Assembly (NCBI GenBank): GCA_947380295.1
Contig: CANCQK010000008.1
Location: 67,479 to 131,478 of the forward strand
Source: Bdellovibrionales bacterium
GTDB lineage: Bacteria; Bdellovibrionota; UBA1018
Reading direction: 5' to 3'
Length of the DNA: 64,000 bases
The notes beneath the pieces were generated by a model that did not search any database, was not told the DNA's origin, and was given only the letters and a program-made list of their open reading frames with translations. Both the position numbers and the translations under genes were made by a program. Of this stretch, positions 1-64,000 are shown piece after piece (within the stretch, counting starts at the first letter, position 1; the number at the start of each line of letters is the position of its first letter).

Positions 1-625
1 TTAAAATTAGTCGCCGGGTTTGGTCGCGGTTAGCATAGAATCCATTGGGGAGATGATCAAACCCTGAAAGATCCTTCGTGTATTTTTGTCGCATTGCCTG
101 AAAATCAAGGTCAGGCTCAGGTAAGGCGACTTCTTTGAAGATGTTGAGAGGATTGTGAAGTTCAGTCTCGTAATCAATTTTATCTCTGACGTAGTCTCGA
201 ATTTTTTTAAGGTCGTTGAGATCTAAGTAAAGAGCCTGCCGGTCCCTAAAAAACTTGAGCTCGCGATCGATCCGGTATTCCACGCCAGCGCTAATGGATG
301 GGGGCAGTTTTTCTAACCTGTGTGCCAGATCGACTACAAATTTTTTGCTGGCATCGGTATTCGAGGAAAAGACGAGAATTGCTAAACTATCGATCGACCT
401 GAGTCTGCCAGACACTTTTTTGAGGTCAATTACGCTCCGGGCCGAGGTGGGTAAGAGCTCGTGAATGTCGGTCTTCAGATTCTTATAAAGCTCTACGGAG
501 TAGTATCCTCCGACGATCGCCAAAAGGGTGCCTAGGATTGCTACGAATTTTGCTCGTTGAAGAATGAAATTCGAGAACCAATTCACAGATGAAAGTCCCT
601 CTTCCTGATTTTTGCTCACGATCAT
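1..625 (-). CDS. Partial CDS with the start codon at 625..623; the reading frame stays open to the window edge, so the 3' end lies outside. N-terminal region of an RND-superfamily/MMPL-like exporter (COG1033-like).
   Basis: Manual reverse-complement translation gives an uninterrupted frame: MIVSKNQEEGLSSVNWFSNFILQRAKFVAILGTLLAIVGGYYSVELYKNLKTDIHELLPTSARSVIDLKKVSGRLRSIDSLAILVFSS.... An N-terminal TM helix is followed by a D-x-x-x-L-L-P motif and a periplasmic domain, which is typical of predicted RND/MMPL exporters. The six-frame track does not list it because it runs off the window. Confidence 0.5.
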   Translation of the reverse strand, partial: MIVSKNQEEGLSSVNWFSNFILQRAKFVAILGTLLAIVGGYYSVELYKNLKTDIHELLPTSARSVIDLKKVSGRLRSIDSLAILVFSSNTDASKKFVVDLAHRLEKLPPSISAGVEYRIDRELKFFRDRQALYLDLNDLKKIRDYVRDKIDYETELHNPLNIFKEVALPEPDLDFQAMRQKYTKDLSGFDHLPNGFYANRDQTRRLIL

Positions 626-663
626 CTTGTAATTATCAGTAAACTGGTTTTAACTACTGGATC

Positions 664-1446
664 GTGAGTCCAATTAAAACGATGACTTATCTTATCACGC
701 TTTTGGGTGATTTTACGATCTTTGTCTATGATACCCTTCGTTCGGGGAGGCACCTATGGCGAAGACGTGGGTTTTTCCTTCGTCAATGCGAGTTTATTGG
801 AGTGGACTCCACTTTGATTATCGTAGTGGCGGCTCTTTTCATGGGGGCAGTGCTAGGATTTCAGCTCTACACGTCGCTCCATCGCTTAGGGAGTGAGTCC
901 TTGTTGGGTGGGACAGTTGGGGTAGCACTTTTTCGCGAACTAGCACCTGTTCTTACTGCCGTGATGGTGACTGGTCGAGCTGGGGCTGGAATGGCAGCCG
1001 AAATTTCAAGTATGAACGTCACCGAGCAGGTCGATGCTCTTGAAGTCATGGCGGTAGATCCCATTGAGTATCTCGTTTTTCCTCGGGTGGTGGCTGGCTT
1101 TTTGATGCTTCCTATTTTGGCATTAATCTTTACTGCGATTGCCTCGCTCGCGGCCTGTTTTGTTGCCTGCGGCATTTTAGATCTTCAATACATCATTTAT
1201 TGGAACCATTACCTGCATGTGGTTGATCGAATTGATATTGTACACTGCGTGGTGAAGTCAGCTACGTTTGGTTTAGTTCTAGCTTGGGTAGGGTGTTTCT
1301 GTGGATTGCGGGCTTACGGCGGTGCTCGGGCTGTGGGACAAGCAACTCGAACCACCGTAGTTGCGACTTGTTTATCGATTTTACTCAGTGACTATCTGTT
1401 AACGGCTATGCTACCGCTGGGTTTAAAGCAATTAAAGGTGACTTAA
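664..1446 (+). CDS. mlaE: MlaE-family ABC transporter permease (lipid asymmetry maintenance).
   Basis: 260 aa. The conserved MlaE core reads GVDSTLIIVVAALFMGAVLGFQLYTSLHRLGSESLLGGTVGVALFRELAPVLTAVMVTGRAGAGMAAEI and EQVDALEVMAVDP. Confidence 0.9.
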   Translation: MSPIKTMTYLITLLGDFTIFVYDTLRSGRHLWRRRGFFLRQCEFIGVDSTLIIVVAALFMGAVLGFQLYTSLHRLGSESLLGGTVGVALFRELAPVLTAVMVTGRAGAGMAAEISSMNVTEQVDALEVMAVDPIEYLVFPRVVAGFLMLPILALIFTAIASLAACFVACGILDLQYIIYWNHYLHVVDRIDIVHCVVKSATFGLVLAWVGCFCGLRAYGGARAVGQATRTTVVATCLSILLSDYLLTAMLPLGLKQLKVT

Positions 1447-1448
1447 GT

Positions 1449-2948
1449 ATGGATACATCGAAATCAAGTGCCTCGACCCAGTTTAAGGTGGGTATGTTTG
1501 CCCTTCTGGGACTCTTTATGGTTGCGGCAATGACTGTTTTGGTCAGCAACAGGCCGTTTTGGTGGAAGCCCTGTCAGTTAGTTAAAATCACGGTGGACGA
1601 TGCTTCGGGTCTGAAAGCGAAGTCCCCTGTGCGCTCCCTGGGAATTGATATAGGATACCTCAAAACTGTGACCCTTGAAGAAACTCATGTCACTCTTGGA
1701 ATTTGCCTGACTGCCCCAGTGCAAGTGCTGCCTACGACGCGTGCCTACCTCAAGGGAGAGGGATTTTTAGGGGATAAGTTTGTTGAGCTAAGACCTGTGA
1801 AATACCTGCAGGCCACTGAGACGGCCTCTCAGCCGTCGCCCGTGCCGTCAGAACATTCGAGCCTCTTTATGCGCGCTGTCGGGTTGGCAGGCGGTTTAAT
1901 TGAAATTCTTGTTCCTTCTGCCGAAGCGAGCATCGGGAAAGTTTCGCCTCAGTTGGAGACTCCCACACCCCAGTCTCCGGTTCGATCTCGCAGAAATCCG
2001 GCTGCAAAGAGCGGCGAAGAGATTCCTGTAGGTGAAGAGTCTCCTGATGTTCAGCACTTGGTCCATCGTGTGGATGATTTGGTCCAGCAAATTAGCGGTC
2101 TCACCGGAAACCTACGGCAGGCAATTAATCCTGATGACCTGAAAAAAACTATGAAGCAGCTCAATTCGACATTAGAGAGCGCTTCAAGAACGCTGTCGCC
2201 CGAGAGTGGCCTGAATCAGACTGCTCAGCGAACCCTGGCCAAGCTAGAGGATGGGATAGAACAGTTACGGGATTTGATGACTCGAGTGAATAAGGGCGAG
2301 GGTTCTGTGGGTATGTTGCTCAACGACCCTATTTACGCTCAAGAAATTCACACAGCTATTAAGAATCTTAACCTTTTGCTGAATAAAGTGAGTGCCGTTC
2401 GGTTTACGCCGGATCTGGGTGCGGTTTGGTTGTCTGCTTTTAACGGCGCAAGAGGATGGTTCCATCTGGGGATTTGGCCTAAGCCGAATCGGTATTATCT
2501 CTTGGGGATTGGGAGCGACAGCCGCGGACGTGTTTCGAACACGACTACCTCCACGACTGTGGGTGCAGGAAGTCCAGTTCAGGTGACCAGCCAGGTGACT
2601 GATTTTACATCCATGTTTCTTACTGCAATGATGGGTAAAGTTTACCATGATCGTTGGGATCTTTCCTTGGGGCTCCTTTATGGAGACGGTGCAATTTCAT
2701 TGAAATACAACTTTGGTCCGCAAGACTGGGTCGATCAATTCCAGGTCGGCACCGATGCCTATATTCACGTGGGGTTCGGCCTGAATGCGCGTCTCTACGC
2801 CAATGTTCAGCCCTTTAAAAGCGTGTATGTTAAAGCAGGTTTAGAGCAACTCCCTTTTATTACGCAGGGGAGTTCGGTGAGTTATTTTGTGGGTGCTGGT
2901 TTGTCGTTTGACGATGAAGATATCAAACTCTTGTTTGCTCTGAAGTAA
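1449..2948 (+). CDS. MCE/MlaD-family protein with a long C-terminal extension (499 aa).
   Basis: It begins 3 nt after the mlaE stop. An N-terminal TM helix is followed by an MCE domain (KITVDDASGLKAKSPVRSLGIDIGYLKTVTLEE...GEGFLGDKFVELRP). The C-terminal third has alternating hydrophobic, beta-strand-like segments and ends in a ...GAGLSFDDEDIKLLFALK aromatic-rich stretch. Confidence 0.8.
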   Translation: MDTSKSSASTQFKVGMFALLGLFMVAAMTVLVSNRPFWWKPCQLVKITVDDASGLKAKSPVRSLGIDIGYLKTVTLEETHVTLGICLTAPVQVLPTTRAYLKGEGFLGDKFVELRPVKYLQATETASQPSPVPSEHSSLFMRAVGLAGGLIEILVPSAEASIGKVSPQLETPTPQSPVRSRRNPAAKSGEEIPVGEESPDVQHLVHRVDDLVQQISGLTGNLRQAINPDDLKKTMKQLNSTLESASRTLSPESGLNQTAQRTLAKLEDGIEQLRDLMTRVNKGEGSVGMLLNDPIYAQEIHTAIKNLNLLLNKVSAVRFTPDLGAVWLSAFNGARGWFHLGIWPKPNRYYLLGIGSDSRGRVSNTTTSTTVGAGSPVQVTSQVTDFTSMFLTAMMGKVYHDRWDLSLGLLYGDGAISLKYNFGPQDWVDQFQVGTDAYIHVGFGLNARLYANVQPFKSVYVKAGLEQLPFITQGSSVSYFVGAGLSFDDEDIKLLFALK

Positions 2949-2949
2949 A

Positions 2950-4239
2950 ATGGCTAAAAAGGCTCGGACTCGAACCCAGATTACTCAAAAGTTTCGCCGA
3001 AATTCTGCGAGGATCCAGCGCTGTACTTCTCCCAACACGACTTGGCTAGTGACGGTTTCAGGTCATGATGTTCCTGGTATTACTGCTGAAGTGACTGGGA
3101 TTTTGGCACGCCATGATGTTGTGATTTTAGATCTAGCTCAAGCTGTGATTCAAAAACTTTTGTCGCTTTCTTTCTTGTTTCAGACTTCTCCGACTCGACA
3201 CGATGAAGATCAGATCTTTCAGGAAATTTTGGAGAGAGGGTCAGAACTTGGACTCAAGATTGACTTTAAAAAGATTCCTGTTGGTGCCGCGAATGCCAAA
3301 ATTGAAAAATCAGTGCAACACTATGCTGTCACTTTGATTGCGGAGATCGTCACCGCGCAGTCTCTCCATCAAGTAACTCAGGTTCTTGCGCGCCGAAAAC
3401 TGAACATCGACGTAATTAAGAAGTTGAGTGAAGATCATTTCGGGTGTGTTGAAATCCTCGTCTCCAGCACGCAGGGTGTGGACGAAACCAGCTTGAGAAA
3501 AGAGCTTCTCGAGATTGCGAAGAATCAATGCGTGGACATTGCGCTGCAGGCCGAAGGCCTATACAGGCGGGCCAAGCGGTTAGTCGTTTTAGATATGGAC
3601 TCTACCTTAATTCAGGGCGAAGTGATCGACGAACTCGCGCGCGAGCGAGGTGTTTTTGATCAAGTAGCTGCCATCACTTTGCGAGCAATGCAGGGTGAGA
3701 TGGATTTTGATGAGAGCCTGCGACAACGATGTTTATTGCTTAAGGGACTCAAAGCTGAAGATTTGATTCGGGTTTATGAAAAAATCGAAGTCACTCCAGG
3801 CGCTCAGGATTTAATTCGAGTTTTGAAGCGCCTAGGTTACAAGATCGCTTTAATTAGCGGTGGGTTTACTTTTGTGGCAGAGCGCTTGAAAGAGCGCCTC
3901 GGAATCGATTTCGTCTATGCGAACACGCTCGAAGTTAAGAATCAGACTGTGACGGGTTTTGTTCTACCGCCGATTGTAAACGCCCAACGAAAAGCAGATT
4001 TATTAGAGGTGATTGCTCAGCAGGAGAAAATTGTACTCGATCAAGTGATCGCAATTGGTGATGGGGCCAACGATCTTTTGATGCTGGAGAAGGCTGGTCT
4101 TGGAATCGCTTTTAACGCTAAGCCTGTGGTGAGAGATCGAGCCGATCTGGCTTTCAGTCAAAAAAATATGCGATCGATCCTCTACTTGCTTGGGCTTTCT
4201 GCGAGGGATGTGGCCCAGGTAGTTCAAGAGGACGCCTAA
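2950..4239 (+). CDS. serB: Phosphoserine phosphatase SerB with N-terminal ACT regulatory domains.
   Basis: HAD motifs are present: LVVLDMDSTLIQ (motif I DxD), ALISGGFT, and IAIGDGANDLLMLEKAGLGIAF (motif IV). An N-terminal ACT-like segment reads LVTVSGHDVPGITAEVTGILARHDVVILDLAQ. Confidence 0.85.
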   Translation: MAKKARTRTQITQKFRRNSARIQRCTSPNTTWLVTVSGHDVPGITAEVTGILARHDVVILDLAQAVIQKLLSLSFLFQTSPTRHDEDQIFQEILERGSELGLKIDFKKIPVGAANAKIEKSVQHYAVTLIAEIVTAQSLHQVTQVLARRKLNIDVIKKLSEDHFGCVEILVSSTQGVDETSLRKELLEIAKNQCVDIALQAEGLYRRAKRLVVLDMDSTLIQGEVIDELARERGVFDQVAAITLRAMQGEMDFDESLRQRCLLLKGLKAEDLIRVYEKIEVTPGAQDLIRVLKRLGYKIALISGGFTFVAERLKERLGIDFVYANTLEVKNQTVTGFVLPPIVNAQRKADLLEVIAQQEKIVLDQVIAIGDGANDLLMLEKAGLGIAFNAKPVVRDRADLAFSQKNMRSILYLLGLSARDVAQVVQEDA

Positions 4240-4317
4240 AAAAACTTTCTCGTGCCTTCGTTTTAAGGTAGGGTCGAAAGTCGTTTAAACATTTCAAAGC
4301 GAGTAAGGATTAAGACC

Positions 4318-5022
4318 ATGGAAATTGCACTTTTCAGTTTGGATGGATTCATGTTTTTGCTGAGATGGCTCCATTTATTTTTTGGGGTCATTTGGATTGG
4401 ACACCTTTATTATTTTAATTTTGTTCAAGGCGCATTTTTTGCTGAGACCGATGCGTCGACCAAATCCAATGCGATTCAAAAGTTAGTGCCACGTGCGCTC
4501 TGGTGGTTCCGTTGGGGTGCAATGTTTACCATGTTGACTGGTGTGATCTACTTAGCGACCAAAGGCCATCGCGATGGTTTTGAGATTTTTGCGACCTCTT
4601 GGGGCGTAGCGATCTTGACGGGCTCCACGCTGGGGCTTTTGATGTGGGCTAACGTTTGGTTTGTGATTTGGCCGAATCAAAAAGTCGTTATTGCTTCCGC
4701 CACTCAGGCAGCAAGCGGTGGGGCCGCACTTCCTGAGGCTGCTGCAGCTGGAGCGCGTGCTGGTGTCGCTTCTCGAACCAATACCTTATTCTCCATTCCT
4801 ATGTTGTTTTTCATGGGCGCCGCAAGCCACCTTCCGATGGCAGTGAACCCGAATGCCAATCTCTGGATCATCACGGGCGTATTTGCCGTGATCTTGGGTG
4901 CATTGGAGTTGAATGCTCTGAAAGGTAAAACAGGCGTCATGACTACCATTAAGGGTGTTGTGACCTCCGGCTTCAGTCTAGCGGGTGTTCTTTATATTCT
5001 GATTGAGGTTTTGACTAAGTGA
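4318..5022 (+). CDS. Integral membrane protein of unknown function, possibly the membrane module of a PuuD-like membrane-plus-cytochrome-c pair.
   Basis: 234 aa with several predicted TM helices, and an N-terminal motif WLHLFFGVIWIGHLYYFNF. Its stop overlaps the start of the downstream cytochrome c gene by 4 nt. Confidence 0.5.
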   Translation: MEIALFSLDGFMFLLRWLHLFFGVIWIGHLYYFNFVQGAFFAETDASTKSNAIQKLVPRALWWFRWGAMFTMLTGVIYLATKGHRDGFEIFATSWGVAILTGSTLGLLMWANVWFVIWPNQKVVIASATQAASGGAALPEAAAAGARAGVASRTNTLFSIPMLFFMGAASHLPMAVNPNANLWIITGVFAVILGALELNALKGKTGVMTTIKGVVTSGFSLAGVLYILIEVLTK

Positions 5023-5408
5023 TTCGACTTTCTGGAAGGGGGCTTGCCCCCTTCCGTTTCCTTTTAGTTCTATCCCTGGGTTTGGGGCTACTTTCTTGCA
5101 CGAACAATTCTGGGGGAGGAGCTTCTGCTGAGCCCAAAAGCGCAGAAGCCATTCAGGCCGCACTCGTTAAGCGAGGCCGTTCTGTTTACCAAACTCAGTG
5201 CATTGCCTGCCATAATTCGAATCCGCACAAGCCCGGTTCTTTGGGACCTGATGTCTATGGTTCTTCAAAAGAGCTCCTTGAGGCCCGAATCTTAAATGGC
5301 ACGTACCCTCCCGGCTATACGCCTAAACGGGAAACGCATGTGATGGCACCGCTGCCTCATCTCAAAAATGAGATTGATGCGATTCATGCCTATTTGAACT
5401 CGAACTAG
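5019..5408 (+). CDS. Small c-type cytochrome, probably a lipoprotein.
   Basis: A signal peptide with an LLSC lipobox-like cysteine is followed by the heme-binding motif CIACHNS (CxxCH) and a downstream Met ligand region. The start is translationally coupled to the upstream membrane protein by an ATGA overlap. Confidence 0.7.
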   Translation: MIRLSGRGLAPFRFLLVLSLGLGLLSCTNNSGGGASAEPKSAEAIQAALVKRGRSVYQTQCIACHNSNPHKPGSLGPDVYGSSKELLEARILNGTYPPGYTPKRETHVMAPLPHLKNEIDAIHAYLNSN

Positions 5409-5446
5409 CGAAAATCGAGCCGACCAGGCTAAGCGGGGGCACCCGG

Positions 5447-6646
5447 TTAATTTCCGGACTCTTTCTCTTTTTTGCACGAGGAGTTCGTCGATCCGTCAGT
5501 GTATATTTCCTCCCAAGGAAGCACGCGAACTCCTGATTCATTCCAACCCTCTGTTAGGGGTGCTAAAAGTGTTGTGGAGGAGGTCGGGTTTTTCTTTTGA
5601 AAGGCTTTCAATAATTCAAGGTCTGTTTTTTTTACGGACTCTCGATCGAAAATCTGAAAAGCGCGAGTCTGACCCCCGAGTTCCTCTTCTACCAGGTGAA
5701 TGAGCTTTTTCCCCGTTGATCGGTAGTAAAAATAGCTGTTGCGCTTTGAACCCGAATAGCCATTTTTAGACATTCGCTCAACAGCTAATGAGATGTGAAA
5801 CTGCCTCATTAAATTGGCCCCAAGATGTGTTGCTACTCCCGAGTCGAGAATTAAAAAAATCGGTTTACCTGTTCCTGAAGGATGAGGTTGAAGCGGCATC
5901 AGAACGAAAAGTTCGATAAGTGCTTTAATGTGAGTGGCTACCTTTTTTGGATTAGCGCGGGTGGCGGATGCTAGCGCTGCTCCTGTGGGTTCCTCCAGAG
6001 TTGCGCAGTTTCTTAATATAGCATAGGCAAGCTCGCTGTCTAATTTGAGGCGTTTGAATTGGAAAATGTCTCGCTGGCAAGTCAAGTCGATCCAATCTTG
6101 GAAAAGGTCACTTCTTACTTGAGTGTCTCGCGAAAATGCGATCCCTGGCATCCCTCCGGCTTCAAAATGTTTGAGGAGTTGTGAGCGTGTAGGTTTGCTT
6201 ATTTTTTTATCCAATCCTTGTATTTCTGAAAAATTCATGGGGTACAGGCGAATTCTTCCCATTCGTCCTGTGAGGGATTCACGAATATTTTGAAGGATTG
6301 AAAACTCCGTCGAGCCTAAGAGTAAAAAGGTTCCTGGTCGTCGGTTTTCATCCACCAGCATTTTGATTGTGTCAAAGAGCGCAGGTGCCTTCTGAGCCTC
6401 ATCGACGATAATAGGATGCGCATCTTGATAGGAGGCTAAAAAAGTTTGAGGGCTTTCTTGTGCTAGCTGACGCTTGGCGATGTCATCGAGCGTCATGTAT
6501 TTGGCGTTTTTTTGGAGCTTTGTCAGGATTTCGCGAGCTAAAAAGCTTTTGCCCGTTTGGCGAGCGCCTTGGATAGCAACCACAGGTGTGAATTTCAGGC
6601 GTTTAATCAGAAGGTTTAAGACTTCGCGAGGTCGAGAGTGCGGCAT
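5447..6646 (-). CDS. AAA+ ATPase of the AAA_14 / DUF4143 family.
   Basis: Walker A is VVAIQGARQTGKSFLAREI and Walker B is HPIIVDEAQKAP. It has the domain order typical of the widespread ATPase-plus-DUF4143 proteins found in accessory regions. Confidence 0.75.
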   Translation of the reverse strand: MPHSRPREVLNLLIKRLKFTPVVAIQGARQTGKSFLAREILTKLQKNAKYMTLDDIAKRQLAQESPQTFLASYQDAHPIIVDEAQKAPALFDTIKMLVDENRRPGTFLLLGSTEFSILQNIRESLTGRMGRIRLYPMNFSEIQGLDKKISKPTRSQLLKHFEAGGMPGIAFSRDTQVRSDLFQDWIDLTCQRDIFQFKRLKLDSELAYAILRNCATLEEPTGAALASATRANPKKVATHIKALIELFVLMPLQPHPSGTGKPIFLILDSGVATHLGANLMRQFHISLAVERMSKNGYSGSKRNSYFYYRSTGKKLIHLVEEELGGQTRAFQIFDRESVKKTDLELLKAFQKKNPTSSTTLLAPLTEGWNESGVRVLPWEEIYTDGSTNSSCKKEKESGN

Positions 6647-6653
6647 GGTTCAA

Positions 6654-6706
6654 TTTTAACCCCCCTTGATTTTGGAAATCAATTCCAAAATCAAGGGGGG
6701 TTAAAA
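6654..6706. repeat. Perfect inverted repeat with 24-nt arms and a 5-nt loop (strong hairpin).
   Basis: The sequence is TTTTAACCCCCCTTGATTTTGGAA-atcaa-TTCCAAAATCAAGGGGGGTTAAAA. It lies between the ATPase start (6646) and the 3' end of the minus-strand toxin-antitoxin operon (6782). It could act as a terminator for that operon or as a REP-like element. Confidence 0.8.
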
Positions 6707-6781
6707 TCAGAGGTACGATTCAGGTCGGGGCAACGTTGAATGTCTCTCTGTCTCGGGTAAAATTGACCGATGGCACCTTCG

Positions 6782-7009
6782 TTATGCTGCGAGGTATTGC
6801 CTTACGTCAATCTGCACCCCGTTGCGGGCTGCATCTCTGACCTGACTGAGTAGCTTTGTTGAAACGTCTTCCGTGAGATAGTTTTCACCACAGGTTTGAC
6901 AAACTTCAGCAGGAACCCCTCGAATAATAATGGTGGCACCGTTATGATCAAATGATGCCGTCATGATTCCTGGTTTTGTTTCGCCATGTTTACAAATGAC
7001 GCATTTCAT
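6782..7009 (-). CDS. YgiT-type zinc-finger protein (short MqsA-family antitoxin).
   Basis: 75 aa. The CxxC...CxxC pattern (MKCVICKHGE...VCQTCGENYLTEDV) matches the N-terminal Zn-ribbon of MqsA/YgiT. A 4-nt overlap with the upstream DUF4258 gene gives a typical toxin-antitoxin arrangement. Confidence 0.6.
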   Translation of the reverse strand: MKCVICKHGETKPGIMTASFDHNGATIIIRGVPAEVCQTCGENYLTEDVSTKLLSQVRDAARNGVQIDVRQYLAA

Positions 7010-7287
7010 TTTTGTCTCCTCTCAAAATCTGTTGTCCATTGGTCAACGTCAGGCTCGTATGCGGTGATGATGATCAAGGTGTGATTTTTTTGATCTTCAG
7101 CAGCTACCACATGAATTGGACGTGGGCCGTTAAAGCCTAACTTAAGAAAACTCGGGAAGGGTTGGTCATCTAGATATTCCTGGATGACCTTTCCGCCGAA
7201 AATAACTTGTCTAACATCGGATTCCGAAATGTCGCGTTCAATCATTCTCTGTAGGGCGTGAAATCGATAGATGAGTTTTTTGTCCAA
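7006..7287 (-). CDS. DUF4258-like toxin partner of the YgiT-type antitoxin.
   Basis: 93 aa. The stretch YRFHALQRMIERDISESDV is characteristic of DUF4258 proteins, which are commonly encoded immediately upstream of YgiT zinc-finger proteins. Confidence 0.5.
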   Translation of the reverse strand: MDKKLIYRFHALQRMIERDISESDVRQVIFGGKVIQEYLDDQPFPSFLKLGFNGPRPIHVVAAEDQKNHTLIIITAYEPDVDQWTTDFERRQK

Positions 7288-7652
7288 GGTGATTCACTCC
7301 TGACCTTGAGCTTAATTGTTCTGGGAACGGTCTACCACCTTTTTTTCGGCTCGTGTTTGCTCTCAAAGGGCGCATTGGGGGACGGAGCCAATTTAGGTCT
7401 CCTGTTCAGCACTTAGCTAACTCGGTGTTCTAAATTCGCTTTGTATCAGCCTCTTAGTCAAATGAGTCGGATGAAGAAGTGAGAGTTCGACTGGTGGGAT
7501 CTGCTTGGTTCTAGAGAGGTCCGCGATTCTGCAGCTTTTTAATGAAGATAGTCGTAATCTTGATTTGGTTTTATGAAATTTGGGCGCACTAAATCCCTCT
7601 CCAGTCTGGATCCGAGGAAAAGTACGCTGGATTGAGTTTTGAGGCGGTCCAC

Positions 7653-8372
7653 TTAGGTCGGTGAAGCTCGGGCACTAGCTAGCGATCTGGCGAAAAGCTG
7701 TTCCTTCAGGTGGGTTTCCATTTTTCTGACCCACAAAGCATCACCAATGAAGTGACTTAAGAACTGAGTCCAGCTGACGGTAAACTGCTCAAGGTATTTG
7801 CGAAAGAGGACCCGATAAGCTCGCTGCCTCTCTTCGGGGGTATTTCCTAGGTCGACGTACCATTGAGGTGGAGTGAGGTGTTTGGTCCATGCATCGACTA
7901 TCCCATGGGCGTAAAAGCGGTAGGAGTTCCAGAAGAAGTATCTGAGCTTCTCGAGTTTCACCATCCCTGCACGGATGGGGTTTGCTTCGATGTAAAAATG
8001 AACCCTCATTTCTGATTCGGTACCGCCTATCAGAGGAGTCTTTGGGCGCTCATTGGCGACTTTGCCCGAGCGTTTAAAGACTCGATTGAAGCGCATTCCA
8101 AAAGTGCCGTGAGCAACTCGCATGAAGTGAGAAAGCTTGGATGCTCCGTTTTGGTAACTCATTTGTTGGTGAACGTGATTACTCATGAGGCAGAATGAGT
8201 GGATCTGGACCGAGTTGTCTGATCCCCGGTGTTTAAGGCCGTAAATCAGACTTTGAAAGAACAATTCTTTTGCCCCGTTCTGCTCGAGTAGGTAGGCACT
8301 GTCGTGACACTTCCAAAATAGGTGAACCATTCCGGTAGGTTGAGATAAAACTTGATAACGGGATACACGCAT
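7653..8372 (-). CDS. REP-associated tyrosine transposase (RAYT) / IS200-like Y1 HUH transposase family protein.
   Basis: The HuH motif is SNHVHQQM and the C-terminal tyrosine region is YFFWNSYRFY (Y-x-W-S-S-Y-like). At 239 aa the size is typical of RAYTs. No second transposase gene or obvious inverted-repeat ends are nearby. Confidence 0.65.
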   Translation of the reverse strand: MRVSRYQVLSQPTGMVHLFWKCHDSAYLLEQNGAKELFFQSLIYGLKHRGSDNSVQIHSFCLMSNHVHQQMSYQNGASKLSHFMRVAHGTFGMRFNRVFKRSGKVANERPKTPLIGGTESEMRVHFYIEANPIRAGMVKLEKLRYFFWNSYRFYAHGIVDAWTKHLTPPQWYVDLGNTPEERQRAYRVLFRKYLEQFTVSWTQFLSHFIGDALWVRKMETHLKEQLFARSLASARASPT

Positions 8373-8538
8373 AGTGCGCAGATCAGATGAAAGAAGTGCG
8401 CCAATTCAAGCTCCGTCCCTCTCATCGGCAGCGTGGTGATTTTGTTTTTGTGATCCTTGCTCTTGTCTAGATTTAATTGACTAAATAAGTAAAGTAATTC
8501 GAGCCATCATCCGATACTCTCTATAAGGGAGTTGTCAG

Positions 8539-8946
8539 ATGAAGATCAATCGGATGGGATTGCTGGTCATTTTGGGGTTGCTGAGTCCTATTTTGGTGGC
8601 TCAAGTCCTGGCGAATCGATCCAAGAATAGCGGGACTCAAAGTGTGCCGCCCCGCGTTGAGTCAGGTGAGAGGTCAGTCGCCAGCATTTCAATGCTTGGA
8701 AAAGGTCAGGGCGCCTATTTAAAGCCCGGCGAGCAAATTGAATATACGTTTCATTCGGTACTGGGCCTCACTGAAGCCGAACACCGTCTTTATCATCCCA
8801 GCGGGCTAAAATTTGGCAAAATGAGAGTTTTGGATGAGGCTCCAGCTTCTGTTTATGACCCGCAACGCTTGCCCTCGAGCATTCGGGAAAATAGCTGGTA
8901 CATGCCGACCACGCTCGAGCTTTTTAGATTTCCAAAGGCGGACTAA
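8539..8946 (+). CDS. Hypothetical secreted protein.
   Basis: 135 aa with an N-terminal signal peptide (MKINRMGLLVILGLLSPILVAQVLA). No recognisable domain. Confidence 0.45.
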   Translation: MKINRMGLLVILGLLSPILVAQVLANRSKNSGTQSVPPRVESGERSVASISMLGKGQGAYLKPGEQIEYTFHSVLGLTEAEHRLYHPSGLKFGKMRVLDEAPASVYDPQRLPSSIRENSWYMPTTLELFRFPKAD

Positions 8947-8950
8947 AAAA

Positions 8951-8985
8951 AAGGGCCCTTGACTCGCTAAAAGTCAAAAGCCCTT
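8951..8985. terminator. Putative bidirectional rho-independent terminator between convergent genes.
   Basis: AAGGGCCCTTGACT-cgctaa-AGTCAAAAGCCCTT forms an imperfect 14-bp stem with two central mismatches. It is preceded by an A-run and followed by a T-rich stretch. Confidence 0.4.
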
Positions 8986-9010
8986 TCATTGATATCGAAT
9001 TGAGATCAGT

Positions 9011-9949
9011 TTATGCGCGCGCAGCGGTCCACAGGTCGCAGAACGACTTGTAGTTTTGTGCGATTTGCTGGATGGCTTGTTCGCGAGTGCGAGTACCGTC
9101 CTTCACGCTCTTGAGGGGTTCCCAGAAAATCGTACGGCCTACTGCAAAGCCGATGACTCCTGGTACTTTAGCAGCGGTGCTTAACCAGTGTCTGACTTTT
9201 TCAGCGTTTTCGCCGCGGCCGAGCAAGATGATGCCCACATGGGAGCGTCCGCCGGTTCTGGCTTGTGCGACTACTTTTTTCCAGTCTTCGATATTTTCGA
9301 TTCCTTCGAGCTTCCAAACGTCGGCTTCAACGCCATGGTTTTGGAGTTGCATCATGGATTCGACCATGAGTTGAGGGCGCAGTTCGTGGTCGTAGCGAGC
9401 GGTGCTGCCGTCAACCGACTTGAGCTGTTCTGCGGTCGCTGGGACCAGGAGTTCGAACATATATTTGATTTGGTTCGAGTGGCAAAAGTCTGAGAGTTTC
9501 TTCAAGCGCTCAGCCTGGCGTTGATTGCCAGTGTGATCGCCCTGTGGGTTGTAGCGAACCAAAACTTTGACAAAAGTTGGGCTGAATTTTTTGATATGAG
9601 CACCAAACTCAGCGCCATATTCAAAATCGAACTCGTCTTGGCCTGACTTTTCGGCAGGGCAGGCGGTCATGTAGCCGTTTGCTTTGCAGTCCAACAAAAC
9701 TTCAGATCCAAATTGTTCGTCGGCTAGAATGCCAGCTTTTTCAGTGGGTACGCCAGCTTTGAGGGCGACTTTGAAGCCTTCGTAGATCATCTGTTTGTAG
9801 CTAGCAATTTCACGTGTTTCTTCGGCGGTGGGGGTTCTGCCTTTGATCCCAAAAAGCTTCTCTTGGAAGGAGCCTCGATGGTCAAATGGCATGATGTAGA
9901 GGTCACGAGTGAAACCAAGGTCTTTTGGAAGTTGAGTTGAGTTGGACAT
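9011..9949 (-). CDS. LacD/DUF2090-family class I aldolase (tagatose-1,6-bisphosphate aldolase-like).
   Basis: 312 aa. LacD-like blocks are present: IMPFDHRG (compare ALAFDQRG), DVWKLEGIE, and GFAVGRTIFW (compare GVLCGRATW). Confidence 0.5.
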   Translation of the reverse strand: MSNSTQLPKDLGFTRDLYIMPFDHRGSFQEKLFGIKGRTPTAEETREIASYKQMIYEGFKVALKAGVPTEKAGILADEQFGSEVLLDCKANGYMTACPAEKSGQDEFDFEYGAEFGAHIKKFSPTFVKVLVRYNPQGDHTGNQRQAERLKKLSDFCHSNQIKYMFELLVPATAEQLKSVDGSTARYDHELRPQLMVESMMQLQNHGVEADVWKLEGIENIEDWKKVVAQARTGGRSHVGIILLGRGENAEKVRHWLSTAAKVPGVIGFAVGRTIFWEPLKSVKDGTRTREQAIQQIAQNYKSFCDLWTAARA

Positions 9950-10039
9950 AATTTAAAGCTCCTTTTTGTCCCCTTGAAATATAAATTCGCGGCGAGAGTG
10001 TCAATTTTTATTTGGAGCGCCGGATTCGGCTCTGGTAAG

Positions 10040-11380
10040 GTTTCGAGCATGATTTCAGTACATCCACCGTCTGGTTTCCGAGATTTCTTGAACCAAGAGG
10101 CAAAACGCCGTCTTTTTCTGATGAATCAGATTTCCTCTGTCTATCAATCGTTCGGTTTTCTCCCTTTGGAGACGCCAGTGGTGGAAAACCTCGATCTTCT
10201 GCTTGGCGGAGGCGGAGGAGAGGAAAATGAGAAGCTGATCTTCAAAGTTTTAAAGCGCGGCGATAAACTCGCCGAAGCTTTGCCATCAGGGGATGAGAAC
10301 CGAATCGCAGAGTTTGGATTGCGGTTTGATTTGACTCTACCTCTCTCGCGCGTCGTGGCGCTCCATCGCGGAAAAATTCAACTCCCTTGGAAGGTCTTCC
10401 ACATGGGTCCAGTTTGGCGCGCTGAGCGCCCACAGAAGGGCCGGTACCGAGAGTTTATTCAATGCGACGTCGACATCATCGGTGCCAAGGGGATTGGTGC
10501 AGAGGTCGAAGTGATTCAGGCGGCAGCCTATGCGTTGCAGTCGGTAGGTGCGTCTGGCTTTGAGCTGCGATTGAATGATCGCCGATTGATTCAAGCCATG
10601 GCCGAGAAGTTTGGGTTCACGGGGTCTAAGGTCGATCAGTTTGCTGTCATCATGGACAAGAAGGATAAGGTCGAGATTCCTGTTTTGATGGAACAACTCG
10701 CTCAGGTTCTGGGCCATGAGTTACCTTCAGGTGTGCAAGCAGTGCTCGAAGGGCAGATGTCCCTCGATCAAGCGCCCGAGTTTCACGCCCAGGCAGGTCA
10801 CGATCTGCAAACTTTAGTTTCTACTCTACAAGCCCTGAAGTTGCCTCTGACTCGAATTGTTTTTGATCCATCTCTGGTGCGCGGGATGGGGTACTATACG
10901 GGCCCGGTTTTTGAGCTTCGTCATTCCTCTGCGGGTTATTCGTTCGGGGGCGGAGGTCGATATGACCGCCTCATTGGTCGGTGGAGCGGGCAGGAGATCC
11001 CGGCATGTGGGATCAGTATCGGTTTTGAGCGGCTAGTTTTGTTGCTTGCAGAGTTGGAAGCTCAGGCTCAGTCTGATTCATCAGTCTTGTTTTTCCCTGT
11101 TTTCGATGAGTCGCTGAGAGCTCCAGTTTGTTCTTTGGCGTCGGAGTTGCGGGCATTGGGAGTTTGTGTCGATGTCTATCCGGATGCAGCGAAGATCAAG
11201 AATCAGTTTAAATTTGCATCAGAGCAGGGCTATCGATGGGTTTTGATTGCAGGCGAAACTGAGTGGGCCAGTCGAGTTTTCAAGGTGAAAGATTTCAAGA
11301 CCGGTGAGGAAGTTGCAGTCTCAGCAGAGACTCTGAAAGATCATATCTTTAAGGTTTTGAGCCAGTCGAAAAAGTCTTGA
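10040..11380 (+). CDS. hisS: Histidine--tRNA ligase.
   Basis: Class II aaRS motifs: GFRDFLNQEAKRR, RYREFIQCDVDIIG, and a GGGRYD motif 3 block. The start is trimmed to the in-frame ATG at 10040 (MISVHPPSGFRDF); the longer ORF from 9974 is probably 5' over-extension. Confidence 0.9.
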   Translation, partial: VSSMISVHPPSGFRDFLNQEAKRRLFLMNQISSVYQSFGFLPLETPVVENLDLLLGGGGGEENEKLIFKVLKRGDKLAEALPSGDENRIAEFGLRFDLTLPLSRVVALHRGKIQLPWKVFHMGPVWRAERPQKGRYREFIQCDVDIIGAKGIGAEVEVIQAAAYALQSVGASGFELRLNDRRLIQAMAEKFGFTGSKVDQFAVIMDKKDKVEIPVLMEQLAQVLGHELPSGVQAVLEGQMSLDQAPEFHAQAGHDLQTLVSTLQALKLPLTRIVFDPSLVRGMGYYTGPVFELRHSSAGYSFGGGGRYDRLIGRWSGQEIPACGISIGFERLVLLLAELEAQAQSDSSVLFFPVFDESLRAPVCSLASELRALGVCVDVYPDAAKIKNQFKFASEQGYRWVLIAGETEWASRVFKVKDFKTGEEVAVSAETLKDHIFKVLSQSKKS

Positions 11381-12081
11381 GTGGATTCGCCAATCCAACA
11401 AGGTTGGAGGTGGGGGAGCCCCGGAACTGGGGTTTCCACCTCATGGCGCTCAAAGCTGGTCAGAACGGCGGCAGCTGGGATTTCGGCTCTGAGTGCGGCT
11501 TCGAGTCCCGTGGGTGAATCTTCAATCGCAACGCAGCTGTCAATACTCACTCCGAGAGATGCTGCCCCCATCAGGTAGGGTAGGGGATCCGGCTTACGTG
11601 CTCGGGCGTCATCTCGCGAGATGATCTCATCAAAAAAAGGAGTCAGCTTGAGATGTTCCATGGTTTTTCGGAGTTCGTTCCGTCGAGCATTGGACACGAC
11701 GGCTGTTCGGACTCCGTTTTGCCTCAACCATTCCAAGCCTTCGTACACGCCCGGAAAAGTGGATAGCTGTGTTTCCATGGAGGCGATATAAAATTCGTTT
11801 TTTCGATCTGCGAGTTTGAGAAGTTCGTCTTGGCTTGGGTTGTGTTCTGGGCGATGAGTGAGAAAAATCTGCCGCATGATTTCTGGTGCAGTTTTTCCGA
11901 TCATCCCTTGAATGAGTTCTAAATTTCTTGGGAGATGAAGTTCATCCAAAAGTTGCATCCAGGCTGATAAATGGATAGGTTCACTCGCAACTAAAACGCC
12001 ATCAAAGTCAAAGAGGACTGCACGGGGACGTGAAGTAACTCGGGCTGAGTAAAAATTTGGACGAGTTTGATGAGGAGTCAT
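11341..12081 (-). CDS. HAD-IA family hydrolase (beta-phosphoglucomutase / phosphatase-like).
   Basis: Motif I is AVLFDFDGVLV. HAD motif II/III regions and a C-terminal DD-x-x-x-x-K region are present. The 3' end overlaps the hisS 3' end convergently by about 40 nt. Confidence 0.7.
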   Translation of the reverse strand: MTPHQTRPNFYSARVTSRPRAVLFDFDGVLVASEPIHLSAWMQLLDELHLPRNLELIQGMIGKTAPEIMRQIFLTHRPEHNPSQDELLKLADRKNEFYIASMETQLSTFPGVYEGLEWLRQNGVRTAVVSNARRNELRKTMEHLKLTPFFDEIISRDDARARKPDPLPYLMGAASLGVSIDSCVAIEDSPTGLEAALRAEIPAAAVLTSFERHEVETPVPGLPHLQPCWIGESTQDFFDWLKTLKI

Positions 12082-12528
12082 ATGAGTATTTCTGAGGACA
12101 ATAAACTAAATTCAATTAAAATTCTACGAATTTCGTCGCAGGCTACTTTGCCGACTCGAGCCCATCCGGATGATGCGGGCTTAGATCTCTACAATTTAGA
12201 AGATGTTCTCCTCGAGGGGGGGCAAGGGAAAGTTGTGAAGACCGGGATTGCTCTTGCGATTCCTACTGGGCACGTCGGGATGGTTGCCGATCGATCGTCG
12301 CTCGCGAAAAAAGGAATTAAGTCAGCAGGTGGAATCATTGATGCTGGCTACCGCGGTGAAGTTCATATTGTTTTGTGGAATTTGTCTAAAGAGGCGGTTC
12401 AACTCAAGTCGGGTGAGCGGATTGCTCAACTTTTGATTTTGCCCATCGCAACCCCTGCTGTTCAGGAGGTCCAGACTTTGGATGAAACTCAGCGGGGCAA
12501 GAATGGATTTGGAAGTACCGGCCGCTAA
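12082..12528 (+). CDS. dut: dUTP diphosphatase.
   Basis: Conserved dUTPase motifs are AGLDL, IPTGHVGMVADRSS, GIIDAGYRGE and the C-terminal RGKNGFGSTG. A GAGGAG Shine-Dalgarno sequence sits 4-9 nt upstream of the ATG at 12082. The longer ORF from 12067 is over-extended. Confidence 0.85.
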   Translation: MSISEDNKLNSIKILRISSQATLPTRAHPDDAGLDLYNLEDVLLEGGQGKVVKTGIALAIPTGHVGMVADRSSLAKKGIKSAGGIIDAGYRGEVHIVLWNLSKEAVQLKSGERIAQLLILPIATPAVQEVQTLDETQRGKNGFGSTGR

Positions 12529-12546
12529 TTTGAGTAGCTGAAGATG

Positions 12547-12604
12547 TGGCCCGGAGGGCGAACCTGTTAAACCTCCGGGCCACGTTGCGGAACCCTGTTC
12601 CGCT
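12547..12604. terminator. Two tandem hairpins between the convergent dut and ferritin-like genes.
   Basis: H1 is GTGGCCCGGAGG-(14 nt)-CCTCCGGGCCAC, a perfect 12-bp stem at 12547..12584. H2 is GCGGAAC-cct-GTTCCGC at 12588..12604, followed by TTCTGG. Confidence 0.5.
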
Positions 12605-12621
12605 TCTGGATCTTATTGCAA

Positions 12622-13167
12622 TCAGCGAGCCACAAAGAACTTTTGGGCAAGCTGAATGTGGGCGACTTCTTCTTCTGCAATTTTTCCGAAGATTTGCGCA
12701 CTGACCGGGTCAGTAGCTAGCAAAGCTTCGTGAAATCGGACACCTGCCTTGCGACCTCGCTCTTCAGCACTTGCCATGTAAAGCGCAAAATCTCGTGCAG
12801 AAGGACAGGTGGTGAGCGAAAGCCAGAGCTGATCCGAGACGCGGCGCCCGTGGATTTCGAGCTTGAGCTCTGCCATTCGATTGAGGAGCCAGTTCATGTG
12901 TTTGTTTTCTTCTGCTGCGAGGTCGACCCAGGCTTTTTTGAGTTCGGGAGCGGCATCTTCATAGTGTTCTGCTGCCCAAAGAAATGCATCGCGAGCTTGG
13001 ATTTCTGCGAACGCGGCGGATCGAAGTCGGTCTCCCACTCCTTCGATTGTGGTGAGAGCACGAGGGATGTCCCCCTTTTCGCCGCTGGGTGCCACACAAA
13101 AAGGCTCCCAACTGGGGTGCGATGCAGGGCTTTGCAGTCTAGATTGAGTTGAAATCTCTAACGTCAT
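12622..13167 (-). CDS. Ferritin-like diiron-carboxylate domain protein (function unknown).
   Basis: Two E-x-x-H motifs (AAEENKHMNW and AEEEVAHIQ) sit in helical context. The start is set at ATG 13167, which forms an ATGA overlap with the upstream EVE gene stop. The longer ORF from 13188 is an alternative. Confidence 0.45.
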   Translation of the reverse strand: MTLEISTQSRLQSPASHPSWEPFCVAPSGEKGDIPRALTTIEGVGDRLRSAAFAEIQARDAFLWAAEHYEDAAPELKKAWVDLAAEENKHMNWLLNRMAELKLEIHGRRVSDQLWLSLTTCPSARDFALYMASAEERGRKAGVRFHEALLATDPVSAQIFGKIAEEEVAHIQLAQKFFVAR

Positions 13168-13583
13168 TTTTGGTCTCCAAGGTGACAAATCAGCTCAAAG
13201 TGAGGCTGGCTCACCGGCATGACAGAGAGTCGTGATTGCTTAATGAGCACAAGGTCTTTTAAGCGAGGATGACTTTTCAATTCGGACAGAGGGATTGAGC
13301 GCGCAAAAGCACGGACGGGTGCGAGGTCGATCTGAACCCAATCACCAGGTTTTTCTGGATCTGGGTCAGCGTAGTGGGCACGAATGACCTCCGCTAACCC
13401 AATCACGGCTTTGTCGTCGCCGCTGTGGTAAATGAGGGCCTGGTCACCGACCTGCGCTTGCTTCAGGTAGTTTCTGGCCTGAAAATTACGCACTCCATTC
13501 CAATTGGTTTTTTTATCCTGAATGAGCTGGGAAAAGTGATAGGTGTGGGGCTCAGTTTTTAATAGCCAATAAGAGTGTACCAT
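13164..13583 (-). CDS. EVE (PUA-like) domain protein.
   Basis: The N-terminus MVHSYWLLKTEPHTYHFSQL...NGVRNFQARNYLKQAQVGDQALIYHS is typical of the EVE / thymocyte-nuclear-protein-like fold. The start is trimmed to the internal ATG at 13583; the 13706 start would give an atypical 41-aa basic leader. Confidence 0.6.
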   Translation of the reverse strand: MVHSYWLLKTEPHTYHFSQLIQDKKTNWNGVRNFQARNYLKQAQVGDQALIYHSGDDKAVIGLAEVIRAHYADPDPEKPGDWVQIDLAPVRAFARSIPLSELKSHPRLKDLVLIKQSRLSVMPVSQPHFELICHLGDQK

Positions 13584-14532
13584 GGAGTCGTTTTCGCATA
13601 AGATGCCGCCCATGGCAAATTTCGGAATTCTTTTCTTATGCTTGATTGCAGGGGTCTTGCTTCGTCGTAGCCCCAAGTTTCCCAAAGAAACGCCCGGCGT
13701 TCTCAATCAATTTATCTTACATATCTCGTTGCCGGCCATGATGATTTATCAGTTTCACCGGGTTTCTTTTAGTTCCTCTGCCATTTTTCCGATTTTGATG
13801 CCGTGGCTCCTATTTTTATTGAGCTACTGTTTTTTTAGGGTGATGGGCCAGGCCTTCCATTTGACTCGCAAACAACTGGGAGTGTTGATTTTGACTGGAG
13901 GGTTGTCAAACACCTCTTTTGTCGGATTCCCTTTGCTCGAGGCTCTCCTTGGACCGGATTCGATCTCAGTGGGGGTGTTGTCGGACCAACTAGGATCTGT
14001 GTTGATTTTACCCACTTTGGGTCTCCTGGTGGGCTCCCAGTTTGCGGGGCGTTCGTTTTCCTGGAGCCATTTCTTTCAAAAAATTTCGAGCTTTCCGCCG
14101 TTTTACGCGCTGATCGCAAGTCTGCTTCTCCGGGGGGTTTCGTTTCACCCGGCTGTCGATGAAATGCTGTCCCGGTTAGCGGGCACGATCACGCCCCTTG
14201 CCTTAGTTGCTGTTGGATATCAGCTCAACTTCTCCCCTTCGGTGATTCAGCGTTATCGGTCCAAACTCATTTTGGGCCTGGGTTTTAAACTCCTCTTGGC
14301 GCCAGTTCTTTTTTGGGGCGGGGCCTTGATTTGGTACGGATCGGTTGCCAGAGAAACTCAAATCACTCTGCTTCAGTCATCCATGGCACCTATGATCAGT
14401 GCTGGCATTCTGGCGGTCGAGTTTGGGTTTGATGAAGAACTCGCAGGCCTGATGGTCGGTGGTGGAATTACGCTGTCACTTCTGACTGTGCCGGCGCTGA
14501 ATTGGTTTTTGTTTTCTTGGATTCTTGGATGA
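13582..14532 (+). CDS. AEC-family (auxin efflux carrier / malate permease-like) membrane transporter.
   Basis: About 10 TM segments with the family blocks LHISLPAMMIYQF and LGPDSISVGVLSDQLGSVLILP. The true start may be the downstream in-frame ATG near 13612 (MANFGILFLCLIAG). Confidence 0.7.
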   Translation: MESFSHKMPPMANFGILFLCLIAGVLLRRSPKFPKETPGVLNQFILHISLPAMMIYQFHRVSFSSSAIFPILMPWLLFLLSYCFFRVMGQAFHLTRKQLGVLILTGGLSNTSFVGFPLLEALLGPDSISVGVLSDQLGSVLILPTLGLLVGSQFAGRSFSWSHFFQKISSFPPFYALIASLLLRGVSFHPAVDEMLSRLAGTITPLALVAVGYQLNFSPSVIQRYRSKLILGLGFKLLLAPVLFWGGALIWYGSVARETQITLLQSSMAPMISAGILAVEFGFDEELAGLMVGGGITLSLLTVPALNWFLFSWILG

Positions 14533-15733
14533 GCTGAGCTCCCAAAAACAAAAGCGCGGCGTAAATTGAGCAGGAAATGAGATACGGGATTTCCGGCGCA
14601 ATCGTAAAAGTCATGAGTCCGCAGAATGGGCCCAGCGCTCGAGCCAGGCTTCCGAGTCCTTGGGAGACTCCGAGCGTGCTACCCTGCTCCTGCGCGCTGG
14701 CTGCTTTTGAAATGAGCGAAGATAAACTCGGGTTGATCAAGCTACTCCCGATCGCCATGGGGAGTACAATCAGGAAATAAAGAGGGTAGCTGGGGCTCCA
14801 AGGGAAAATAGCCATCACGACGGAGCTGATTCCTAAGCCGATGAGTAAGAGTTGGCGCTCGCCGAAACGATCTACCAGCTTGCGGATGAGTCCGCCTTGG
14901 ATCATCGCTCCGACGAGTCCGGCAACCATGAGCACTAAGCCAGTGCGATAGCCCGCTTCGCCGGTTTCAAATCCAAACTTGGTTTGAAAAAGCAGCGAGA
15001 AAGTCTGTTCCATCGTGGAAAACGCAAAGGTCACAGCGAAAAATGTGAAAAACAAAATTCGACGGTCAGCGTCTTGAAAGGCGTGGGCGAGCTGGCGGAG
15101 GTTCGACCATCCACGGTTCTTTGGGGCGGCGTCCGAGTTTTCACGACGCTGCTGTCTGAGCTCGATCGGATAACTTTCAGGAAGTCTGAACACTGCAAGA
15201 AGCGCATTGAGTCCACAAATCACTGCTGCGATTAAGCCAGGGGCTGCTAATCCGAGTTGAGCCGAGGCTATGCCGCCGAGAGGCGGGCCGAGGGTAAAAC
15301 CAATTCCAAAAGCGGCCCCTAATAAACCCATTCCCTTGGCTCTATCCTGGGGCGTGGTGACGTCAGCAATGTAGGCTTGGGCAGTTGAAATATTAGCCGC
15401 ACAAATACCTCCCAAGGCGCGGGAGAGCACGAGCCAACCGTAGCTGGGCGCGAGGGCAAATGCGAGGTAAGAGAGGGTCGAGCCGGCTAAGGAAAAAAGT
15501 AAAACGGGACGGCGACCCACTCGGTCCGAGAGAGCTCCCCAAATCGGCGCAAAGAAAAACTGCATGAGTGAGTAGATGCCGCCTAAAACGGAGAGCTGAA
15601 TGCCAGAGGCTCCATAATGCCGCCCATAAAGACCGATGAGCGGGATGACCATCCCAAATCCAATCAAATCAACCAGCACGGTCGTAAAAATCACAAAGAG
15701 CGGCGAAGAGGAGGTCTTAGGCTTGGCGTTCAT
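14468..15733 (-). CDS. MFS efflux transporter of the TetA/TCR-like family.
   Basis: Strong match to the TetA-type N-terminus (VLVDLIGFGMVIPLIGLYGRHY...YSLMQFFFAPIWGALSDRVGRRPVLLFSLAGS), with 12 TM segments. Confidence 0.8.
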   Translation of the reverse strand: MNAKPKTSSSPLFVIFTTVLVDLIGFGMVIPLIGLYGRHYGASGIQLSVLGGIYSLMQFFFAPIWGALSDRVGRRPVLLFSLAGSTLSYLAFALAPSYGWLVLSRALGGICAANISTAQAYIADVTTPQDRAKGMGLLGAAFGIGFTLGPPLGGIASAQLGLAAPGLIAAVICGLNALLAVFRLPESYPIELRQQRRENSDAAPKNRGWSNLRQLAHAFQDADRRILFFTFFAVTFAFSTMEQTFSLLFQTKFGFETGEAGYRTGLVLMVAGLVGAMIQGGLIRKLVDRFGERQLLLIGLGISSVVMAIFPWSPSYPLYFLIVLPMAIGSSLINPSLSSLISKAASAQEQGSTLGVSQGLGSLARALGPFCGLMTFTIAPEIPYLISCSIYAALLFLGAQLIQESKKTKTNSAPAQSEVTA

Positions 15734-15793
15734 AGGCGTGTACTCTAATGGCTCTGGCCCTGAAAGACAAGAGGAGCGGCGAAGATCGATGGT

Positions 15794-16846
15794 CTAGTTC
15801 CAAACGCAAGAGGCCGTCCCGTTTCGAGCACTCAGCCATTTGGACGCTTCAGCTCCTCCGACGGCTAATATGCCTTGGCAAACACACAGCCCATGATTTG
15901 CGGTGAGTACGACCACGCCGTCTGAATCCTTGTTGCATGGTGGGGCAGAGGCTGGTGGGGTATTAGCACCCGTTCCTGCAGCCAGGTGGGTTAGAATGAC
16001 AAAGCCACTGCTCACTTGCATCGGCCCGTTCACTTCTAGGGCGGCTCCAGGCCATCGGTTGGGGTCGTTAAAGCTTGGTGTTTTTCCCTGGAGTGGCCGA
16101 TTGACCGGTTCTGGGTTGCGCCCGATTCCTACACGACCATCGTCAGTGACGGTGAGTAATTTCGTGCCGTCGGCATTTTCGATCAGGAGTGCCGCACTGA
16201 TGTCCGAACCAGCTGCGCCCGCATCAGGGCCTCGAATGAGCAACTGACTGTTGAGATCGGGTCTGGGTCCGGCAGCAGGAATCCCCAGGGCTAGGCTCCC
16301 TCCTTTGGTGTCGCTCCCGATAGAGACCTGAGAAGTGGAGTAGGGACTAAATCGCAGTTGTCCTGTGATTTTGGCCTCACCTCTGTTGATCGCATCTCCA
16401 ATTTCGAGATTAGCGAAGTTGGGGGTTGAGGTGATTACAGTCTGGGTTGAATTGATTCGAGTCGTCTGAGTTCCATCTGATTTTCCGAGCTGTATCGTCC
16501 CTGAGTTGTTGATTGTGAAAAGTGGATTTGCGCTGGAGTCATCGACTTGCATGACCACCGGAGATCCCGCTACGCCAGAGATGTTGAGTTGTGCCGGGAG
16601 TGAGGTGGTGAAAAACCCAGTTTTTCCTGGTGTTCCTCGGGAGACAGTCAGGGCATTTCTTCCTACGATGACAGGCTCGGGCAGATTACTGAAACTGAAA
16701 CCAGCAGCGAGACTCAAAGTGCAACTGTTGGGAGGATCAGCATGGACGGGTTCAAGGAGGATCAAGGCAGCCAAAATCCAGATGCATAGACCGAAGGTGA
16801 GTTGAAGTGTACCGGCATTTTTTCTGCATTTTAGATCAGTCTTCAT
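15794..16846 (-). CDS. Secreted Ser/Thr/Gly-rich fibre-like protein, paralog 1, with a C-terminal Cys motif.
   Basis: Signal peptide. The low-complexity body suggests a beta-rich fibre. The C-terminus reads LCVCQGILAVGG...ASCVWN*, and the same motif occurs in the next two genes. The start is set at the internal ATG (MKTDLKCRK...) 5 nt after the upstream paralog's stop. Confidence 0.5.
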   Translation of the reverse strand: MKTDLKCRKNAGTLQLTFGLCIWILAALILLEPVHADPPNSCTLSLAAGFSFSNLPEPVIVGRNALTVSRGTPGKTGFFTTSLPAQLNISGVAGSPVVMQVDDSSANPLFTINNSGTIQLGKSDGTQTTRINSTQTVITSTPNFANLEIGDAINRGEAKITGQLRFSPYSTSQVSIGSDTKGGSLALGIPAAGPRPDLNSQLLIRGPDAGAAGSDISAALLIENADGTKLLTVTDDGRVGIGRNPEPVNRPLQGKTPSFNDPNRWPGAALEVNGPMQVSSGFVILTHLAAGTGANTPPASAPPCNKDSDGVVVLTANHGLCVCQGILAVGGAEASKWLSARNGTASCVWN

Positions 16847-16851
16847 GGTGT

Positions 16852-17769
16852 TCAGCTCCAAACACAGGCAGTGGCGTCAAGGCCGTTGATCCAGTTTGTT
16901 CCGTTGCAAGTGCAAATCACGTAAAGCGAGGTCAGAGCCAGAGCGCCTGTGTTGCTGGAGTCACACTGAAATGGAGCTGATAACAGGGGCTTAAAGCGGA
17001 TGGAGGTGGAAGAACCCTGGATTTTTACGGTTCCACCGACGTCAAAGACGACGCTTGGATTTGTGGGCTGATCTTGGTTCAGACCAACCCAGCCGCCAGT
17101 TGAATTGGTTTTCACATTGAGCAGAGTCCCTGTGCCACCATTTTTATGAATGGTCATGACTGAGGATGGGCCAGTGTTATAAAAGGAGTCAGTAGCGGTT
17201 CCCTTGACCGAAAAAGTGGGTGTGAGTCGAGAGGAATCGGTCGTTGATGGTGGCGAGCCGACTTGCATTCCAACTGGTAGAACGACGGTAGGCACGTTAG
17301 GCAAAGTTGGGTTTGTGTTGATTGAGAGATTGCCATCGATTTGAGTTGTGCCGCTGCTAACAGTCAGCGATTGGTGGAGAGTCAGTGTGCTTGCGTTGAT
17401 GGTGAAGGGTCTGGTGGAATTTTGCGTTCCAATTTGGATGCTACCGTCTGTATTTACGTTAAAAAGGATGTGGGAATCTGCATTTTTAACTTGGAATGGG
17501 GGGGGCCCTGCACTTCCTTTGATATGGACCTGAGCGCTGGGGGATGAAGTGCCGATCCCGATTTTTTGATCGGCTGAAATCATAAAGTCCGGGTTACTCG
17601 CATCTCCGATCCAGAACGAGTCTGAGGGGATTAACGTCGCTGACATCACGCAGCTGTCAGTTGCGGTTGCGAAAGCTGAACCCGGCACGAGCAGGGCTAT
17701 CATGCTGAGTCGTGCAAGAGTATCTAATACTTGGATTCGAATTGTGAATCTCATCCGCGGAAACCCCAT
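16852..17769 (-). CDS. Secreted Ser/Thr/Gly-rich fibre-like protein, paralog 2.
   Basis: Signal peptide (RLSMIALLVPGSAFA). C-terminus is ...LYVICTCNGTNWINGLDATACVWS*. Confidence 0.5.
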   Translation of the reverse strand: MGFPRMRFTIRIQVLDTLARLSMIALLVPGSAFATATDSCVMSATLIPSDSFWIGDASNPDFMISADQKIGIGTSSPSAQVHIKGSAGPPPFQVKNADSHILFNVNTDGSIQIGTQNSTRPFTINASTLTLHQSLTVSSGTTQIDGNLSINTNPTLPNVPTVVLPVGMQVGSPPSTTDSSRLTPTFSVKGTATDSFYNTGPSSVMTIHKNGGTGTLLNVKTNSTGGWVGLNQDQPTNPSVVFDVGGTVKIQGSSTSIRFKPLLSAPFQCDSSNTGALALTSLYVICTCNGTNWINGLDATACVWS

Positions 17770-17830
17770 AGTCTCATTCTAGTATAAAAAAAATAAGTGG
17801 TGCAGTGTGTCTCGCTCGACCTCGGGGGGT

Positions 17831-19624
17831 TTAGTAACAGCCACCGTAATTTACATCCGCGTAGCAAGTTCGACCGTTCGCACCTGCTTTAAACCCACAG
17901 GAAGGCAGCTGGTCTCGATTAATAAAATCAGTGGTTGCATTAACTTTGCATGCCTGCTCGCCGGCAGTTCCCTGGTCGTAAAGTCCGCCAGGGGTACACT
18001 GAGCTGCGGCGTCGCAGCACGTTTCTTTTGTTTGTCTATAGTTCGCATACTTGCTCCAACCGGCAGGGCAATTCCAGTTGTTAGAATTATAATCACCATC
18101 CCAAGAGTCGTGGTTATTCCTGCCGGGCGCGCTGTCAACCGCATACTTACAAAATGGTGTCGACGGCCATGTTGAAGGTGCAGGGTTGGGTGCAGGCTGA
18201 TAAGTCCCAGGATTAGATGAGTAAGCACATTCTGCGTCATTTGTAATGGGGTGAAGAAAACAAACTCGAGAACCATCCAATGCATTGACCCAATTTGTGC
18301 CGTTACAAATGCAGGGCAGCTTGAGCTGGTCCACAGTGAGGTACCCTTTTCGATCCCCATTGCATTTTCTATTGATATCGTTAAAGTCCGTCGGATAAAA
18401 GCTTCCCGTCGCTCGAGAAAGGATAAGGCTGGATTGGGATCCGCTGAGTCGGACGCTCCCATTGACGACTAAACCCGCACTGGCATCTGTACTGGGCCAT
18501 GTTGGAGGCGACGGCGAGGCTCCGATCCATGAAATCCCGTTGTTGCCGATGAGGAAAAGGGGCGAAGGCGATGCTGCTAGTGCTGGGGGCGTCACTGGCG
18601 ACGGGGATGCTTCGACTCTTAGCGCAAAATTGCCCGCTGCCAGCTGTGAGGAAGATGTCAGTGCGACGGTCGCGTCGGAGCTGGACTGAGCGATGCTGAG
18701 CCGACTGATTCCTTTCAGGGGCGATGGACTTGGGCTGGGGGTGTAAGTGAATGTCCCTGTGAGTGAGACATTGCCTTGCACGCGGAACGAGCTAGGTGAT
18801 GGAATCGAGACAGGGCCGTAGAAATCGATTGTGTTGGGGTTGTATGGGTCTCCAAGTGCGATGGTTCCATCGTCCTTGATTTGGAATAGGGAGGCGCTGC
18901 TAGAGCTAGTGACTTTCAAGGAGGTACTCGCAGAGTTAATCCCACCTGAACCTTCTACATAGAGTTTAGGAAAGAGTGACCCTGTGGAAAGAGGGGATCC
19001 TCCCACTTGAACAAAGTGGCTCGTTCCACTGCGATTCACCGAGAAGTCAGGGGTTGCCGAGGGTGACGGAGATGGACCAATATTCAGCGAAAGAGTTGAA
19101 GAGCTCGCAGAAGTGGAAATTCCGCTCACCGTGTAAACGACAAAGTTGCCCGGATCTGAGGTTGAAAAAAGAATCTGAAATCCGCTTGAAAGTGAACTCG
19201 TCAGGTTTGATATGGGACCGCACTTAATATTGATGTCGGTTCGACCGCTTTGGATTGTGCATGAAGCCATGGGACTGAGCCTAGCGGCTGGCAATGCGGT
19301 ACCTAGAGCGTGTAGTCCCACGGAACTCACGGATAAAAGACGACTACCGGTGACGTTGAGCACAACGCCTCCGTTGATCGAGGAGGTGCTGTCTGTTCCC
19401 AGTGCAACGCTGCTAATGGTAGGTGAGGGTACTGGCGAGGGAGAGTATGAGCCTGCTGCGAATCCTTGGTTTGGATCAGCGTTGCTAGAGCCCGGTCCTG
19501 ATGTCAGACCTCCGTAGGGAGCATTGAGCTGGCCGACCGTACTGGGGCTGAGGCTGCATGCATTGAGCCCGAGAGCGAATGCCACAAGGACAAAATGTGA
19601 TGACAGAATTTGACTCACCCTCAA
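17831..19624 (-). CDS. Secreted fibre-like protein, paralog 3, with the shared Cys motif and an extra Cys-rich C-terminal domain.
   Basis: 597 aa with a signal peptide and a Ser/Pro/Thr-rich body. An internal motif LKLPCICNGTNWVNALDGSRVCF matches the C-termini of paralogs 1 and 2. It is followed by a roughly 150-aa domain carrying 12 Cys (…CKYAVDS…NWNCPAGW…CCDAAAQC…CGFKAGANGRTCYADVNYGGCY). Confidence 0.5.
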   Translation of the reverse strand: MRVSQILSSHFVLVAFALGLNACSLSPSTVGQLNAPYGGLTSGPGSSNADPNQGFAAGSYSPSPVPSPTISSVALGTDSTSSINGGVVLNVTGSRLLSVSSVGLHALGTALPAARLSPMASCTIQSGRTDINIKCGPISNLTSSLSSGFQILFSTSDPGNFVVYTVSGISTSASSSTLSLNIGPSPSPSATPDFSVNRSGTSHFVQVGGSPLSTGSLFPKLYVEGSGGINSASTSLKVTSSSSASLFQIKDDGTIALGDPYNPNTIDFYGPVSIPSPSSFRVQGNVSLTGTFTYTPSPSPSPLKGISRLSIAQSSSDATVALTSSSQLAAGNFALRVEASPSPVTPPALAASPSPLFLIGNNGISWIGASPSPPTWPSTDASAGLVVNGSVRLSGSQSSLILSRATGSFYPTDFNDINRKCNGDRKGYLTVDQLKLPCICNGTNWVNALDGSRVCFLHPITNDAECAYSSNPGTYQPAPNPAPSTWPSTPFCKYAVDSAPGRNNHDSWDGDYNSNNWNCPAGWSKYANYRQTKETCCDAAAQCTPGGLYDQGTAGEQACKVNATTDFINRDQLPSCGFKAGANGRTCYADVNYGGCY

Positions 19625-19951
19625 GACGAATACCCCCGCTTGGTTTATTACATACTACTGAGGGTATCGGAATATTTTTGCGCAGTCTAAATGTGTCAAA
19701 TTCGACTCATGTCTATTGGCTTATAATCGAGTTGACTCAGGTAAAAGCTTACCGAATTGTTAATTTTGGAATTTTTTTCAAAGTAAGATTTTTTGATTTT
19801 TGGCCTGGAAACTAACGCAAATCTTACCTGAAAATGGAAGTGACAAAACAAGCCACTGAATTAAGGAGGAAAACATGAGCTACCAGGCAAGGACCTGATC
19901 CAAAATGCCATGGTTGCCATGGGGCTCCGTCCCCATCTACTTTCCCCCCAT

Positions 19952-20938
19952 CTACTTTCCCTCTTTCTCGATAGGGTAGAGCTTTTCTATAATTATTCTG
20001 GCGAGGTTGCGGTTCAGGGTGTGCTCCATCAATGTGATCAAGCCAGGGCTAGAAAAATTAAAATCAGTGACCCAGTTCTCAATTAAATCCACTGCTGCGA
20101 GGCGAATTTGATGGGCTCGGAGGTGTTTTCCGATCTGACGTGCTATTTGAGTCTGTTTTAGGCTGAGTTTTGTTGGCGCAAGGCGGCTCCCACGGTCGAT
20201 ATTGACTCGAAAATCCCCTGGGAGGGGGAGCTTTTTTACCGTAGCGAGGAGTCGTCCGTCCAAAAACCAGAGCCGAGTTTCACCAGTTTCGATGGCTTTT
20301 AGATAACGTTGTAGCAAGACCGGGACTGAGTAGTTTTGAGAAGCTTCTTGGATTTTATGTTGAGCGTCTTTAAGTCCTGGAGTGGTAGAGAAATCGAGGA
20401 GGTGGATGCCGTGACTTTGTGCGTCATGAAGGGGTTTGAGAACAGCTTTTCCTTCTTTCTTTCCAAACTGAACAAGGTGATTCCATTGAGAACTCACGAT
20501 ACTGGGTGGCAAAAGTTTTCCTAGGGTGGATGCCTCGAATTTTTCGTTGAGACTAAATAGGATTCGGGATGGATTAATGAGCTTTTCGGATTTTGAGTCG
20601 GCAAGTGACAGGTGCAAAAGCTGGAGGGGATGCAGATAGGCGAGGTCAATCGGAGGATCAGTTCGGTAGTGAATTGAAGTAAAATCGCTTGGCTTTATAG
20701 CTCGCTCAGCTGTGAATCGAAATGCCTCTGTGGTTCGAGTAGGGTCGATCTTCAGTACTTTTTTGGCATCGACGAGGACGTGAGCACCCTCGAGTCGGAT
20801 CGAGCGAACATCACACCACCATTGCTCAAGTTTGGCTAATTGGGCTTCCTCCATCAGTCGGAGGGTCGTATCACGGGCGTGATCCAAAGTTTCCCAGGGG
20901 TCAGTGATCCACAAGATCCGATGTATTTTTTTAACCAT
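19952..20938 (-). CDS. ATP-grasp protein resembling prokaryotic glutathione synthetase (GshB/RimK-like).
   Basis: The N-terminal domain pattern ILWITDPWETLDHARDTTLRLMEEAQ resembles the GshB N-domain (DP-x-x-x-x-x-x-D-s-t-x-x-L-M-x-E-A-Q). At 328 aa the size is right for GshB. Confidence 0.5.
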   Translation of the reverse strand: MVKKIHRILWITDPWETLDHARDTTLRLMEEAQLAKLEQWWCDVRSIRLEGAHVLVDAKKVLKIDPTRTTEAFRFTAERAIKPSDFTSIHYRTDPPIDLAYLHPLQLLHLSLADSKSEKLINPSRILFSLNEKFEASTLGKLLPPSIVSSQWNHLVQFGKKEGKAVLKPLHDAQSHGIHLLDFSTTPGLKDAQHKIQEASQNYSVPVLLQRYLKAIETGETRLWFLDGRLLATVKKLPLPGDFRVNIDRGSRLAPTKLSLKQTQIARQIGKHLRAHQIRLAAVDLIENWVTDFNFSSPGLITLMEHTLNRNLARIIIEKLYPIEKEGK

Positions 20939-20972
20939 GCCTCCCGATCATAACCTCGGAAAGAAACGGAAT

Positions 20973-21854
20973 CTAGTTCGAGATTTGGAGTTTTCGAATC
21001 ACTTCCTCTGCAATTTGACAGAGGACCTGAGCACGTTCTCCCCAATGAGTTGCTAGTCGTTGACTTGCTGCGGTCAGTTGCTCCAAGGTGCGTTGTCGCG
21101 CTTGTTCGGGCGATAAAAAGAAGAGTACGCTCGTAGGCTCGGGTTGAAAAGTTCCGGGAGCTGCTTCTTTGAGGTCTTCCAGGTCGTCTGCTACTTGAAA
21201 AGCAAGACCGAGTTGGTCTGCAAAGATCAGGATTGATTGACCTTCTGCGCTGCTATCAGGAATACCTGCCAAATCTTTTGGAATCAGCAACGAGGCAATG
21301 AAAAGTGCACCCGTTTTTTGCCGGTGCATTTGATGGAGCTGTTCAATCGAGGAGTCTTTTGAGAGGTCTCCCTCAGCAGCTTGGCCTCCGGTCACGCCGC
21401 GAGGGCCCGAAGCCCAAGCCAGTCGTTTGAGTCCGTGTTTGAGGTGCGGCATCTCGACGGGTGAGTCGAGAAATACATCGAAAGCCAGAGCAATCAGGGA
21501 GTCACCCGCAAGAAGCGCAGTACTTTCACCAAATTTTTTGTGATTGGAGGGGAGTCCTCGTCGAAAATCATCGTCGTCCATGCACGGCAGATCGTCGTGA
21601 ATCAGTGTGAAGCAATGAATCATTTCAATGGCGATCGCAGCCGGAAGGACTTGCTGCGACGGAAGTCCTAACATCTCTGCACAAGCCAAAAGGAGGCGTG
21701 GGCGAATTTTCTTACCCGGTGCTAGGAGTGAATACCGAATCGCCTCTTGGAGGGCCTTGGGGGTTGTACCATCAACGCCCATTAAAAATCGGTCAAGTGT
21801 CTCGGTCAGAACTGAATCAAATTCACTATTAAAACTCTGGGTTTGAACCTTCAT
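20973..21854 (-). CDS. Polyprenyl diphosphate synthase (FPP/GGPP synthase, IspA-like).
   Basis: The first aspartate-rich motif is LIHDDLPCMDDDDFRRG and the second is FQVADDLED. Its start codon abuts the gspN stop. Confidence 0.85.
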   Translation of the reverse strand: MKVQTQSFNSEFDSVLTETLDRFLMGVDGTTPKALQEAIRYSLLAPGKKIRPRLLLACAEMLGLPSQQVLPAAIAIEMIHCFTLIHDDLPCMDDDDFRRGLPSNHKKFGESTALLAGDSLIALAFDVFLDSPVEMPHLKHGLKRLAWASGPRGVTGGQAAEGDLSKDSSIEQLHQMHRQKTGALFIASLLIPKDLAGIPDSSAEGQSILIFADQLGLAFQVADDLEDLKEAAPGTFQPEPTSVLFFLSPEQARQRTLEQLTAASQRLATHWGERAQVLCQIAEEVIRKLQISN

Positions 21855-22771
21855 TAACTTCCTCCGCCAGGAGTCCAGGGTTGAGCGTTGGGTTGAGCCA
21901 CCGACCCGGTGATCATGTATGCATAGCTACCATCAGCTTGTTTTCCTGGACCTAGTATTACATCCAGTAGCATAAAGGACTTTAGAATGTTTTCAGAAAA
22001 TTTGAAATGAGCTTTCACGTTCAAAGTGCTCATTTCGAACGTTTTTCCCAGGGTGATTTCTCCAGTGATGGTAGCAGTTAAATCATCTCCAGAGGCTCCT
22101 GTGCCGGACGGTTTACCGATCTTGACCGTCGTAAGTTTAGCTTTACCTTTTTGGATAGTGGACTGGATGAGGGCCTCGGAAACGCTTAGTTTTGGTAGCG
22201 CGAATCCAGCGATGGTTTGAGGTTCGAGTAAAATTTTAGACAGTCTGAGGTTAATCGTTCCATCGGTTTCATTCAATGCTTGCAGGTCGGTTGAAACCGA
22301 TCCATCTCCTTCTAGAATTGAAGACCCTTGAATTCCTGCAAACAGGGGTAAAATGCCTAATCGCCCGAGATCAAACTGATCAGATTGGAACGAAGCGGAT
22401 AGAGAATTGCTTCGATTTGAAAATGAAGTTTTGAATTTGCCTGAACCTTCTTTGATCTGAATATCAGCTCCCCAACGTCCCATGAACAGGGGGAGGAACC
22501 GAGGCGAAACGCTGATTTGATCGACCCGTGCGGCGTCTGCAGGGTGAGGGAGAGTTAACGTCACTTTTTTCAGGTCGTAAGAGGGGAGTAGGAAAAATGA
22601 AAGATCTTCCTCACTGGCAGAGAAGCTGGCTCCTTGCGCTGCCAAAGCGTCGGCGATCAGAGTGTGGAGCGAATCCTTAATCGGCTCCCGTGGGAGCTTG
22701 AGGATCGTAAAAAATATGAGGCAGACCAATCCAAAAAGAAACCAACTAGCGCGTTTTAACTTAGAACTCAT
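21854..22771 (-). CDS. gspN: Type II secretion system protein N-like (last gene of the gsp operon).
   Basis: N-terminal TM helix (SWFLFGLVCLIFFTI) and periplasmic body. Its position directly after gspM fits the canonical gene order. Start trimmed to ATG 22771. Confidence 0.45.
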   Translation of the reverse strand: MSSKLKRASWFLFGLVCLIFFTILKLPREPIKDSLHTLIADALAAQGASFSASEEDLSFFLLPSYDLKKVTLTLPHPADAARVDQISVSPRFLPLFMGRWGADIQIKEGSGKFKTSFSNRSNSLSASFQSDQFDLGRLGILPLFAGIQGSSILEGDGSVSTDLQALNETDGTINLRLSKILLEPQTIAGFALPKLSVSEALIQSTIQKGKAKLTTVKIGKPSGTGASGDDLTATITGEITLGKTFEMSTLNVKAHFKFSENILKSFMLLDVILGPGKQADGSYAYMITGSVAQPNAQPWTPGGGS

Positions 22772-22784
22772 TTCATAACTCCTC

Positions 22785-23423
22785 TTAAGGGGATTGCGTT
22801 GGAGTAAAGCCCGACAGAGATAGGGTTGCATCGAGATATCCTGATCCATCAGATTGAGCTTCAACTGATAGATTACGTACCTTAATTGGACGGCTCCCCG
22901 TTTCGAGTGTCTTGATTAAAAGGGTGAGTTTCTTGATGTTCACATGCTTCACCTTCAGGTCGATTAGGGTTTCTTTCGCGCTATCCGAGGATTGGCCAGC
23001 TTTTTCGGCGAGTAGGCTGAGATTCGCAGGTTCAATTCCAGAGCTAGTTGCGGAACTTTCAAAGTAGGAAAGCCAAGGCGCAGTTTCTGGCTTACTTCCA
23101 GCGGCTCCTGCTCCGGCTGCGGGCATGAGATCCTTGAGTCGACGAATCTCGTCGTTGGCTCCTCGGATAAAGTTAACCAGGCTGTTTTTATCCTCAAGTT
23201 CAGTTTTTAAGCTGTGCGTAGACCAAACTGAGCTGAGCAGCGTAAAAAATACTGACAACAGTGCAAAAGTACCGAGTCCTAATTTAATGTAGGTTTTGGT
23301 TTGTGGTTCGAGTTCGTCCCACTTAGCGCGAGCTTCTTGGTACCACTGCTGGTCATTGAGCCATTCTGAGGCCGTACGGGACCAATCAGTCAATTTTTCG
23401 GCCAGGGTTTGATTACTTTCCAT
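22785..23423 (-). CDS. gspM: Type II secretion system protein M.
   Basis: Short cytoplasmic N-terminus, a single TM (LGLGTFALLSVFFTLLSSVW) and a periplasmic domain. Position between gspL and gspN. Confidence 0.55.
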   Translation of the reverse strand: MESNQTLAEKLTDWSRTASEWLNDQQWYQEARAKWDELEPQTKTYIKLGLGTFALLSVFFTLLSSVWSTHSLKTELEDKNSLVNFIRGANDEIRRLKDLMPAAGAGAAGSKPETAPWLSYFESSATSSGIEPANLSLLAEKAGQSSDSAKETLIDLKVKHVNIKKLTLLIKTLETGSRPIKVRNLSVEAQSDGSGYLDATLSLSGFTPTQSP

Positions 23424-25068
23424 AGGCGTCCTCGGTTGGAGTTCCAGAATAACTTACTCTCCATTTTTTTACTTCAGAACCGGCAGGAGTGAATTCTTCC
23501 AAATCTCCACGTTTAATTGGATTCATTTTTCGGCTTAAAATCGATGTGAGTCGCTCAGCGACCTGAGGATTCGCGATCGTGAAGGTGAGCTGGGTTGAGT
23601 TCAGGGCATCCGTCTTTGTGTACGAATCAGTGGAGGATACCCCCACTTGAAACTTGTCCAGGTCGACGACTAAATCCTTTGGAATTGCCATCGAAATCTG
23701 ATTGAGAAATGCAGCTGGGGATTTTGGATTAGGCCCAAAAAGTCGCGACAAATCCCTCTGTTTAGTGAGTTCTTTGTTGAGCGCTAATTTCAGCTTTTTT
23801 GGCTCTGCTAAATAGCCCTTAAGCGTTGCGCTGGTAATCTGTCCGAAAAAACTCTTAATGCTCTTTTCAAGTACTGTGTTCGTAGTTTGAAGTCGAGAGT
23901 CGTAGACAAAAGACTGAATACTGACGCTTAGGATTAAACTCGCAGTCATTGCAGCGAGTGACATGGCAGGCTTTTTCAAGATTTTAAAATCAATCTTTTG
24001 AACAATAGAAACTTTTGCGAACTCGCCGTGTCTAAAGTTAATACAGGCATTACGAGCCTGTCCTACCAGGCAAAGTGCCATGGATGCAGCGAGGATGAAT
24101 TTGCTGTCAGTTTGCTCGGAGTAGGTGATGCCTGAGGTGGCAGTTGCGCTCAAGGCAGGGAGTTTCTGAGTAGGAATATTGAACTGCTGCGAAATCCAGG
24201 GTCCCAATCCGGGCAGCAGGGAGGTCCCCCCTGAGAGGTAGATTTTTAGAATCGACTTGCGAGTGTAGTTTCTCGAGGTCAGGTTAATGTGTCGCAGCTC
24301 ATTGATAAAAGGCTCGAACGCAGCTTTTAAGCACTCGGAGAGTTCAGCTTGCTCCGGGGGTAATTCGCCGGTCTCAGCTCCGCTCTGAATCATGCCTTGA
24401 TTGATCTGCGTCACTTCTGCCTGTTCAATGGGGACGTTGAACTTTTGACTGATCGCTAACGTGAGATCTCGGCCACCAAACGAGAAGTCTCTGATCATGG
24501 CAGGTGCTCCATGCCAGTGAAGATAAAACGTTGTTCGAAAATGGCCAATTTGAATTAATAGGGTCGGACCTTCCTTTTCGGGGTCGCTCAGAACCTGGTT
24601 CATTAAAGTGCGATAGGCCCAGGCTTCTGTTGTAATGACATCAGGCTCGATCGAGGTCTGAGTCCAAGGCTGGATCGCAGATCGAATTTGATCTTTGAGG
24701 GTGGCGGCGATATGGACTAGGCTGCCACCCTTAGTCTGTGTTAGTGGGACAAATTGGTAGGCCGAATTTTCAATCGCGAAAGGGAGTTCGTCTTCAAGTT
24801 CATAGGCTACGCTCGCCTGAATGGCCTTCTTGTCGCGCGTCGGCATTTGAATGTTGCGAAAAGTGAACTGTGGACTAGCTAGAGCCACGACGACTCGATC
24901 CGGCTTCCGGGAGCGATTGCTGATCCAGTTCGCTACCGTCTGAGCGGGGGTGCCCTGAGGATCATGTGAGATTTCGTGGTAGTCGTGGATCTCAAACCGA
25001 CCAAAGGCGCTATCGATCTCCACGAACTTAATACTTGAATTGCCTAAATCGACTCCTAAGATTCTCAT
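23413..25068 (-). CDS. gspL: Type II secretion system protein L (actin-like cytoplasmic domain, TM helix, periplasmic domain).
   Basis: The N-terminus MRILGVDLGNSSIKFVEI matches the GspL/PilM actin-like fold. A central TM helix is present. Gene order. Confidence 0.65.
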   Translation of the reverse strand: MRILGVDLGNSSIKFVEIDSAFGRFEIHDYHEISHDPQGTPAQTVANWISNRSRKPDRVVVALASPQFTFRNIQMPTRDKKAIQASVAYELEDELPFAIENSAYQFVPLTQTKGGSLVHIAATLKDQIRSAIQPWTQTSIEPDVITTEAWAYRTLMNQVLSDPEKEGPTLLIQIGHFRTTFYLHWHGAPAMIRDFSFGGRDLTLAISQKFNVPIEQAEVTQINQGMIQSGAETGELPPEQAELSECLKAAFEPFINELRHINLTSRNYTRKSILKIYLSGGTSLLPGLGPWISQQFNIPTQKLPALSATATSGITYSEQTDSKFILAASMALCLVGQARNACINFRHGEFAKVSIVQKIDFKILKKPAMSLAAMTASLILSVSIQSFVYDSRLQTTNTVLEKSIKSFFGQITSATLKGYLAEPKKLKLALNKELTKQRDLSRLFGPNPKSPAAFLNQISMAIPKDLVVDLDKFQVGVSSTDSYTKTDALNSTQLTFTIANPQVAERLTSILSRKMNPIKRGDLEEFTPAGSEVKKWRVSYSGTPTEDAYGK

Positions 25069-25078
25069 TTCTGCGCTC

Positions 25079-26362
25079 CTAATCGATTCTCATAAAATAA
25101 ATAGTCAGGCCAGAATCAGGTAGTGTACTCGGACCTTGGGGGTTAAGTTGAGTTTGGTCAAGTGCAAGATTAGTGGACGATTTATCTGCTAACCTGACCC
25201 ACGCCCGGATGGTCCGAGTGGCTGAGTTGACTGTAGCTTGCACTGTAATTTTAAAAACACTTTCATCGGTGATGATCGAGATGTTCTTCTTTTTGATCGA
25301 ATCTTTGAGTTCAGTGAGGCCCCGGTCATTGCCCTTGTAGGCTGCGACGAATTTCGAGATGTAGGTGAAAAAATCATCGGCTTTTTTGAATGTATTATCG
25401 GCCGCGTCTGAATCTCGGTTTTTAAAGAACTCGTCTGCCTCTTCCTTGGTCATTCCAGGGACTAAAGACCGCAGTACAGGTTCTTTAATATGATTAACGT
25501 TAATTTCATTCGCTAAGTAGCCTGTGGTGAATTGAGGGGAGAGGAGTTGATAGAGTTCGTCATCCATCATAGATAGGTTATGAAGTTCAGCCACGGAGTA
25601 AAAGGGGGCTCGCTTCATCGGAACCGTATCTCGTGATGGAGCGGTTCTTCTCTCGTACTTACGATCGGCCCAGGCAGCCATCTGATCGACGAGTTCGGGA
25701 ACTCGGAAATCTCGATAGATCGCCCCAAAGTCAGGATCTGACTGAGACTTTTGATAGATGATTTGATGAATGGTTTCTTCCATTGCCGTGCGGGCGGCCT
25801 GAGGATCGGCCTGAGCTGGTATCTTGTTGGGATCTCCTAGCGGTGGAGGTGGCGGTGACGCCGATGGCGATGTTGAAGGCCCAAAGCCCGGAATTAAAGA
25901 GTTCAGGTTATACTTGGTGGATTCGGATTCAATCGTCGCTGACATTTTGCCCTCGAGACCTGATTCTTTTTCGAATTTTTTTATAATATCTCGATCGCCA
26001 ATCGACATTCCCGGAATATTCGTTGGGAAAGGATAATAAAATGGAAAGCTCCATAGCTTTTCAAGTGCAGCCTTGGGGATCATGCCCTGACCCGTTTTGC
26101 CACCTAATGATGCAAGATTTAAGGCTTGTTTGTAGTACTTGAGTCTCAGGAGTGAGAGCTTTAAACCACTCTTAGCCAGGTAGTGAGCTTGAGCTTGATC
26201 CACGCCCCCATAGGAAATCGCCTGGCTCACTTGCGTGATGTAGACGAAGTCAGTCACTAACAGTGAAAGCACAGCAATCGAAGACATGACCATCATTAAG
26301 GCCATCCCCTGCGTGTCTCTGCCTAGTCGAGAGCCTTTTTTATTCGGTTGCTGGAATTCCAT
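25079..26362 (-). CDS. gspK: Type II secretion minor pseudopilin K.
   Basis: Basic leader followed by a hydrophobic segment (QGMALMMVMSSIAVLSLLVTDFVY). Large periplasmic domain. Gene order. The start is ambiguous between 26362 and 26305. Confidence 0.6.
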   Translation of the reverse strand: MEFQQPNKKGSRLGRDTQGMALMMVMSSIAVLSLLVTDFVYITQVSQAISYGGVDQAQAHYLAKSGLKLSLLRLKYYKQALNLASLGGKTGQGMIPKAALEKLWSFPFYYPFPTNIPGMSIGDRDIIKKFEKESGLEGKMSATIESESTKYNLNSLIPGFGPSTSPSASPPPPPLGDPNKIPAQADPQAARTAMEETIHQIIYQKSQSDPDFGAIYRDFRVPELVDQMAAWADRKYERRTAPSRDTVPMKRAPFYSVAELHNLSMMDDELYQLLSPQFTTGYLANEINVNHIKEPVLRSLVPGMTKEEADEFFKNRDSDAADNTFKKADDFFTYISKFVAAYKGNDRGLTELKDSIKKKNISIITDESVFKITVQATVNSATRTIRAWVRLADKSSTNLALDQTQLNPQGPSTLPDSGLTIYFMRID

Positions 26363-27152
26363 TGAATGGGATCTCCGGTCTAAATTTGTACTTGCCTTCG
26401 AACGACAGATTTTTTCCCCCCATGACCTCAATATCGATCACAATTAGGTCTGGAATTGAATATTTTGGCTGCTCCTGCTCGCTATCAAAACTTTTTAGAG
26501 TTCTCCACGTGTTTCCTTCTCGAAAAAGGTAGGAGAATGACAGTTTCTTTACCCCATGAAGTAGATCATAGGTCTGAACTAACTGGTCTTTGTCGTCTCG
26601 TGTGAATGCATTAGGGCTTTCCGTCTTAACTAAGACGGAGGTTCCTTTGGCTTGAGTGTCTTTGTCCTCTCGCTTGAGCTCATAGGAGATCTTCGCGAAT
26701 TCGGAACCCGGAGTATCCTTATAGATGCGACTGTAGGTGAGGGAAATAAACGAGAGTTTGCTATCTGTTCCGCTAAAGCGTGATGGTCTAAGTCCCGTCT
26801 CGTGGATGGCTGGAGACCAAAACAGATAGGGGCTTTGAAGGTCTTCGCCCGGCATGTTGGGAATCATCAGTGGAGGGGCATTGGGTTTGACGGTGCCCTT
26901 AGGGAGAAGAAGGGTAGGTGAATAGATGAGGGCGATATCCTTTTGTACAATCGACATAGCAAGTCGGATCGTGTTGTAAAAAGTGCCTTCGGCAGCGAGC
27001 GTATCCCGAAGTTTAAATGTTTCTACGGTAGCTTGATAAATTCCAAGACTAATGAAAGCCATGATGGCCATAGCGACAACCACTTCAAGAAGGGTAAATC
27101 CCCCTGCACCGCCAGGAGGAGTGGTGTCGAGACGGCTTTGAGATCCGGACAT
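26340..27152 (-). CDS. gspJ: Type II secretion minor pseudopilin J.
   Basis: Prepilin-type N-terminus GGFTLLEVVVAMAIMAFISLGIY. The start is trimmed to ATG 27152 so that a short leader precedes the G-F-T-L-L-E cleavage motif. Confidence 0.65.
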   Translation of the reverse strand: MSGSQSRLDTTPPGGAGGFTLLEVVVAMAIMAFISLGIYQATVETFKLRDTLAAEGTFYNTIRLAMSIVQKDIALIYSPTLLLPKGTVKPNAPPLMIPNMPGEDLQSPYLFWSPAIHETGLRPSRFSGTDSKLSFISLTYSRIYKDTPGSEFAKISYELKREDKDTQAKGTSVLVKTESPNAFTRDDKDQLVQTYDLLHGVKKLSFSYLFREGNTWRTLKSFDSEQEQPKYSIPDLIVIDIEVMGGKNLSFEGKYKFRPEIPFNGIPATE

Positions 27153-27165
27153 GCCGTTCTCTGTG

Positions 27166-27711
27166 CTATTGGCCGGTGAGTGAAATTTCATGATTGAGGT
27201 TGACCCAAAATGTTGAGAGAGCAAAACTCTTTTCTTTCGCTCCTTGTTTCCAAAAAACGGTGACTGAGACTTGCCTGATGGCTTTAGAGAGGTTGCTACT
27301 GATGACTTGATTGATCATGTCACCTCCCGGGGCAGATCCACCTCCGGTAGTCTCTTTTCCTTCTCCGGAGCTTCCCCCAGCCATTCCCATGAAATTGGGG
27401 ATGGAAAGTTCTTTAATCTTAGTTTGCCATCGATAATCTTGATAAGGGGACTCGAAAGTTCCAGACTTCTCTTTCGGGATCTCGTCAAAGGTTTTACCCT
27501 GAATTGCAAATTCAGTTTCGACCATCTGATTTTTAGCTAACATTCCAACAATATTCATCTGCTTGGCACGAGTCGTTGCATTAATGCTGCCGCTTTCAAT
27601 CGCCAGGATCGAGGCAAAGGCGAGGGTCATGATAGCCAAAGCAAACACGACCTCAACAATCGTGAATCCTGAGTTCGGCAGCAAGGGTGCGGAAAGTCGC
27701 TTAACGCCCAA
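27166..27711 (-). CDS. gspI: Type II secretion minor pseudopilin I.
   Basis: Prepilin N-terminus SGFTIVEVVFALAIMTLAFASILAIE. Confidence 0.65.
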   Translation of the reverse strand: MGVKRLSAPLLPNSGFTIVEVVFALAIMTLAFASILAIESGSINATTRAKQMNIVGMLAKNQMVETEFAIQGKTFDEIPKEKSGTFESPYQDYRWQTKIKELSIPNFMGMAGGSSGEGKETTGGGSAPGGDMINQVISSNLSKAIRQVSVTVFWKQGAKEKSFALSTFWVNLNHEISLTGQ

Positions 27712-28306
27712 AAATTTCAGTCCCCTCGATATGTCGATTGTAAAGGTCTGTGGTTCCTAGCAGTGCAGAAATGACGAGCGAAATCTCGTGTTTCGAACCA
27801 TCTTTCAGGTAAATGATTGTCTTTTCGGAGAGTCCCGAGGGAAAAAAATGGGCGTAAGCCATTCCTTCTTTTTGAGGCTCTGTGCTGATTGGACCTCTAA
27901 TTCCATCAAACTGCACGCCAGTGGGAAGTCCTACTTTTTTGCGGGTAATAGACTTGTCCATCGTAAAGGCTGAGCTAGATTCTTCTTTCCCGTTGAGCGA
28001 CATCTGAAACTTTTTTTTGTGGGCGGCTTTTTCTGCAGATTCCTTGGTGTCCAGGAGGAGTTGAGCTGGACCAGACTCGACCCAATAGGCTTTCTCCTTG
28101 AGGTCAAAGGCGACTCGATAAACTCGCCCTGAAATGACCGCTGCATTGTAAGTCTCCTTAATGCGACTCGCCAAATCTCTGGCCGTCGAATTAATTGAGA
28201 TCTGAAAAAAGCTCGAAATATTAGGTAATGCAATTGAGAACATCAAAACAATGATGCCCATTGCTACTAATATTTCGATCAAGGAGAATCCCTTAGAGTC
28301 TTTCAT
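27701..28306 (-). CDS. gspH: Type II secretion minor pseudopilin H.
   Basis: Prepilin N-terminus MKDSKGFSLIEILVAMGIIVLMFSIALPN. Start trimmed to ATG 28306; the longer ORF would overlap gspG by 80 nt. Confidence 0.65.
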   Translation of the reverse strand: MKDSKGFSLIEILVAMGIIVLMFSIALPNISSFFQISINSTARDLASRIKETYNAAVISGRVYRVAFDLKEKAYWVESGPAQLLLDTKESAEKAAHKKKFQMSLNGKEESSSAFTMDKSITRKKVGLPTGVQFDGIRGPISTEPQKEGMAYAHFFPSGLSEKTIIYLKDGSKHEISLVISALLGTTDLYNRHIEGTEIFGR

Positions 28307-28325
28307 CGAATGAAATCCGTCGACA

Positions 28326-28793
28326 TCAGTCAAGGTGATCTGAGTCGACCTCCTTTTTGAGTTTATTTTTAGCACCGTTAGAGCGAAGGAAATACTTTTG
28401 GCCATCCGAAGTGTATTCGTAGTCTTCGTTCCAAGGATCTAGAGGAAGTTTTTTACCTTGAATCAATCCGTCTGGATCAAAGTTTTTGCAATTGACTGAA
28501 GCAGGAGCGCTAATGAGGGATTGTAGGCCCTCTTCCGTCGTAGGGTAGCGTCCGCAGATTCTGCGGAAGTCATCGAGTACAACACCGAGTTGACGGATTT
28601 GCATCCGGGTCGAACTCACTTTAGCTTCATCGTACTTTTTGGACACATTGAGAGCCACCATACTCAAAATGAGTGACGCGATCCCCAAGACCACCATAAT
28701 TTCGATCAAGCTGAACCCTTTAGATTCTCCTAGTTCACGATTGAGCAAGAGTTTTTGCCAGATTTTTGTTTTCTTCATAAGTTTCTCCTTCAT
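28326..28793 (-). CDS. gspG: Type II secretion major pseudopilin G.
   Basis: KGFSLIEIMVVLGIASLILSMVALNV, followed by a conserved GspG body (RMQIRQLGVVLDDF...YPTTEEGLQSL). Confidence 0.85.
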   Translation of the reverse strand: MKEKLMKKTKIWQKLLLNRELGESKGFSLIEIMVVLGIASLILSMVALNVSKKYDEAKVSSTRMQIRQLGVVLDDFRRICGRYPTTEEGLQSLISAPASVNCKNFDPDGLIQGKKLPLDPWNEDYEYTSDGQKYFLRSNGAKNKLKKEVDSDHLD

Positions 28794-28796
28794 TAG

Positions 28797-30020
28797 TTAA
28801 CGCTGAGTTAAATTCATCATTTCCATCATCGGTGAGAACACCGATAAAACGACTACGCCTACCGAGAGGCCCATCCCTAAGATCATGAGTGGCTCAATCA
28901 GACTGGTGAGTGCATCAATCTGGGTATTGACTTGCTCTTCATAAGTCTCCGCAATGCTATTGAGCATTTCAGGGAGTTCTCCCGTTTTTTCGCCGATAGC
29001 AATCATATGCGTCATCATTGGTGGGAATTCGCCGCTTCTTCTAAGCGGGTCGGCAATCGACTGTCCCTCGGTGATGTTTTCTCGGGCAATAGTAATGGCA
29101 TTGGCAATCGGAACATTTCCTACCAGATTGCGGGCGATATTCATACTCGTTAAGATCGGCACTCCGCTATCTAAAAGGGTAGCCATGGTACTTGAAAATC
29201 GAGTGACAGCAACCATTCTCACTAGCTTTCCGGCTACTGGGAGTCTGAGTTTGAGAGCGTCCCATTTGGGCCGTCCTGTTTCAGAATTTGTGTATTTCTT
29301 AAAACTCCAGGCAATAAGTCCAATCCCGGATAGCCAAAGGTACCAATAATCAATGAGCGAGCCGCTCAGATTCATCATGAACAGCGTGGTCCCCGGGATG
29401 GGTTTATTGAGCGAGACAAAGATCCCGGTGAGTTTCGGAATCACGAACGTAAAGATCACCATCATGAGGATGAACGAGACACTCATCATGATGAGTGGAT
29501 AGGTCATTGCGCCGATCACCTTATTTCGAAGTCGCATCTGAGCTTCTTTGAGATCGGCCAGACGGATCAGAACTAGACTGAGCGTTCCCGAGCTTTCGCC
29601 AGCTTCAATCATATTTACAAAAATCGTATCGAAAACTTTTGGATGCGAACCTGTGGCCTTTGCCAAACTGGATCCTTCGTTTACGTCCTGTCGGACCTGC
29701 GAAAGGATTACTTTGAGTTTTTCATTCTCGGTCTGATCGACGAGTGCACCTAACGCCTCAACGAGCGGAATATTGGCTTTGACCAAGCTCGAAAGTTGAC
29801 GGGTCATAGCCGCGACTTCAGCTCCCTTGATGCCCCCGCCCAAAAAAGACAGGCTGTTTGGTCTTTCTTGGCGTAACGAGGACTTTTCGAGAATCTCAGT
29901 GATCATCAAGCCTTGCTTTTTGAGCTTTGCTCGAGCTGCCTTTTGGTTTTCGGCTTCGACAATGCCTTTTTGGGCTTTTCCGTTGGCCCCAAGGGCCTTG
30001 TAGTCGTATATCGGTGCCAT
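28797..30020 (-). CDS. gspF: Type II secretion inner-membrane platform protein F.
   Basis: 407 aa with two GspF repeats and three TM segments. Conserved blocks include AGESSGTL and LLDSGVPIL. Confidence 0.9.
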   Translation of the reverse strand: MAPIYDYKALGANGKAQKGIVEAENQKAARAKLKKQGLMITEILEKSSLRQERPNSLSFLGGGIKGAEVAAMTRQLSSLVKANIPLVEALGALVDQTENEKLKVILSQVRQDVNEGSSLAKATGSHPKVFDTIFVNMIEAGESSGTLSLVLIRLADLKEAQMRLRNKVIGAMTYPLIMMSVSFILMMVIFTFVIPKLTGIFVSLNKPIPGTTLFMMNLSGSLIDYWYLWLSGIGLIAWSFKKYTNSETGRPKWDALKLRLPVAGKLVRMVAVTRFSSTMATLLDSGVPILTSMNIARNLVGNVPIANAITIARENITEGQSIADPLRRSGEFPPMMTHMIAIGEKTGELPEMLNSIAETYEEQVNTQIDALTSLIEPLMILGMGLSVGVVVLSVFSPMMEMMNLTQR

Positions 30021-30022
30021 GC

Positions 30023-31747
30023 TTAGACCTCAGCGTGTGTAGCTCTCATGAGCTCATCGATCGTGGTTTTACCTTCTAAAACTTTGGTCACGCCGTCTTC
30101 ACGTAGGGTGGTCATTCCCGCTGCGACAGCAGCTTTTTTGATCGTCCCTGCATCGACGTTTTTAATGATTAGACTTCGGATTTCATCGTCGACTATCATG
30201 AGTTCATGAATGACGGTTCGCCCTGAGTAACCACTCTGCGCGCAGGATGGGCAGCCCACTGCTTTAAAAATTTGGGCATTGGCGGGGAGTTGGGTCAATG
30301 CAAGTTCCTGCATCTCGAAATCTGAGGGCTTGTGGGGCACACGACATTTGGTGCAGACCCGCCGAATCAAACGTTGAGCAACGATGCCGAGCACCGAGCT
30401 GGCGACTAGAAAAGGCTCCACTCCCATGTCGATCAGACGGGTAGCAGCGCCCGAGGCATCGTTGGTGTGAAGAGTGGATAGCACTAAGTGACCGGTCAGT
30501 GAGGCGTTAATCGCAATTTCTGCAGTCTCTTTATCTCGGATTTCCCCGACCATGATGATGTCCGGGTTTTGCCGCAAAAAGGCTCTCAATGCGCGGGCAA
30601 ACGTAAGTTCGATTTTAGCATTCACTTGGACTTGGTTGATGCCGGGAATCTGATACTCAATTGGGTCCTCGACCGTCATGATATTTCGGGTGGGGCTGTT
30701 GAGTTTAACGAGGCAGGACGAGAGAGTAGTAGACTTTCCACTTCCAGTGGGTCCTGTGACGAGGATAATTCCGTATTTTCTGAAAATGAGTTTCTCGACG
30801 GCTTTTGCGCTTTGATCAGAAAATCCAAGTTGCTCAAGCTGCAAAACGGTTCCCGTTTGCTCGAGAATACGCATGACAAGACGCTCACCGAAATTAGTCG
30901 GCACGGTCGACAAACGGATGTCGACGTCTTTTCCTGCTATTTTGATTTTAATTCGTCCGTCCTGAGGGAGTCGTTTTTCAGCAATATCAAGAGTGCCCAT
31001 GACCTTAACACGGGAGGCGATTGCTGCATGGGCCCGCTTGGGCTGACGGATAATATCGTAGAGGATGCCGTCAATTCGAAATCGCACGACAAATTCTTTT
31101 TCGAATGGCTCGATATGAATATCGGACGCCTTTTCTTTTACGGCTCGAAAAAGTAGAGAGTTCACGAATTTGATGACAGGAGCATCGTCTTCGGTTGCTT
31201 CGAGAATGTCGATGGGTCCTTCTAGATCATAGGATTCATCAAACTCACCGCTGATATTATCTACGATATTTGAGGTATTTTTTTCGTAAACTCGGTTGAT
31301 GGCGTCTTGGATGCGCATGCTTGAACTGGCCATCAGTCTAATGTTCGAGCCGGTGAGGACTCGAAGGTCTTCGGCCAATGATGGATCAAACGGGTTAGAG
31401 ACTACAACCGTCAAAACGTCTCCCCTGGGGCCTGACTCTTTAGAGAGTGGGATGAGCTCTTTTGCCTTGGCGTAATTAATGGGGATCTGATCAACCAGGG
31501 TTGGTGGGATGTCACTTGATTTGAAATCCTCTAAAAACGGGATTCCAATTTGGGCACAGAGAACTCGTGTCAGATCCAGTTGAGAAATTAAACTTCGTCG
31601 AAGTAAAATCTCACCCAGAAGTCCTCCCTCTTGTTTTTGAATTTCTAAGGCTTCTTTTAGCTGCTCGGCCTTCAAAGGTGTGAGCTTCAGGAGAAGGTCT
31701 CCGAGCTTGGGTGAGTAGTCTATTAAGCGAGAGGCATTAATATTCAT
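30023..31747 (-). CDS. gspE: Type II secretion ATPase E.
   Basis: Walker A is GPTGSGKSTT, and His box and Asp box regions are present. Tetracysteine Zn motif: CTKCRVPH...CPSC. N1/N2 domains are present. 574 aa. Confidence 0.9.
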   Translation of the reverse strand: MNINASRLIDYSPKLGDLLLKLTPLKAEQLKEALEIQKQEGGLLGEILLRRSLISQLDLTRVLCAQIGIPFLEDFKSSDIPPTLVDQIPINYAKAKELIPLSKESGPRGDVLTVVVSNPFDPSLAEDLRVLTGSNIRLMASSSMRIQDAINRVYEKNTSNIVDNISGEFDESYDLEGPIDILEATEDDAPVIKFVNSLLFRAVKEKASDIHIEPFEKEFVVRFRIDGILYDIIRQPKRAHAAIASRVKVMGTLDIAEKRLPQDGRIKIKIAGKDVDIRLSTVPTNFGERLVMRILEQTGTVLQLEQLGFSDQSAKAVEKLIFRKYGIILVTGPTGSGKSTTLSSCLVKLNSPTRNIMTVEDPIEYQIPGINQVQVNAKIELTFARALRAFLRQNPDIIMVGEIRDKETAEIAINASLTGHLVLSTLHTNDASGAATRLIDMGVEPFLVASSVLGIVAQRLIRRVCTKCRVPHKPSDFEMQELALTQLPANAQIFKAVGCPSCAQSGYSGRTVIHELMIVDDEIRSLIIKNVDAGTIKKAAVAAGMTTLREDGVTKVLEGKTTIDELMRATHAEV

Positions 31748-31749
31748 AT

Positions 31750-34593
31750 CTAACTTCTCCCTGCGGGTGCCTCAGGGGTAGGCGCTGGAACCGGTTTCAT
31801 GAGTTCCTGCGGAGTCGGGGTTGTGCCCGATGGGTTGGCGGCCGGAGCCGCAGTTGGAGTTGCAGCGGGAGCTGCAACTGGGGCCGGGCTCATCTCTTCG
31901 AGTTTGCCCGCGCCGGAGGGCTTAAGTTCGGTCACTTGAGAGGGGACAACTGGAGTTGCGGTTCCCGTGGGTGAGGTGCTAGTTGACGGTGGCTGACTCT
32001 GAGGTTTTTCTTTCTCGCCAGCGGGCGATACTGCGCTGACTGGAGCGATCTCCTTGGCAGCTGGTTGGGTCACAGGCTTTTCGTCATCGAGGCCATCCGT
32101 AGTCGGTGGGCGTTTGTGCTTGAGCTCCTGTGGGTCAGGTAACGATCTAATAATGCGGTCACGTTCATAACGGAGAGGATCTACTCCGCCAGTATTTGTC
32201 TCTAGAAATTCGTCTCGCTCTTTCAGCTTTTTATCTAAAATCGCTCTTACCTTTTCGTATTGTCGGACAATGTGCGGTGTCATTAAAATTACCAAATTCC
32301 GCTTTTCAACTTTGGTTGATTTAGCTTTAAACAACCAGCCTAGAATCGGAATATCTCCTAAAAGTGGAATCTTCGTGGTTTGCTCAGAAGAACGATCACG
32401 TACTAAACCACCCAATGCGACTGTGTCTGAGTCGCCCACTAAGACCGTAGTTTGAGCATTTCTTTCGGTCGTCCCAACGGCAATATTTTGCAACTGTAAG
32501 GGAACATTTGAGTTATCAATATCAGAAAGTTTGACTGTAATGTCCATCTTAACGAAATTAATAATCTTGTTGATCTGCGGCTTAATTTTGATGGAAGTCG
32601 TCACGTTGTTTGGAGCGCCTGGAGTGACGGTTAAAGCTGATCCTTGAACTGCTGACGCACTTTGGGTTGGGATTTTCTCGGTCGATTCAAAGGTCGCTTC
32701 GGTATTGTCCAGCGCAATAATCTGTGGTGTGGCCAAAACGCTCATGTGCTGGTTGTCTTGGGAGGCTTTAATCATTGCAAAAGCAGAGGGCACGTTGGTC
32801 AGTGTCTGCCCTCCAGAGGTAAAGGTCGTGGAAGGGCCTAGGGGTAGGGTAATGAGTCCACCTGTATTTCCTAAAATCCCTAAAATCCCGTTATTCAGAA
32901 AGCCTAAGTCTTTTCCTCCGCCTGGTGTGGAGCCTAGAAAAGCATTGGGTGCAGCTGCATTTGCCGAGAAGTTAAATCCGCGATTCATGGAAACTTCCAT
33001 GAGAACGACTTCGACGTAAACTTGATCTCGCTGAATATCGAGTTGGTTGATGACTCGTTGAACCGTGACAAAATCTGACGGCGAGGCAGTAATGACGAGA
33101 GAGTTGGTTGCTTTATCTGCCGAAATCTTAATGCTGCCTTCAAAGAGAGATCCTGCAATCGGGTTGGAGCCAGTGCCTCCCGCTCCCCCAGGCATCCCGC
33201 CGGAGGCCTTTGTTTGCGTGGAAAAGTTATTCAACGTGTTTGCGACTTGCTCAGCATCAGCGAACGAGAGGTAGACGACTCGGACTTTTCCGCCGCCGAG
33301 TGAGGTCGGTACCTTGAGGTCAAGCTTAGCAACGAGTTCTCGAACTTGATCAGTTCCCTTCACGTTCGCGTGGACGATGAGAGTGTTGGTTCTCTCGTCA
33401 GCGATGATGGTATTAATAATCCCACCCTCTTTGGTTCGGCGGGCATTAAACCTGCCGCCACCCAGGCGAGGCATTCCTGGAGGGCCTCCGGGGCCGCCTC
33501 CCGTGCCTGCTGCCGTACCGGGGATGAGGGTGTCGATGAGTTTTGAAAGCTCTGCTGCTGATGCGAATTTAACTGGAATGACTTCGATCCCTGCGTCGAA
33601 GCCTTCTACGTCGAGTAACTCGAGGAGTTTTGCAAGTCGAGAAATATTGGAACCCGTGTCGGTGACGATGACTGTGTTGGTTTGTTCGTAGGGGATAATT
33701 CTTGAAGTGGCAGGAACGATATTTCTGAAGGTTCGAGCAACTTCTTCAGCACTGATATATTTTAAAGAAAATACTCGAGTAATCAGCGCGTCTGTATCTG
33801 GAGAGGAGTCTCCGGTGTAGGTCTTAATCTGTTTGTCTCTTGCGTCGCGCTGCTTTGCGATTCGGAGATAGGCTCCCGATGGAACGAGAGCGAGTCCATT
33901 GACATCCAGGGCGGTGAGGAAAAGCTTCCAAGCCTGTGAAACTGTAATGGGTGAGTTGGTAATAATGCTGACTTTGCCCTTGATTTCTTTATCGAGGACG
34001 AAGTTTTTTCCGGTCAGTTTGCCCAAGGTTTTAGCTAAATCGAGAATGTCGGCATCTGGGAAATTAAAGTCGGTGACCATTTCCTTGCTGCCCTCAGCTG
34101 ATTCGTCATCAATTTTCAGTGCGGGGACTAAATTGCTCGAGATGACTCCGTTTGCGGGTTGACCACCAATGGAAATTCCCTTTGAGGTTCGAATAGGATC
34201 AGATCCTTCGCTTTGGGTCATGCCGCCCGCTGAAACTGCTCCAGCCCCTGCGGGTCGTTGAGGGTTGCTAGCTCGTTGATTTGCCCCGGTCGGGCGGGCA
34301 GCAGAAGGGTGAGTCGGACGAGTGAAAAAATCGTCGTCTTCCCCGTCGTCATCTTCGTCGTCAAAGTAAGGGGAGGGAGCATTTCGAGCGTGCCCGCTTA
34401 AATCTGCTGGCGTCCTGTTCGACGGGTCTGCAACAGCCCCTGTTGGATTCACATTGGGATTAAGCCCTGAAGGGAGATTTGGGCGTTGTAAGGGATCAGC
34501 CGAAACAAGAGTCAGGTTTGCAATGAGAATGGTCTCGGTGAGAAGCCCGATCCAGCAAATTGACTTTTTTCTAGCTCTCAAATTTGGGTACAT
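31750..34593 (-). CDS. gspD: Type II secretion outer-membrane secretin D with a long Pro/Ala/Thr-rich C-terminal tail.
   Basis: The secretin core carries the conserved block VLVGDSDTVALGGLVRDRSSEQTTKIPLLGDIPILGWLFK. N0-N3 domains are present. 947 aa, including an unusual C-terminal low-complexity extension of roughly 170 aa. Confidence 0.9.
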   Translation of the reverse strand: MYPNLRARKKSICWIGLLTETILIANLTLVSADPLQRPNLPSGLNPNVNPTGAVADPSNRTPADLSGHARNAPSPYFDDEDDDGEDDDFFTRPTHPSAARPTGANQRASNPQRPAGAGAVSAGGMTQSEGSDPIRTSKGISIGGQPANGVISSNLVPALKIDDESAEGSKEMVTDFNFPDADILDLAKTLGKLTGKNFVLDKEIKGKVSIITNSPITVSQAWKLFLTALDVNGLALVPSGAYLRIAKQRDARDKQIKTYTGDSSPDTDALITRVFSLKYISAEEVARTFRNIVPATSRIIPYEQTNTVIVTDTGSNISRLAKLLELLDVEGFDAGIEVIPVKFASAAELSKLIDTLIPGTAAGTGGGPGGPPGMPRLGGGRFNARRTKEGGIINTIIADERTNTLIVHANVKGTDQVRELVAKLDLKVPTSLGGGKVRVVYLSFADAEQVANTLNNFSTQTKASGGMPGGAGGTGSNPIAGSLFEGSIKISADKATNSLVITASPSDFVTVQRVINQLDIQRDQVYVEVVLMEVSMNRGFNFSANAAAPNAFLGSTPGGGKDLGFLNNGILGILGNTGGLITLPLGPSTTFTSGGQTLTNVPSAFAMIKASQDNQHMSVLATPQIIALDNTEATFESTEKIPTQSASAVQGSALTVTPGAPNNVTTSIKIKPQINKIINFVKMDITVKLSDIDNSNVPLQLQNIAVGTTERNAQTTVLVGDSDTVALGGLVRDRSSEQTTKIPLLGDIPILGWLFKAKSTKVEKRNLVILMTPHIVRQYEKVRAILDKKLKERDEFLETNTGGVDPLRYERDRIIRSLPDPQELKHKRPPTTDGLDDEKPVTQPAAKEIAPVSAVSPAGEKEKPQSQPPSTSTSPTGTATPVVPSQVTELKPSGAGKLEEMSPAPVAAPAATPTAAPAANPSGTTPTPQELMKPVPAPTPEAPAGRS

Positions 34594-34605
34594 AAAGTTC
34601 TCTCG

Positions 34606-35697
34606 TTAGGGGTGAATATCGTAAACGTAATTCAGCTGTTTTCCGTTTTTCTTGATCTGTAATTCCATGTGATTCGAGTTTTTTAATTCATTGAACAGCT
34701 CAAAGGCTTTTCCCGGGTCGTTGATGAGCTGACCATTCACTCCCGAGATGACGTCCCCATTTTGAATGCCCAGCTTGTCATACAAGCTGCCTGGAATGAT
34801 TTGAGTAATCTTAAATCCGGCAGGTAAGCCCCCGTCGTCAGAGGCCGGTTCTGCTCGGGCATCAGTGAGGAGCTTATTAAAGTTAGCTAAGGCTCGATCA
34901 ACTTCGCCTCTCGGAACGCTAAATTGGCTAGGAGCAAGGCGCTCGATCGCAGTATTTCCGCCTCCACCGCCCATACCGCCTCCGCCAACTCGAGTGGGAA
35001 GGCGCGGGCCATCTAGATCTTCTGGGAGTTCGACGTATTCTTTTCGTCCGGACATCTTGTTGATGAAAATGACCCGACGGGATTCGATAGTTTGGACCTT
35101 GAGCTTACCGGGTACCTCGTCATCGATACCAACGGGGTAAATTTGCGAGGCTGACTTATCCTCGATCGTTGCTAAAGAGTGGAGAGGGTTAGACATAATC
35201 AGGGTCCCGATTAAGTTCAGAGGGAGTGTGGTTTTTACAGGGATTGCGTTGGGGTCTGCTCCACCTCCTGGGTCTTCTTCGCCCGGAGTGAGTCCTTTGC
35301 TGCTAAAAAGGTTTCTGGCCACTACAGCGGGATAGTCCGAGCTCTGGCGGCCCTGAGTGGTTGATGAGGTCAGTTTGGGTTTGGGGCTGTTCGTAGAGGG
35401 GCTGGGGAGGTAGTCTCCAATGATTAGGGCTGAGAGGTCCGCTAAAAAGTAGCTGCAGACCATAATCGTTCCTAATTTTCCGTAAAATGCAAAACTACTG
35501 TCTTGAGCGAGCTTCGAGATCCAGTCTACGAACTTTTGCAGGTCGAGACTTTGAGCTCTGCTTGCTAAATCTTTCCAGTTGATTTTGGATCCTAGTCCAG
35601 ACGCGGATTGGGTCAGACTCGAAAATAGATTCGAGCTGAATTTCTCGCGAAAGCGGGACCATCGATTCTGAGGTTCAAATTCATTACTCATGAGCAA
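34606..35697 (-). CDS. gspC: Type II secretion protein C (TM, HR domain, C-terminal PDZ).
   Basis: N-terminal TM (IMVCSYFLADLSALIIG). C-terminal PDZ-like domain (GFKITQIIPGSLYDKLGIQNGDVISGVNGQLINDPGKAFELF). First gene of the operon. Confidence 0.6.
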   Translation of the reverse strand: MLMSNEFEPQNRWSRFREKFSSNLFSSLTQSASGLGSKINWKDLASRAQSLDLQKFVDWISKLAQDSSFAFYGKLGTIMVCSYFLADLSALIIGDYLPSPSTNSPKPKLTSSTTQGRQSSDYPAVVARNLFSSKGLTPGEEDPGGGADPNAIPVKTTLPLNLIGTLIMSNPLHSLATIEDKSASQIYPVGIDDEVPGKLKVQTIESRRVIFINKMSGRKEYVELPEDLDGPRLPTRVGGGGMGGGGGNTAIERLAPSQFSVPRGEVDRALANFNKLLTDARAEPASDDGGLPAGFKITQIIPGSLYDKLGIQNGDVISGVNGQLINDPGKAFELFNELKNSNHMELQIKKNGKQLNYVYDIHP

Positions 35698-35854
35698 CCT
35701 ACCTATGACGCAAGATCAATGCCAAGGGGCAGAAAATTCCATATCAGTTTGAGGAGAGCAACTATTCAAAAAAAACTGAATCATTTCAACTACAAATCGA
35801 CGGCGATTGAGTTTTAATGTGTATCTAAGTCATCGGGTAATAGGCTCTGCGCGA

Positions 35855-35907
35855 GACAAATTGTCGAGTTTAGATTTTTGAAACGGACTGGGCTGGACAA
35901 TTTGTCC
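35855..35907. promoter_or_regulatory. Two copies of the palindromic site GACAA-N-TTGTC, 30 bp apart, in the gspC / carD divergent intergenic region.
   Basis: GACAAATTGTC at 35855..35865, and GGACAATTTGTCC at 35895..35907. This looks like an operator for a dimeric regulator. Confidence 0.3.
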
Positions 35908-36147
35908 ATTTTTTCGGGGGTCAGTTTTTCAGGTAAGACTCTAGATTAAAGCCTTCGCCGAGCGAGGGGTTACCTCTGTTTCCTCGCTTGAATCCAGGTT
36001 AAAGTCCGGAGGAAATTGACTTTTTCTTAAATTATTGATAGTCTTTGGCGGGTCAAAATTCTAGCTCCCCCTGAGAAGCGTATTGATGAAGATGGTTCTA
36101 GAGCGGCTTCTTTGGAAACTAGAGTGGGTCGTTGGAGGTAATACAGC

Positions 36148-36630
36148 ATGTTCAAAGTCGGTGACAGTGCGGTTTATCCTGCTCATGGTCTCGCCGTTAT
36201 TAAGCGGATCGAGGAAAAAGACGTTGGTGGGAAGAAGAAGAAATTTTACGTTTTACAAGTCGTCGATAATCAAATGACGATTATGGTGCCTACGGATAAC
36301 GTAGGATCTGTGGGACTTCGAGAAATTATCTCAAATCAAGATGTGAAAGCAGTTTATGACATCCTGAGAGAGCGTAATGTAAAAATCGATCAAACGACTT
36401 GGAATCGTCGTTATCGAGAGTACATGGAAAAAATCAAAACAGGCTCTATTTTTGAAATTGCAGAAGTTCTTAGGAATCTATTTCTTTTACGTCATAGTAA
36501 AGATCTCTCGTTTGGTGAGAGAAAAATGCTGGATCAAGCTAAACACTTGCTCGTAAAAGAGATTTCTCTCGCTAAAAAAGCAAAAGAAGAAGTGATCGAA
36601 CAAGAAATTCAAACGATTTTTGCTTCATAA
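36148..36630 (+). CDS. carD: CarD/CdnL-family RNA-polymerase-binding transcription factor.
   Basis: 160 aa. The N-terminal RNAP-interacting Tudor-like domain reads MFKVGDSAVYPAHGLAVIKRIEEKDVGG. The CarD C-terminal helical domain is present. Confidence 0.8.
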   Translation: MFKVGDSAVYPAHGLAVIKRIEEKDVGGKKKKFYVLQVVDNQMTIMVPTDNVGSVGLREIISNQDVKAVYDILRERNVKIDQTTWNRRYREYMEKIKTGSIFEIAEVLRNLFLLRHSKDLSFGERKMLDQAKHLLVKEISLAKKAKEEVIEQEIQTIFAS

Positions 36631-36777
36631 ATTCACTTGGTCTCTGCCGCGAAATAGGGATTTTGACTTTAGGCAAAAGCCTCATTTTACACGTGGTCAA
36701 AGCAGACTTTTGAGTAAAAATTGACAAAGCCCAAAGGCAAAATCTAGGTTCGCATTGGAAAGGTAGGGTCTACATCT

Positions 36778-38280
36778 GTGAGTCACGTTCGTGTTCGTTT
36801 TGCGCCCAGTCCGACAGGTTACCTTCATGTTGGGGGTGCAAGAACCCTATTTTTCAACTGGCTCTACGCTAAAAAATTTGGTGGAACCTTAGTTCTCCGG
36901 GTCGAAGATACTGATCAAGTCCGCAGCACTCGGGAGAGCGAAAAGATGATTCTGTCGGATATCCAACGTCTTGGCCTTGACTACCAAGAAGGTCCGGATG
37001 TTGGAGGTCCGTATGCTCCCTACCGCCAATCAGAGCGGCTCTCGATTTATGCTGATTACGTCCGAAGACTCCTAGGAGAAGACCGGGTTTATTATTGTTT
37101 TTGTTCGGACGAACTTCTGACTCAAAAGCGCGAGGCTGCTATGAAAATGGGGCGAACGCCTCATTACGATGGAACCTGTGCTCGCCAGAACAAAGAAGAA
37201 GCTCTTGCCAGACTCGCTCGCGGTGAGAAAGCCGGCCTTCGATTCCGTGCCCCTCAAAAAAGCTACGTACTCAACGACCACGTACGGGGTCGAGTCGAAT
37301 TTAAAGAGGGCATGGTGGGCGATTTTCTCGTCACCCGCACCCCAGGGGCAGGTGAGAAGGAGATCGCAGAGGGAATTGGCTTTCCTGTTTATAACTTTTG
37401 TTGCGTCATTGACGACCACCTCATGGGGATGACCCACATCATCCGAGCCGAAGAGCATTTATCTAATACCGTTCGTCAGTTGATGCTCTATGAAGCCTTT
37501 GGGTGGAGCGCTCCTGATTTTGCCCATATTGCATTGGTACTTGGAGCAGACCGACAGAAATTGTCGAAACGAAGTGGCGACGTTTCTGTTTTTGAATACA
37601 TTGAGAAAGGCTACCTGCCTGAAGCATTGTTGAACTTTCTTGCTCTCCTCGGGTGGTGGCCACCGACTGGTTTTAAGCCCGCCTCCGGACATCCCGAAGT
37701 TCTCTCACTCCCCGAATTGATCGAGAATTTTAATCTCGAAGGATTACAAAAAGCTCCTGGAGTCTTTGATGTTCAGAAACTCCAATGGATGAATGGCTTT
37801 TATATCCGCTCAATGCCTTTGGCTGAGGTTGCGGAACGCGCCAAGATTCATTTCGAACGTGCTGGATTCAATCTTAAAGATCATTCTGAAGATTGGTTTT
37901 TGAAAGTGATTGAAGTGGTTCGAGGCGAGTCTACGCTTTTAAGTGATCTCCCCAAAGCAGCTCAACTCTTTCTGGAATCTACTCCCCACTTGGAGTCTGA
38001 AGCCAAAACGGCGCTCAATGAGCCGACAGCTCATTCCGTTGTTGAAGCGATGGTTGCTGAACTCAAGTCTCAGACGGGCCCTCTCTTGGTTGAAGAGGTG
38101 GATGCTCTTCCGAAAAAAGTTTCGAGTAAAAGTGGCGTCAAGGGTAAATCGCTTTACATGCCAATGCGTGCCGCTGTGACAGGGAAGGTTCATGGCCCCG
38201 AGTTGAAGCTCATTCTTCCGATCTTAGGGCGTGATTCAGTTCTGAAACGTATTGAAGCTCTCCTCTCTCAATCGAGGTAA
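36778..38280 (+). CDS. gltX: Glutamate--tRNA ligase (GTG start).
   Basis: HIGH motif is PSPTGYLHVGGARTLFF and KMSKS motif is KLSKRSG. 500 aa. Confidence 0.9.
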   Translation: MSHVRVRFAPSPTGYLHVGGARTLFFNWLYAKKFGGTLVLRVEDTDQVRSTRESEKMILSDIQRLGLDYQEGPDVGGPYAPYRQSERLSIYADYVRRLLGEDRVYYCFCSDELLTQKREAAMKMGRTPHYDGTCARQNKEEALARLARGEKAGLRFRAPQKSYVLNDHVRGRVEFKEGMVGDFLVTRTPGAGEKEIAEGIGFPVYNFCCVIDDHLMGMTHIIRAEEHLSNTVRQLMLYEAFGWSAPDFAHIALVLGADRQKLSKRSGDVSVFEYIEKGYLPEALLNFLALLGWWPPTGFKPASGHPEVLSLPELIENFNLEGLQKAPGVFDVQKLQWMNGFYIRSMPLAEVAERAKIHFERAGFNLKDHSEDWFLKVIEVVRGESTLLSDLPKAAQLFLESTPHLESEAKTALNEPTAHSVVEAMVAELKSQTGPLLVEEVDALPKKVSSKSGVKGKSLYMPMRAAVTGKVHGPELKLILPILGRDSVLKRIEALLSQSR

Positions 38281-38285
38281 ACACC

Positions 38286-39812
38286 ATGAGTGCGACCCAG
38301 AAGATTCGTCCCATCCGTCTAACCAATACGCTCACGGGGAAGAAGGAAGAACTTCAAACTTACGAGCCTGGTCGGTTGACGTTTTACTCCTGTGGTCCTA
38401 CTGTCTATAATTTTGTTCATATCGGGAATCTGAGAGGTGGCCTGGTTTCTGACCTTTTTTATCGTTATTTCAAGAGGGTGGGATACGACGTTCAGTTCGT
38501 TCGTAACTACACTGATGTCGACGATAAAATTATTAAAAAAGCAAAAGAAGAAGGAATTACACCAGAAGAGCTCGCCAGAAAGTACACCCAAGAAGTAGAA
38601 AAAGACTTTGCACTCTCTGGAATGCAGGAGCCTACTCATAAAACAACGGTGACCACTCACATGGCCGAGATTGTAGCCATGATTCAAAAAATCATTGATC
38701 AGGGCTATGGGTATGTTGCGCCAGATGGCGAAGTTCTTTTCTCGATTAGCAAGTTTAAGGATTACGGAAAGCTCTCGCATAAGAAAATCGATGACCTCAT
38801 TGCCGGGATTCGAGTCGAGGTGAGTACCAAAAAGCAAAATCCGCTCGATTTTACACTCTGGAAGCCCGCTAAGCCCGATGAGCCTTTTTGGGAGAGTCCT
38901 TGGGGAAAAGGTCGTCCTGGGTGGCACATCGAGTGCTCTGCAATGGCGAGCAAGTGGCTCGGAGATCGGATTGACGTCCACCACGGTGGCGAGGATTTAG
39001 TGTTTCCTCACCATGAAAATGAAATTGCGCAAAGTGAAGCTGCCAGTGGCAAAGCACCTTTCGTAAAATATTGGCTGCATCATGCTTTTTTGACACTTTC
39101 GAAAGAAAAAATGTCCAAGAGCTTGGGGAACGTCTTTACTGCACGTGAGTTTCTCTCTCGATTCTCGGGAGAGTTTGCGCGCTACCTTCTCCTTTGTGTG
39201 CATTATCGTTCTCAAATTGATTTTGGCCCCGAGTCCATTGAGCAAACTCTTACAGGACTCCAAAGGATTTACGAAGCCAAAGCTAAAGCTCAGCAGCTCG
39301 CCAAAATGAGCCGAGCCGCCGCAGATCTGAGAGCTGAGACTGTCTGGGGCTCTTTTGCCGCCTCTTGCGAAAGTGCTCGAGCTGCAATTGACGAAAATTT
39401 TGCGAATGATTTCAATACACCTGGCGCACTTGCGGCATTATTTACAGTCATTCGTGAATTCAATCGCACCTTAGCAGAGCCCCTCGCTCAGGCGACGCCT
39501 TCTGCAGTTCTCGGTGCTCAAGAGCTGATCCGCCTGATGGAGGATGATATTGGCGGAGTGTTGGGCATTGGGCGCTCTGATCCTGAAAAGGCTTTGGCCG
39601 ATCTGAAACGAATCCGATTGATTTCCAGTCCAGAAAATCCGGGCTCAGCAGTAAGGCCGACCGAAGCTGAGATTCTACAGGCGATTCAAGACCGCGCCGC
39701 TGCTCGCAAGGCGAAGGACTTTGCTAAAGCAGATCAGATCCGTAAAGAGATCGAAGCACGCGGGGTTCTCATCAAGGATAGCCCGAGTGGTACTACTTGG
39801 GAGTATCGCTAG
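38286..39812 (+). CDS. cysS: Cysteine--tRNA ligase.
   Basis: HIGH motif is CGPTVYNFVHIGNLRG and KMSKS motif is KMSKSLGN. Zn-binding Cys/His residues are present. It begins 5 nt after gltX. Confidence 0.9.
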   Translation: MSATQKIRPIRLTNTLTGKKEELQTYEPGRLTFYSCGPTVYNFVHIGNLRGGLVSDLFYRYFKRVGYDVQFVRNYTDVDDKIIKKAKEEGITPEELARKYTQEVEKDFALSGMQEPTHKTTVTTHMAEIVAMIQKIIDQGYGYVAPDGEVLFSISKFKDYGKLSHKKIDDLIAGIRVEVSTKKQNPLDFTLWKPAKPDEPFWESPWGKGRPGWHIECSAMASKWLGDRIDVHHGGEDLVFPHHENEIAQSEAASGKAPFVKYWLHHAFLTLSKEKMSKSLGNVFTAREFLSRFSGEFARYLLLCVHYRSQIDFGPESIEQTLTGLQRIYEAKAKAQQLAKMSRAAADLRAETVWGSFAASCESARAAIDENFANDFNTPGALAALFTVIREFNRTLAEPLAQATPSAVLGAQELIRLMEDDIGGVLGIGRSDPEKALADLKRIRLISSPENPGSAVRPTEAEILQAIQDRAAARKAKDFAKADQIRKEIEARGVLIKDSPSGTTWEYR

Positions 39813-39815
39813 CTT

Positions 39816-40013
39816 TTACTCGCAATCCCGCTCGCTTTTAAGATTTTGCAGATAATCTTGCAGGAACTTCAAGTCTTTCTCGAGTTGCTGCAGAAGGGCG
39901 GGGGCTTCAGCGTCGTCAAATCGATATCCCGATTTGATCAAATCAATCATGATCCGAAAATCGGTGCAGGTCCCCGCAAGGTCGTGGAGAGTTTTAGCAG
40001 AGAGTGAGTTCAC
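39816..40013 (-). CDS. Small hypothetical protein (65 aa), translationally coupled to the upstream lipase.
   Basis: Its ATG overlaps the lipase stop by 4 nt. No recognisable domain. Confidence 0.3.
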   Translation of the reverse strand: MNSLSAKTLHDLAGTCTDFRIMIDLIKSGYRFDDAEAPALLQQLEKDLKFLQDYLQNLKSERDCE

Positions 40014-40792
40014 ATTCCGTCTCGTTTCAGGCGTTTGAAAATTTCAGTGTAAAATTTGAGGTAATCCATACCACGAGCTCGTCCTAGAATTTGCCCAATC
40101 TGCGCATAGTGGTCCCCCGCGTAGGTGCAAATATGTTCACCCCAAGTGGCTGACTCTACGGAGACAAATCCATCATTGTCGCCTTCGCTCTTTTTTAGGA
40201 TTTGGTGGGAGAGCCAAAAAATCGGGAGCGCTTTCGTAATTAAGGGGTTAGCGATGGCAGTTGTGGCGCTATAGTAGGCCACACCGGGTATATTGGGTGC
40301 ATCAAGCGCTAGGGGGCCAGTCCGGGAGCTTCGTGTGATCTGAGTGAGGGCACCGCTAGTTCCACCACTGTTCGAGTCCATCAGTTTTAGGAGGCGATCG
40401 ACCGCTTGGAATGTGGCAGCAGGTAAGGTCTCAACGGCTAGATCACTCACTGACGTTCCTCTATGAGGAGTTCCGATGGTAGTGAGACTGGCAACTCGAT
40501 CTGCAAAACCCAGCTGCGAAGTGAGGTAACGCGCGTCTAACCCGCCCATACTGTGTCCCACGAGATTGACTTTACCCTCAGGGATGACACGCTCGATCTG
40601 CTCCTTGAGTTGAGCGGCTCGAAACTCGATCGTGTGCCAAGCGGTCAGGCTCGGGATGATGACTTGATTTTGTGCGTCGCGGAGCATTTCGGGCAGGCCA
40701 TAAAAATAATTGACCAAGCCGAAATTGCTTCGAGCGCCAAGTCCGTGAATCAAAACAATAGGGTACTTTAAACGAAGGGAATTACTACTCAT
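40010..40792 (-). CDS. Alpha/beta-hydrolase, lipase/esterase class (Bacillus LipA-like).
   Basis: Oxyanion region PIVLIHGLGA. Nucleophile elbow VNLVGHSMGG. Confidence 0.7.
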   Translation of the reverse strand: MSSNSLRLKYPIVLIHGLGARSNFGLVNYFYGLPEMLRDAQNQVIIPSLTAWHTIEFRAAQLKEQIERVIPEGKVNLVGHSMGGLDARYLTSQLGFADRVASLTTIGTPHRGTSVSDLAVETLPAATFQAVDRLLKLMDSNSGGTSGALTQITRSSRTGPLALDAPNIPGVAYYSATTAIANPLITKALPIFWLSHQILKKSEGDNDGFVSVESATWGEHICTYAGDHYAQIGQILGRARGMDYLKFYTEIFKRLKRDGM

Positions 40793-40983
40793 TTGATCTA
40801 CCGTCCGTTGCTAACTATTGTATCCTTGAACTTGATAGTTAAAAAGAAATTTGAATCAGCTTTGATTCATTCTACGCTGATTTTTAGGGCCAGACAGGCA
40901 GCTTATGGGCTGACTTGCTGCCCACCCCCAAGTTCCTGCTTGGGATTCGGAGTGGCGATACGTTAGAAGAGGGTTTAAAGACT

Positions 40984-43149
40984 ATGGCAATTTTTTCTGA
41001 ACGTAAATTTGAGCTCAAAACTCCGTTTCAGCCGACGGGTGATCAACCTCAGGCGATTGAAAAGCTCGTCCGAGGAATCCAAGAGCAGAGGGCTGCCCAA
41101 GTTCTCATGGGCGTCACCGGCTCAGGTAAAACATTTACTATGGCCAACTTGATCCAGCAGGTCGGCCTACCTACATTGATCTTGAGTCATAATAAGACCC
41201 TCGCTGCGCAGCTTTTTTCTGAGTTTCGTGAGTTTTTTCCGAATAACGCAGTTGAGTACTTTGTCAGCTATTATGATTATTATCAGCCTGAGGCGTACGT
41301 TCCACAGACGGACACCTATATTGAAAAAGACGCCCAGATCAATGACGAGATCGACAAACTCCGTCACTCAGCGACCCGATCGCTTTTAGAGAGAAACGAT
41401 GTGATCATCGTTGCCTCGATTTCATGCATCTACGGTTTGGGCTCGCCGGAGGCCTATGAGGGGCTGCTTCTTTATCTTGAAGTGGGGCGAGAGTTTAAAC
41501 GGCAGGATGTTCTGCGAAAGCTCGTTGATATCCAGTACAAACGGAATGACGTGGATTTCCATCGGGGGACCTTTCGAGTTCGAGGGGACATCGTTGAGAT
41601 TTTTCCTGCCTACGAAGAAGAGCGAGCTATCCGGATCGAATTTTTTGGGGACGAAATTGAGTCACTTTCTGAAATCGACCCACTGCGAGGAATTCGGCTC
41701 CAAAAGCTTCCAAAAGTGACCATTTATCCCTGCAGTCACTATGTCACCACGCTCGAAAACAGGAAGCGCGCCGTCGATACGATTCGAGATGAGTTGCGAG
41801 AGCGTCTACAAGAACTCGAATCCATGGGAAAGCTCGTTGAGGCTCAGCGGCTCGGACAAAGAACTCTATTTGATTTAGAGATGATGGAAGAGTTGGGCTA
41901 TTGCCAAGGGGTCGAGAACTACTCTCGCCACCTCACTGGTCGTGGCCCCGGCGAAGCTCCTCCTACTTTGTTGGAATACTTTCCGAAGGACTGGCTTTTA
42001 ATTGTGGATGAAAGTCATGTCTCCGTCCCACAAATTGGTGGAATGTATCGTGGCGACCGAGCTCGAAAAATGAACCTCGTGGAACATGGGTTTCGACTTC
42101 CCTCTGCCCTGGATAATCGACCACTCAATTTCCAAGAGTGGGAAAAATGCCTTTCTAAAACCCTATTCGTCTCGGCTACTCCCGGCGAATATGAGTTGAC
42201 CCAAACGCAGGGAGAAATCGTAGAACAAGTGATCCGTCCTACTGGACTTCTCGACCCCATCATCGAGGTGGTTTCAGCGTCCCATCAAGTAGACCATCTG
42301 CTTGGAGAAATTCCTAAAATTGTTGCCAAGGGTGAGCGGGTTCTGGTGACTACTTTGACAAAGAAGCTGGCCGAAGATCTCACGAAATACTACCAGGAGA
42401 AGAAAATCCGGGTGAAATACCTCCATTCGGATATCGATACGCTCGAGCGAATCGAAATTCTCCGGGATCTACGCTTAGGAACATTTGACGTGCTCATTGG
42501 GATTAATCTTCTTCGAGAGGGGTTAGATCTTCCAGAAGTATCTCTCGTAGCCATTCTGGATGCCGATAAAGAAGGATTCTTAAGGAGCTATCGATCTCTG
42601 ATTCAGACGATTGGTCGTGCTGCTCGAAATTCTGAGGGGCGAGTTATACTCTACGCGGATCGAATCACCGAAAGTATGGACAAAGCCATCGGTGAGACCC
42701 GGCGCCGTCGAGTCATGCAAGAGGAGCATAATCAGAAGCATGGAATCATTCCAAAAACAATTAAAAAGGCGATTGCTGCGCCTATGACTTCCTTGTCAGG
42801 GGATGGTCCTCAAGAGAGTGAAAAAGGGGTTAAGCTCAAAGACAAGGCTCAGCTCGCAAAAAGAGCGCTTAGGACTGGGGCTGGCTCAGGTCATGGCAAG
42901 AGCCTCTGGAGTGCCGCAGCTTCTTCTCAGCTCGAGATGTCTAATTTAGATTATGTGGATCCATCGACCCGCGTGACTGAAATTCGAGAAATCGCAGGAG
43001 ACTACTTTACGTCACTGGAGGATATCGCTAAGTCCATTCAAAAAATGGAAATCGAGATGAAAGAGGCTGCAAAAGCCCTGCAATTTGAAAAAGCTGCTGA
43101 ACTGCGTGATCGAGTGAAACGACTGAAACTACTCAGTCTAGGTTTGTAA
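40984..43149 (+). CDS. uvrB: Excinuclease ABC subunit B.
   Basis: Walker A is GVTGSGKT. The beta-hairpin region is [21 protein letters not shown], the DExH block is DESH, helicase motif VI is present, and the C-terminal UvrB domain reads AAELRDRVK. Start set at ATG 40984 ([15 protein letters not shown]). Confidence 0.9.
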
Positions 43150-43166
43150 GCGGCAAGACTCTGAAT

Positions 43167-43958
43167 TTAGAAGCGTTTCGCCCAACCCAGCGCATGCAGG
43201 TTAAATTGAAACCGTGCCGAATCGGAGGTCATCCGAGCTTGAAGTTCTTTTCGAGTTTCCACGCGGAAGCGGCTCTTTTCAGCCGACGTCAGTGGCTCTT
43301 CGTAGCAAAGAACTCTCGACTGAGAAAAGATCATCCCGGCTAGTTCGTCCACGGAGAGCGTCTGTTCCATGGGGGGGCGCCGGTCGGAGATGAACTCAAA
43401 CCTCGGGTCTCCGCGAAATACATGAGTGATCTCTTTCAGGCTGCCTCGCGGTTTCTGGCCAGGTGCTTTCCAATAGAGGTTAAACTGCCTACGAATCCAT
43501 TCGTTGAGATCGGGCAGAGCGGGTGCCTTGGGAAACTGGTATTCAAAAATCCAAACCAGCCCCTTGGGCTTCAAAACTCGCAGCACTTCGTCCTTTGTTT
43601 TTTCGGGATTCATCCAGTGAAACGATGAGCCCATCATGATGGCATCGAATCGTCCATCTGGTAAGTTTGTCGCCTCGCCTGAACCGACTTGAAATTGAAC
43701 AGATTCCAGTCCTAATCGAGTCGAAAGATTTTGAGCTTCGGCTAACATGGCCGGGTCTGGGTCAACTCCAATGATCTCCGCTTTTACGGGAGTCTTCAGA
43801 AACGAAGCAGCAGAATGTCCCGTGCCACAGCCGAAATCCGCAATTTGAAAGGGTTCTGAAAAGCCTCGTTTCAAAAGTTCGGTGCGCAATCCAACAAAGG
43901 TCTCAGAGGGGTAAAATGGGCGAAATTCTTTATAAAACTGGGGGTTAAATTTAGACAT
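43167..43958 (-). CDS. Class I SAM-dependent methyltransferase.
   Basis: Motif I is IADFGCGTGHSAASF. Rossmann-fold pattern. Confidence 0.7.
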   Translation of the reverse strand: MSKFNPQFYKEFRPFYPSETFVGLRTELLKRGFSEPFQIADFGCGTGHSAASFLKTPVKAEIIGVDPDPAMLAEAQNLSTRLGLESVQFQVGSGEATNLPDGRFDAIMMGSSFHWMNPEKTKDEVLRVLKPKGLVWIFEYQFPKAPALPDLNEWIRRQFNLYWKAPGQKPRGSLKEITHVFRGDPRFEFISDRRPPMEQTLSVDELAGMIFSQSRVLCYEEPLTSAEKSRFRVETRKELQARMTSDSARFQFNLHALGWAKRF

Positions 43959-43972
43959 AGTGTTTCCACACT

Positions 43973-44884
43973 TTACTGACTCACTTTAAATTCATGAGTA
44001 CTAGAAATCGGTTCTGAGCGTTTATGTTTTAAGCGGTTCAGAGCGTCCTCGTCACTTTTCATGAGTGGGGCTTCCCAGGGGCGTTTATCGCTCCGTAATG
44101 ATTCAATATGGCTGTTCAGCCAAGAGGCAGCTTCGTCTGTCATTTGATGCCGTGCGAGAGTTTCGAGGAGTGAAAAATGATGATCACCTCTGTAGTGGCT
44201 GAAGGACTTATCTTCTGTGTCGACAAAATAAATACCATCCTCCGCTATAAGAAGATTTCCAGGAGCGAAATCGCAAAACTTAGCATGATGAAAGAAAATG
44301 GTGATTTCCATCAGTTCTTCCAGACTCATGGGTCGGTCTGAAGGTTCAATTCGTTCCGCATAAATCGTGTAATCTTTGGAGCTGAGAGTATCAAACGGTT
44401 CGATCTTGAAAGCGACTGTAGCTTTACTTCGGTCTCTCCAAACATATTTTTTTGGAAGTTTTACCTTCTCGAGTTTTTTCTTGAAAATGATTTTTCTGGC
44501 GTGTTCAAGACCCAAGATCCGTGTGATATTCGTGTCTTTTTTCAGTAAGCGGACATGAGTTCCATTAATATTTGTCACAGCGGGGCTCAGATTATTGATC
44601 TTTGCTTCTTCTCTAGGTTCTTCTGCTAAGAGGTAGACTTTTTCAAGACGCTCTACAAAAGCGAATAATTTTTGATCCAATTCTGTCTGTCGGATTTTTC
44701 TGTAGTTGAATCGAGGGCTCACTGCTTGGCTGGCCATTTGATGGCGGTAGGATAATGTTCTGCGATACGACCGCTGAATGAGACCTGCAGCCTCATCCGG
44801 AGTGATTGAAAAACTGACAGTCGCGCTCAATACTAGATAAGCGGGGATGAAAGGTGTGCCAATATTCCATGGGTTCAGTTTCAT
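43973..44884 (-). CDS. Hypothetical protein with a protein-kinase-like fold signature.
   Basis: HAKFCDFAPGNLLIAEDG-IYFVDTED resembles the catalytic-loop/DFG region of APH/Kdo-kinase-like folds (H-x-D-x-x-x-x-N-L plus D-x-E). N-terminal hydrophobic segment. Confidence 0.35.
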   Translation of the reverse strand: MKLNPWNIGTPFIPAYLVLSATVSFSITPDEAAGLIQRSYRRTLSYRHQMASQAVSPRFNYRKIRQTELDQKLFAFVERLEKVYLLAEEPREEAKINNLSPAVTNINGTHVRLLKKDTNITRILGLEHARKIIFKKKLEKVKLPKKYVWRDRSKATVAFKIEPFDTLSSKDYTIYAERIEPSDRPMSLEELMEITIFFHHAKFCDFAPGNLLIAEDGIYFVDTEDKSFSHYRGDHHFSLLETLARHQMTDEAASWLNSHIESLRSDKRPWEAPLMKSDEDALNRLKHKRSEPISSTHEFKVSQ

Positions 44885-44916
44885 AATTTGATTGAGAAGC
44901 CATCTTCCGAGCTGTT

Positions 44917-45753
44917 TTAAAGCGGATTAACTCTTACAATGCGATAAAAGGCACCCTCAGCTTTAATCTCGGTGAATGCGGGGATCAAATCGCAGTAGGG
45001 AATTGGTCCTTCATAGATATATCCCACAGGCATGACTGCCTTCGATTCTTCTTCTGGTGCAAGCACCTGAGGCAAGCTTTGGGTAAATTGCGCAAGATTA
45101 AGGGTATTCCGGACGAGATCGAAATTCTGAGGACCTCCGAAACCAGAGTTAAGCATGGCTGCGTAGTGTGACGTGCAGCAGCGATTGTTCTCAAGGTGAC
45201 CGTAAAAGGCAATCCACCGGGCTAAGGACTTTCTTTGTGGGCCGCCTACGCTAGCAGCGAGAAAAGAAATATATTTAGAATAAGACTGCTGATTCCCTCC
45301 CATGGTGGATAAAAAAAGATAACTTCTAATGAGTCGTAAAATTTTTAGCTCTTGGTCAATCTCAACTTCAGTTGTGGTTTGATTTCCGTCAACGAGGAAA
45401 TCGAGCGGGTCGAACTGATTAAAAAAGGGATTTGCCTTAAGAACTGACTTGCGCCAATGAGTCGTTAAACTGGCTACAAATTCCTGCTGACGACGAGGCT
45501 TCTCGTTGAGGTCAGCCGAGTCGGCAAGATCTTTGAGTCGTTGCTCCTTAGGCGTCAGGATCGGAAGCTCAAATTGAGTGAGTGCATATACTTTTTCCGC
45601 ACCGTATTCCTCAGTGGACTGGTCACTGATCTCCGCAGCAGAATAAGCTGATGATAGTCTTGGATCGCCGCTCCCTGGCACCGGAATTGCCCATGCAGAG
45701 TGCGAAAAGGAGATCAGACCGAGAACTGTAACGACGGTTTTAAAGGGAAGCAT
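44917..45753 (-). CDS. Hypothetical secreted protein.
   Basis: Signal peptide MLPFKTVVTVLGLISFSHSAWA. No recognisable domain. Confidence 0.45.
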   Translation of the reverse strand: MLPFKTVVTVLGLISFSHSAWAIPVPGSGDPRLSSAYSAAEISDQSTEEYGAEKVYALTQFELPILTPKEQRLKDLADSADLNEKPRRQQEFVASLTTHWRKSVLKANPFFNQFDPLDFLVDGNQTTTEVEIDQELKILRLIRSYLFLSTMGGNQQSYSKYISFLAASVGGPQRKSLARWIAFYGHLENNRCCTSHYAAMLNSGFGGPQNFDLVRNTLNLAQFTQSLPQVLAPEEESKAVMPVGYIYEGPIPYCDLIPAFTEIKAEGAFYRIVRVNPL

Positions 45754-45890
45754 GGTCTCTCTTTTACCTAACTCAAGTATTTCTGGAAAGCTTTTAGTTG
45801 ATTTTTTTAGTTCCTAATTTTAAATTAATTTAATTGATAGAACAGGCTCGAGCGCTAGCCAGAGCTTCATTACAGGTCATCTAAATAAGT

Positions 45891-46436
45891 TTAAAAATAA
45901 AAACGGATACCGATATCGCCTTGAATCAGGCCCTGGGTGCTGGGTAGGATAAAAAGTCCGGGTGCAAGCTCAAGAAATATCCCGAGGGACGGAGTGGAAG
46001 GTCTCCATTCTAATCCGACCGGGATTCTCACGCCAAATGTCGCACTTCCTGCAGAGTATCTGAAGCCTGCTCGATATAGGGTGGTCTGTGTCCCTAGTGC
46101 TAAAACTCCGCCGATCCCTAAATAGGGAGTGATTTGAGAGATGAATTGAGACGTCGAGTGAAACGCATGAGGAAATTGAAAGAGGTAGTCTACTAAAAAG
46201 GTCACATCACTGTTCACTGAAAACGCCAACCCAAAGTCGAGGGCAGCCTTGGAGCCTAAATTCAGCCGTCCAGAAATCCCTGAAGGGTCACCCAGCATGA
46301 TGCCCAACCCAAACTCATCCGAGTGAGCAGTAGCCCAGGCAGGTCGCGCGGCGGTTACATGATGGACCATAAAGCAGAGTGCTGTGAGAACGATGAAGCG
46401 ACTGGATCTAAATCTTGAAATGTGATGTTTTTTCAT
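45891..46436 (-). CDS. Small outer-membrane beta-barrel protein.
   Basis: Signal peptide, alternating amphipathic strands, and a C-terminal ...GIRFYF aromatic terminus typical of OMP beta-barrels. Confidence 0.6.
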   Translation of the reverse strand: MKKHHISRFRSSRFIVLTALCFMVHHVTAARPAWATAHSDEFGLGIMLGDPSGISGRLNLGSKAALDFGLAFSVNSDVTFLVDYLFQFPHAFHSTSQFISQITPYLGIGGVLALGTQTTLYRAGFRYSAGSATFGVRIPVGLEWRPSTPSLGIFLELAPGLFILPSTQGLIQGDIGIRFYF

Positions 46437-46507
46437 GGCTTAGAGACGTACGTGGATTTTTGGAAAAAGTTCCGATGGGGGGTGACTCATTTGACTGGAG
46501 AGCATGA

Positions 46508-46540
46508 AAAAGCCCCGATCTTTCGACCGAGGCTTTTTTT
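46508..46540. terminator. Rho-independent terminator-like hairpin, usable by both flanking minus-strand transcripts.
   Basis: AAAGCCCCG-atctttcgac-CGAGGCTTTTTTT. A GC-rich stem with one mismatch is flanked by an A-run and a T-run. It lies 17 nt downstream of the PLD gene stop. Confidence 0.45.
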
Positions 46541-46556
46541 AGAATGCCTTGAATTC

Positions 46557-48179
46557 CTACTTTCCGTCGCCAAAGCTAGTGCCAGGGAAAAATCCGAGAG
46601 GCCCAGTGGCGGAGGGGATGATAAGTTCACGCCGACATGGGTTTTTTGCGAGTTCGGCCGAAATATCCATCACGGGTGAGTTGTTCCAATCCGACTCAAA
46701 GAATTCACCGTAATATTTAGCAGCGTCAGGACTTTCGACAAAAACAGCAACTTCGCGGTTGTTCTCCATTGAGTTCGCGGTGCCGTTGATGGAGCTCACT
46801 AGGACTTTGTCACCGTCCAAAATCATACCTTTGTTGTGGATATAGGTAATCTCAACGGGCTTGGCGTTAATAATTCGAGCATCGATGGGGATGTTGTCAC
46901 AGGTCGCGAGGCGGAGGACGAATTTGGCCATTTCCACTTGAGCGTCCACACGGGGCTGCCAGGGTCTCTTGTAGGGTGCTTTGGCGGGCATCAGTGCGCT
47001 GCTTGCAGTTGGAACAAAAGCGGGCTTGGACGCTGCAGACTGGCCCTTGCCTGCCTGAGCAAAAAGTGCGGAGTCATTGAGGAGAAGTCGAACTGAAGTT
47101 CCGCTGCGGGCGGCGTCAATGATCGCGTCGAGGATCGGTGTGGTCTTGGGGAGTGACATGAAATTCATGTCGAGCGTATGAGTGGCCGAGCTGATCACGC
47201 CTCTGAGGGCCGGAGCAGCGTTGGGCGATAGAATCACCGAGGGATGATTGACAGTGCCGGCGCCGATCGGGCGAGCCGGAGTTTTGCGGGTTGGGTCGAA
47301 ACTCGGCTTCGCGAAAGGGACTTCAGCGTCGACTTGGGGGGTCTCAACAGAGGTTAACGGAATTTCAGTTTCTGTACTGGCGGCTTCTGTCGATCCCTCC
47401 GGCGCCGCTGCTGCTGGTTTTGCCCATTTTTCTTTCATCTTAGAGATCCAGGCAAGGTCCAATACTCGGACATCAGAGTTTTTGAGGTCAGAATCCTCGT
47501 CAAAAACTGCGGTGAGCTTTTCGGCTAGTTCAGTGTCTTCGATTGCGATATCCCAACCGCGAGTTCCCTTTAGGCCTGGATTCGGATGCCCGTTGATAGA
47601 GAAATTTTCGGAAGAGATGAGGACTTCTTTATCATCGGCGACGACATACTTCGCGTGATTAAATTTAAAGCGGCGTTTTGTAGCGGATGAGAGCATCCTC
47701 TGTGGCGGTAAAATGTAAAGATGATGACAATTTTGAACTCCGTATTCATCTCTTTTTCGTTTGCCAGTAAGGTTTTCGCTAGAGCTTTCCTTGTGGTCGG
47801 GATTGGTATTTAATTGGGCGGTAGTTGCAATTTTTTCAAGAACAGCCACGCTTTCTGCTGTGATTCCACCGACGGGATCCCCTTCGATTAGGAAGTTAGT
47901 GCAAACTCCTTCTTGAATTTTTTTGATGACTTGATCAGCAATGGCAGGATGAACAAATTCATAGATGTTTATGATTAGAGAACGCTTTGCATTTTTTAAA
48001 ACAGATAAGAGTAGTTCTTGATTATTATCTGGAGAGACTCCGAATCGAGCGGTAGCAGCGAAGCTCATTCGATTTTGAATCAAAATTTGCGTAATAATAA
48101 AAGAAAAAACGAATAAAACTCTACGAATACCCACCATCGCACACCTCATGAGTGAAAATGAGTAGAAGACGCGATGCAT
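46557..48179 (-). CDS. Secreted phospholipase D-family protein with two HKD motifs.
   Basis: First HKD is FNHAKYVVADDKEVLISSENFS and second HKD is YIHNKGMILDGDKVLVSSINGT. N-terminal signal peptide (VLFVFSFIITQILIQN). Confidence 0.75.
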   Translation of the reverse strand: MHRVFYSFSLMRCAMVGIRRVLFVFSFIITQILIQNRMSFAATARFGVSPDNNQELLLSVLKNAKRSLIINIYEFVHPAIADQVIKKIQEGVCTNFLIEGDPVGGITAESVAVLEKIATTAQLNTNPDHKESSSENLTGKRKRDEYGVQNCHHLYILPPQRMLSSATKRRFKFNHAKYVVADDKEVLISSENFSINGHPNPGLKGTRGWDIAIEDTELAEKLTAVFDEDSDLKNSDVRVLDLAWISKMKEKWAKPAAAAPEGSTEAASTETEIPLTSVETPQVDAEVPFAKPSFDPTRKTPARPIGAGTVNHPSVILSPNAAPALRGVISSATHTLDMNFMSLPKTTPILDAIIDAARSGTSVRLLLNDSALFAQAGKGQSAASKPAFVPTASSALMPAKAPYKRPWQPRVDAQVEMAKFVLRLATCDNIPIDARIINAKPVEITYIHNKGMILDGDKVLVSSINGTANSMENNREVAVFVESPDAAKYYGEFFESDWNNSPVMDISAELAKNPCRRELIIPSATGPLGFFPGTSFGDGK

Positions 48180-48281
48180 GGAGTCAAGGAATAAATAGGT
48201 TTTTGTTTGGAATAATTTTTTAGGAAAAAACTATATCTTTTCGCGCGAATTCTGTGCGAAATGAATCGACACTTGAGTGAA

Positions 48282-48908
48282 TCAGCGATAGTGATCGAAA
48301 AAAAGACTGAAAGCTTCGTTCGAAAGATCTTCGAGAAAGCGCAGTCGCGGAGGAAGGTGAATTGCCGTGTCTTTCGCTTGGCCTTGAATTGATTTTCTTG
48401 CCTCTGCGGTGCCGCTCACAGTTTCGTTGTTTGCGAGCTGAGTCCATTCAAGTTCAACTCGAACTTCGCCGTTAAGGGTTTTGACAGGAATGACTCGTTC
48501 CATTTTTCCGTCGTTGCCCTGCTCCTCTGCGTATTGAGAGTCAAGCACAACTTCCTTGGAGTAAGTATCCTGGGTTTCGGCGCGAAATGTTTTTACGAAA
48601 GCACGAAGTGCAACGTCTGCTTGGCTTCGCTTAGCGACTCCTTGCCAGTCCGTTGGGTCTTGCTGAGGTGCGCTCTTCGCAGCCTCTACGTCTTTTTTGG
48701 GAACCAGAAAAAAGGTCCCTCGCTTGACGAGTTGATTGACAAGAGCTACTTCGACTACCGACCGAGCCGTGAGCTCTCCTTCGACGTCAACGAGTGCTAC
48801 CTTTTTGCCTTCCAGTTCAGAGAGTTTTAAAACGGGTTTTTTGGGGACGCTCGAGCACGCTGCGAGAGTGATCAATGCAGCTCCAAAAAACCTCCGGTCT
48901 AATCTCAT
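48282..48908 (-). CDS. Hypothetical lipoprotein.
   Basis: Signal peptide with lipobox LAACSS. No recognisable domain. Confidence 0.45.
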   Translation of the reverse strand: MRLDRRFFGAALITLAACSSVPKKPVLKLSELEGKKVALVDVEGELTARSVVEVALVNQLVKRGTFFLVPKKDVEAAKSAPQQDPTDWQGVAKRSQADVALRAFVKTFRAETQDTYSKEVVLDSQYAEEQGNDGKMERVIPVKTLNGEVRVELEWTQLANNETVSGTAEARKSIQGQAKDTAIHLPPRLRFLEDLSNEAFSLFFDHYR

Positions 48909-48927
48909 CTTCTGGAATCTCGATTCT

Positions 48928-49371
48928 TTAGAGTTGAGGTGTGCCGCCGTGAATTAAGACTTTCACGTCGTGTCTGAAGATTACTTCAAGCTTATTCGGG
49001 TAAATGAGTTTGCCGACGATCCCATCGCCAAATGTGGGGTGGTTCAGCTTGTCTCCCAAAGTGAAGTGCCCTTTTGTGCTGTACGGCTTACCGGGGAGGT
49101 CGCGGTGAGCAGACATGAGCTTTTCCCACTCGATTTCAATTGAGTGATTTTCTGTATCCTCAGAGGCAGCCTTCTTAGCTTTGCTTGCCTTAGGTGCTTG
49201 GGGCTCAGTTGCGCCCTTAATTGGACGAAAAGCGTGTTCTTTTTTGCAGGTGAGGCACTGAACTTTGATGACCTTGTCACCTTTCATTGCGACGATGACG
49301 TGATTCAAATCCATTTTACAGCTGGTGCAATACGACAAAGTTTCACCGGCTACTGAAGAAGTCCGTGCCAT
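48928..49371 (-). CDS. Hypothetical protein with an N-terminal zinc-ribbon (CxxC-x17-CxxC).
   Basis: MARTSSVAGETLSYCTSCKMDLNHVIVAMKGDKVIKVQCLTCKKEHAF. Start trimmed to ATG 49371; the ORF track extends to 49443. Confidence 0.35.
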   Translation of the reverse strand: MARTSSVAGETLSYCTSCKMDLNHVIVAMKGDKVIKVQCLTCKKEHAFRPIKGATEPQAPKASKAKKAASEDTENHSIEIEWEKLMSAHRDLPGKPYSTKGHFTLGDKLNHPTFGDGIVGKLIYPNKLEVIFRHDVKVLIHGGTPQL

Positions 49372-49572
49372 TAATAATCTCCGTGACCACTCCCACCACC
49401 AATTTTTGATGAGGGCTTCTAGGATCTTTCGACCCAGGGACAATGGCCCTTGTCCCAGCGGTTGTTAAGTACTGTGGCTTTCAACTTCATACAAGGCCCG
49501 ATTGAACTTTGTATGCAGAATTTCGCCACTTTTGTTAAAAAAATCTTCTCACTTGTAGTTATAGTGTCTTCG

Positions 49573-51324
49573 ATGGAAAATCAAGTACCGAAACCAATTC
49601 GACCCGCTCGGCGTGATCTTTTACTTCAAGCTAGGGCAGCTCAGACTCATTCAGGCGTCTATTTAATGAAAGATCCCTCGGACGGTGTTCTCTACGTGGG
49701 CAAAGCTAAGAATTTGAAAAATCGTTTGGTCAGTTATTTTCAGTCTGTCGTTCACGAAATTCCACGGATTGAGATCCTCGTGAGTCGAATTCATCACTTC
49801 GATGTGATCTTAACTGAGACTGAGTCAGAAGCTCTGATCTTAGAAGCGACCCTGATTAAAAAGTACAAACCTAAGTTCAATGTCCGACTCAAGGACGACA
49901 AAGCTTACCCTTATTTAAAGATTCAAGTGAACGACCCATTTCCTCGGATCGAATGGACACGGAAGGTGCTTCGCGATGGCGCCCGGTATTTTGGACCGTT
50001 TCCGTCTGCTTGGTCGGCGCGAGAGGTCATGCAGCTCCTGAATGAAACTTTTAAGTTGAGAGATTGTTCCGACAATACATTTAGACATCGGGCTCGGCCT
50101 TGTATTTTGTTTCAGATGGACAAATGTACTGGAGGGTGTGTGGGTCAGGTCGACTCGGTGGCCTATCATGAATCCATTCAGGCTGTGGTCAGTGTGTTGG
50201 AGGGCAAATCCGATGCCCTATTAGGCTCTCTCCGGCGCGGCATGGAGGATGCGGCTGAGCGCGAGGAATACGAAGAGGCGGCAGGTTACCGAGATCAAAT
50301 CCAAAATCTTGAAGTGATTACCCAGACTCAAGGAGTGATGGAGGCCGGCTCTCAGCGTAACCGAGATGTCATTAGTATCGCCCGGAATGAGCTCGATGCT
50401 CACGGGACGATTTTGAGGGTAAGAGGGGGGCGGTTGGTTGCTGTGCAGCATTACCATTTGCAAAATACGGATCCTTCTCAATCCGAATCAGAACTCCTCT
50501 TTGATTTTCTCTCTCAGTATTATCTCAATCGGATGACTCAAGAGAGTCTATCAGAACTCGACCCTGAGTCGGCGCCGACCACAGAGCCTGCGTCTGAAGA
50601 CGTTTTGGTTTCTGAAGTACCTGGTGATGCTGAGCTTTTGGAAACTACGGTGCAGATCAAACTGCGAGTGCCTGAGACGCCCGTAGATTACCAGCTTTTG
50701 AGTGTGGCGCGCACGAATGCCTTACACGCTTTGGAACAAAACAAGAAAAAGGCCAAGGGGCATGGCCTCCAAGCACTGGAAGAAGTTCAGGAAAAGCTTC
50801 AGCTGCCCAAACTCCCTCAGCGCATCGAGTGTTACGATATTTCCAATATTCAGGGTCAGGACGCAGTCGCCTCTCGTGTTGTTTTTATGGATGGAGCGCC
50901 GGACAAAAATCTTTATCGACGGTACAAGATCAAGACTGTCGAAGGCTCGAATGACTTTGCCATGATGAAGGAGGTTCTGGGGAGACGGTTTACCAAGTCA
51001 GATGAGGATCTGCCTGATCTCGTGGTGGTGGATGGCGGAAAGGGTCAGCTCTCACAGGCTGTGGCAATTCTCGATGAGCTGGCAGTGCAAGGAGTGGGTG
51101 TGGTGGGTCTGGCTAAAGCTCGAACCGAGAGTGATTTTCAGGCTTCAGAGGTTAAGTCATCGTTTGAACGGATCTTTATCCCGAATCGTAAAAACCCAGT
51201 TTCACTCTATCCGACGACCTCTGCCTATAAACTTCTGACCCATATCAGAGATGAGGCGCACAGATTTGCTGTGAGTTATCATAGACTTCTGCGCTCAAAA
51301 CGGACGATACGGGACAAAGATTGA
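49573..51324 (+). CDS. uvrC: Excinuclease ABC subunit C.
   Basis: The GIY-YIG domain reads GVYLMKDPSDGVLYVGKAKNLKNRLVSYF. A UvrBC-interaction region is present. RNase H-like and C-terminal (HhH)2 domains are present. Start set at ATG 49573 (MENQVPKPIRP). Confidence 0.9.
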   Translation: MENQVPKPIRPARRDLLLQARAAQTHSGVYLMKDPSDGVLYVGKAKNLKNRLVSYFQSVVHEIPRIEILVSRIHHFDVILTETESEALILEATLIKKYKPKFNVRLKDDKAYPYLKIQVNDPFPRIEWTRKVLRDGARYFGPFPSAWSAREVMQLLNETFKLRDCSDNTFRHRARPCILFQMDKCTGGCVGQVDSVAYHESIQAVVSVLEGKSDALLGSLRRGMEDAAEREEYEEAAGYRDQIQNLEVITQTQGVMEAGSQRNRDVISIARNELDAHGTILRVRGGRLVAVQHYHLQNTDPSQSESELLFDFLSQYYLNRMTQESLSELDPESAPTTEPASEDVLVSEVPGDAELLETTVQIKLRVPETPVDYQLLSVARTNALHALEQNKKKAKGHGLQALEEVQEKLQLPKLPQRIECYDISNIQGQDAVASRVVFMDGAPDKNLYRRYKIKTVEGSNDFAMMKEVLGRRFTKSDEDLPDLVVVDGGKGQLSQAVAILDELAVQGVGVVGLAKARTESDFQASEVKSSFERIFIPNRKNPVSLYPTTSAYKLLTHIRDEAHRFAVSYHRLLRSKRTIRDKD

Positions 51325-51361
51325 CAGGCGAGTGAATCCCAACTAAGACTAGATCCAAAAA

Positions 51362-52726
51362 ATGAACAACACTATCACTCAGGCAGATTCATCAGCGAGT
51401 ACGACATCTTGGACCGAAACCTTCGGGGGGTTTTCTTTTATGAAGGCCCAACCCGCTGCGGCTCATCCCCTGACCGATTCTGCAGAAATTGAAAAAAGTT
51501 ACGCTTACTGGCGCGTTCGAACGATGATGGGGATGTTCGTCGGGTATGCTGTTTTTTACTTTTGCCGTAAGAATCTCTCAGCTGCGACCCCCGCTCTGAT
51601 TGCTGATCTGGGCTATTCAAAGACCCAAATTGGCACGATTTGGTCCTGCCTTTATCTGACTTATGGTGTGAGCAAGATGTTCAATGGGGTCCTCGGGGAC
51701 CGGGCCAATCCGCGATACTTCATGGCAATTGGGTTGCTCTTGTCTGCAGTGACTAATATCTTGTTTGGGATGAGTTCCTCGCTTGCCATGTTGGGGTTCT
51801 TTTGGGCGCTCAACGGCTGGTTTCAGGGGATGGGGTGGCCTCCATGTGCTCGTCTTTTGACTCATTGGTATAGTCAAAACGAACGTGGCACCTACTGGGG
51901 AATTTGGAACACCGCTCACCAAATCGGTGGAGGGCTCATTCTTGTTTTAGGGGGTTACCTCACCGAACAGTTTGGCTGGCGTTCCAGTTTTTATGTTCCC
52001 TCGGTGATTGCTATCGTGACTTCTTTTTTTCTGATTGAACGCCTGCGGGATACACCCGAGTCTCTTGGTTTGCCTTCCATTGAGAAGTTCAGAAATGATT
52101 CACAGGCTTCGAGCGGTTCCAGTTCGAAGGCATCGTTTCGCGCAGTGGTGCGTAACCGTAAGATCTGGTTCCTTTCTCTTGCTAATTTCTTTGTCTACCT
52201 CGTTCGATTTGGAGCGATGGATTGGGCGCCGACCTTCTTAGTCGATGTGAAGCATTCCACCATTGGGGGGGCAACTCTCAAAGCAGCAGGTTTTGAGTTC
52301 GTCGGCATTGCCGGAGCTCTGGGCGCGGGATGGCTTTCAGACCGCGTTTTCAAAGGTCGTCGAGCTTGGGTGAATTTTATTTACATGTTTTTGCTCGCCT
52401 TCGTGATTGGTGAGTTTTGGATGATTCCAGAAGGTTATCCGGTTTTAGATGCTCTCGCACTGAGTGCGGTGGGTTTCTTGGTTTATGGCCCGCAAATGCT
52501 CGTGGGAGTTGCTGCTGCTGATCTTGGCGGCAAAGAAGCTGCTGCTTCGGCTACAGGGTTTACTGGACTCTTTGGTTACCTGGGAAGCATCGTTTCCGGC
52601 ATTGGGACGGGCTGGGTTGTGGATCATTGGGGTTGGAGCGGTGGATTTATCTTCTTTATCGCCTCCGCTTTGATTGGTGCTGGTCTATTTATCTTTACTC
52701 GCGAACAGCAGCCGCAGGCGGCGTAG
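51362..52726 (+). CDS. MFS organophosphate:phosphate antiporter (GlpT/UhpC/OPA family).
   Basis: Close match to GlpT blocks: FVGYAVFYFCRKNLSAATPAL, WFQGMGWPPCARLLTHWYSQNERGTYWGIWNTAHQIGGG and GFTGLFGYLGSIVSG. Confidence 0.8.
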   Translation: MNNTITQADSSASTTSWTETFGGFSFMKAQPAAAHPLTDSAEIEKSYAYWRVRTMMGMFVGYAVFYFCRKNLSAATPALIADLGYSKTQIGTIWSCLYLTYGVSKMFNGVLGDRANPRYFMAIGLLLSAVTNILFGMSSSLAMLGFFWALNGWFQGMGWPPCARLLTHWYSQNERGTYWGIWNTAHQIGGGLILVLGGYLTEQFGWRSSFYVPSVIAIVTSFFLIERLRDTPESLGLPSIEKFRNDSQASSGSSSKASFRAVVRNRKIWFLSLANFFVYLVRFGAMDWAPTFLVDVKHSTIGGATLKAAGFEFVGIAGALGAGWLSDRVFKGRRAWVNFIYMFLLAFVIGEFWMIPEGYPVLDALALSAVGFLVYGPQMLVGVAAADLGGKEAAASATGFTGLFGYLGSIVSGIGTGWVVDHWGWSGGFIFFIASALIGAGLFIFTREQQPQAA

Positions 52727-52728
52727 CG

Positions 52729-53454
52729 ATGGAGAACGCTATGAAGAGCTTGAAGGTCTTTGTAGTGGTTGTAGCTCTCCAATTTTTCTTGCGGATTCAG
52801 TTCGCCTCAGCTGCTGAAATCAACACGAACGAAGTCTCATCGTCGAACGCTCCTTCTTGGGTCAAGGTTTCGCGAGTCGATCGAGTGGTATCTCGAGTTC
52901 AGCGCTTCATGGAGTGGGACCTTAGAAAAGTGAAGGTAGTTTGGTACTCCGATCAAAAGGAATTTCAGCATTTTCACCACTATGATTCAAGTGTTCTAGC
53001 AGTCACCCAAAAACCGGAGAACACGATCCATTTAGGGCCGCGCGTCGACAACTCCAATTTTGATGCAGTATTTGGTCACGAGTTGGTGCATGCGATCTTA
53101 TTTCAGAAATATAAAAAATCGATCCCAAACTGGCTCGAAGAAGGACTTGCTAATTATGCGTCCAAGCATGGCACAGTCGACTATAGATGGATTGCAAGTC
53201 AGCCCTTTGTGGACGTGAAAACCCTTGGGCATCCTTTCTTAGATTCGGCTCATTCGACTTTGAGTCCCAGGTATCATTACCAAGTTTCAACGGCTTTGAT
53301 TCAAATGATTGCTTCAAAGTGCAATCTTGAGGAGCTCTTGCAGCTCTCGTTGGGTACTAGTTTAGAGAATTATTTGTCGACCACTTGCGAGTTGGATGAC
53401 ATCAATGCAAGTTTTCAGACTTGGGTGAAAAAAAAGAACAAGGCTAATAGCTAG
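52729..53454 (+). CDS. Secreted putative zinc metalloprotease (HExxH ... E gluzincin-like).
   Basis: Signal peptide [24 protein letters not shown]. The motif [12 protein letters not shown] is followed 20 aa later by EEGLANYA. Start set at ATG 52729, immediately after the MFS stop. Confidence 0.5.
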
Positions 53455-53459
53455 GTGAT

Positions 53460-54032
53460 GTGAATGAAAAAAAGTGGATTGATCTCCACTCTTTTTTCAC
53501 GAAATCGTGTACACCTCTGCCCATTATGAATCTGAGCCAATTTCCTGAGCTTTTAAAGTTTTTTTCTAACACGATTGCCGAATCTGACCCTGATCAGGAT
53601 CGGGAGAGCGCAAAAGCTTTTGCTGCCGCCGGCCCTCCTCAGGTGAGAGAACGAGTCGTGGCGCAATTACAGTCTATTTTAACGAGTAACGACCTCCCAT
53701 TGGATGAGTTTGGATCTGAAGCAAATCGTTGGTTCGGTGACTTGGGCGAGGCTCGTACTTGGTTGGAAGGTCTTCTCTCGGTTCTGAGCTCAGCTGAGAG
53801 TGGCAACTCGGCTTCCATCGCTGTGAAAGATAGTCATGGCACCGTCCTCGCCGAAGGTGATGCGGTTCAGGTGATCAAGGACTTGAAAGTCAAAGGCGGC
53901 TCGAGTGATCTTAAGCGTGGGACGCTGATCAAGAAAATCCATTTAACAGTCTTCGGCAGAATTCCCCCGCCTAGATTCGTTAGAATCAGGAGGGGGATGA
54001 ATGCCTCCCCTGGTTTTCTATGTATTTCTTGA
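53460..54032 (+). CDS. PhnA-domain protein whose 3' end runs into the IS element (probably insertionally disrupted).
   Basis: The C-terminal region [44 protein letters not shown] matches the PhnA/YjdC C-terminal domain up to '...I-x-L'. The reading frame then continues into the IS left end without the expected last ~25 residues. A sequence resembling the missing tail (IEGLG...FRKVN) is found just beyond the IS right end at about 55851. Confidence 0.45.
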
Positions 54033-54414
54033 TGACCTCGATGGTGGCGCCACCTGTAGTGAGGAGGCAGTAGGCCCTTGTCCAGAGTACTGGTTTCCAA
54101 TAGTACTGCCGCAGGTGCTTTCCGAACTTCTTCCGAGTCAGACGACTCGTCACCGTTTTGAGATTATTGATGAAGATGCTCATTTGCATGCTGGGATGAC
54201 ACGATAGGAGTATGTGAATATGATCTTCCTCTCCTCCAAATTCTACGAGAGAGCAATCCCATTTTTGGCAAAGTTCCTCGCTAGTTACTTTGAGGAACGC
54301 CAAAATCTCTGGGGTGAAACATTTTCTTCTATACTTTGTTACTAACACCAAATGATACTGAAGATTATATACGCAATGAAAATGGCTCTTTAGCTTATTT
54401 TTTTTCATTGACAC
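53986..54414 (-). CDS. tnpA: IS200/IS605-family Y1 (HUH) transposase TnpA.
   Basis: 142 aa. [14 protein letters not shown] matches the IS200 signature. The HuH motif is HIHILL and the catalytic Tyr lies in KKYIENQ. Confidence 0.9.
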
Positions 54415-54443
54415 TAACTAGTCCAGGTGACAGGTTGGTGTCA

Positions 54444-55637
54444 ATGTTGCTGAAAGGATATCAGTTCAAATTGAGACCATCTAAGAAACAAAAGAAGATA
54501 CTTTTGCGATGGATGGGGGCGTGTCGCTTTGTCTACAATTGTGGGCTCACGCATCGCTCGATGAACTACCAGCAGTGGCAGAATTCGGTTTCCTATTTTG
54601 ATCAGCAAAATGCTCTTCCGGAGGTGAAAAGTGACCCTGAGTTGAGCTGGCTCAAGGAGGTTCCTTCTCAGAGTTTACAGATGGCACTTAGGCACCTCGA
54701 CACTGCTTTCAAGAATTTCTTTCGGGGTACAGGGCAATACCCTCAGCCGAAGAAAAAGGGAATTCATGATGCCATTTCCTTTCCTCAGGGTAATGTCCTC
54801 AAAATTCGAAAGAAGGCTAGGAAAACAAGTAGTATTCTACTTCCCAAGCTTGGAGAAGTGGAGTTGGTCCAACACCGCAACTTCACTGGTAAAGTAAAGA
54901 GTGCCACAGTTTCCCATTCTCATGGAAACGGCTGGCAGGTCAGTATTTTGGTTGAAGAGGCGGATATGATTCCCACAAATACGTCCCAAGAGACTGTAGG
55001 GATTGACCTAGGTGTTACAAAAACCATCGCCCGCAGTGGAGTTCATCCAGACCAAAACCTTCCAGTTGAGCAAATCAAGCGAATTGAGAAGCGAATTGCA
55101 GTGCTTCAGAGGAGACAGGCAAAGGTCACTCGATTTTCGGATCGATGGAGGCATTTTTGCCGTGTCGTCGCCAAGTTACATTCTAGAGTTTCACGTATTA
55201 GAAAAGATTTTCTTCACAAGACCTCCTGCGAGCTCTCCAAAAACCACGGAGTGATCGTCATGGAAGATCTGAAGGTGAAGAATATGTCCAAGTCCGCCAG
55301 TGGGACCAAAGAGAATCCGGGTCGAAAAGTCGCTCAAAAAAGCGGACTGAATCGGGCCATTCTCAGGCAAGGATGGGGAAGTTTTCGTACCATGATGGAG
55401 TACAAAACCAAATGGTACGGCTCGCACCTGATCCTAGTTGGTCCTAAGAATACGTCCCGGCGCTGTTGCGAATGCGGCTATACGCATGAGGGCAATCGTC
55501 AAACTCAGGCAGATTTTCTGTGCCTACAATGCGGACACAATGAAAATGCGGATAAGAATGCCGCTAACAACATTAGAAGACTTGGATTAGAGTCTTTGGG
55601 GCGTCAGCCCCTAGAAGCCCCCGCCATAGCCTGCTAA
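54444..55637 (+). CDS. tnpB: TnpB (OrfB_IS605) RNA-guided endonuclease with an intact RuvC-like active site.
   Basis: RuvC-I is VGIDLGVTKT, RuvC-II is IVMEDLKVKNM and RuvC-III is NADKNAANNI. The zinc finger is CCECGYTHEGNRQTQADFLCLQCGH. Start trimmed to ATG 54444 (MLLKGYQFKLRP), which gives a 30-bp divergent promoter region with tnpA. Confidence 0.9.
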   Translation: MLLKGYQFKLRPSKKQKKILLRWMGACRFVYNCGLTHRSMNYQQWQNSVSYFDQQNALPEVKSDPELSWLKEVPSQSLQMALRHLDTAFKNFFRGTGQYPQPKKKGIHDAISFPQGNVLKIRKKARKTSSILLPKLGEVELVQHRNFTGKVKSATVSHSHGNGWQVSILVEEADMIPTNTSQETVGIDLGVTKTIARSGVHPDQNLPVEQIKRIEKRIAVLQRRQAKVTRFSDRWRHFCRVVAKLHSRVSRIRKDFLHKTSCELSKNHGVIVMEDLKVKNMSKSASGTKENPGRKVAQKSGLNRAILRQGWGSFRTMMEYKTKWYGSHLILVGPKNTSRRCCECGYTHEGNRQTQADFLCLQCGHNENADKNAANNIRRLGLESLGRQPLEAPAIAC

Positions 55638-55850
55638 GGCTTGGCGGAGGGAGTAATCACTTGGTGATCCAGAGCTTGTCGAGTGCCGGGTGGACGGGAG
55701 CACTCTCGTTCTCAAAACCTGTTTCCTGAAAAAAGCTTAGCTCGAGAGGGACTTTGGATTTCATCCGGGTTGATCTTGAGATTAATAGTTGAGTCAAATG
55801 GTATAGATTTTCCTTGCCTAGAGCGCCCCCTCATGTTAGCTTCCCCCCTC
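55560..55850 (+). ncRNA. Putative TnpB-associated omega RNA (right-end element RNA) scaffold. Extent is approximate.
   Basis: By analogy with characterised TnpB systems, the guide RNA scaffold overlaps the tnpB 3' end and the right end. This region contains several stable hairpins: CCGCCATAGCC...GGCTTGGCGG spanning the tnpB stop, GAGTGC...GCACTC, and CCCTC-ata-GAGGG. Confidence 0.3.
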
Positions 55851-56117
55851 ATAGAGGGATTAGGGACAAAGGGGAAGAGTTTGAGGAGCTCGGTACCTAT
55901 GTTCAGAAAGGTAAATACGAAAGTTGCATTTCTAACCGTTAAGGCTTTTTTCTTGGTGCTCTCCTACCTCATGCCAAGTGCTAGTTTGGCGAGCTGGGAA
56001 GAAATTGAAGACGCTATCGGAGCTGAACTCGTTCTAAAAGACGATCAGCGATTTGCTTTTTTCTCGAAACGTTAATCGGATACATCGATTAAGCGCCTCA
56101 GAGGCTGCCTCCAAGAC

Positions 56118-64000: not shown

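What the first reader, a model, noticed from the sequence alone, without database searches (positions are those of the whole stretch)
15794..19624. Tandem cluster of three paralogous secreted fibre-like proteins sharing a C[VI]C[NQ]G[TI]NW[VI]N...C motif
Three consecutive minus-strand genes encode signal-peptide proteins with Ser/Thr/Gly/Asn/Pro-rich low-complexity bodies. The bodies have a beta-solenoid or fibre-like composition. All three share a distinctive cysteine motif: LCVCQGILAVGG...ASCVWN, LYVICTCNGTNWINGLDATACVWS and LKLPCICNGTNWVNALDGSRVCF. Two end with this motif. The third carries an extra 150-aa domain with 12 Cys. This resembles diversified adhesin or fibre families with variable tips, such as the mosaic adhesive trimer fibres reported for Bdellovibrio, and may be a prey- or host-recognition repertoire.
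Basis: partly seen in the sequence, partly recalled or inferred. Interest (0 to 1): 0.6.

Follow-up and report, generated by a model that had tools for sequence, protein, structure and literature searches.

The report
Miniature disulfide-capped MAT-like fibre gene trio
Three neighbouring genes of a Bacteriovoracaceae-type bacterium encode short secreted proteins whose bodies are related to the shaft of the trimeric prey-binding fibres of Bdellovibrio. Each ends in a small four-cysteine cap, and the three genes change much faster than the genes on either side.

Summary
Three minus-strand genes (p3 17831-19624, p2 16852-17769, p1 15794-16846/16861) are paralogs, and all have N-terminal export signals and Ser/Thr/Gly/Asn/Pro-rich bodies. 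All share a C-terminal module with four invariant Cys.

No Pfam, NCBIfam or PHROG model hits the window proteins. However, a profile of the p1/p2 family hits solved Bdellovibrio MAT fibre structures: Bd2133 at E=3.5e-16, plus Bd1334, Bd3182 and Bd2439. It contains the MAT 'VGIGTxxPxxxL' repeat (hhalign 98.5%).

They differ from MAT proteins. They are only 305-597 aa, and p1 and p2 have no room for the ~130-aa MAT N-terminal domain. None has an S74 chaperone. p3 is a lipoprotein with an Ig-like domain and an orphan 10-Cys distal domain.

The shared Cys motif is a conserved cap, not a variable tip. It also ends long fibres (667 and 981 aa) elsewhere.

The gene order is conserved in related metagenome genomes (2 to 6 copies). 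Against a close relative the block is a sharp divergence island: 62-92% nucleotide identity versus 91-99% in the flanks.

Most likely these are short trimeric envelope or surface fibres. The adhesin role, the trimer state and export by the adjacent T2SS are inferred. I rate it a new variant of a known kind.

The parts
19671..19699 (-). Sigma-70-like promoter TTGACA-17-AATATT, about 45 nt upstream of the p3 start
   Evidence: 10 of 12 matches. The surrounding ~110 nt are almost identical in the relative L006, although the coding sequence that follows has diverged.
17831..19624 (-). p3: 597-aa lipoprotein paralog (TTG start, GGGGG ribosome-binding site 8-12 nt upstream)
   Evidence: The family HMM built without p3 scores it at E=3e-15. 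Orthologs are P0005, P0012/P0162, P0023 and L010_p3. The NCBI call (510 aa) drops the signal.
19556..19624 (-). p3 lipoprotein signal peptide, residues 1-23 (…FALGLNAC)
   Evidence: Read from the sequence. The lipobox Cys is conserved in P0005 (LNAC), P0012 (VSAC) and P0023 (LSGC).
19115..19435 (-). p3 residues 64-170: Ig-like (IPT-type) beta-sandwich domain after a ~40-aa low-complexity linker
   Evidence: This is the only confident part of the AF2 model (block pLDDT 64-88). Foldseek hits are weak and Ig-like in PDB. A viral 'IPT domain' hit has probability 0.99.
18365..19042 (-). p3 fibre core, residues ~195-420, colinear with the p1 and p2 bodies
   Evidence: Alignments A2 and A8. BLASTP to p2 covers residues 220-452. 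The generic repeat HMM matches residues 219-255 at E=7e-4.
18260..18364 (-). p3 four-Cys cap module (C421, C438, C440, C455)
   Evidence: The cap HMM scores it at E=8e-20.
17834..18259 (-). p3 distal Cys-rich domain: 142 aa with 10 Cys, with conserved FCK[FY]..CPxGW...GCY landmarks
   Evidence: alignment A7. There is no Pfam, NCBIfam or PDB sequence relative. The AF2 model is of low confidence beyond residue 490.
16852..17769 (-). p2: 305-aa secreted paralog; signal peptide residues 1-34 (17668-17769)
17425..17571 (-). p2 residues 67-115: canonical MAT-type fibre repeat (QKIGIGTSSPSAQVHIKG…LFNVNTDGSIQIGT)
   Evidence: hhalign of family A6 against the generic repeat A10 gives probability 98.5% and E=1.8e-15. 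The unit HMM also matches it.
16855..16965 (-). p2 four-Cys cap (C269, C286, C288, C302; …CDSSNTGALALTSLYVICTCNGTNWINGLDATACVWS)
15794..16846 (-). p1: 350-aa secreted paralog (longest ORF begins at TTG 16861); signal peptide residues 1-36 (16739-16846); starts 5 nt after the p2 stop
   Evidence: The ATG start agrees with orthologs P0006 and P0007.
16493..16609 (-). p1 fibre repeat 1 (residues 80-118)
   Evidence: Unit HMM built from non-family proteins, E=4e-5.
16118..16249 (-). p1 fibre repeat 2 (residues 200-243, …LLTVTDDGRVGIGRNPEP…)
   Evidence: Unit HMM, E=5e-6.
15797..15937 (-). p1 four-Cys cap (C304, C321, C323, C347 in 350-aa numbering)

Best explanation
The block is one transcription unit (promoter, then p3, p2, p1). 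It encodes three ancient paralogs of a small, unannotated family of miniature MAT-type, phage-tail-fibre-like proteins.

**Proposed mechanism.**
- Each protein is exported by Sec. p3 is then lipidated; p1 and p2 are cut by signal peptidase I.
- In the periplasm, the bodies, each with one or two recognisable MAT-type 'VGIGTxxPxxxL' repeats, assemble into an intertwined trimeric beta-helix, as the homologous MAT shafts do.
- The C-terminal four-Cys module probably forms two disulfides. It would serve as a folding nucleus and permanent end cap, taking the place of the cleavable S74 chaperone or the globular tips of classical MAT fibres.
- p3 supplies a membrane anchor (lipid plus flexible linker plus Ig-like spacer). 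It also supplies a disulfide-rich distal domain that is the best candidate for a ligand-binding tip.
- The fibres sit in the envelope or on the surface, possibly exported by the adjacent type II secretion system. There they meet a changing partner such as prey surface, phage or substrate, which would explain why the block diverges so fast.

**Shown:** paralogy, export signals, homology to the MAT shaft, the conserved cap, synteny and the divergence island.

**Inferred:** trimer state, disulfide pairing, location, export route and adhesin role.
For: **Paralogy.**

**Homology to the MAT shaft.**
- Profile A6 against PDB hits Bd2133 (8OND) at E=3.5e-16 in three stretches. By my mapping of chain positions to residue numbers, these fall within its beta-helix regions.
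- It also hits Bd1334 at 1.5e-5, Bd3182 at 1.8e-4 and Bd2439 at 6e-4. The next hit is MyRF.
- The PDB codes and the MAT capping-loop motif V-G-G/N-pi-x-x-P-x-x-x-L are given in PMC10769870.
- hhalign of the family against the generic repeat gives 98.5%. The generic repeat against PDB hits 8OND at E=8e-13.

**Wider relatives.** The exhaustive HMMER search found 3749 relatives. Most of the 150 listed are multi-repeat proteins of 600-5700 aa. Two of the ten scanned carry Peptidase_S74 and one K1-lyase_C. Ortholog P0027 hits tail-fibre PHROGs.

**The cap also ends long fibres.** P0100 (981 aa) and P0103 (667 aa) carry it.

**Lipobox.** It is conserved in p3 and three full-length orthologs.

**Synteny.** The order p3-p2-p1 is conserved in L006, L010 and L011.

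**Divergence island.**
- Nucleotide identity is 62-92% inside the block and 91-99% outside, with edges at the promoter and at the p1 stop.
- dN is 0.14-0.20 and omega 0.36-0.45 in the three genes. The flanking genes show dN 0.013-0.022 and omega 0.10-0.12.

**Secretion system.** A complete gspC-N operon lies two genes upstream on the same strand.
Against: - The window proteins give no PDB hit to MAT on their own. They have no Pfam, NCBIfam or PHROG hit either. The link needs the family profile.
- Monomer AF2 models are poor (pLDDT 38 and 53). No fold search gave a significant match. The trimeric beta-helix is therefore inferred from homology, not modelled.
- p1 and p2 have no recognisable anchor.
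- No codon window shows omega above 1. Raised dS (0.31-0.54 against 0.13-0.18) could reflect recombination rather than selection.
- Proximity to the T2SS is part of general collinearity of this genome region, so it says little.
- The predatory lifestyle of this organism is assumed from taxonomy only.
Confidence: 0.55

Rival explanations
1. The three paralogs do not form three homotrimers. They co-fold 1:1:1 into a single heterotrimeric beta-helical fibre. p3 contributes the lipid anchor and the distal domain. This would be a bacterial counterpart of the beta/gamma/delta-sarcoglycan tower.
For: - The tight p3-p2-p1 order is conserved in four genomes, with p1 starting 5 nt after p2.
- The bodies are colinear. 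In the window and L006, the spacing between the two anchor motifs is nearly equal in p1 and p2 (158-163 residues).
- L012 has six copies, two long and four short, which fits two sets.
- Only p3-type proteins carry an anchor.
- Beta/gamma/delta-sarcoglycans are three paralogs of ~290-320 aa that form a heterotrimeric beta-helix. One paper says this resembles phage tail fibres and suggests a bacterial or phage origin.
- Gamma-sarcoglycan is the best PDB hit of the cap profile (E=0.021, [24 protein letters not shown]). It is 8th for the full family profile.
Against: - The solved MAT fibres are described as symmetric trimers (PMC10769870).
- One related contig has only a p2-type plus a p1-type gene at the locus.
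- Spacing differs by 12-15 residues between p1 and p2 in L010 and L011.
- A Cys-parity argument failed: p3 orthologs have either one or two Cys in the Ig-like domain.
- No multimer prediction was possible.
Confidence: 0.15
2. They are periplasmic or outer-membrane-inner-leaflet structural beta-solenoid proteins, for example envelope spacers. They are not surface adhesins and play no part in recognising prey or other cells.
For: - No outer-membrane translocation domain is present.
- p3's lipobox with S at +2 would send it to the outer membrane by Lol, by default to the inner leaflet (general knowledge of Lol sorting).
- Disulfide-rich domains fold in the periplasm.
- p1 and p2 lack any known surface anchor.
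Against: - Relatives with the same shaft repeat (MAT proteins) were shown to be surface displayed (PMC10769870).
- A housekeeping periplasmic scaffold would not be expected to diverge about ten times faster than its neighbours.
Confidence: 0.2
3. They are remnants of a prophage or tailocin tail-fibre module that was recently acquired.
For: The shaft repeat is shared with phage tail fibres.
Against: - There are no phage genes nearby. The flanks are GSH-synthetase-like, polyprenyl synthase, T2SS, MFS and EVE genes.
- The same chromosomal position is kept in at least five divergent genomes.
- GC content is not distinctly different from the rest of the window.
- tblastn of p1 against 50,697 phage records finds nothing.
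- All three proteins carry bacterial Sec or lipoprotein signals.
Confidence: 0.03

Closest known systems
Mosaic adhesive trimer (MAT) fibres of Bdellovibrio bacteriovorus HD100 (Caulton et al. 2024, PMC10769870; PDB 8OND, 8OML, 8OJN, 8OL4)
   Same: - Both have a signal peptide.
- The shaft is built from the same 'VGIGTxxPxxxL' capping-loop repeat (family profile against 8OND, E=3.5e-16).
- Both come from the phylum Bdellovibrionota.
- Both occur as several paralogs.
- Both have a non-S74 terminus, as in the 'NS74' MAT subgroup.
   Different: - These proteins are 305-597 aa. MAT proteins are described as typically ~1000 aa, with short members of 626-843 aa.
- p1 and p2 start their first repeat about 30-45 residues after the predicted signal-peptide cleavage site. 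This leaves no room for the ~130-aa conserved MAT N-terminal domain.
- p3 is a lipoprotein with an Ig-like domain instead.
- The terminus is a 35-45-aa four-Cys cap. None of the described MAT tips (S74, beta-sandwich, TNF-like, C-type lectin) was found here.
- They form a syntenic set of three tandem genes.
Phage tail fibres and tailspikes with a C-terminal S74 intramolecular chaperone (K1F endosialidase, T5 L-shaped fibre), and MyRF
   Same: - The repeat family is shared. Many relatives found by the family profile carry Peptidase_S74.
- MyRF is the next PDB hit after the MAT structures.
- BFVD fold hits are enriched in S74 and tail-fibre proteins, although weakly.
   Different: - There is no S74 domain.
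- The proteins are not phage-encoded.
- A permanent disulfide cap takes the position of the cleaved chaperone.
Long bacterial fibres ending in the …FLPPRMT..ERDAI..PAxGLMVYNTxxNxxxxYNGxxW module, and long fibres P0100 and P0103 ending in the same Cys cap
   Same: - The shaft repeats are the same.
- P0100 (981 aa) and P0103 (667 aa) end in a cap of the same kind (…SLAVTSLYEMCICKDGTGWVSTNGGAVCVWQ).
- The cap and the YN module align in the G-x-x-x-[LY]-…-C/Y-x-[NG]-G-x-x-W core.
   Different: - hhalign support for cap versus YN module is weak (probability 35%, E=4e-4).
- The YN module has no conserved cysteines.
- The long fibres have many more repeats.
Beta/gamma/delta-sarcoglycan heterotrimeric beta-helix of the dystrophin-glycoprotein complex (PDB 9C3C, 8YT8)
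   Same: - Both are sets of three paralogs of about 290-320 aa.
- Each has an N-terminal hydrophobic segment, a beta-strand-repeat body and a C-terminal Cys cluster with a Y-x-[IL]-C-x-C-x(1,2)-G…C pattern.
- Published work describes the sarcoglycan tower as tail-fibre-like and possibly of bacterial or phage origin (PMC13478489).
   Different: - Sequence similarity is not significant beyond one chain. The other four chains score E=7-75.
- hhalign probability is 14%.
- Pfam Sarcoglycan_1 hits 0 of 15 family members.
- The generic repeat against sarcoglycans gives probability 0.6%.
- Sarcoglycans keep a type II transmembrane anchor, whereas these proteins have cleaved signals or a lipid anchor.

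Membership tests
MAT fibre superfamily (Bdellovibrio) | Shaft of intertwined beta-helix/prism repeats with the capping-loop motif V-G-G/N-pi-x-x-P-x-x-x-L | tested here: met
   Family profile A6 hits 8OND at E=3.5e-16, 8OML at 1.5e-5, 8OJN at 1.8e-4 and 8OL4 at 6e-4. hhalign against the generic repeat gives 98.5%. The motif is visible in p2 (KIGIGTSSPSAQV) and p1 (RVGIGRNPEPV). It is met at family-profile level only; single window proteins give no hit.
MAT fibre superfamily (Bdellovibrio) | [quoted passage not shown] | tested here: not met
   In p1 and p2 the first shaft repeat begins about 30-45 residues after the predicted cleavage site, so a 130-aa domain cannot fit. p3 has a ~105-aa Ig-like domain after a ~40-aa linker. 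Its relation to the MAT N-domain could not be tested because no MAT N-domain sequence was available.
MAT fibre superfamily (Bdellovibrio) | N-terminal signal peptide | tested here: met
   Read from the sequence: an h-region followed by AxA-type sites in p1 and p2, and a lipobox in p3. No dedicated predictor was available.
MAT fibre superfamily (Bdellovibrio) | C-terminus is either an S74 chaperone/protease or an independently folding adhesive tip domain | tested here: inconclusive
   No S74 domain was found. p1 and p2 end in only a 35-45-aa Cys cap. p3 has a 142-aa Cys-rich domain of unknown fold.
MAT fibre superfamily (Bdellovibrio) | Homotrimeric assembly and display on the predator surface | not testable with these tools
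   Only monomer AF2 was available. No experimental data exist.
S74-type phage tail fibre / tailspike | C-terminal Peptidase_S74 intramolecular chaperone (PF13884, SDxxxK) | tested here: not met
   Pfam at E<=1 for the three proteins and at E<=10 for 15 family members gives no PF13884 hit. Distant relatives P0016 and P0022 do have it.
Sarcoglycan beta/gamma/delta family (Pfam Sarcoglycan_1) | Sequence match to the family model or to solved chains | tested here: not met
   0 of 15 members hit Sarcoglycan_1. hhalign probability is 14% over the C-terminal 52 columns. The cap profile scores gamma-SG at E=0.021 but the other four chains at E=7-75. The reverse HMM gives at most 12 bits.
Sarcoglycan beta/gamma/delta family (Pfam Sarcoglycan_1) | Type II single-pass membrane anchor | tested here: not met
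   p1 and p2 have cleavable signal peptides and p3 has a lipobox. Apart from one marginal window inside the p1 cap (residue 311), no transmembrane-like segment occurs beyond residue 60.
Sarcoglycan beta/gamma/delta family (Pfam Sarcoglycan_1) | Heterotrimeric co-folding of three paralogs into one beta-helix | not testable with these tools
   No multimer prediction was available. The indirect clues are mixed.

The most novel reading that the evidence does not exclude
The conserved p3-p2-p1 set encodes one lipid-anchored heterotrimeric beta-helical fibre, with one chain from each paralog. Its Y-x-[IL]-C-x-C…G…C cap is the bacterial relative of the C-terminal cysteine cluster of beta/gamma/delta-sarcoglycans. 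This would give a concrete prokaryotic candidate ancestor, or a convergent twin, for the sarcoglycan tower, whose bacterial or phage origin has so far been proposed only from shape.
Probability: 0.08. Interest if true: 0.85.

Novelty: new variant of a known kind. Interest (0 to 1): 0.5.

Why it matters
MAT fibres were described only in 2024, as Bdellovibrio's broad-range prey-recognition proteins. All described members are long and share one N-terminal anchoring domain.

This trio shows that the same shaft can be built in a minimal format of about 300 aa. It lacks that anchor and is closed by a small disulfide-locked cap instead of an S74 chaperone or a large tip. One paralog has a lipid anchor.

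- **Engineering.** The format is small enough for expression, structure determination and fibre engineering. The cap is a candidate portable trimerisation or termination module.
- **Biology.** The sharp divergence island marks the locus as one of the fastest-changing parts of these genomes. That is where determinants of prey range, or phage or grazer exposure, would be expected.
- **Evolution.** If the three chains co-assemble, it would be a rare bacterial heterotrimeric beta-helix. It would also be a testable link to sarcoglycans.

Tried and rejected
- **Direct family scans.** Pfam, NCBIfam and PHROGs on the three proteins gave nothing usable. The DUF4402 hit of p2 (20.4 bits, below the 25.2-bit cutoff) is seen only in three close p2 orthologs and I treated it as noise.
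- **Phage search.** tblastn of p1 against phage genomes found no match.
- **Word-indexed homolog search.** It found only 9 relatives. The exhaustive HMMER search was needed.
- **First PDB profile search.** The mixed alignment A2 missed the MAT structures and returned only a chance Fv hit. The cleaner p1/p2 alignment A6 found them.
- **Structure prediction.** Monomer AF2 of p2 (pLDDT 38) and of p3 (pLDDT 53) gave no usable shaft model.
- **Sarcoglycan homology.** I tested it five ways and it is not supported statistically.
- **Cysteine parity.** The idea was 5 Cys in mature p1 and p2 against an even count in p3, implying a p1-p2 disulfide. I dropped it because two p3 orthologs have a single Cys in the Ig-like domain.
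- **Repeat spacing.** Used as a test of heterotrimer register, it was inconclusive.
- **p3 distal domain.** It has no PDB sequence relative.
- **Locus search with an alignment.** The search for related loci failed because no conserved 7-10-column stretch exists.
- **MAT paper supplement.** It holds no N-terminal domain sequences.
- **RNA families.** Rfam finds nothing in the window.

Full report
**1.

The region contains three consecutive minus-strand ORFs. I call them p3 (17831-19624, 597 aa), p2 (16852-17769, 305 aa) and p1 (15794-16861 as the longest ORF).

- For p1, the ATG at 16846 gives 350 aa. This agrees with orthologs and with the public gene call.
- The quoted cysteine strings are present.
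- C.C.G..W occurs in no other long reading frame of the window.

Paralogy is beyond chance.

- BLASTP p1-p2 gives E=4e-9 and p2-p3 gives E=7e-10.
- p1-p3 is not significant directly.
- An HMM built only from p1- and p2-type sequences finds p3 at E=3e-15. It finds nothing else among 166 window ORFs.

It has four invariant cysteines (p2 C269, C286, C288, C302) and a near-invariant Trp.

Composition is as described. S+T+G+N+P is 43-49%, against 28% in 22 other ORFs. Glu is almost absent.

One correction: the extra p3 domain is 142 aa with 10 Cys.

**2. Export signals and operon**

- p1 and p2 have classical signal peptides, with a cysteine 4-9 residues into the mature chain. That cysteine is present in all 12 p1- and p2-type representatives that retain the N-terminus.
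- p3 begins with a lipoprotein signal (FALGLNAC). Full-length orthologs keep a lipobox cysteine: LNAC, VSAC and LSGC.
- The NCBI call of p3 (510 aa) omits this signal.
- A TTGACA-17-AATATT promoter-like site lies about 45 nt upstream of p3. It is nearly identical in a relative.
- p2 follows p3 after 61 nt. p1 starts 5 nt after the p2 stop.
- A terminator-like hairpin follows the upstream GSH-synthetase-like gene.

These features are consistent with the three genes forming their own transcription unit.

**3. What the proteins are**

No curated library recognises the window proteins. The word-indexed search of 5.8 billion proteins found only nine relatives, all unnamed.

The exhaustive profile search gave 3749 hits at E<=1e-3.

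- Most of the 150 listed hits are proteins of 600-5700 aa. They match one part of the profile many times over.
- Of ten scanned, two carry the Peptidase_S74 tail-fibre chaperone and one carries K1-lyase_C.
- Many others end in S74-like coiled-coil tails (my reading of the tail sequences), or in a recurrent …GLMVYNTxxN…YNGxxW module.

I built a repeat model from those unrelated proteins only. Its consensus is SSGNVGIGTTSPSAKLDVSGSSGTTSALKISSSTGTSKLTITSNGNVGIGTT.

- It finds two units in p1 (residues 80-118 and 200-243).
- It finds one unit in p2 (residues 69-115).
- It finds one unit in p3 (residues 219-255).

Profile-profile comparison of the p1/p2 family with this repeat gives 98.5% probability and E=1.8e-15.

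The decisive result is a PDB search with the p1/p2 family profile.

| PDB hit | Protein | E-value |
|---|---|---|
| 8OND | Bd2133 | 3.5e-16 (three stretches) |
| 8OML | Bd1334 | 1.5e-5 |
| 8OJN | Bd3182 | 1.8e-4 |
| 8OL4 | Bd2439 | 6e-4 |
| 7DC3 / 5YHU | MyRF | 0.02 / 0.08 |

By my mapping of chain positions to residue numbers, the three 8OND stretches fall within the beta-helix regions of Bd2133.

- The first four entries are the MAT fibre structures of Caulton et al..
- That paper describes the 'capping loop' motif V-G-G/N-pi-x-x-P-x-x-x-L. It reports that the motif also retrieves MyRF.
- The same motif is visible in p2 (KIGIGTSSPSAQV) and p1 (RVGIGRNPEPV).

It is visible only at profile level: p1 and p2 alone give no MAT hit in the PDB.

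**4. How they differ from MAT fibres**

The paper states that all 21 HD100 MATs have a conserved ~130-aa beta-rich domain right after the signal peptide. It describes them as typically ~1000 aa, with short members of 626-843 aa. They end in S74 or in a globular tip.

- p1 and p2 are about 300-350 aa. Their first repeat starts about 30-45 residues after the cleavage site, so that domain cannot be present.
- None of the three has an S74 domain.
- p1 and p2 end in the 35-45-aa Cys cap.

p3 has a different layout.

- After the lipid-anchor signal comes a ~40-aa low-complexity linker.
- Residues 64-170 form a confidently predicted beta-sandwich (block pLDDT 64-88). It gives weak Ig-like and IPT-like fold hits.
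- The core and the cap follow.
- The last part is a 10-Cys domain with conserved FCK[FY]…CPxGW…GCY landmarks. It has no relative in Pfam or in PDB sequences.

The cap is not private to this family. Fibres of 667 aa (P0103) and 981 aa (P0100) end in the same module. Both hit many tail-fibre PHROGs. The cap's core aligns weakly with the cysteine-free YN module (probability 35%). I therefore read the cap as a fibre-terminating module, not a variable tip.

**5. Genomic distribution**

The only relative found among species-representative genomes is a MAG labelled Bacteriovoracaceae bacterium (lineage). The order T2SS, polyprenyl synthase, GSH-synthetase-like, p3, p2, p1, MFS, Mem_trans, EVE recurs as follows.

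| Locus | Arrangement |
|---|---|
| L006 | as above |
| L010 | as above |
| L011 | as above |
| L004 | partly; contig is cut upstream |

Copy number is not fixed.

- One contig has only a p2-type and a p1-type gene. That p1-type gene has its own extra Cys tail.
- A more distant locus, L012, has six tandem paralogs: two long and four short.

All family members come from metagenome assemblies and are unnamed or 'hypothetical'.

**6. Divergence island**

I compared the window with its close relative (L006 and L009).

- Flanking DNA is 91-99% identical.
- The three-gene block is 62-92% identical.
- The change happens between the still-conserved promoter (19717) and p3, and again at the p1 stop (15843).

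Nei-Gojobori estimates are as follows.

| Genes | dN | dS | omega |
|---|---|---|---|
| p1, p2, p3 | 0.14-0.20 | 0.31-0.54 | 0.36-0.45 |
| MFS and GSH-synthetase-like flanks | 0.013-0.022 | 0.13-0.18 | 0.10-0.12 |

- Variation is patchy along the bodies.
- The caps are among the better conserved segments (p2 residues 278-305: 89% identity).
- No 40-codon window exceeds omega 1.
- The raised dS points to recombinational import of old alleles, to balancing or diversifying selection, or to both. This pattern is typical of exposed surface structures (inference).

**7. Mechanism proposed**

*Shown:*
- The three proteins are paralogous and carry export signals.
- Their shafts are homologous to MAT fibre shafts.
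- The cap is conserved.
- The genes keep a syntenic operon.
- The block diverges fast.

*Inferred from homology to MAT and S74 fibres:*
- The chains form intertwined trimeric beta-helices.
- Folding is nucleated at the C-terminus. There the four-Cys cap, oxidised in the periplasm, replaces the S74 chaperone.

*Inferred from anatomy:*
- p3 tethers a fibre to a membrane through its lipid, holds it off on a linker and an Ig-like spacer, and presents the Cys-rich domain distally.
- How p1 and p2 are retained is unknown.

*Weakly inferred:*
- Export across the outer membrane uses the complete gspC-N system two genes upstream. This adjacency is part of general collinearity.
- The role in adhesion or prey recognition rests on the analogy with MAT.

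**8. The heterotrimer and sarcoglycan lead**

With the cap profile, the best PDB hit is gamma-sarcoglycan (E=0.021). The match covers [24 protein letters not shown]. I recalled the sequence from memory and checked it against the PDB chains.

Beta/gamma/delta-sarcoglycans are three ~290-320-aa paralogs that co-fold into a heterotrimeric beta-helix (PMC12404760). One paper describes this structure as tail-fibre-like and possibly of bacterial or phage origin (PMC13478489).

The parallel with three ~300-aa paralogs in one operon is striking, but the statistics do not carry it.

- The other four sarcoglycan chains score E=7-75.
- hhalign gives 14% and 0.6%.
- Pfam Sarcoglycan_1 hits none of 15 family members.
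- The reverse HMM gives at most 12 bits.

I keep this as the most novel reading not excluded. It is not a finding.

**9. Verdict**

This is a real, previously unannotated family. It is a new, miniature, disulfide-capped and partly lipid-anchored variant of the MAT / tail-fibre-like kind, located in a hot spot of divergence.

It is wrong about the motif being a variable tip. The functional claim is untested.

Noticed in passing
window 21854-35697 (- strand): A complete type II secretion operon lies here, in the order gspC (T2SSC+PDZ), D (secretin, 947 aa), E, F, G, three N_methyl pseudopilins, K, L-like (PilM_2), then M- and N-like ORFs without a Pfam hit. It is followed on the same strand by a polyprenyl synthase and a GSH-synthetase-like ATP-grasp gene, and then by the fibre trio.
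   Followed up: partly
window 19720-19976, compared with L006 1033-1662 and L009: The intergenic region upstream of the p3 promoter carries a large indel relative to the close relative. The relative has an extra 209-aa minus-strand ORF with no Pfam hit between the GSH-synthetase-like gene and p3.
   Followed up: no
window 17831-19624: The public NCBI gene call for p3 is 510 aa and a Logan call is 584 aa. Both start downstream of the TTG and so lose all or part of the conserved lipoprotein signal.
   Followed up: yes
L012 1995-9413: A more distant relative has six tandem paralogs (475, 468, 262, 293, 336 and 221 aa) between the GSH-synthetase-like gene and the MFS gene, all with the Cys cap. 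The 475-aa one carries two copies of the CPxGW…GC[YQ] Cys-rich domain. Several of the gene calls look N-terminally truncated.
   Followed up: partly
L011 10488-11525: An IS605 OrfB / Cas12f-like TnpB gene sits just downstream of the MFS gene next to the fibre trio in one relative. It replaces the Mem_trans/EVE neighbours seen elsewhere.
   Followed up: no
contig of ERZ1426845 (no DNA held): Here the locus has only a p2-type (P0086) and a p1-type (P0025, 404 aa) gene, with an AAA_14/DUF4143 ATPase gene upstream in place of p3. The p1-type protein has gained its own short Cys-rich C-terminal extension.
   Followed up: no
window 19671-19690 (- strand): The -10 region of the p3 promoter contains TTCCGATACC. 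Together with TAGA 15 nt upstream, it partly resembles a sigma-28 (FliA) promoter (TAAA-N15-GCCGATAA). This was seen by eye only and not tested.
   Followed up: no
p3 residues 122 and 135 (window ~19220-19261); orthologs: The Ig-like domain of p3 has a conserved 'SC[TSV]I' cysteine that resembles the N-terminal 'SC[TV][LM]S' cysteine of mature p1 and p2. Its partner Cys is present in three orthologs and absent in two. The role of these N-proximal cysteines is unexplained.
   Followed up: partly
window 1-64000: There are no Rfam matches at gathering threshold anywhere in the window. GC skew (G-C)/(G+C) on the + strand is positive in 31 of the 32 2-kb windows.
   Followed up: no

Follow-up and report, generated by a model that had tools for sequence, protein, structure and literature searches.

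An IS200/IS605-family element in a PhnA-domain gene of a Bdellovibrionales bacterium: ends, target site and predicted omega-RNA

The window analyzed in this study, a 64-kb stretch (64,000 nucleotides) of a Bdellovibrionales bacterium contig, harbors a PhnA-domain family member that is disrupted by an insertion sequence. The insertion is, with high confidence, a 1,714-bp element of the IS200/IS605 family at 53947-55660, which entered seamlessly 3' of a TTTAA motif and split a PhnA/YjdM-domain gene. The analysis provides the exact ends, the TTTAA target and predicted target-adjacent motif (TAM), the ...TCAC terminus and the predicted native guide of a previously undescribed Bdellovibrionota/Oligoflexia element of the IS605 type. 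This is ordinary biology that leaves the current understanding of the IS200/IS605 family unchanged.

Table 1. Coordinates of the element, the interrupted gene and associated features in the window
Feature	Position	Strand	Basis or remark
IS200/IS605-family element, 1,714 bp	53947..55660	+	End-to-end alignment with L001, 86% nucleotide identity
Interrupted PhnA/YjdM-domain gene, 5' part	53526..53946	+	ATG 53526 to ...KKIHL plus first base of the following codon
Interrupted PhnA-domain gene, 3' part	55661..55740	+	(I)GDPELVECRVDGSTLVLKTCFLKKA plus stop; tblastn E=3e-13
TTTAA, insertion target and predicted TnpB TAM	53942..53946	+	Directly 5' of the left end, 8/8 independent sites
Left-end subterminal imperfect hairpin (TCCCCCGCCTAGATTC GTTA GAATCAGGAGGGGGA)	53963..53997	+	Inverted repeat I7
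tnpA, Y1 HUH transposase, 140 aa	53986..54408	-	Likely start ATG 54408; alternative GTG 54414
tnpB, RNA-guided endonuclease, 397 aa	54444..55637	+	True start ATG 54444
Right-end / predicted omega-RNA core, 86 nt	55575..55660	+	Covariation, synonymous constraint
SL1	55576-55597	+	Right-end core
SL2	55598-55611	+	Right-end core
SL3 (right-end hairpin)	55618-55651	+	Right-end core
Terminal AGTAATCAC	55652-55660	+	9 nt, right-end hairpin to end
Predicted omega-RNA guide / TnpB target TTGGTGATCCAGAGCTTGTC	55661..55680	+	First host base after conserved ...TCAC, all copies
Gene-less relative (left and right ends only), 152 bp, PATE/MITE-like	49383..49534	-	Covariance model, 46.9 bits

The interrupted gene and the boundaries of the element

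The open reading frame at 53460..54032 (190 aa) matches the Pfam profile PF03831 only at positions 1-42 of 69, and hence lacks a complete C-terminal PhnA domain. More than 100 PhnA-domain homologues run 26 residues beyond this truncation point. Homologues are 163-168 aa long and start at the methionine equivalent to ATG 53526. The interruption at ...KKIHL that was proposed in the first-pass annotation is supported both by the profile match, which stops at 42, and by the homologues that continue. A tblastn search with the homologue tails as query located the true end of the gene at 55660-55737, with 85% identity (E=3e-13). The truncated gene is fused to 27 junk codons from the left end of the element, and its last 80 nt are displaced to 55661-55740, where they directly adjoin the right end.

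When the two flanks are joined in silico, the resulting gene of 501 nt encodes 166 aa and matches PF03831 in full (1-69 of 69, E=6e-26). It is equal in length to its closest orthologue, L161 (501 nt), and aligns with it without a gap, so that no target duplication is evident: the joined flanks show neither gain nor loss. The insertion lies inside codon 141 of 166. The junction of the joined gene reads ...CATTTAA/TTGGTGAT... (a slash marks the point of joining), and an empty site would read ...AAAATCCATTTAA/TTGGTGATCCAGAG.... At the junction, the codon ATT (Ile) agrees with the family consensus HL[I/V]GDP, and Ile matches seven of the eight close homologues. A search for an empty-site allele of this gene found none; apart from the gene itself, the best PhnA-domain match was 63% identical. 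Precise excision by TnpA would, given the mechanism of the family, bring back an intact PhnA-domain gene.

The ends of the element were defined by comparison with nine related copies from Oligoflexia MAGs and metagenomes, which represent eight independent insertion sites. Similarity among all copies breaks exactly at 53947 and 55660. All nine copies end in ...GGGAGTA(A/G)TCAC, corresponding to 55660 of the window, with unrelated flanks beyond, and the upstream flanks are also unrelated between sites. TTTAA is invariant, whereas the base that follows it varies (C or A), as does the base following ...TCAC (T, G, A or C). Two alternative junction registers, HL-L-GDP (target ATTTA) and HL-T-GDP (target TTAAC), were considered and rejected, since variation is seen both at the base with which the element starts and at the one after ...TCAC, TTTAA does not vary, and Ile is common in the close homologues. 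The right end of the element reads ...GGGAGTAATCAC, also written ...GGGAGTARTCAC, and the junction of an excised circle would read ...GGGAGTAATCAC/CAGTCTTCGGCAG....

The element is arranged as left end, leftward tnpA, rightward tnpB and right end, the divergent genes being of the IS605 type. Both ends carry subterminal hairpins (53963-53997 and 55618-55651) that are kept by compensatory changes across copies and whose G-U/G-T pairs fit the + strand only. The left-end hairpin lies 16 nt inside the boundary and overlaps the last codons of tnpA; two copies, L083 and L002, retain a hairpin at this position with another stem sequence. The outermost bases, CAGTC... on the left and ...ATCAC on the right, do not form an inverted repeat. 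Hairpin ends together with a fixed target that is not duplicated assign the element to the IS200/IS605 family. GC skew is positive over the whole window. By this measure the top strand of the element belongs to the presumptive lagging-strand template, as elements of this family are expected to be oriented.

The first-pass annotation had extended the element to ~55850, with hairpins there, a PhnA tail that resumes at ~55851 and an omega-RNA at 55560-55870, and had allowed that further copies might move the boundaries. This they do at the right end, which all related copies place at 55660, ~190 bases to the left; the left end lies at 53947, after ...KKIHL. The extended version drew on a weak resemblance of IEGLG...MFRKVN to the tail of Escherichia coli PhnA and on a small local hairpin at ~55839-55876 read from the sequence, and it is almost certainly wrong. 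The putative tail (IEGLGTKGKSLRSSVPMFRKVN) is a chance resemblance, given the strength of the match at 55660-55737; the predicted folding of 55741-55905 is indistinguishable from that of shuffled sequence (z=0.12); and MFRKVN opens a separate, signal-peptide-like reading frame of 58 aa (55899..56075) with GAGGAG upstream. The sequence from 55741 to 56075 is ordinary host sequence, and the interval for the omega-RNA should be about 55575..55680. It is also extremely improbable that no gene was disrupted at all, either because the 190-aa (or 168-aa) frame is native or because the assembly is chimeric at a repeat. In favor of such a reading, the frame is deposited as a 168-aa protein (P0001) in a public protein collection. 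However, all homologues continue as [IV][GD]DPxxIECRVDGSTLVLKTCFLKKA and none has the C-terminus of this frame, the very comparison by which the annotation had proposed to judge the disruption. Furthermore, the element has one half of the gene on either side, and the halves are in frame and add up to the exact length of the orthologue, which a chimera would not give. The deposited 'PhnA domain-containing protein' entry is thus an insertion-truncated pseudogene.

Transposase, nuclease and predicted omega-RNA

The reading frames of tnpA and tnpB are both uninterrupted. TnpA matches PF01797 over its full length (positions 1-121 of 121, E=2.5e-41) and the NCBIfam equivalog model NF033573 with a score of 135.9 bits (cutoff 55). 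Its DHIHIL and KKYIENQ motifs align with H64/H66 and Y127/Q131 of IS608 TnpA, providing the HIH motif, catalytic tyrosine and glutamine of a Y1 HUH transposase. TnpB contains matches to PF12323, PF01385 and PF07282, scores 293.5 bits with NF040570 (cutoff 100), and aligns with ISDra2 TnpB (8bf8/8exa) at E=5.5e-41. The aspartate of GIDLG, the glutamate of VMEDL and the aspartate of NADKNAANN align with the acidic RuvC residues of ISDra2 (D-E-D triad), and both CxxC pairs of the zinc finger (CCEC and CLQC) are conserved, so that the RuvC and zinc-finger (TNB) features of a TnpB are present. The earlier impression that the catalytic residues of both proteins look intact is borne out by these alignments with solved structures. 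A scan for sigma-70 promoters of tnpA, tnpB and the omega-RNA revealed nothing convincing (one match against 2.5 expected).

The 86 nt at 55575-55660 are likely to form the 3' core of the omega-RNA scaffold, as predicted from their pattern of conservation. In the alignment of this core, 99.5% of cells are standard pairs, compensatory changes occur in 4 of 27 pairs, and G-U pairs are tolerated on the + strand only. The synonymous variation of tnpB falls sharply from the codon at 55575 on, and the structured core is thus under selection at the nucleotide level. A covariance model of the core also finds matches at distant TnpB loci, where the same architecture follows closely on the tnpB gene. 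A scan of 53000-57000 against Rfam 15 (E<=1) gave only a spurious match to rli47 and no omega-RNA family, and for the helices predicted upstream of 55575 covariation is too scant to make a call.

As the element ends at 55660, the guide is predicted to begin at 55661, where it starts with TTGGTGATCC... (also given as TTGGTGATCCAGAGC...); for its length, the ~16-20 nt of characterized TnpBs are assumed. The predicted guide lies beside the right end, as the first-pass annotation had it, at the host base after ...TCAC, although the coordinates given there have to be replaced by a start at 55661. The insertion sites predict TTTAA as the TAM of TnpB. When the window is searched for the TAM followed by the guide, the sole near-match is at the occupied site, which carries ATCAC instead of TTTAA.

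The life cycle of the element can be proposed from the mechanism of its family. In strand-specific 'peel and paste' transposition, TnpA would read the left-end and right-end hairpins and would excise and insert the top (+) strand as single-stranded DNA. An omega-RNA would arise from the tnpB transcript, at its 3' end, together with the right end, and the predicted 3' part of this RNA, ...GGGAGUAAUCAC (ending ...GUAAUCAC), would be followed by a guide derived from the adjoining host sequence. A site left by excision, with TTTAA next to a guide match, would be cut by the TnpB-omegaRNA complex and repaired from the element-bearing sister copy, and this cutting and repair of the rejoined site would retain the element. 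The occupied site would be spared because the right end terminates in ATCAC, which differs from TTTAA.

A gene-less relative and the state of the element

A 152-bp relative of the element is present between uvrC, whose identity was confirmed, and a Zn-ribbon-like gene. It matches the full length of the covariance model (46.9 bits, E ~6e-11) and sits 3' of TTTAA (49539-49535, minus strand). Its left end, TTTAA followed by CAAAAGTGGCGAAATTC and a hairpin, aligns with the left ends of the IS copies, and as its right end it preserves just the 86-nt core with three stem-loops. With both ends of the family, the TTTAA motif and no coding capacity, the element is of the PATE/MITE-like type. If this small element supplies a guide, the guide would be GGAGATTATTAATGGCACGG, which extends over the neighboring Zn-ribbon-like gene's ribosome-binding site and start codon, and its target would be TTTAA+GGAGATTATTAATGG. 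BLASTN with the full element missed this relative, which was found with the covariance model. The same BLASTN search detected no second full copy in the 64-kb window.

The suppression of synonymous variation, the covariation and the retention of the core in the 152-bp element together define a candidate minimal scaffold, and such a sharply bounded 86-nt core is a concrete, testable one for this TnpB clade. Two independent observations, the onset of synonymous constraint at 55575 and the retention of just this core in the small element, point to 55575-55660 as the functional unit of the right end and would also fit a bolder reading, in which the core is the complete, unusually short omega-RNA scaffold and the solo element supplies a second guide to TnpB in trans; this reading is considered unlikely.

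The exact TnpB is carried by one contig only, and the nearest member of its cluster, P0122, has a different gene context. Decay is evident in relatives, with tnpA disrupted in L001 and both genes frameshifted in L085-87. A single full copy, decaying relatives and a solo, right-end-bearing mini-element that adjoins the ribosome-binding site of a gene might point to an immobile relic or a domesticated TnpB, such as a TldR-like nuclease-dead RNA-guided repressor, rather than to an active transposon. Either state is very unlikely for the present element. TnpB is of full length with the RuvC D-E-D residues and zinc finger intact, tnpA retains its HUH motif, tyrosine and glutamine, and both ends are intact in their TTTAA context; the retained RuvC residues, full-length protein, transposon ends and tnpA all depart from the TldR type. 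The split host gene is otherwise undamaged with its halves in frame, which argues that the event was recent.

Comparison with known systems

The closest solved structure to TnpA is that of IS608 from Helicobacter pylori (2vhg/2a6m, E ~3e-22), in which H64/H66, Y127 and Q131 are conserved. The present element shares subterminal hairpins, a short fixed target and the lack of a duplication with IS605 and IS608, and its divergent tnpA and tnpB have the layout of H. pylori IS605. The spacing differs slightly from that of IS605/IS608, with 16 nt between the left cleavage site and the hairpin and 9 nt between the right hairpin and the end. The target and right end of IS608 are TTAC and TCAA, as compared with TTTAA and ...TCAC.

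The TnpB of ISDra2 from Deinococcus radiodurans aligns over the full length and conserves the motifs with the RuvC residues and the zinc finger, at a protein identity of only ~30-35% as judged by eye from the alignment. The TnpA of ISDra2 is also a Y1 HUH enzyme (2xm3, E=1.3e-15). In ISDra2, tnpA and tnpB are co-oriented, whereas they are divergent in the present element. The target and TAM of ISDra2 is TTGAT, in contrast with TTTAA. As predicted for the present element, the ISDra2 omega-RNA extends over both the end of tnpB, on its 3' side, and the right end.

The 152-bp element resembles PATEs (palindrome-associated transposable elements), which are gene-less derivatives of IS200/IS605, in its hairpin end similar to the left end, its right-end core, its TTTAA and the absence of an open reading frame. 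Unlike PATEs, it is seen as a single copy, and at both ends its hairpin stems are unlike the ones in the full element, so that mobilization by TnpA is putative.

The predicted TAM is found in two characterized systems. ISAam1 TnpB, used for genome editing, is reported to have a 5'-TTTAA TAM (PMC12908284), and the comparison here concerns this motif. In Sulfolobus islandicus REY15A, a TTTAA TAM was shown experimentally for the IS605 TnpB7, the reRNA of which ends in UUCAC with the guide directly after, and the native site flanked by TTCAC is uncut (PMC11043419). The present element parallels TnpB7 in the TTTAA insertion site and predicted TAM, in a right end or predicted reRNA that terminates in ...TCAC, in the predicted guide that starts at the next base, and in the predicted protection of the occupied native site by a right end that differs from the TAM. 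These similarities concern described features. The TnpB7 host is an archaeon, that of the present element a Bdellovibrionota-like bacterium. The terminal pentamer is ATCAC or GTCAC here, as opposed to TTCAC in TnpB7, and distant clostridial relatives recovered with the covariance model end in UUCAC.

Host gene and element boundaries

Three genes are placed at 53460-55640 by ORF listing and Pfam/NCBIfam scans, and, judged from its sequence, the PhnA-domain gene is truly interrupted by an IS200/IS605-family element. Residues 1-163 of the PhnA-domain ORF, used as a query, retrieve 463 homologues, most of them 163-170 aa long and, where a source is named, mostly from Bdellovibrionota, Oligoflexia or Bdellovibrionia MAGs. 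The sole 100% match, the 168-aa P0001, is this truncated ORF, and the best non-self homologue shares 63% identity. All eight homologues inspected continue from KKIHL into [I/V][G/D]D-x-x-x-IECRVDGSTLVLKT[C/I]FL[K/R]K[A/G], and tblastn with homologue tails locates the displaced tail, LGDPELVECRVDGSTLVLKTCFLKKA, at 55660-55737 (85% identity, E=3e-13). Joining the flanks gives ...CAT TTA A|TT GGT GAT..., or H-L-I-G-D, in which the junction isoleucine agrees with 7/8 homologues; target-site duplication is absent. The reconstructed protein regains the full PF03831 domain (positions 1-69 of 69, E=6e-26). The disruption proposed in the first-pass annotation is thus borne out by a domain match that stops at 42/69, a displaced tail and a joined gene of 501 nt, the length of its closest orthologue, L161, with which it aligns gap-free across boundaries at 53946|53947 and 55660|55661. 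The N-terminal ~95 aa of this Bdellovibrionota PhnA-domain family (window 53526-53820; homologues P0002-P0120), the usual place of the classical PhnA zinc-ribbon, has no Pfam match, and two homologues additionally contain PF18593.

Scanning genome and metagenome collections with TnpB yields ten related loci with 74-91% amino-acid identity: L001, L002 and L039 from Oligoflexia MAGs and L081-L087 from metagenomes. Of these, L002 contributes a left end only, its contig stopping within tnpB, and L085-L087 are one insertion in three samples. The right end reads GGGAGTA(A/G)TCAC in all nine copies that reach it, equivalent to window 55660; these represent eight independent insertion sites, which continue with T, G, G, A, T, C, A or A and then run into unrelated flanks. 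TTTAA directly precedes the left end in every copy, again with unrelated upstream flanks, and the first element base is not fixed (C in most copies, A in L085-87). The copy-to-copy right terminus and the TTTAA left ends therefore define the element as 53947-55660, within the 1,708-1,715 bp range of related copies; with the right junction fixed, only the left junction at 53946|53947 leaves the host gene in frame. The two end hairpins share the base CCCCCGCC, and in L083 and L002 the left hairpin keeps its position with different stem sequences.

The right boundary, displaced tail and omega-RNA/guide coordinates had previously been set about 190 nt away. The peptide taken for the tail near 55851 (IEGLGTKGKSLRSSVPMFRKVN) is unlike the family's real tail, and shuffled sequence folds as well as does 55741-55905, where right-end hairpins had been described (z=0.12). 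The candidate tail 'MFRKVN...' was rejected: these residues open a distinct 58-aa ORF, which has no Pfam match. Elsewhere in the window, an 832-aa protein (57449-59947, minus strand), Cys-rich in its C-terminal region, scores 36.9 bits (cutoff 24.3) against PF01485, the eukaryote-type IBR (in-between-RING) domain; it may be a bacterial protein resembling RBR-type ubiquitin ligases.

Features of the interrupted gene, the element and the mini-element (window coordinates)
Feature	Position	Strand	Remarks
uvrC	probable ATG 49573		Pfam; neighbour of mini-element
TTTAA target of mini-element	49539-49535	-	
Mini-element right terminus GGGAGTGGTCAC	ends 49383	-	
Zn-ribbon-like gene	ATG 49368	-	neighbour of mini-element
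PhnA/YjdM-domain ORF	53460..54032	+	PF03831, only profile positions 1-42 of 69
IS200/IS605-type element	53947-55660		1,714 bp; ends set by independent copies
Left-end hairpin	53963-53997		starts 16 nt inside boundary; overlaps last tnpA codons
tnpA, Y1 transposase gene	53986..54414	-	PF01797 full length, E=2.5e-41
tnpB	ATG 54444 start	+	PF12323 + PF01385 + PF07282
SL1	55576-55597		predicted omega-RNA core
SL2	55598-55611		predicted omega-RNA core
SL3 = right-end hairpin	55618-55651		predicted omega-RNA core; straddles tnpB stop codon; ends 9 nt before boundary
Stop codon of displaced PhnA tail	55738-55740		directly after tail
58-aa ORF MFRKVNTKVAFLTVKAFFLVLSYLMPSASLA|SWEE...	55899..56075	+	signal-peptide-like start, GAGGAG upstream

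Transposition proteins

Profile matches and intact catalytic motifs in tnpA and tnpB uphold the original identification of the element, and of the features that define an IS605-type IS200/IS605 element, all those open to a sequence test are present. The TnpA product matches NF033573 (135.9 bits vs cutoff 55) and the IS608 TnpA structures (2a6m/2vhg, E about 3e-22); its DHIHIL aligns with the IS608 HUH histidines and KKYIENQ with Y127 and Q131. TnpB matches NF040570 (293.5 bits vs cutoff 100) and ISDra2 TnpB (8bf8/8exa/8h1j, E=5.5e-41). Its GIDLG, VMEDL and NADKNAANNI align with the ISDra2 motifs containing the RuvC acidic residues D191, E278 and D361, and both CxxC pairs are present. In sequence terms, TnpB shows every hallmark of an active OMEGA nuclease. 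The TTG at 54336 that opens the listed tnpB ORF was rejected in favour of ATG 54444: the ISDra2 alignment begins at residue 4 of the 397-aa version, TnpB of every related copy opens with MLL(K/R)GY, and the entry in the public protein collection is the 397-aa form.

The machinery is likewise intact in L081, L082 and L083. In L085-87 (IS at 2011-3718) both genes are frameshifted, and in L001 (IS at 1100-2813) tnpA is disrupted and has lost its N-terminus; these decaying copies still have intact ends and right-end core. The window copy is one of the apparently intact ones, which is compatible with activity rather than proof of it. The start codons of tnpA (ATG 54408, minus) and tnpB sit in the arms of an 18-nt inverted repeat at 54406-54446 (CATTGACAC...GTGTCAATG) that gives TTGACA on each strand and whose arms are kept in related copies. 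The repeat could act as an operator or a shared regulatory structure; a convincing -10 box was not seen there.

Predicted omega-RNA core and a gene-less relative

The last 240 nt, aligned across eight copies, fold as three successive stem-loops followed by AGTA(A/G)TCAC. Standard pairs occupy 99.5% of 216 cells of the stem-loop alignment, with compensatory double changes at four pairs; when partner columns are slid as a control, pairing and covariation are both lost. The stem-loops together span 55576-55651, and no family in Rfam matches them. Several single changes yield G-U pairs where the opposite strand would have C-A mismatches, which assigns the structure to the + strand. This fits both tnpB-sense RNA and TnpA top-strand DNA, between which covariation alone does not discriminate. 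Up to 55572, conserved residues of tnpB are encoded by 2-5 synonymous codons; from 55575 (RRLGLESLG) it is nearly always a single one, so the strongly constrained element has its 5' edge at ~55575. Helices predicted upstream have weak support.

A covariance model built from the 90-nt core finds the same architecture just 3' of tnpB in distant relatives (26-36% identity), including Crocosphaera, a Blastocatellia MAG and clostridia. Their right ends read AGAAGCCCCC-hairpin-GGGAG-N2-3-TCAC, with GTCAA in some and a UUCAC terminus in several. Among the distant TnpB loci that the model matches are L007, L008, L055, L063 and L091. In L018 there is an extra minus-strand match at 6070-6150, about 2 kb away from tnpB and perhaps a further solo right end.

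Within the window the model gives a second full-length match at 49383-49462, minus strand (46.9 bits, E about 6e-11), not detected by BLASTN of the element against the window. The minus-strand order is TTTAA, CAAAAGTGGCGAAATTC + hairpin, SL1, SL2, TAGAAG, SL3 and GGGAGTGGTCAC, the CAAAAGTGGCGAAATTC + hairpin aligning with the IS left ends (GGCAGAATTC + hairpin). Judged by sequence, the match belongs to a gene-less LE+RE element of PATE/MITE type, 152 bp long (49383-49534). The element largely fills the intergenic region from which a Zn-ribbon-like gene and uvrC diverge, and its right end adjoins the GGAG upstream of the former's start codon. The mini-element keeps essentially the same right-end core as the nucleotide-constrained core of the full element. 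Their hairpin stems differ, so mobilisation in trans or a role as guide RNA for TnpB is speculative.

GC skew of the + strand is positive throughout the 64 kb (+0.055 to +0.116), making it the presumptive lagging-strand template. Single-strand transposition favours the top strand on that template. The active top strand is the + strand in the full element, presumptively the favoured orientation, and the minus strand in the mini-element, so the two are opposed relative to the inferred replication direction.

Guide, target-adjacent motif and characterised systems

By established family logic, the guide would be the host sequence starting at 55661 (TTGGTGATCCAGAGCTTGTC) and the TAM the insertion motif TTTAA. 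The occupied site itself is the sole near-match to TTTAA + guide in the window; there ATCAC replaces the TAM, as would be expected for self-protection. TnpB nucleases are described as aiding their own spread via targeted cleavage and homologous recombination (PMC10705468).

The element is of the IS605 type and comes from a little-studied phylum; the kind itself is already known. Its use is modest: an exact annotation, the mini-element and a right-end core sharply bounded at 86 nt. Published work gives this class direct support. In S. islandicus IS605, TTTAA serves as insertion site and as functional TAM, the guide starts right after a conserved UUCAC, and the native TTCAC-flanked site escapes cleavage (PMC11043419); the TAM of ISAam1 TnpB is likewise 5'-TTTAA (PMC12908284). 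Both share the TAM predicted for the window element, whose target and right-end terminus place it, as judged from these motifs, in the already characterised TTTAA/...TCAC class.
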